Positions 1 to 20,000 of a DNA stretch of 20,000 nucleotides are shown piece by piece; the first letter of the stretch is position 1, and every line of letters starts with the position of its first letter. The notes below the pieces were generated by a model. It saw only the letters and a list, made by a program, of their open reading frames with translations. It was not told where the DNA came from and made no database searches. The stretch is from the IMG/VR virus record IMGVR_UViG_3300020221_001191; one strand, given 5' to 3'. A program made the position numbers and the translations under genes. This DNA is from an uncultured virus (IMG/VR IMGVR_UViG_3300020221_001191). Taxonomy: Duplodnaviria; Heunggongvirae; Uroviricota; Caudoviricetes.

Positions 1-930
1 ACCACGGCAACTCATTTATTGTCAAAATCATTAATCCATAAAAACCCTAACATCAATAACATTATTTGCCCTAATAATGTTTATGTCGCCGCTTGGAATT
101 CATTTTTATATGATAATCATTTTAATTTAAAACCGATTGATACCGACATAAAAACTTGGAATTTTAACGAAGATTTAATCAATCCTAAAAAAAACGACGC
201 CATTTTAGTTGTTCACAATTTAGGTAACATAGTTAATGTACCTAAACTACAGAATAAATTTAAAAACACTTTAATTGTTGAAGATAATTGTGAGGGATTT
301 TTGGGAAAATACGATGACCATTATTCGGGAACTAAATCACTTTGTTCTTCAGTTTCTTTTTTTGGTAATAAGACAATAACAAGTGGTGAAGGAGGTTGTT
401 TTATAACAAACGACGATGAAACATTCGAGTATATAAATAACATCAGAAATCAGGGTCAATCAAGTGAAAAATTTATACATAACAATTTAGGTTATAACTA
501 TAGAATGACCAATATACAAGCAGCAATTCTATATGGTCAGTTAGAGATTATGAATGAAATTATTGATAAGAAAAATGAGATCTTTAATTTGTATCGTGAA
601 AATCTAAAAACGTTGGACAATGTTGAATTTCAAGAAATTGAGTCAGGTACTATTCACTCAAACTGGATGTTTTCACTAAGATTTAATAATATTGATATAG
701 ACATTAAAAGGTCTTTGGAATTGCATCTATATAAAATGGGTGTTGAGACTAGGCCTATGTTTTACTCAATTAATTCACACAAACATTTAAAAAATATAAA
801 ATCAGATAACACCATATCTGACACACTAAATTCACAGGTATTATTATTACCAAGTTCCCCTAATTTGAATAAAGGTCAAGTATTATATATTTGCAGACTA
901 ATAAAAGATTTCTTTAAATTAAAAAAATGA
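1..930 (+). CDS. DegT/DnrJ/EryC1/StrS family PLP-dependent sugar aminotransferase (GDP-perosamine synthase-like), 5'-truncated by the window
   Basis: Frame is open from base 1 (TTATHLLS..., matching the family's 'NGTxAxHL' region). Motifs: IVEDNCE, SFFGNKTITSGEGG (PLP lysine), GYNYRMTNIQAA, GVETRPMF, LLLPSSPNL. Confidence 0.92.
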   Translation, partial: TTATHLLSKSLIHKNPNINNIICPNNVYVAAWNSFLYDNHFNLKPIDTDIKTWNFNEDLINPKKNDAILVVHNLGNIVNVPKLQNKFKNTLIVEDNCEGFLGKYDDHYSGTKSLCSSVSFFGNKTITSGEGGCFITNDDETFEYINNIRNQGQSSEKFIHNNLGYNYRMTNIQAAILYGQLEIMNEIIDKKNEIFNLYRENLKTLDNVEFQEIESGTIHSNWMFSLRFNNIDIDIKRSLELHLYKMGVETRPMFYSINSHKHLKNIKSDNTISDTLNSQVLLLPSSPNLNKGQVLYICRLIKDFFKLKK

Positions 931-1361
931 TAAAAATTTCACACAGAGGTAATATTAATGGTAAATTTGAGTCTTATGAAAACGAACCGAACTACATTGA
1001 TTTAGCAATATCAAAAGGATATGATGTTGAAGTTGACGTTTGGTTTATAGATAATATTCTTTGGTTGGGTCACGATAACCCTCAATACGGGGTTGATTTC
1101 AATTGGTTTAAGGATAGATTATCTAAATTGTGGATACATTGTAAAGACATCGACTCAGTACTATTCTTTAAAGAATGTGGGTATGATTTTAATTATTTTT
1201 GGCACCAAGAAGACCACATAACACTTACCTCTTTAAATTTTATTTGGGCATATCCCGGAAAACAACCAATTAAGGGTAGTATTTCAGTATTACCTGAGAT
1301 TAATAACGAAGATATTAATTTATGTTTAGGTGTGTGTAGTGACTTTATTGAAAATTATTAA
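927..1361 (+). CDS. Small glycerophosphodiester phosphodiesterase (PLC-like/GDPD) fold protein
   Basis: N-terminal ISHRGN, then EN, GYDVEVDVW, LGHD, WIHCK and C-terminal GVCSD, as in minimal GDPD-like proteins. ATGA overlap with the upstream gene. Confidence 0.7.
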   Translation: MIKISHRGNINGKFESYENEPNYIDLAISKGYDVEVDVWFIDNILWLGHDNPQYGVDFNWFKDRLSKLWIHCKDIDSVLFFKECGYDFNYFWHQEDHITLTSLNFIWAYPGKQPIKGSISVLPEINNEDINLCLGVCSDFIENY

Positions 1362-1368
1362 TTTCACC

Positions 1369-2754
1369 ATGTTAAAACAAAAAAAAATTACATCAGAAAA
1401 GGATATTGAGTTACTAAGGAATCACATAGATAATAGCCCAAAAGGAACAAAAACATTTAGGTACTTTCAAAAAAGAGATTTTTCAGTATTACAAAAACAT
1501 AAAATCACTTTTTTATATTTTAATAATGGTAAATGTGTAGGTTATGGGCATTTAGATGAAGAAGATGGTAATGTATGGTTAGGGGTGATAGTTTTTGACG
1601 GAAATAATGGTATGGGGTATGGTAAATATATTGTCGAATCGTTGATTAATTCTTATAATGGTGATATACTTTTATCTGTAGATAAGGACAATATTATGGC
1701 ACTAAAAATCTACAAAAATTTAAATTTTAAAATAATTAAGGAAAACGAAAAATCATATATAATGAAAAAATCTAAAAAAAATAAAGCATTAATTACAGGT
1801 ATAAATGGCCAAGACGGTTCTTACTTGGCAGAACTTTTAGTAGAAAAAGGTTATGAAGTTTGGGGTACAGTTAAAAGAAATTCAGTATCAGAAACACAAT
1901 CAACAAGAATTGATCATTTAAGAGACGACAATAAAATTACTTTAGAGTATGCTGACTTAACGGATATGGCCTCATTAATTAGGGTTTTGAAGATGGTTCA
2001 ACCAGATGAGGTTTATAACTTAGCCGCTCAATCTCATGTTAGAATATCATTTGATCAACCGATATACACCGCGAACGCAACGGGATTAGGTACATTAAAT
2101 ATGTTAGAAGCGGTTAGAATGGTTTCACCACACTCTAAAATTTATCAAGCTTCTTCTTCAGAAATGTTTGGAAATAACATAGATAGTGACGGGTACCAAA
2201 GGGAAACTACACCCATGAATCCGGTTTCGCCGTATGGGTGTGCTAAAGTTTTTTCATATAATATATGTAGAAATTATAGAAACTCTTATGGTATGAAAAT
2301 ATGGAATGGAATTTTGTTCAATCATGAATCACCAAGACGAGGAACTAACTTTGTAACAAATAAAGTAGTTAAAGCCGCAGTAAGAATTAGTTTAGGTTTA
2401 CAAGACAAATTACATATTGGTAATTTATCAGCAACAAGAGATTGGGGTCACGCAAAAGATTATGTTTATGCAATGTGGTTAATGTTACAAACCGAAAAAC
2501 CTGATGATTATGTTTGTGCGACAGGTATTTCACATTCAGTAAAAGACTTATGTGAATACGTATTTAGTTCATTAGGTTTAAATTATTTAGAATATATTGT
2601 TGTTGACGAAAAACATTTTAGACCCGAAGAGTTAGAAAACCTTAAAGGTGATTCATCAAAATTAAGAAAATATTTAATGTGGCAACCTGAATACACATTT
2701 GAAACAATGTTAGCTGAAATGATTAAATATTGGTTAAAATATTATGGAAAATAA
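1369..2754 (+). CDS. gmd: Fusion: N-terminal GNAT acetyltransferase + GDP-mannose 4,6-dehydratase
   Basis: Probable ATG at 1369. GNAT motifs VGYGHL, WLGVIV...NGMGYGKYIV, LSVDKDNIMALKIYKNLNF. Gmd domain from about 1762: ALITGINGQDGSYLAE, YNLAAQSHV, YQASSSEMFG, SPYGCAK, GILFNHESPRRG, RDWGHAKDYV. No stop between the domains. Confidence 0.93.
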   Translation: MLKQKKITSEKDIELLRNHIDNSPKGTKTFRYFQKRDFSVLQKHKITFLYFNNGKCVGYGHLDEEDGNVWLGVIVFDGNNGMGYGKYIVESLINSYNGDILLSVDKDNIMALKIYKNLNFKIIKENEKSYIMKKSKKNKALITGINGQDGSYLAELLVEKGYEVWGTVKRNSVSETQSTRIDHLRDDNKITLEYADLTDMASLIRVLKMVQPDEVYNLAAQSHVRISFDQPIYTANATGLGTLNMLEAVRMVSPHSKIYQASSSEMFGNNIDSDGYQRETTPMNPVSPYGCAKVFSYNICRNYRNSYGMKIWNGILFNHESPRRGTNFVTNKVVKAAVRISLGLQDKLHIGNLSATRDWGHAKDYVYAMWLMLQTEKPDDYVCATGISHSVKDLCEYVFSSLGLNYLEYIVVDEKHFRPEELENLKGDSSKLRKYLMWQPEYTFETMLAEMIKYWLKYYGK

Positions 2755-3661
2755 AATTTTAGTAACAGGCGGTCATGGTTTGGTTGGGTCTGAATTTATT
2801 GGTGACCAATATTTCAAACCAACTTCTAAAGAATATGATTTAAGAAATCCACAAGAAGTTAATAGATTAATGTTAAAGAATTTTGATAGTGTAATACATA
2901 CTGCGGGAAAAGTAGGTGGGTTAGGTGGTAATATGAATCATAAAGGAGAATTTTTTTATGACAACATAATGATAAACACTAACGTAATAGAGTCTTCAAG
3001 ACTTACAAAAGTAAAAAATTTAGTGGCATTTTTGTCAACATGTGTATTCCCCGATAATGTAGAATATCCCTTAACTGAGAAAAAAGTTCATTTGGGTCCA
3101 CCCCACTTTTCTAATGACGCATATGCATATGCTAAAAGAATGACCGATATTCAAATAACAGCATATAAAGAACAGTATGGATTAAATTATAAATCAGTTA
3201 TACCATCAAATATCTATGGTCCTAATGATAATTACGATATTATTAATGGTCATGTTATACCGTCACTAATTCACAAATGTTATCTTGCAAGAGAAAATAA
3301 AACCCCTCTTAAAATATGGGGATCAGGAAATCCGCTAAGAGAATTTATTTTTAGTAAAGATGTTGCAAAATTAACTGAATGGGCGCTGTTTAATTACAAT
3401 GAAAATGAACCAATAATACTTTCAACATCAGAAGAAATATCAATTAAAGAGATTGTTAATATTATTATTGAGCTGATGAATTTTAAAGGTGAAGTAATGT
3501 TTGATTCATCTAAACCTGATGGTCAACATAGAAAACCTTCTGACAATTCTAAAATAAAAAATTATTTACCTGAATTTAAGTTCACTCCTATATATGAAGG
3601 GTTAAAAGAAACTATTGAATTTTTCGAAAACAATTATAGTTTTGTAAGAAAAAATGGATAA
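2744..3661 (+). CDS. fcl: GDP-L-fucose synthase (GDP-4-keto-6-deoxymannose epimerase/reductase)
   Basis: ILVTGGHGLVGS Rossmann motif, AGKVGGLGGN, FLSTCVFP, YAYAKR (YxxxK), NIYGPNDNY, HVIPSLIHK, WGSGNPLREF, KPDGQ. Directly follows gmd. Confidence 0.92.
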   Translation: MENKILVTGGHGLVGSEFIGDQYFKPTSKEYDLRNPQEVNRLMLKNFDSVIHTAGKVGGLGGNMNHKGEFFYDNIMINTNVIESSRLTKVKNLVAFLSTCVFPDNVEYPLTEKKVHLGPPHFSNDAYAYAKRMTDIQITAYKEQYGLNYKSVIPSNIYGPNDNYDIINGHVIPSLIHKCYLARENKTPLKIWGSGNPLREFIFSKDVAKLTEWALFNYNENEPIILSTSEEISIKEIVNIIIELMNFKGEVMFDSSKPDGQHRKPSDNSKIKNYLPEFKFTPIYEGLKETIEFFENNYSFVRKNG

Positions 3662-4100
3662 ACAAAACAGAACTATAGGTATTACTTGTTCAACATTTGA
3701 TCTTTTACACGCAGGCCATATAATAATGTTAGAAGAGTGTAAAAAATATTGTGACTATCTAATATGCGCACTACAAATAGATCCAACAATTGATAGACCA
3801 GAAAAAAACAAACCAATACAGACTTTGGTTGAAAGATATATTCAATTAGATGCAGTAAAACACGTAGATAAAATTATACCATATAATTCGGAGGAAGAGC
3901 TCGAATCAATATTTTTATCTTTAGATTTAGATGTTAGGATAATAGGTGAAGAATATAAAGAAAAGGACTTTACGGCAAAAAACATTTGTCAAAAAAGAGG
4001 CATAAAGTTCGCCTATAACAAGAGAGATCATAATTTTTCATCTACTAACTTAAGAAATTTAATTTATGACCAAGAAACATCCAAAAGATTTGTAAGATAA
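3654..4100 (+). CDS. Cytidylyltransferase family protein (glycerol-3-phosphate cytidylyltransferase TagD-like)
   Basis: TFDLLHAGH (HxGH), ER...L.AVKHVD.IIPY, IGEEY, RDHNFSST. Confidence 0.85.
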   Translation: MDKQNRTIGITCSTFDLLHAGHIIMLEECKKYCDYLICALQIDPTIDRPEKNKPIQTLVERYIQLDAVKHVDKIIPYNSEEELESIFLSLDLDVRIIGEEYKEKDFTAKNICQKRGIKFAYNKRDHNFSSTNLRNLIYDQETSKRFVR

Positions 4101-4104
4101 AATT

Positions 4105-4836
4105 ATGCAAAAAAGAAAAATAAACACGACAACCGAGGATACTAAAACTCCACAATCAAAAAAAGAGTTCATAAACACGGTAGTAAAGAAAAAACAAAGA
4201 AGTAAGTTTCTTACTGAAAATCAAAAAGAATATTACGATAGATTAATCACGAATCAAATCACAATATGTTCGGGACCAGCTGGTGTTGGTAAAAGTTATA
4301 TTGCAATGAAGGCCGCAGTTGATCTTTTATTAGACGATGGAAACGCATATGAAAAAATTATAATTGTAAGGCCTGCGGTTGAGGCAGAGGAAAAACTTGG
4401 TTCACTGCCTGGAAACTTAGAAGAAAAATTAGATCCTTACATCTTCCCATCTTATTATTTATTGAATAAAATTATTGGTAAAGATGAGAGAGAAAAATTG
4501 AAGGAACATGAAATAATAGAAGTATTTGCTTTAGCATATATGAGAGGTATGAATATAGATAATTCGATTTTAATTTTCGAAGAAGCCCAAAACTCAACCC
4601 CCAATCAGATGAAACTCCTTCTTACTAGAATTGGATTCAATAGTAAGTTTTTTATATCTGGAGACATTGAACAAACTGATAGATATAAAGACAAAAAACA
4701 ATCAGGTTTATACGATGCTTTAACAAGATTCAAAGGGGTAAACGGAATAGGTATTTTTGAATTTGGAGAAAAAGATGGAGTAAGAAACCCAATTATTACA
4801 AAAATATTACAAAAATATGATGAGGATAGGCATTGA
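4105..4836 (+). CDS. phoH: PhoH family ATPase
   Basis: Walker A GPAGVGKS, IIIVRPAVEAEEKLGSLPG, LAYMRG, EEAQN, LLTRIG, SGDIEQTD, VRNPII. Confidence 0.93.
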   Translation: MQKRKINTTTEDTKTPQSKKEFINTVVKKKQRSKFLTENQKEYYDRLITNQITICSGPAGVGKSYIAMKAAVDLLLDDGNAYEKIIIVRPAVEAEEKLGSLPGNLEEKLDPYIFPSYYLLNKIIGKDEREKLKEHEIIEVFALAYMRGMNIDNSILIFEEAQNSTPNQMKLLLTRIGFNSKFFISGDIEQTDRYKDKKQSGLYDALTRFKGVNGIGIFEFGEKDGVRNPIITKILQKYDEDRH

Positions 4837-5479
4837 TATCAATGGTGTTTTAAGAGATACAATTGGAAAATTTTCTCAACTTTATGAGAAACATTTAATT
4901 GAATCTGATGATAAAGATGTTGTTCACAACACTTATGAATTAGATATGTCTGGAAATACACAGATTATTAACAATCTTACGGAAAAGTTTGACTATAAAA
5001 TTATTTCGGAAGTTGATTCTCTAAATTTAGAAAACCATTTTGCGTTCAAAAACAAAGACGAGTTGTTTAATTTTATGTATGAAGAATACTCTATGGAATT
5101 ATTTGGTCATGCACCATCCACCGAAATGACGACTTTCAATATTTTAAACGATTTATATTTCAATTTGAGAAACGAGAACGAATTAGTAGTTGTCTCGAGC
5201 GAAATCGGAAAATCTAAACCATCTTCTCTTTTTTTTCTTTCTAAATTTGGATGTTTGTTAGAAAAAATATTTTTTTTCAGTGAGATCACAAAAAATAACA
5301 TGTGGAATCAAATAGATGTTTTACTTACCGCAGATCCTAATCTATTATTAGAAAAACCAAAAGGAAAAATTGTAATACAATTCAATACTTCCTACAATAA
5401 ACATGTTCAATCAGATTTACAAATAGACAGATTATGTGAATTTGAAGAAATTTTAAAAAAAATAAAGAAAAATGTTTAA
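4817..5479 (+). CDS. HAD-superfamily 5'(3')-deoxyribonucleotidase-like protein (variant motif I)
   Basis: N-terminal RIGIDINGVLRD resembles HAD motif I (IxIDxDGVLxD). C-terminal FNTSYNKH resembles the NT5C-type 'xxxYN' motif. Confidence 0.55.
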   Translation: MMRIGIDINGVLRDTIGKFSQLYEKHLIESDDKDVVHNTYELDMSGNTQIINNLTEKFDYKIISEVDSLNLENHFAFKNKDELFNFMYEEYSMELFGHAPSTEMTTFNILNDLYFNLRNENELVVVSSEIGKSKPSSLFFLSKFGCLLEKIFFFSEITKNNMWNQIDVLLTADPNLLLEKPKGKIVIQFNTSYNKHVQSDLQIDRLCEFEEILKKIKKNV

Positions 5480-5726
5480 AATTTTAGGAGAAAATTACTA
5501 TGTCGATTTAGATAAAATCGAAAAAGAAGTTGAAATTATGAATTTGACAGGTGAATCCCAAATTCATTTAGTCAAATATGAAATGATTAAAAATATGTTG
5601 GAGACTGTTTTAACCGAAAATGAAACTGTGGATGAGAATATGGGATTTAAAACAAATGAAGTTACCATTCCATTTAAAATTTCATTTAACACTCTCTTAA
5701 TAAAAAAAATAATAAATAAATTATAA
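5472..5726 (+). CDS. Hypothetical protein (84 aa)
   Basis: Overlap-coupled ORF within the operon. No recognisable motif. Confidence 0.7.
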   Translation: MFKILGENYYVDLDKIEKEVEIMNLTGESQIHLVKYEMIKNMLETVLTENETVDENMGFKTNEVTIPFKISFNTLLIKKIINKL

Positions 5727-5731
5727 TTAAT

Positions 5732-6790
5732 ATGAATGAAGAACAAATTAAAAAATTAGAAAAATCTATCGACAACATGAAAGAAAAGTTGTCACGGATT
5801 TATTTTATTGTGCAAGACACAAAAGGTAACGCTAAAGCATCGATAAGATACATTTATCAAATGGCTTTGACTTTAAAAAGAAACGGTTACAATTCCATTA
5901 TCCTTCATGAAAAACCAGATTATTTTGGTGTTTCTTCTTGGTTAGGTGAAGAATATATGTTAGAATTAGAACATAGAGCAATCGAAGGAACAAGTTTAGA
6001 AATTTCCCCTGATGATTTAATTATCATTCCTGAAATATATGGATTCATAATGGATCAAATCACAAAACTTCCTTGTGGTAAAGTTGTTTTATGTCAGGCT
6101 TTTGATCACATATTTGAAACTTTACAACCAGGTCAAACTTGGAGTCAATTAGGGTTTTACAAATGTATTACAACTTCAGAAAAACAAAAAGAATTAATCG
6201 AGGGTGTTATGAGACAAATTTCAGTTGATGTAATTTCCCCTTATATTTCCGATAATTTTCAAAAAAATACATTCCCACCAAAAACTGTCGTAAATATTCA
6301 CACTCGTGATCATAGAGATACAACAAATCTTATCAAAACTTTTTATGCTAAATTTCCACAATATAGATGGATCACATTTAGAGATTTGAGAGGACTGTCT
6401 GAAGAAGAATTCTCCTTAGCAATGAAAGACAGTTTTATTTCTGTTTGGATAGATCAAACAAGTTCTTTTGGGACATTTCCATTAGAATCTATGAAAATGG
6501 GAATTCCTGTATTAGGTTTGGTTCCTGATCATGTACCAACATGGATGAATGAAGACAATGGGCTTTGGATGAATAATAAAACAATTATAGTTGATGTTCT
6601 TTCCGACTTTATTCAAAATTGGTTAGAAGACAATTTAAATCCAGAGTTGTTTTCTAACATGGAATCGACAATTAATTCAATTTCAAACTCACAAAAATTT
6701 GAAACGGATACTTTAGAACTTTTTAGTAAAATGTTCGAAAGCAGAATAACTTCATTTGAAGATCAACTTGAAAAATTACAAACAATTTAA
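5732..6790 (+). CDS. GT-B fold glycosyltransferase (GT4-like)
   Basis: C-terminal SSFGTFPLESMKMGIPVLG resembles the GT4 'EgFGlpxlEAMaxGxPVi' motif. DDLIIIPE and VVLCQ in the N-terminal domain. Confidence 0.7.
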   Translation: MNEEQIKKLEKSIDNMKEKLSRIYFIVQDTKGNAKASIRYIYQMALTLKRNGYNSIILHEKPDYFGVSSWLGEEYMLELEHRAIEGTSLEISPDDLIIIPEIYGFIMDQITKLPCGKVVLCQAFDHIFETLQPGQTWSQLGFYKCITTSEKQKELIEGVMRQISVDVISPYISDNFQKNTFPPKTVVNIHTRDHRDTTNLIKTFYAKFPQYRWITFRDLRGLSEEEFSLAMKDSFISVWIDQTSSFGTFPLESMKMGIPVLGLVPDHVPTWMNEDNGLWMNNKTIIVDVLSDFIQNWLEDNLNPELFSNMESTINSISNSQKFETDTLELFSKMFESRITSFEDQLEKLQTI

Positions 6791-6792
6791 TT

Positions 6793-7599
6793 ATGAGCAA
6801 CAAAAATAAAATATCAGTTATTTTACCAATTAAATCAGGTAAAGCAATCGACTTTCAAGAATTTTTTGATAAGTGTATCCAATCTGTCAAAAATCAAGGA
6901 GATTTTTTAGGTGAACTAATAATCGTTCACGGATCAGAAGAATATTTAACTAACTTTTTAGATAAGTATGATTTCAGTGGTCTAACTGTAGTCAAAGAAG
7001 TATGGACAACCAAACCAAATTTTGCGAAACAAGTAAACAAGGGTGTTGAAATCGCAAAAAATGAATGGTGTTCGATCGTGGAATTTGATGACGAATATTC
7101 GAATATTTGGTTCAAAAACGTAATTAAATATATGAATATTTATAAAGATGTAGATGCGTTCTTACCTATAGTAGTTGACGTTGATGATAAGTTGGTATTT
7201 GCTGGATTTACTAATGAAGCAACTTTTGCGGCTAATGTATCAACTGACATGGGAATTTTGAGCAACGAAACATTACAAACTTATCAAAATTTTCAGACAT
7301 CAGGTATGGTTTTCAAAAAACAAAAATACCAAGAAGTTGGTGGTTTGAAATCCAATATCAAACTAACTTTTGGTTATGAATTATTTTTACGTCTTACACA
7401 CTACTCAGCACGAATTATGACAATACCTCGTATTGGTTACAAACATATTAACTTAAGAGAAGGATCAATTTTTTGGAACTACAAAAACGGTGACGACAGA
7501 TTGGATCAGGAAGAAGCAAGATTTTGGATCGAGACGGCAAAAAAAGAATTTTTTTTCAAAAACGAAAGGGATATAAATTATGAACCACAAGAAATTTGA
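6793..7599 (+). CDS. GT-A fold glycosyltransferase family 2
   Basis: KISVILPI start, CIQSVKNQ, ELIIV, NFAKQVNKGVEIAKNEW, EFDDEY (DxD-like), YQEVGGL. Confidence 0.8.
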   Translation: MSNKNKISVILPIKSGKAIDFQEFFDKCIQSVKNQGDFLGELIIVHGSEEYLTNFLDKYDFSGLTVVKEVWTTKPNFAKQVNKGVEIAKNEWCSIVEFDDEYSNIWFKNVIKYMNIYKDVDAFLPIVVDVDDKLVFAGFTNEATFAANVSTDMGILSNETLQTYQNFQTSGMVFKKQKYQEVGGLKSNIKLTFGYELFLRLTHYSARIMTIPRIGYKHINLREGSIFWNYKNGDDRLDQEEARFWIETAKKEFFFKNERDINYEPQEI

Positions 7600-8342
7600 T
7601 AGTAGTAAATGAAACTGAAATTATAAACAAAAAGAAAAAGAAAGGTAGAAAACCAAAAGTTAATAATTATTTTGATGAAAGAGAGGAGACGGCAGTTAGA
7701 AATTTTTTAGTCGCCGAAACTTACGATGAAAAAAACAAAATTTATAACGATTATTTAAGAGTACCTTTAGACAAAATGATATCTTCAATTATTAGAAGAT
7801 ATAAATTGTATAGGAAGGATATGAACTACGAAGAAATACACGTAGATACACATTCTTTTTTGATGACTAAAATTGAAAAATTTAAACCTTCAAAAGAAAA
7901 AAAGGCATATTCTTATTTCGGAACTATTTGTAAAAACTATTTGATGGGACAAATAATGAAAGATCAAAAAGAAACAAATAGAAAAATATCATACGAGGAT
8001 ATTTCTAGTGATTTATCAAACAAAAGTGAAATGTCTTATTCAATTGATAATTATGACTTGAGTTCAGAAACTATCATTAAAAAGTTTTTAGAAAAATTAA
8101 AGAATAATTTGGAAAATCAAGAAATCAATGAACAAGAATATAAATTAGGTTCAGCAATTTACGATCTATTTGAAAATTACAATCAAATTTTTCATGACAC
8201 CTCAAACAATAAATTTAATAAAAATTTAATTCTTTTTGAACTCAGAGAAATGACAAATCTTTCTACTAAAGAAATCAGAACTTTGATTAAAAAATATAAA
8301 AAATTGTATTATGATTTAATCCAAGAATTACTTAAAGATTAA
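7596..8342 (+). CDS. Phage RNA polymerase sigma factor-like protein (T4 gp55 late sigma-like)
   Basis: NNYF near the N-terminus and KIEKFKPSKEKKAYSYFGTICKNYL resemble sigma region 2 of gp55-like proteins (..FD....NPFAYFT.I..NAF). Start codon uncertain (TTG overlapping the upstream stop). Confidence 0.6.
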   Translation: MIVVNETEIINKKKKKGRKPKVNNYFDEREETAVRNFLVAETYDEKNKIYNDYLRVPLDKMISSIIRRYKLYRKDMNYEEIHVDTHSFLMTKIEKFKPSKEKKAYSYFGTICKNYLMGQIMKDQKETNRKISYEDISSDLSNKSEMSYSIDNYDLSSETIIKKFLEKLKNNLENQEINEQEYKLGSAIYDLFENYNQIFHDTSNNKFNKNLILFELREMTNLSTKEIRTLIKKYKKLYYDLIQELLKD

Positions 8343-8349
8343 TATTTAT
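8342..8349 (+). promoter_or_regulatory. ATATTTAT motif, candidate late promoter
   Basis: 4 nt upstream of ATG 8354. The same motif precedes four other genes. Confidence 0.45.
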
Positions 8350-8353
8350 TATT

Positions 8354-8725
8354 ATGCCCCGACCAACAAAAAAAGAAATTAATTTATCAAAAGAATCAAT
8401 GTTGTCTTTGATGCAAGAAATTTATAACGAACTTGTAGAACAAAGAAGTACTGCGATTAGAATACAAAACAAAATGTTAACAATGATGAAAGAACCTGAA
8501 GATATGACTGTGATAGGTCCTGTGATTGAAAAACAACAAAAAATCATAAATGATTGTGTTGAGAAAAAACTAACTTTGTCAAAATTACAAGCGCAAATGT
8601 GGCAAAAATCCACAGACAAAGAAGAAGATTTTACTCTGTCAGATATAGACATGAATGATCTTGCAATCCAAAGTTTATTACAAAAAGATATCAATACGGA
8701 CTCAAATTATAAAATGAAAAAATAA
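8354..8725 (+). CDS. Hypothetical helical/coiled-coil protein (123 aa)
   Basis: ATG-started ORF in gene-dense context with heptad-like Q/E/K/L pattern. Confidence 0.75.
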   Translation: MPRPTKKEINLSKESMLSLMQEIYNELVEQRSTAIRIQNKMLTMMKEPEDMTVIGPVIEKQQKIINDCVEKKLTLSKLQAQMWQKSTDKEEDFTLSDIDMNDLAIQSLLQKDINTDSNYKMKK

Positions 8726-8731
8726 TGTTTT

Positions 8732-10651
8732 ATGGCAGTAGATATAAATGAAGAGTTAAAAAAGGCTGAAAATAAATCAGGCGTATATAAAAAATACAAA
8801 GAGTATAAAAAAGGGTATGAAGACCTAAAAAAAAAGGTTGGAAGTTCACAGGAAACTAGTAACAATTTTTTGAAAAAACCTTTGAATGATTTCACGGCTT
8901 GGAAAAAAAAACATGAAGCTAATGCTAAAACTTTTTTGGATGAACTAATAAAACAATTGAAACAACTCAAAGGTTCTGGTGTTGAATCAGATAAGTTGAT
9001 CAAAAGAATATTTATCAATTCTTTAAAAAAAATCAAACCTCAGATAAAAAATCTCATTATCGATGAAGCGATCAAAGCATTAGGATGTAGTAACATAACT
9101 TTAACGATACCATCAACATACTACGTACCTGTTAAGTCTGTAGATTTATTTGGATCTTTTGAATTACCGCCGACCGACAAAATTGGAAAATTTTTCTATG
9201 AACAAAATGAAATTTCATACAACGAATATCCATTTTCGATGAATAGAGAACTATATAATAGAATTCAAAATCTAAATCAACCATATTCTGCTGTTGCGAA
9301 CAACAACTATTTAGGTCTATCTCAACAAGGTATTTTTGATATAACCTATGTTGAAAGCTACGTTGATCCCATATCTCTACAACCAATACAAGGTAGTTTT
9401 TTTAAAGTGGATATAAGTACAAGATTAGGAGTACCGGCCGTTGATAAATTGTTGTCAGATTATTACGAATCAATTGACATTTTAGATTATAAACAATTTT
9501 TTACAAATTTAGTAGATTATGTTACAGGAGTAATTTCTTTCGGAAGAGGTGACGGAAATTTAAAACTTAGTTCTATACAAAAAGTTTTAATTATTATGCA
9601 AAGAATATTAGGATTATGTTCTGATTCAAATAAAGAAATTAATGTCGGATCGTCTTCTAAAATATCTGAGGTTGATAATGTTGACGAATCTTTTTATGAA
9701 TTTAACAACATTGACCTTAGAATTATAGAACAAAATATTTCTGATATAAAATTAGGTGTAATCGAATACGAAGAGTGTGATAAAATTAAATTTCCTCTTA
9801 ACCTTGAGGCGGTTTTGACCGCCTTAGATGAATTAACTTTCAACGAAGATACCACAGACGTAAATGAAATAGAGGCAGCCTCAGGTATTATTTATCCCGC
9901 TACAGATGACACTTTTAAACTTTCTTTAGATGCAGGATTTTTTCAACAATTTATTAAAGCGTTAGTTAATTCTGTGTTATCGCCAAAGAATGTTTTACCT
10001 ATTATGACAGTTGCCGCAATGTTTAATCAACCTATTTATAAAGAAATTTCTAATATTGAGGACTTTCAAAAAAAATTCAGAACATTTTTTAACGAATTCA
10101 TGACTAAGATTACGGCAATTTTTACCAAAGAAGTTTTCAATGAACTTAAAAAAGAAATAAAAGCATTAGTGAAGTTGTTATTGGAAGACATAGGTACAGA
10201 GAAATCAAATAAAAAATATCGAATGATATTAGCAATTGCCGCTGTTATACCAGGACTATTAGTAATTGCAAAAGATTTCAGAGAATGTAGAAGTGTTTTA
10301 GATGAATTGTTACAATTGTTGAATATAGGTATAAAAAAAGGATTGGATGCTATAGCTGCCAAGGGTGGTGATTTACCACTTCCTTTATTATTGTCGGCAA
10401 AAATTTTGGATGGATATTCACCAACAAGAGCATTTCTAAACGTTATAGAAAATTTAGAAGAAATAGGAGTTCCTACTGGACCTATGCCAGATGGTAGCCC
10501 AAACGAATTTTTAGCGTCAATCAAAGCAATTATTGATGGAAACGCTAAAGAAATCGAAGAAAACAGTAAAGTAGCAATCGGTATTGGACCATTAACCATA
10601 ACACCAGCAGGTGTTACCACACCATCAGATGCATATGGAAAGTTTTTTTAA
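8732..10651 (+). CDS. Large hypothetical protein (639 aa), probably virion/baseplate-associated
   Basis: Long ORF two genes upstream of the gp5-like spike. The function is inferred from context only. Confidence 0.75.
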   Translation: MAVDINEELKKAENKSGVYKKYKEYKKGYEDLKKKVGSSQETSNNFLKKPLNDFTAWKKKHEANAKTFLDELIKQLKQLKGSGVESDKLIKRIFINSLKKIKPQIKNLIIDEAIKALGCSNITLTIPSTYYVPVKSVDLFGSFELPPTDKIGKFFYEQNEISYNEYPFSMNRELYNRIQNLNQPYSAVANNNYLGLSQQGIFDITYVESYVDPISLQPIQGSFFKVDISTRLGVPAVDKLLSDYYESIDILDYKQFFTNLVDYVTGVISFGRGDGNLKLSSIQKVLIIMQRILGLCSDSNKEINVGSSSKISEVDNVDESFYEFNNIDLRIIEQNISDIKLGVIEYEECDKIKFPLNLEAVLTALDELTFNEDTTDVNEIEAASGIIYPATDDTFKLSLDAGFFQQFIKALVNSVLSPKNVLPIMTVAAMFNQPIYKEISNIEDFQKKFRTFFNEFMTKITAIFTKEVFNELKKEIKALVKLLLEDIGTEKSNKKYRMILAIAAVIPGLLVIAKDFRECRSVLDELLQLLNIGIKKGLDAIAAKGGDLPLPLLLSAKILDGYSPTRAFLNVIENLEEIGVPTGPMPDGSPNEFLASIKAIIDGNAKEIEENSKVAIGIGPLTITPAGVTTPSDAYGKFF

Positions 10652-10871
10652 TATTGAAGATAAAAGAATAAAGGCAAATGAAGTTCTTAAAATTATTAAA
10701 GAGCATAAAGACAGATCGAACAGAGATTTGCAAATTGCCATGGAATTTATAAGTGAGGATCACAAAGTCACCAAAGAATCTATAATTAAGTTAACACACC
10801 ATTTGGACGCTTTGGAAAACACTTATAATGTTATACATAAAGAATATACAGAAAGAACAAAGGTCATATGA
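10635..10871 (+). CDS. Hypothetical coiled-coil protein (~78 aa)
   Basis: ATG at 10635 (alternative 10629) overlaps the upstream gene end. ATGA-coupled to the next gene. Confidence 0.65.
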   Translation: MESFFNIEDKRIKANEVLKIIKEHKDRSNRDLQIAMEFISEDHKVTKESIIKLTHHLDALENTYNVIHKEYTERTKVI

Positions 10872-12421
10872 TAGACGATAAAAGAATGATTTTCCAAGGT
10901 TATGTAATAAATAACCAAGATCCTTTAATGTTAGGTCGTATAAGAGCCTTACCAATCGATCAAGTTGAGTCCGATATTTTACCCATAGATTTCAATCCTG
11001 AAAAAGATATTTGGACTGAAAAAGATCCTCTAATTTTTCTTCCTTTACTACCTTATTATATAAGTCAAATTCCAAAAATTGATGAGTATATTCACATTTT
11101 TTATCACAACACAGAAATGGTTGTTGACAATTCTAAATTTTATATTCAAGGACCTATTACTAGACCCCAAAATAACTTTTTTGAATCTTGGCATAATTCA
11201 GAATCAATGTTAGCTAGTGGAGTTTTTTTAAAAAAAGCAAATAACATCAAAGACCCGTTAAGTTTTGAAATCAAAGCTGAAGCAAAAGGGATTTATCCTG
11301 AACCAGGAGATAATGCTTTACTTGGAAGAGGGACCTCTGATGTTATTGTTAAACAAGAAGAAGTGTTAATTAGAGCAGGAAAAAATATACCAACACAAAC
11401 TGCAGGATTTAATTTACCAACACCTAGACTTAATCGAGCATTTGTCCAACTTTCAAACTTCGAACTCGAAAGAGGTGAAAGACCTCCCAAAAAAGTTACT
11501 GAATTAATTAATAAAGCTTTGGCGGTCAAAAAATTAATCGAGTGGGAAATTACAAATGAAAACAGTATTACAGGTCTAACACAAAATAATTCAGTAACAG
11601 GTGTGACATTTTATGATGGTAATATTAAATTATATTCTTTACTACCTAAATCAAAGGTAACAACAATTGATATTCACATGAACACACCTTTAGATGATTC
11701 TAAAGCGGGGCCAGAGTATGAATTGTTTTTTACTGGTCAAACTTTAGAGGAAGGTGTAAAAATTATCAATCAATTTATTTCGGGGGTAAATAATGGAAAA
11801 ATCAATGTTCAAAATTATGAACAATATCCTTTCGATAGTAGTTTACAGATTTCAAGACAATTTCCCTTTTATTTTAGACCTTCAAAAAATAACGTTGATA
11901 AGCTTAGTTCGACAGGATCAACTGACTTTAACATGGTGAATAATTTTTTTACACAAATAAAATTGCTACCATCAAATAAAGAATATGGAAGTGTTTTAGT
12001 TTGGACAAAAAATATTGTGGGCCAACAACTTACAGTTCAAACAAATACACTTGATCAAAATGTTTACACATCAAATCCAATATCCTTCGGAACAATGGTC
12101 GCAGACACACTATATCTTCTTTCCCATAAAACAGATATCCCTTCCAAAAGAAAAATTGTTTTAGAACCGAAAAAAACTTTATATGGTATTCCACAACCTT
12201 TCTTCAACGAAATTATAAGTAAAAACACAGATCCTATGGTAAGAGGAAATGAACTTATGAAATTATTAACTCTTATTGTTGATTTTTTAGAGTCACATGT
12301 TCATAACATAAATAAAGCGCCAATACCAGTTGCTGTCGATGGAACAAAGATAGAAGAAATAAGAAATATTTTGCAAAATTCTAGTAACACAATATTAAAT
12401 CAAAGAATACGACTTAATTGA
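10868..12421 (+). CDS. Baseplate hub/central spike protein (gp5/VgrG-like OB-fold N-terminus, HxH tip)
   Basis: FQGYVINNQDPLMLGRIRA and PLLP...PKIDEYIHIF match the gp5/Vgr OB fold. PGDNALLGRGTSDVIVKQEEVLIRAGK is beta-helix-like. C-terminal PMVRGNEL...ESHVH is typical of spike tips. Confidence 0.7.
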   Translation: MIDDKRMIFQGYVINNQDPLMLGRIRALPIDQVESDILPIDFNPEKDIWTEKDPLIFLPLLPYYISQIPKIDEYIHIFYHNTEMVVDNSKFYIQGPITRPQNNFFESWHNSESMLASGVFLKKANNIKDPLSFEIKAEAKGIYPEPGDNALLGRGTSDVIVKQEEVLIRAGKNIPTQTAGFNLPTPRLNRAFVQLSNFELERGERPPKKVTELINKALAVKKLIEWEITNENSITGLTQNNSVTGVTFYDGNIKLYSLLPKSKVTTIDIHMNTPLDDSKAGPEYELFFTGQTLEEGVKIINQFISGVNNGKINVQNYEQYPFDSSLQISRQFPFYFRPSKNNVDKLSSTGSTDFNMVNNFFTQIKLLPSNKEYGSVLVWTKNIVGQQLTVQTNTLDQNVYTSNPISFGTMVADTLYLLSHKTDIPSKRKIVLEPKKTLYGIPQPFFNEIISKNTDPMVRGNELMKLLTLIVDFLESHVHNINKAPIPVAVDGTKIEEIRNILQNSSNTILNQRIRLN

Positions 12422-12428
12422 TATTTAT
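12421..12428 (+). promoter_or_regulatory. ATATTTAT motif, candidate late promoter
   Basis: GATATTTATT, with the core 13 nt upstream of ATG 12442. Confidence 0.5.
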
Positions 12429-12441
12429 TATAAAAAGATAA

Positions 12442-13908
12442 ATGTCAATTAATAACTCTTATTTTAGTAGAAATAATACAATAGTATTCAACAGTTATGT
12501 AAATACAGGTAGGAACCCTGTTACGCAACTTTATTATGGGGATGGTGGTTTAGTAAATCCAATAGGGTATTCAAGGTTTATTTTTGATTTAGATTTGGAG
12601 CTATTGAGAGAAAAGTTATTCACAGGTGTAATCTCCACAGGTTGTACAAACAACATGAGACACATTTTAAAAATGACAAATACTTCATCATTCGATAATG
12701 AACTTTTGAATACGTCTATGCCTGATGGGAGTTTGAGAGCGACTTCTTTTGATTTGATCCTTTTTAGAATACCACCGAAAGATTTTGATCAAACAAGACC
12801 ACAATATTGGGATGAAGGTGTTGGTTATGATTTTTATGATGTACCAAATCAAATGATACCAAACAAATATTATTCCAACAGACCATCGAATTGGTATCAA
12901 ACAACAACAATAGAAAATTGGGAACAATCTGGAGTTTATGACAACATGAATATTGGACCTATACCCTTTTCTTCGTTGACAATTGTAGATATACAACATT
13001 TTGAATTCGGTAATGAAGACATCGAATTTGATATGACACAAGAAATCAATGATTTATTAAACGGAGACTACATAAATCCTACAGGTTGGGGAATCGCATA
13101 TCTTCCAGATGTTGAAAATCTTGTAGGGACAAGTGGAATTTATTCTGTAGGTTTTTTTACAAGACATACCCAAACTTTTTATGAACCCTATTTACAAACA
13201 ACTTATGATGATTTAATTGAAGATGATAGAAATAACTTCACATTGGGAACTGCCAATAAATTATACCTATACATTTACGAAGATGGGGATTTCAAAAATT
13301 TAGATCAAACACCATTAGTAACCATTTCCGATTCATCGGGAACTGCAATACCTGGTTTAATAAACTTAATTTCCTGTTTGAAAACAAAAGGAGTTTATGA
13401 AGTTGAAATTCCGCCGCTAATTGGTTACAAAACACCTTGTTTATTTACGGACACATGGTCATATATAAAACTTAATGGATTTTCATTACCCAATCAAATT
13501 AATGAATTTACTGTATATCCGTTGAAAAAATCAATCCAAATTGGAACGTCAACAAATGATCCTTCTCAATATGGATTTAGTTATTACGGATTAAAACAAA
13601 ATGAAAAAATCTTAAATACAGATGTTAGAAAAGTTGGGGTTATAATAAAACAGGCCTATACAACAAATAAACAACTTCCCAACGTAGATGGTCAATATAG
13701 AGTGTATGTTAGAGAAGGTCAAACTGAAGTTATTGTTCAAGATTGGACTTCATTGAATAGAACACCAAATGAGTATTATTTCATTTTTGATACAAGAGAT
13801 AAAATACCAAATATGTATTTTGTTGATATCAAGGTAACGACCTCAGGTCAAGTAAATGTTTATAAACAACAAATTAATTTTCAAATCGTAAACGAGAAAA
13901 CAGAATAA
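12442..13908 (+). CDS. Probable virion structural protein (DNRLRE-like beta-rich N-terminal domain, Ig-like C-terminal part)
   Basis: NTG.NP..L, SRFIFDLD, WDEGVG, SNW, IEFDMT, GWGIA, FFTRHT..FYEPYL pattern recalled from DNRLRE-like phage structural proteins. Beta-rich composition. Confidence 0.55.
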   Translation: MSINNSYFSRNNTIVFNSYVNTGRNPVTQLYYGDGGLVNPIGYSRFIFDLDLELLREKLFTGVISTGCTNNMRHILKMTNTSSFDNELLNTSMPDGSLRATSFDLILFRIPPKDFDQTRPQYWDEGVGYDFYDVPNQMIPNKYYSNRPSNWYQTTTIENWEQSGVYDNMNIGPIPFSSLTIVDIQHFEFGNEDIEFDMTQEINDLLNGDYINPTGWGIAYLPDVENLVGTSGIYSVGFFTRHTQTFYEPYLQTTYDDLIEDDRNNFTLGTANKLYLYIYEDGDFKNLDQTPLVTISDSSGTAIPGLINLISCLKTKGVYEVEIPPLIGYKTPCLFTDTWSYIKLNGFSLPNQINEFTVYPLKKSIQIGTSTNDPSQYGFSYYGLKQNEKILNTDVRKVGVIIKQAYTTNKQLPNVDGQYRVYVREGQTEVIVQDWTSLNRTPNEYYFIFDTRDKIPNMYFVDIKVTTSGQVNVYKQQINFQIVNEKTE

Positions 13909-13912
13909 TTAG

Positions 13913-13920
13913 ATATTTAT
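13913..13920 (+). promoter_or_regulatory. ATATTTAT motif, candidate late promoter
   Basis: GATATTTATA, with the core 13 nt upstream of ATG 13934. Confidence 0.5.
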
Positions 13921-13933
13921 AAAAAAAAATATT

Positions 13934-14323
13934 ATGCCATTTCAAAATTTTGAGTTATGTGATCAATCGGGAGTTTTTGTTCAAGTCGACGATAATGATG
14001 CAACTTTAGTTACAGGTGACACGTATTCCGTAATAGATGGTTCTACAGGTGCAATATATTGTGCCACTTTTGTTGGGGGTGCTCCATCGGGACCTGAATA
14101 TACTTTAGGAACTTTATTTGATTCTTGTATTTCTTGTAATTCTAGTATTCCATTTTCCGCAGGAACAGAATACAAAGGTTGTGTTATCTGTTGTCCATGT
14201 GGAACAGGAACAACCGTAAATGAAGTAACATTACCACACCCAGAATGGACAGGGTTATATGGAAATCCAATTACACAGTTAGATGCAGTTCAATTAGGAG
14301 GACAAAACGGATTATACATGTGA
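13934..14323 (+). CDS. Small Cys/Gly/Thr-rich protein, probably virion-associated
   Basis: 129 aa with 8 Cys including CISC and CVICCPC. Very Lys-poor compared with its neighbours. Confidence 0.75.
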   Translation: MPFQNFELCDQSGVFVQVDDNDATLVTGDTYSVIDGSTGAIYCATFVGGAPSGPEYTLGTLFDSCISCNSSIPFSAGTEYKGCVICCPCGTGTTVNEVTLPHPEWTGLYGNPITQLDAVQLGGQNGLYM

Positions 14324-14328
14324 AGATT

Positions 14329-14787
14329 ATGAAAAATTTAAATTATATTATTAGAAAAGTTTTATTAGAAACACACGACGAACAACATTCCTCGAGATAT
14401 ATGTTTTTTTCCAATTTGGAACAAATGAGAAGACAATGTGATCTATTATTAGATTTGGATCAAAACATGATTGACGAAATTTTAGAAAACGGTCATGATT
14501 GGGCTCAAGATCACGTCAGTGAAGCAAAAAACAACATGGATCAAGTTTTTGATTTTTTGATGAATCAGACCAATTCAGAACACCATGAAGACAATATGTA
14601 TGACGATATGATGATGGAAGGTAGGAAAAAAACTGGAACAAAATTATGTGCTAGAGGTATTGCATCTGCCAAAGCAAAATACGACGTATATCCAAGCGCA
14701 TATTCAAATGGTCACGCTGTCCAAGTCTGTAAAGGGAAAATTAAAGGACTTGACGGAAAAAGAAGGTGTTCAGGAGCGTTTTGTTAA
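14329..14787 (+). CDS. Probable head-internal protein: leader + acidic domain + basic Cys-containing 'AKAKYDVYPSAY' domain
   Basis: ATG at 14329 (5 nt after the previous stop) gives MKNLNYIIRKVLLE. The C-terminal KLCARG..AKAKYDVYPSAYSNGHAVQVCKG resembles the N-half of a DUF5872-type viral domain (from recall). Confidence 0.7.
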   Translation: MKNLNYIIRKVLLETHDEQHSSRYMFFSNLEQMRRQCDLLLDLDQNMIDEILENGHDWAQDHVSEAKNNMDQVFDFLMNQTNSEHHEDNMYDDMMMEGRKKTGTKLCARGIASAKAKYDVYPSAYSNGHAVQVCKGKIKGLDGKRRCSGAFC

Positions 14788-14789
14788 TG

Positions 14790-14816
14790 AACTAATCCTA
14801 ATTAGTTTTATTTTAT
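14790..14816 (+). terminator. Weak AT-rich hairpin, possible terminator
   Basis: AACTAAT-CCTA-ATTAGTT followed by TTATTTTAT, just after stop 14787 in a convergent intergenic region. Confidence 0.3.
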
Positions 14817-14948
14817 ATTCATTTCGATATTTGTAGAACAAACATAAACTACAAATAAATGAAAAAAGAAGAAACAAAAGTGAAATCGAAGTAAAAACAA
14901 TATAAAAAATTCTTTGGATTATATTTTAAAAAAAAAATTAATTCTAAT

Positions 14949-15716
14949 CTAAGAAGATTTAAGTTTTTGAATAATTGACAGTACCGTGGTATCTTCTTTT
15001 ATATTCTTTTTTGGTTTATAAGAAGTCATCACAGGTTTTTGTCCTTTACCTTGTTGTGGATCTTTTTTTTCGGCTCTTCTTTTTTGAGCACAAGCACTCC
15101 TTTTTTGTGAGTCAGACATTTTACCAGCAACTCCCGCAGCTCTACACTTAGGATAAGAACCCTTAGAAGTATCACTTCGTCCACAGGGAGGATGCTTACC
15201 GTCGACTTTACGACAAATATCTACCCAAGGACCACTTGGTTGAGAAGATCCTTTGGGTTTCTTCTTTTTACCAAACCATACGGCCAAATCTTCGTTTATT
15301 AAACCTTTGTCTGAAACTTCCACCCACTCATTAAAAGGGACCTTTTCTATAAATGGCGCCAATTTCCTATTATGATCAGGACTTTTACCATCATACATAA
15401 ATTGATTCACAGGGTTTCCATCTTGATCTGAAAAGGTTGAGTAAGGGTGGGATTTGATGTAATTCTGTATTTTTGAAGCGACTTTTTCCAACTCTATAAT
15501 TTGATCTTTTTTTAGGTCAAACTTGTGGTCATAACTATCATATTGGACAAGTGGGCTTTTGAAATTAGATACAGACTTGTCAAATGGTCCCAAACTCGAT
15601 TTTTTCCATGGTCTAAGACCTGGTTGCACGGGAGGTATATAACTTCCCCGACTTCCCGTAGCGTCACTCGTCGCCTCTCTAATTACCTTAGATATAATTT
15701 TATTTAGATTTTTCAT
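14949..15716 (-). CDS. Probable head-internal protein: leader + basic Cys-containing 'WVDI...CGRS...YPKC' domain
   Basis: Starts MKNLNKIISKVIREATSD. The C-terminal DLAVWF...PWVDICRK...PCGRS...YPKCRAA...KMSDSQKRSACAQKRRAE resembles the C-half of a DUF5872-type domain (from recall). Confidence 0.75.
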   Translation of the reverse strand: MKNLNKIISKVIREATSDATGSRGSYIPPVQPGLRPWKKSSLGPFDKSVSNFKSPLVQYDSYDHKFDLKKDQIIELEKVASKIQNYIKSHPYSTFSDQDGNPVNQFMYDGKSPDHNRKLAPFIEKVPFNEWVEVSDKGLINEDLAVWFGKKKKPKGSSQPSGPWVDICRKVDGKHPPCGRSDTSKGSYPKCRAAGVAGKMSDSQKRSACAQKRRAEKKDPQQGKGQKPVMTSYKPKKNIKEDTTVLSIIQKLKSS

Positions 15717-15723
15717 TGAATAA

Positions 15724-15752
15724 CATTTATAAATATCTTATAATTATAAATA
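15724..15752. promoter_or_regulatory. Divergent intergenic region with candidate promoters
   Basis: 35-bp gap between divergent ATGs (15716 on -, 15752 on +). GATATTTATA on the - strand, core 12 nt upstream of 15716. Palindrome ATTTATAAAT at 15725-15734. TATAAATA occurs twice on + (15728, 15745). Confidence 0.5.
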
Positions 15753-15964
15753 TGAATGAAGAAAAAGAAATTTATGGTAACCTTTTTGGGTCAATAGAAC
15801 TTTTGAGTGAGGAACATTTAGAGGCAATTTTAGTGTCTATGGATAAGGATTTAGCAAATTATTATATAATTGAATCTGTTAAATTGGCCTACAGGAAAGG
15901 GGTTTATACAATTGGTGAAACAGAAGTTATTTCTAAAGCAATTAGAACTATGTTAAGACAATAA
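15752..15964 (+). CDS. Hypothetical protein (70 aa)
   Basis: ATG at 15752 gives MNEEKEIYGNLFGSI..., filling the gap between two - strand genes. Protein-like composition. Confidence 0.65.
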   Translation: MNEEKEIYGNLFGSIELLSEEHLEAILVSMDKDLANYYIIESVKLAYRKGVYTIGETEVISKAIRTMLRQ

Positions 15965-16636
15965 TTTATTTGATTTTTTAATATTGTCAACACCCCACAT
16001 AGGTTGTAAATTACCTAATGACCAACAATTCATAAACGCTTCATCGCCTATTTCTAAAATCATAAACGATGAAATGGGTTTAACGTGGTCAACGTGCCAT
16101 TCACCGTAGTTATCCCACGACATATTTTCACTGAATCTATCTTCCAAATGAGATATAAGTTGCTCGGGAGTATATTTTAGAATGTCAAAATAATGTCCGT
16201 TTTTATTTATGTCGTTTTCTTTAAGAACTTGATAAATAGCAGTTCTGAAATTGTTTATTAATTTATAGAGGGGGTCTCTTGATTTACGATTTCTTTCGTA
16301 ATTTCTTTTATTTTCCCTATGTCTTTCAATATTTTTTTTTCTCCATTTTTGATGATACTCATTAAGATGTTCTCTATTTTTTTCAGACCATTTTTTGTAA
16401 TAAATTAATTTCTTTTCTTTGTGTTTTTGGTAGTTTCTTTTATCAGATGCACTTTTACCCCCTTTATATTTTCTTCCAGATGACCCAATCTTAACATTAT
16501 TTTCTTTTAAAATTCTTAACACTATATGTTTTTTTATATCTAATTTTTCAGATATAGAAGGACTTTTCAAATATTCTTCATTATAAAGTCTTATAATTTC
16601 ACATTCTAAATCCTTATCAATAATTATTTTTTTCAT
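15953..16636 (-). CDS. HNH endonuclease (free-standing homing-endonuclease-like) with N-terminal HTH and basic helical linker
   Basis: C-terminal MSWDNYGEWHVDHVKPIS...CWSLGNLQPMWGVDNIKKSNK. N-terminal IIRLY...SPSISEKLDIKKHIVLRILKEN is HTH-like. K/R/Y-rich middle region. Confidence 0.85.
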   Translation of the reverse strand: MKKIIIDKDLECEIIRLYNEEYLKSPSISEKLDIKKHIVLRILKENNVKIGSSGRKYKGGKSASDKRNYQKHKEKKLIYYKKWSEKNREHLNEYHQKWRKKNIERHRENKRNYERNRKSRDPLYKLINNFRTAIYQVLKENDINKNGHYFDILKYTPEQLISHLEDRFSENMSWDNYGEWHVDHVKPISSFMILEIGDEAFMNCWSLGNLQPMWGVDNIKKSNKLLS

Positions 16637-16641
16637 ATAAT

Positions 16642-16649
16642 ATAAATAT
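16642..16649 (-). promoter_or_regulatory. ATATTTAT motif, candidate late promoter for the HNH gene
   Basis: TATATTTATA on the - strand, core 5 nt upstream of ATG 16636 and downstream of the capsid terminator. Confidence 0.45.
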
Positions 16650-16673
16650 AACGTAGAACCTATTATTATAAAT

Positions 16674-16704
16674 AAAAAAAGGTCAGATTTCTCTGACCTT
16701 TTTT
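16674..16704 (-). terminator. Rho-independent terminator of the major capsid gene (possibly bidirectional)
   Basis: On the - strand: AAAAAA-GGTCAGA-GAAA-TCTGACC-TTTTTTT, a perfect stem with a GNRA loop and U-tract, about 20 nt after the capsid stop. Confidence 0.9.
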
Positions 16705-16723
16705 CTTATAAAACTTTAATTGA

Positions 16724-18661
16724 TTATCTCAATTCTCTCAAATCGAATGTTCTAACACCATCCACGGTAATTCTCCCGTAGAATCTGTTGTTCACCATCT
16801 TCTTCGCGTATCTGGTCATAATACCTTTGATTGGCGTAAAGTTGAATGGGTTATACATTGTAGGTGTTAATTGTAGAGGAACATACGGTGCGTAAATGTA
16901 ACCTGTGTCTAATAATGAAGTTCCTTTGTGTCCGATCAAAACTTGGTTTGGTGGGAAGTAAGGATCACGATAAACTTGGTAACGTCCTGAAAGTGTACCT
17001 ACTCTTTCAATACCCATGTTGTATTGGTCTTGCTCAGGAGCCGCGTTAGATACGTGGAAGTATTCTAAATCGTCAAAGATAGCAGAAACCTCAGATGATA
17101 CAACAATCCAGTTAGCTCCACCTCTCAAAGTAGATTTGTGGATTTGTGCTGACAATTGGTTGATTGCAGTAATCATAGTTTGGTTCCAATCTTTCTGAGT
17201 ATAAGAAACTTGGTTGTTGATTCTTCTCCATCCGTTGTAGTCCCAACGTAACTGCCATGCCGCTCCTTTTCTCAAGTCACGTAAGATTTCACGGTCAATT
17301 TCAGCTGCAACTTGCTCTGATAACAAAGCCGTCAATTCGGCCTCAGCATCAATGTTGTGGAATGCAGCAACGTCTTGTGCTAACTCAGGTGACCACTGTG
17401 CTCTTAGTTTTCTTTCTGTAACAGATACAGTTACTGACTCAAGGTCAAAAGAAACCTCACCAATTTGATCTTCAAATTCCAAATTGGCATATCTTCTATA
17501 CCATGCGGTAAATGAAGATGCTGATGATCCTGATGAGATTGTTGTCCCTGTATATCCGTCTAACGAAGTCGCATCACAATCAGCACATACAGGACAAGAT
17601 AAATCAACCTCTAACCAAATACAACCATTTTCATCACAAATGTCATTATAGTTACCACCATTACCACCGTTAGATGGACTGTTTGGATAACCTGACGCAT
17701 TTGTGAACACAGTTGCTGCGTTGCTACCATATTTTACAATACCTTTACCATAGATTTGAGTTACAACTCTAAATAATAGAGGAGCGTAAACTGTGGATCC
17801 ATTATAAGTAGTTGTTGTTACACTACAAGGTGTTGTTGCTGCTGAGAAACCATTAGCCGCGTAAATTCTAAGGTCAGAAAGGAATGACTCAGTGTCCATT
17901 TCGTTACCATCAGGACCGATAAGTTTTCCAGCTCCTGAATTCATGAAACCACAAAGTTTAACGATAACTTTTCTATAGTTACCTGCTGGAATAATTTCAC
18001 CAGCACCAATGTTAGCGTTTACTAACTCAGAACCGGCCCATGCTTGAACTAACGTAGTTGCAGTGACCGCAGTCCACTTACCTTTAGAGTAGTCAAATAA
18101 TCCAGGAGGATCTAATGACGCTTCGTTGCCTTCGTAAAATAAATCGTAAAGATTTTTTTTGTAGTAGTAATCATTGGTAGGATATCCTTGGCTAGGATTG
18201 TTCAAATTGGCATTAACCGCTTCTGGTGAACCGATTGGTGCGTAATGATCACCACCCGCTGTTGCGTTAGATGGTGAGGAATTTGGATAAAGGTTTGCAT
18301 ACGTAGAACTAAGATTTTGATATCCTTGAATACGTGGTACAAAGTAGAACAATTTACCAATAGGTAAATTCATTGCTTGTACTGATACGATGTCGTTAGC
18401 TAACAATTTAGAAAATACACGTCTTACAATCGGGAAAACAACTGTTTCGAATGCTCCATTTGAAGTTCCGTCAGAAGTTGCTTCGTTGATTAAAAAAGAT
18501 GCTTGATTTTCGTATAATTGTGCTACGTTTTCTTTTAGGTGACCTCTTAGGCCATCTAAAAAACCTAATTTGTCCCATTTGTTAATTGTGTCTTCTTTGA
18601 TAACTTTAAGGTGTTTTAACCCGATGTTACCAACAAGACCTGATTCTAATAAAGCTCCCAT
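16724..18661 (-). CDS. gp23: Major capsid protein (T4 gp23 family)
   Basis: LYENQ, FPIVRRVFSKLLANDIVSVQAMNLPIGKLFY, RKLRAQWSPELAQDVAAFHNIDAEAELTALLSEQVAAEIDREIL, RGGANWIVVS, GTLSGRYQVYRDPY, GYIYAPYVPL, FTPIKGIMTRYA. Confidence 0.97.
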   Translation of the reverse strand: MGALLESGLVGNIGLKHLKVIKEDTINKWDKLGFLDGLRGHLKENVAQLYENQASFLINEATSDGTSNGAFETVVFPIVRRVFSKLLANDIVSVQAMNLPIGKLFYFVPRIQGYQNLSSTYANLYPNSSPSNATAGGDHYAPIGSPEAVNANLNNPSQGYPTNDYYYKKNLYDLFYEGNEASLDPPGLFDYSKGKWTAVTATTLVQAWAGSELVNANIGAGEIIPAGNYRKVIVKLCGFMNSGAGKLIGPDGNEMDTESFLSDLRIYAANGFSAATTPCSVTTTTYNGSTVYAPLLFRVVTQIYGKGIVKYGSNAATVFTNASGYPNSPSNGGNGGNYNDICDENGCIWLEVDLSCPVCADCDATSLDGYTGTTISSGSSASSFTAWYRRYANLEFEDQIGEVSFDLESVTVSVTERKLRAQWSPELAQDVAAFHNIDAEAELTALLSEQVAAEIDREILRDLRKGAAWQLRWDYNGWRRINNQVSYTQKDWNQTMITAINQLSAQIHKSTLRGGANWIVVSSEVSAIFDDLEYFHVSNAAPEQDQYNMGIERVGTLSGRYQVYRDPYFPPNQVLIGHKGTSLLDTGYIYAPYVPLQLTPTMYNPFNFTPIKGIMTRYAKKMVNNRFYGRITVDGVRTFDLRELR

Positions 18662-18690
18662 TTTTTTTATTTTATTTTTTAGTTTATTTT

Positions 18691-20000
18691 TTATTTTATT
18701 TTTAACATCAAATCCTTCATTCTTAAAAATTGAGGATTCTCATACGTTTTTGACTCAATTAAGTTTACTTTTGAACCTGTTTCAACAGATTTATTTACAG
18801 TTCTTTCAATTGATTCGGTTAATTTTTGTTCTGAACCTGAACTTACTGAAGATGACAATTCATTTTTAATAGTTCGGTAAAGATTTTTAGATTCTTTCAA
18901 AGATTCAACATTATCAAATCTTCTTAGAATATTTATTTTTTCTTGTTTAGTTGTTGAGTGTTCAGTGAACAAACGAGTTGCATAAGCTAAATTTGAATTA
19001 AAAACCGCAACTTCATTGATTTTGGTTCTGAAAACGTCTAAAGCTTTTTTATACTCGTTATTTTTTTCTTTTAACATTTCAACTTCTTCATTTATTCTTG
19101 TGTGCGGTCTTACTCTGATTTCTTTTCTGTTAACATTTTGATCAGAACCTTTTCTGTTTCCAACTTTATTGGCTCTGGTGTAACTATTAGTTCGTACGGC
19201 TTCTTTAGTTTCCATTTTTCTAACATTCTTGAAATCACCATTCGTTTCGTCCTTATATTCAAATTTTGCTTTACCTGTTCCCATGGCTTTAGTTCCTTTT
19301 CCAAAAGCTTCTTTTCTTTTTTCATTAAACCCTCCGCTCATGTTAGGTTTTTTACCATATGCAAATTTAGGACCACGACCAATACCGACACCTTTATTTT
19401 TGATTGATTTTTTGGTTTTTTCAACGGCTTCAGCGATTGCATTTTCTAAGTCATCTCCTTCGAATTCATAAACTTTTTCTTCACTTCCGTAACCATCTTC
19501 TTCTTCAAGACCAATTCCGCCCATCATAGCACCTTTTGCGGCACCAGCCCAAGACCAACCTTCATTATATTCATGTTCAGGCTCGCTATCTATATCTTCG
19601 CCCAATTTATAATCGGATTCGTCATATATGTTCTTACCAAACTTGCTTGAAGTGTCCCCATCCATTTCTATTTCATATATTACTTCATTCATTTTTCTTT
19701 CTGATTCTCTTAGTCGTATCATATATTCGTTATCACCGTCTTCAAGGTGTAACATTTCACCTTCTTTTTTTATAACGATTCCATCATCATCTCCCATTGC
19801 TTTGAAAACTTTTAAGACTTCAGCGTCAGAAGCTCCTCTCATATCGATAGTTTCTCCTTCATCATCCATTTCCATGTCTTCATCATCCATTTCCATGTCT
19901 TCATCATCCATTTCCATGTCTTCATCATCCATTTCCATGTCTTCATCATCCATTTCCATGTCTTCATCATCCATTTCCTTGTCTTCATCATCCATTTTTT
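18691..20000 (-). CDS. Prohead core/scaffolding protein (gp22-like), 5'-truncated by the window
   Basis: Immediately upstream of the capsid gene. Highly acidic low-complexity N-part with many (L/I/M)xE sites, and a C-terminal coiled coil (EEVEMLKEKNNEYKKAL...INEVAVFNSNLAY...ILRRFD...LKESKNLY). Frame open to the window edge. Confidence 0.75.
   Translation of the reverse strand, partial: KMDDEDKEMDDEDMEMDDEDMEMDDEDMEMDDEDMEMDDEDMEMDDEGETIDMRGASDAEVLKVFKAMGDDDGIVIKKEGEMLHLEDGDNEYMIRLRESERKMNEVIYEIEMDGDTSSKFGKNIYDESDYKLGEDIDSEPEHEYNEGWSWAGAAKGAMMGGIGLEEEDGYGSEEKVYEFEGDDLENAIAEAVEKTKKSIKNKGVGIGRGPKFAYGKKPNMSGGFNEKRKEAFGKGTKAMGTGKAKFEYKDETNGDFKNVRKMETKEAVRTNSYTRANKVGNRKGSDQNVNRKEIRVRPHTRINEEVEMLKEKNNEYKKALDVFRTKINEVAVFNSNLAYATRLFTEHSTTKQEKINILRRFDNVESLKESKNLYRTIKNELSSSVSSGSEQKLTESIERTVNKSVETGSKVNLIESKTYENPQFLRMKDLMLKIK
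19857..19997. repeat. 21-bp coding tandem repeat (about 6.7 copies) encoding MDDEDME
   Basis: CTTCATCATCCATTTCCATGT x5 perfect from 19857, one copy with a single substitution (M to K) and a partial copy. Confidence 0.95.

Follow-up and report, generated by a model that had tools for sequence, protein, structure and literature searches.

The two convergent genes ORF A and ORF B, which lie in the window (the whole stretch of viral DNA analysed, 20,000 nucleotides), most likely belong to a capsid-targeting system of the T4 style, but larger, from which small basic head proteins are released; we give this reading about an even chance. ORF A and ORF B would then be precursors of a T4-like phage head module. 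A 14-residue amphipathic leader, acting like the T4 capsid targeting sequence, would direct each of them to the prohead, into its scaffold core, and a T4-type prohead protease would cut after hydrophobic-x-Glu, at E14 in both proteins, at E97 in ORF A and at E142 in ORF B, as the conserved motifs suggest. Cleavage would yield two peptides, module A of 5.8 kDa and module B of 10–12 kDa. Profile comparison shows that modules A and B correspond to the two members of the DUF5872 pair, which is widespread. DUF5872 (PF19197) is a family without assigned function, found in phages and giant viruses.

ORF A (14329-14787, + strand, 152 aa) begins MKNLNYIIRKVLLE and faces ORF B (14949-15716, − strand, 255 aa), which begins MKNLNKIISKVIRE. 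An earlier, sequence-only reading had described the two as sharing their N-terminus and being otherwise unrelated; consistent with this, BLASTP aligned residues 1-35 only (pair E 8e-5) and nothing beyond. The convergent arrangement is conserved. ORF A faces ORF B in 69 of 80 related IMG/VR loci, while in the remaining 11 the sequence stops no more than 1006 nt past the ORF B match; given enough flank, the two genes co-occur in 69/69. No cultured relative of this freshwater clade was present among 50,697 phage records. ORF B is the last gene of the head operon. No terminator-like site was found between the convergent genes, and the T4-late-promoter-like sequence TATAAATA was not enriched in the window (8 occurrences as compared with 4.1 expected; 13 of 200 shuffles reached 8). 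An HNH/endonuclease VII-like gene (15953..16636, − strand; phrog_1035 at 1.7e-15) is inserted between gp23 and ORF B; it is found in 28 of the 80 related loci, lies outside the system and interrupts it.

The leader comprises residues 1-14 of each protein (14329..14370, + strand, in ORF A, where it ends in L-L-E; 15675..15716, − strand, in ORF B, where ATSD follows). AlphaFold2 predicts a helix over residues 2-14 of ORF A and 2-16 of ORF B. E14 is invariant in the 28 aligned ORF A and 37 aligned ORF B sequences, and a hydrophobic-x-E site closes the leader in 29/29 ORF A and 47/47 ORF B orthologues; the leader does end, as had been proposed, in a motif of the T4 gp21 type. The similarity between the two leaders exceeds chance. 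We compared all pairs of 28-residue N-termini from the 134 genes of the genome, with internal segments of the same genes as controls: 62 of 8911 N-terminal pairs had an ungapped BLOSUM62 score of at least 40, as compared with 1 of 8911 control pairs, and ORF A with ORF B scored 46. A third gene (G000 30007-31158) also carries the leader. More generally, nine N-terminal families take in 31 of the 134 genes, and a strict (I/L)xE ending at residue 10-26 is present in 25 of these 31 as against 29 of the other 103 (Fisher 4e-7, with paralogues that are not independent). Leader-like helices are also present inside related proteins and at their C-terminus; the last 16 residues of module B (14955-15002, − strand) are one such helix.

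Candidate protease sites had been pointed out ahead of both C-terminal modules, and both are present: MMME/GRKK at E97 of ORF A and LINE/DLAVW at E142 of ORF B, the slash marking the putative cut. A Glu with a hydrophobic P3 residue precedes the module in every unique orthologue, at E97 in 29/29 ORF A and at E142 in 47/47 ORF B sequences; P3 at E97 is mostly Met, strict I/L occurring in only 5 of 29 ORF A orthologues, and this speaks against the reading, because L/I is described as a requirement of the T4 protease. The protease presumed to act on these sites has a candidate gene, since a T4-type prohead protease (Peptidase_S77, 4.6e-23; G000 66028-66756) is encoded in the same genome, along with the T4-type head genes for terminase, portal (7.6e-77) and gp23. 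The major capsid protein (gp23 family; 16724..18661, − strand; Pfam Gp23 at 1.1e-72) has a likely maturation site, FLINE/ATSDG (residues 56-65, about 18470-18493, − strand), where T4 gp23 has SFLTE/AEIGG. Its P4-P1 residues are those that precede module B (LINE/DL), and its P1'-P4' residues are those that follow the ORF B leader (VIRE/ATSD); the FLINE/ATSD site is kept in 29/29 related loci. Between the prohead protease and gp23 lies a very acidic protein of 546 aa with DDEDMEM repeats, the C-terminal 434 residues of which are encoded at 18691..20000 (− strand). Family searches gave no match for this protein, and we therefore infer its scaffold-like role from its position.

Upstream of the internal sites the two precursors differ in character. 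In ORF A, residues 15-97 (14371..14619, + strand) form an acidic helical pro-region that ends in MMME, has a net charge of −16 and a pI of 4.3, and is the most conserved part of the protein; its net charge lies between −10 and −19 in 29/29 orthologues. In ORF B, a middle region, residues 15-142 (15291..15674, − strand), ends in GLINE. Outside module B, ORF B diverges among orthologues, down to 49% identity; a G.Y..P...G.R.W...L.PF unit of the middle region is duplicated in orthologues of 306-315 aa, and the orthologues L017, L044, L055 and L085 run on into an internal leader and a further domain.

Both C-terminal modules are basic and contain cysteines, as first described. Module A (residues 98-152 plus stop, 14620..14787, + strand; KLCARG..YPSAY..VCKG; phrog_27331 at 4e-12) is a basic helical hairpin with a charge of +11, a pI of 10.0 and 4 Cys. 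Module B (residues 143-255 plus stop, 14949..15290, − strand; DLAVWF..WVDIC..HPPCGR..YPKC..KRRAEKK..GKGQKP; phrog_23735 at 2e-7) has a charge of +19, a pI of 10.2 and 4 Cys. Module B is nearly invariant among orthologues, in contrast to the rest of ORF B, and this is more in keeping with a structural or DNA-associated role than with fast-evolving anti-defence. The AlphaFold2 models are weak (mean pLDDT 61.8 for ORF A and 45.5 for ORF B, the latter too weak for a fold search). The ORF A model has helices at residues 22-41, 45-54 and 57-84, then a disordered stretch (84-103) and the two helices of module A (105-117 and 124-134); module A is thus predicted to fold as a hairpin alone, and module B to be largely disordered. 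Searching BFVD with the ORF A model gave 0 matches at E≤0.001 and no function from the fold. Its only near matches were stand-alone relatives of module A, 44-57 aa long; names such as ‘virion protein’ came with E>1 and were disregarded.

The connection to DUF5872 had been proposed in the sequence-only reading. Profile comparison bears it out, in that both modules map to a DUF5872 protein, whereas the Pfam model itself scores neither ORF. The ORF A family aligns to residues 23-75 (hhalign, 98.7%, E 1.9e-16) and the ORF B family to residues 108-200 (hhalign, 99.75%, E 2.4e-27) of P0226, a protein of 200 aa that scores 55.7 bits for DUF5872, for which the Pfam gathering cut-off is 27.5 bits. The modules map to adjacent, non-overlapping parts of the one family, module A matching about positions 1-50 of the profile and module B about positions 53-116. 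Similarly, phmmer from module B reaches P0259, P0263, P0265 and P0268, all four of which are above the DUF5872 cut-off. A Pfam search of ORF A, ORF B and the modules alone gave no DUF5872 match at E≤10, and neither did PF19197 against a six-frame translation of the whole 106-kb record. What the window modules have in common with DUF5872 is basic composition and the YPSAY, WVD, CGR and YPKC motifs. They differ from it in that the parts are split over two convergent genes, in the window and in the whole clade, each behind a leader and a pro-region, instead of following one another in profile order on one polypeptide; in addition, there are extra Cys in this clade, and its module B carries a Lys-rich insert of 12 residues. 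Of two papers connected with the family name, one lists DUF5872 among giant-virus genes and says no more about it (PMC12085832), and the main text of the other does not use the term (PMC8715426).

In other viruses the modules almost always travel together. Of 80 distant viral loci, 77 have them side by side or fused, and 5 cultured-phage records have them side by side. Fused homologues, which the sequence-only reading had expected, do exist: A and B lie on one polypeptide in 27 of 150 representative proteins (the cluster names of 10 fused representatives are all ‘hypothetical’). There were no fused forms among the best 120 of 4679 module A matches, which are close orthologues only. Such near-obligatory co-occurrence, in the distant loci as in the 69/69 related ones, together with the fused forms, the treatment of both modules by Pfam as one family and the presence of 4 Cys per module within the ORF A/ORF B clade, speaks for the original proposal that the modules are halves of one fold, which re-associate after release into a heterodimer, possibly a Zn-binding, DNA-binding or injected effector. 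We nevertheless consider this improbable, if the best of the alternatives. Both orders occur in the fused representatives (17 A>B, 10 B>A; n=27), the spacers vary in length between a few and about 180 residues, and in 65 of the 77 loci, from phages that lack the leader, each module has its own gene. We therefore take A and B for a linked pair of modules and not for halves of one fold. T4-type chains have protease-type sites between the modules: P0211, for example, runs leader, cut motif, A, cut motif, B, cut motif, third module. Also against it, the models predict that module A forms a hairpin by itself and that module B is mostly disordered. Zinc binding is not supported either, there being no conserved set of four Cys/His ligands: module A variants have 4, 2 or 0 Cys, many of them (P0226-type proteins included) having none, and the only Cys of module B that never vary among distant members are C178 and C191. 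A shared C2+C2 zinc site across the modules was rejected because the Cys are not conserved.

The genomic surroundings of the pair bear on whether its products act in the capsid. In many architectures, including leader-tagged chains of other T4-like phages, the same cut motif precedes each module; DUF5754-like, DUF6321 and DUF5661 units occur in the same chains. The T7-like Prochlorococcus phage P-SCSP2 carries A and B as two small genes, 00019 and 00022, with the scaffold gene on one side and the capsid gene on the other; in the available parts of the P-SCSP2 and P-SCSP1u publications we found no mass spectrometry of module A or B genes. In the pelagiphages HTVC027P and HTVC106P, the pair (gp49 and gp50 in HTVC027P) is leaderless and sits among small unannotated genes, near regulators, and a cytoplasmic role is therefore possible. 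DUF5872 modules might accordingly act in the infected cell and not be capsid cargo, for example as nucleoid/DNA-binding or regulatory peptides, the leader helix serving for oligomerisation, docking or DnaK/ClpB recognition; the genome does encode Hsp70 and a ClpB-like ATPase. This we think unlikely, and slightly more so than the heterodimer. It does not account for leaders that end in a protease motif far more often than the starts of other genes, for the motif ahead of each module, or for ORF B residues on the prime side of the cut that are the same as in the capsid protein, and it sits poorly with the place of ORF B at the close of the head operon and of the P-SCSP2 pair between head genes.

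It is very improbable that the leader is no more than a trace of recombination at the starts of paralogous genes, serving as a shuffling handle or common translation-initiation region and having no function at the protein level. The genes for ORF A and ORF B do open with 15 nearly identical nucleotides, and many gene starts of the genome form families, but past codon 5 synonymous positions differ while residues are kept, and the leader pattern and E14 persist across orthologues that are only 49-60% identical overall.

Under the capsid-targeting reading, the freed peptides would most likely act as internal head proteins: they would remain on the packaged DNA, neutralising or organising it, and may enter the host along with it. 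More speculatively, the acidic pro-region of ORF A (−16) may mask the basic module A (+11) until cleavage. A much wider and doubtful extension, offered tentatively, is that DUF5872-A and -B, with other tiny basic modules, could make up a pan-viral kit of capsid-internal ‘core’ peptides, ranging from T7-like podoviruses to algal giant viruses, that T4-like phages carry as leader-tagged precursors or polyproteins, acidic-masked until cleavage. If the capsid-targeting reading is true, DUF5872, a family of abundant aquatic phages and giant viruses, gains a testable role as protease-released, DNA-associated capsid cargo. T4 capsid targeting, which has been described for a few proteins of T-even phages, would then be a general, modular delivery system, used in uncultured T4-like phages for dozens of proteins in each genome. 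Exact predictions for N-terminal proteomics follow from the conserved cut sites. A full-text literature search, with most subscription journals outside its scope, found no paper on DUF5872 as capsid cargo or on capsid targeting as a general system.

Two known systems invite comparison. In phiKZ-like giant phages (201phi2-1, phiKZ and SPN3US), a protease related to gp21 processes many of the head proteins, cleaving behind the Glu of a short motif, and the propeptides carry several cut sites (PMC9026906). There the motif is S/A-X-E, and the cargo consists of large proteins that make up an inner body, or ejection-protein bolus. We know of no DUF5872 link for these processed head proteins.

The closer parallel is T4. 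T4 gp21 cleaves after L/I-X-E, the first 10 residues of IPIII are enough for packaging, and the T4 internal proteins (IPs) are basic and present at about 300 copies each (PMC9026906); diverse IPs have the leader alone in common (PMC3012670, PMC12373910). The T4 record itself has SFLTE/A in gp23 and MKTYQEFIAE/A on IPII and IPIII. In T4 as in the window genome, a short leader is common to otherwise unrelated small basic proteins and closes in hydrophobic-x-Glu, with Ala, Ser or Thr as the next residue; the head operon includes a Peptidase_S77 protease, and the capsid protein has a site of the same type. The leader here is nevertheless unrelated in sequence to that of T4 and is longer (14 as compared with 10 residues): by eye, it has in common with MKTYQEFIAE no more than the MK at its start, its amphipathic character and the hydrophobic-x-E at its end. 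The putative system described here comprises several families of leaders and, within one third of a genome, about 30 genes that carry such a tag, as against 3-4 in T4, and second, internal cuts would here release a C-terminal module from a larger pro-region. Finally, the cargo of T4 consists of fast-evolving anti-restriction proteins, whereas the proposed cargo here is a highly conserved, pan-viral pair of modules.

The source virus is a T4-like phage, since the window carries a major capsid gene of the gp23 family (16724–18661, − strand; Pfam Gp23, 1.1e-72) and T4-type head genes lie just past the window end. These encode a large terminase of the T4 type, the gp20 portal (7.6e-77), a prohead protease of the Peptidase_S77 family (4.6e-23) and an acidic scaffold-like protein of 546 aa. 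The window corresponds to bases 67425–87424, reverse strand, of a 106,306-base IMG/VR virus record (31% G+C; CheckV completeness 36%); the 50,697 phage records searched contained no cultured relative, and a CHU_C/SprB-repeat protein that the record encodes points tentatively to a host in the Bacteroidota. Other genes of the phage, at 13770–15812 (−) and 15984–17852 (+) of record stretch L006, specify a double AAA ATPase resembling ClpB and a full-length Hsp70/DnaK (2.6e-259).

ORF A (14329–14787, +, 152 aa) and ORF B (14949–15716, −, 255 aa) are both open, convergent and separated by 161 bases. A 180-aa version of ORF A starting at an upstream ATG (14245) was rejected, as it overlaps the preceding gene and lacks orthologue support. 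The proteins start with MKNLNYIIRKVLLE and MKNLNKIISKVIRE, and only their first 35 residues align (BLASTP, E 8e-5 for the pair). When the 28-residue N-termini of the 134 genes of the record were compared all against all, with internal segments as control, this pair scored 46; scores of at least 40 were reached by 62 of 8911 N-terminal pairs versus 1 of 8911 control pairs. Past codon 5 the two leaders (residues 1–14) diverge at synonymous sites, so their likeness is maintained at the protein level.

The common leader put forward in the sequence-only reading was found by genome-wide search on a third gene as well (30007–31158 of the record). More broadly, 31 of the 134 genes group into nine N-terminal families at a cut-off score also attained by one control pair; examples are MKKIIRLTESDLTRIVKRVIKE (∼11 genes) and MNLQESIRRILREE (4 genes). 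A strict (I/L)xE ending at residue 10–26 occurs in 25 of the 31 family genes versus 29 of the 103 others, paralogues among them not being independent. Leader-tagged genes, such as those with MNLQESIRRILREE and MKKIIRLTESDLTRIVKRVIKE, form arrays outside the window (record positions 452–4719, 8546–14082, 20067–20594, 36266–37154 and 41430–41966; stretches L004–L006), and one leader-tagged protein matches DUF2237.

IMG/VR contains 553 relatives of ORF B; the 80 best-matching loci are full length, with 49–100% identity. Gene order is conserved: gp23, an optional HNH gene, a small opposite-strand gene, ORF B, the facing ORF A, then genes of 129 and 488 aa. ORF A is present in 69 of the 80 loci, and the remaining 11 stop within 1006 nt past the ORF B match. 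The HNH/endonuclease VII-like gene (15953–16636, −), inserted between gp23 and ORF B, is found in 28 of the 80 loci, once as a 34-residue remnant; the T4 homing endonuclease gene segD occupies the same place, after gene 23. Immediately upstream of ORF A (13934–14323, +) is encoded a clade-conserved, 129-aa Cys-rich protein (..CVICCPCGTG..) that has no family match.

Candidate prohead-protease sites follow both leaders and precede both modules (↓ marks the putative cut after Glu). In ORF B the leader junction reads VIRE↓ATSDA and the junction with module B (residues 143–255) reads GLINE↓DLAVW; this phage's gp23 has FLINE↓ATSDG at the position of the T4 gp23 site (SFLTE↓AEIGG in the T4 record), a resemblance between gp23 and ORF B sites that is kept in 29/29 related loci. 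All 47 unique complete ORF B orthologues keep E14, with (A/S)T(S/G)(D/E) directly after it, as well as the junction hydrophobic-x-E↓DL(A/G)VWFG; residues 143–237 are nearly constant despite a divergent N-terminal half. The leader junction of ORF A is VLLE↓T, and its junction with module A (residues 98–152) is MMME↓G. Across 29 unique orthologues E14, E65 and E97 are all conserved with a hydrophobic residue at P3, two before the Glu, and the best-conserved segment is the helical middle region. Module A takes the form KLCARG..YPSAY..VCKG in 23 of these and LW..AWA..VCPSAYCNG..GGKW in the other 6.

The ORF A pro-region (residues 15–97) has a net charge of −16 (pI 4.3), module A +11 (pI 10.0) and module B +19 (pI 10.2); the sign pattern in ORF A is conserved in 29/29 orthologues. 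AlphaFold2 models ORF A as a helical leader, a three-helix pro-region and a module A hairpin (mean pLDDT 61.8), with the stretch 84–103 around E97 disordered; a BFVD search with this model gave no significant match. The ORF B model is mostly of low confidence (mean pLDDT 45.5; module B largely <50). The pro-region (window 14371–14619) has a 34%-identical match in LR756502, a 642-kb uncultured phage record, and a weak match directly upstream of module A in the representative protein P0236 (E 4e-4, small set); it may represent an independent module. A 21-base tandem repeat coding DDEDMEM (11.5 perfect copies; window 19857–20000 and on past its end, L007 10328–10568) sits within the gene for the acidic scaffold-like protein, upstream of gp23, and, rich in acid and Met, is similar in composition to the ORF A stretch immediately before module A.

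The DUF5872 family, named in the sequence-only reading, is correct, as established by profile–profile comparison with P0226, a 200-aa DUF5872 protein: the ORF A family corresponds to its residues 23–75 (98.7%, E 1.9e-16) and the ORF B family to residues 108–200 (99.75%, E 2.4e-27), so that the modules match adjacent parts of the family. This homology escapes Pfam's own model, since ORF A, ORF B and the isolated modules had no Pfam match at E ≤ 10, and the DUF5872 model (PF19197) matched nothing when all six frames of the record were searched. Pfam matches of relatives divide the 116-position profile likewise. Module A parts are P0268 residues 90–133 (positions 1–48) and P0243 residues 17–72 (2–58); module B parts are P0265 residues 4–76 (54–114), P0259 residues 6–77 (54–113; 2.9e-21) and gene 00022 of phage P-SCSP2 (55–112; 5e-14). 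P0263, one of the proteins that module B reaches by phmmer, adjoins a DUF5872 cluster in the ESM Atlas (score 0.96). In PHROGs, module A matches phrog_27331 (4e-12) and module B phrog_23735 (2e-7), neither with an assigned function. DUF5872 appears in a list of giant-virus genes (PMC12085832); the term is absent from the main text of PMC8715426.

Modules A and B are a near-obligate pair. In 80 IMG/VR loci located with the distant module B protein P0265, module A lies within ∼1 kb of module B in 77; the other three begin within 257 nt before module B, so that an upstream A would fall off the contig. The modules are fused in 12 of the 77 (11 B>A, 1 A>B) and are separate same-strand ORFs in 65, with A upstream and a gap of 5–950 nt. 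As a phmmer query, module B had 469 matches (E ≤ 0.001) among 1.84 billion representative proteins; 27 of the best 150 carry module A in the same polypeptide (HMM E < 1e-5), 17 as A>B and 10 as B>A. The pair also stands side by side in five phage-collection records (HTVC027P, HTVC106P, HTVC023P, 023Pt_psg01 and P-SCSP2), as gp49 and gp50 with stop/start overlap in HTVC027P, gp26 and gp25 in HTVC106P, and genes 00019 and 00022, between the scaffold and major capsid genes, in the T7-like P-SCSP2. Next to the pair in this Prochlorococcus phage, again between scaffold and capsid genes, are genes for an EF-hand-like mini-protein of 41 aa and for a DUF6321 protein (3.9e-24) (L172, 4171–4296 and 4719–4976). 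That order and spacing vary, and that most phages retain two genes, favours two linked modules over the two halves of one fold originally proposed. The Cys pattern differs across the family, module A of the P0226 type lacking Cys altogether and module B having two that are universal, so a general zinc site, as had also been suggested, is unlikely.

On other T4-like contigs DUF5872 modules are strung together in single proteins. P0211 (287 aa) comprises a leader ending ITE↓G, module A, TINE↓D, module B, IIQE↓A and a third small module, and 6 of 8 aligned A>B fusions have (I/L/V/M)xE↓G before A and xxE↓DL before B. ORF B orthologues at four loci (L017, L044, L055 and L085; 381–487 aa) carry an in-frame extension, in which an internal leader (ITLTE.DL.RIV.RVL.E) is joined to another domain of ∼150–200 residues, and by their sequences would be two-cargo chains. 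The C-terminus of several module B proteins is a leader-like helix, and one is also predicted for the last 16 residues of ORF B. The ORF B N-terminal unit G.Y..P...G.(R/K).W....L.PF is doubled in orthologues of 306–315 aa (L051, L052, L056, L075 and similar) and recurs directly after E↓ATGS in P0228 and other unrelated chains.

T4-style capsid targeting followed by trimming is the best-supported explanation of these features. ORF A and ORF B would be directed into the capsid by their leaders, and trimming would free two small, very basic DUF5872 peptides within the head, where they would remain with the DNA. Two observations count against a capsid cargo: the pelagiphage A–B pairs have neither the leader nor an obvious head context, and P3 before module A is mostly Met, strict I/L occurring in only 5/29 ORF A orthologues. 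Literature searches on capsid targeting, covering main texts, turned up no paper that describes large leader families or treats DUF5872 as capsid cargo.

In T4, the prohead protease gp21 cleaves after L/I-X-E, the internal proteins are basic and present at ∼300 copies each, and the first ten residues of IPIII are enough for packaging (PMC9026906). Diverse internal proteins have this leader as their sole common part (PMC3012670, PMC12373910). In the T4 record it reads MKTYQEFIAE↓A in IPII and IPIII, and gp24 starts MAKINELLRE↓S. One leader-tagged protein of the present phage has a weak match to ART-PolyVal, an ADP-ribosyltransferase family (2e-6, below the Pfam cut-off), and in this recalls T4 Alt.
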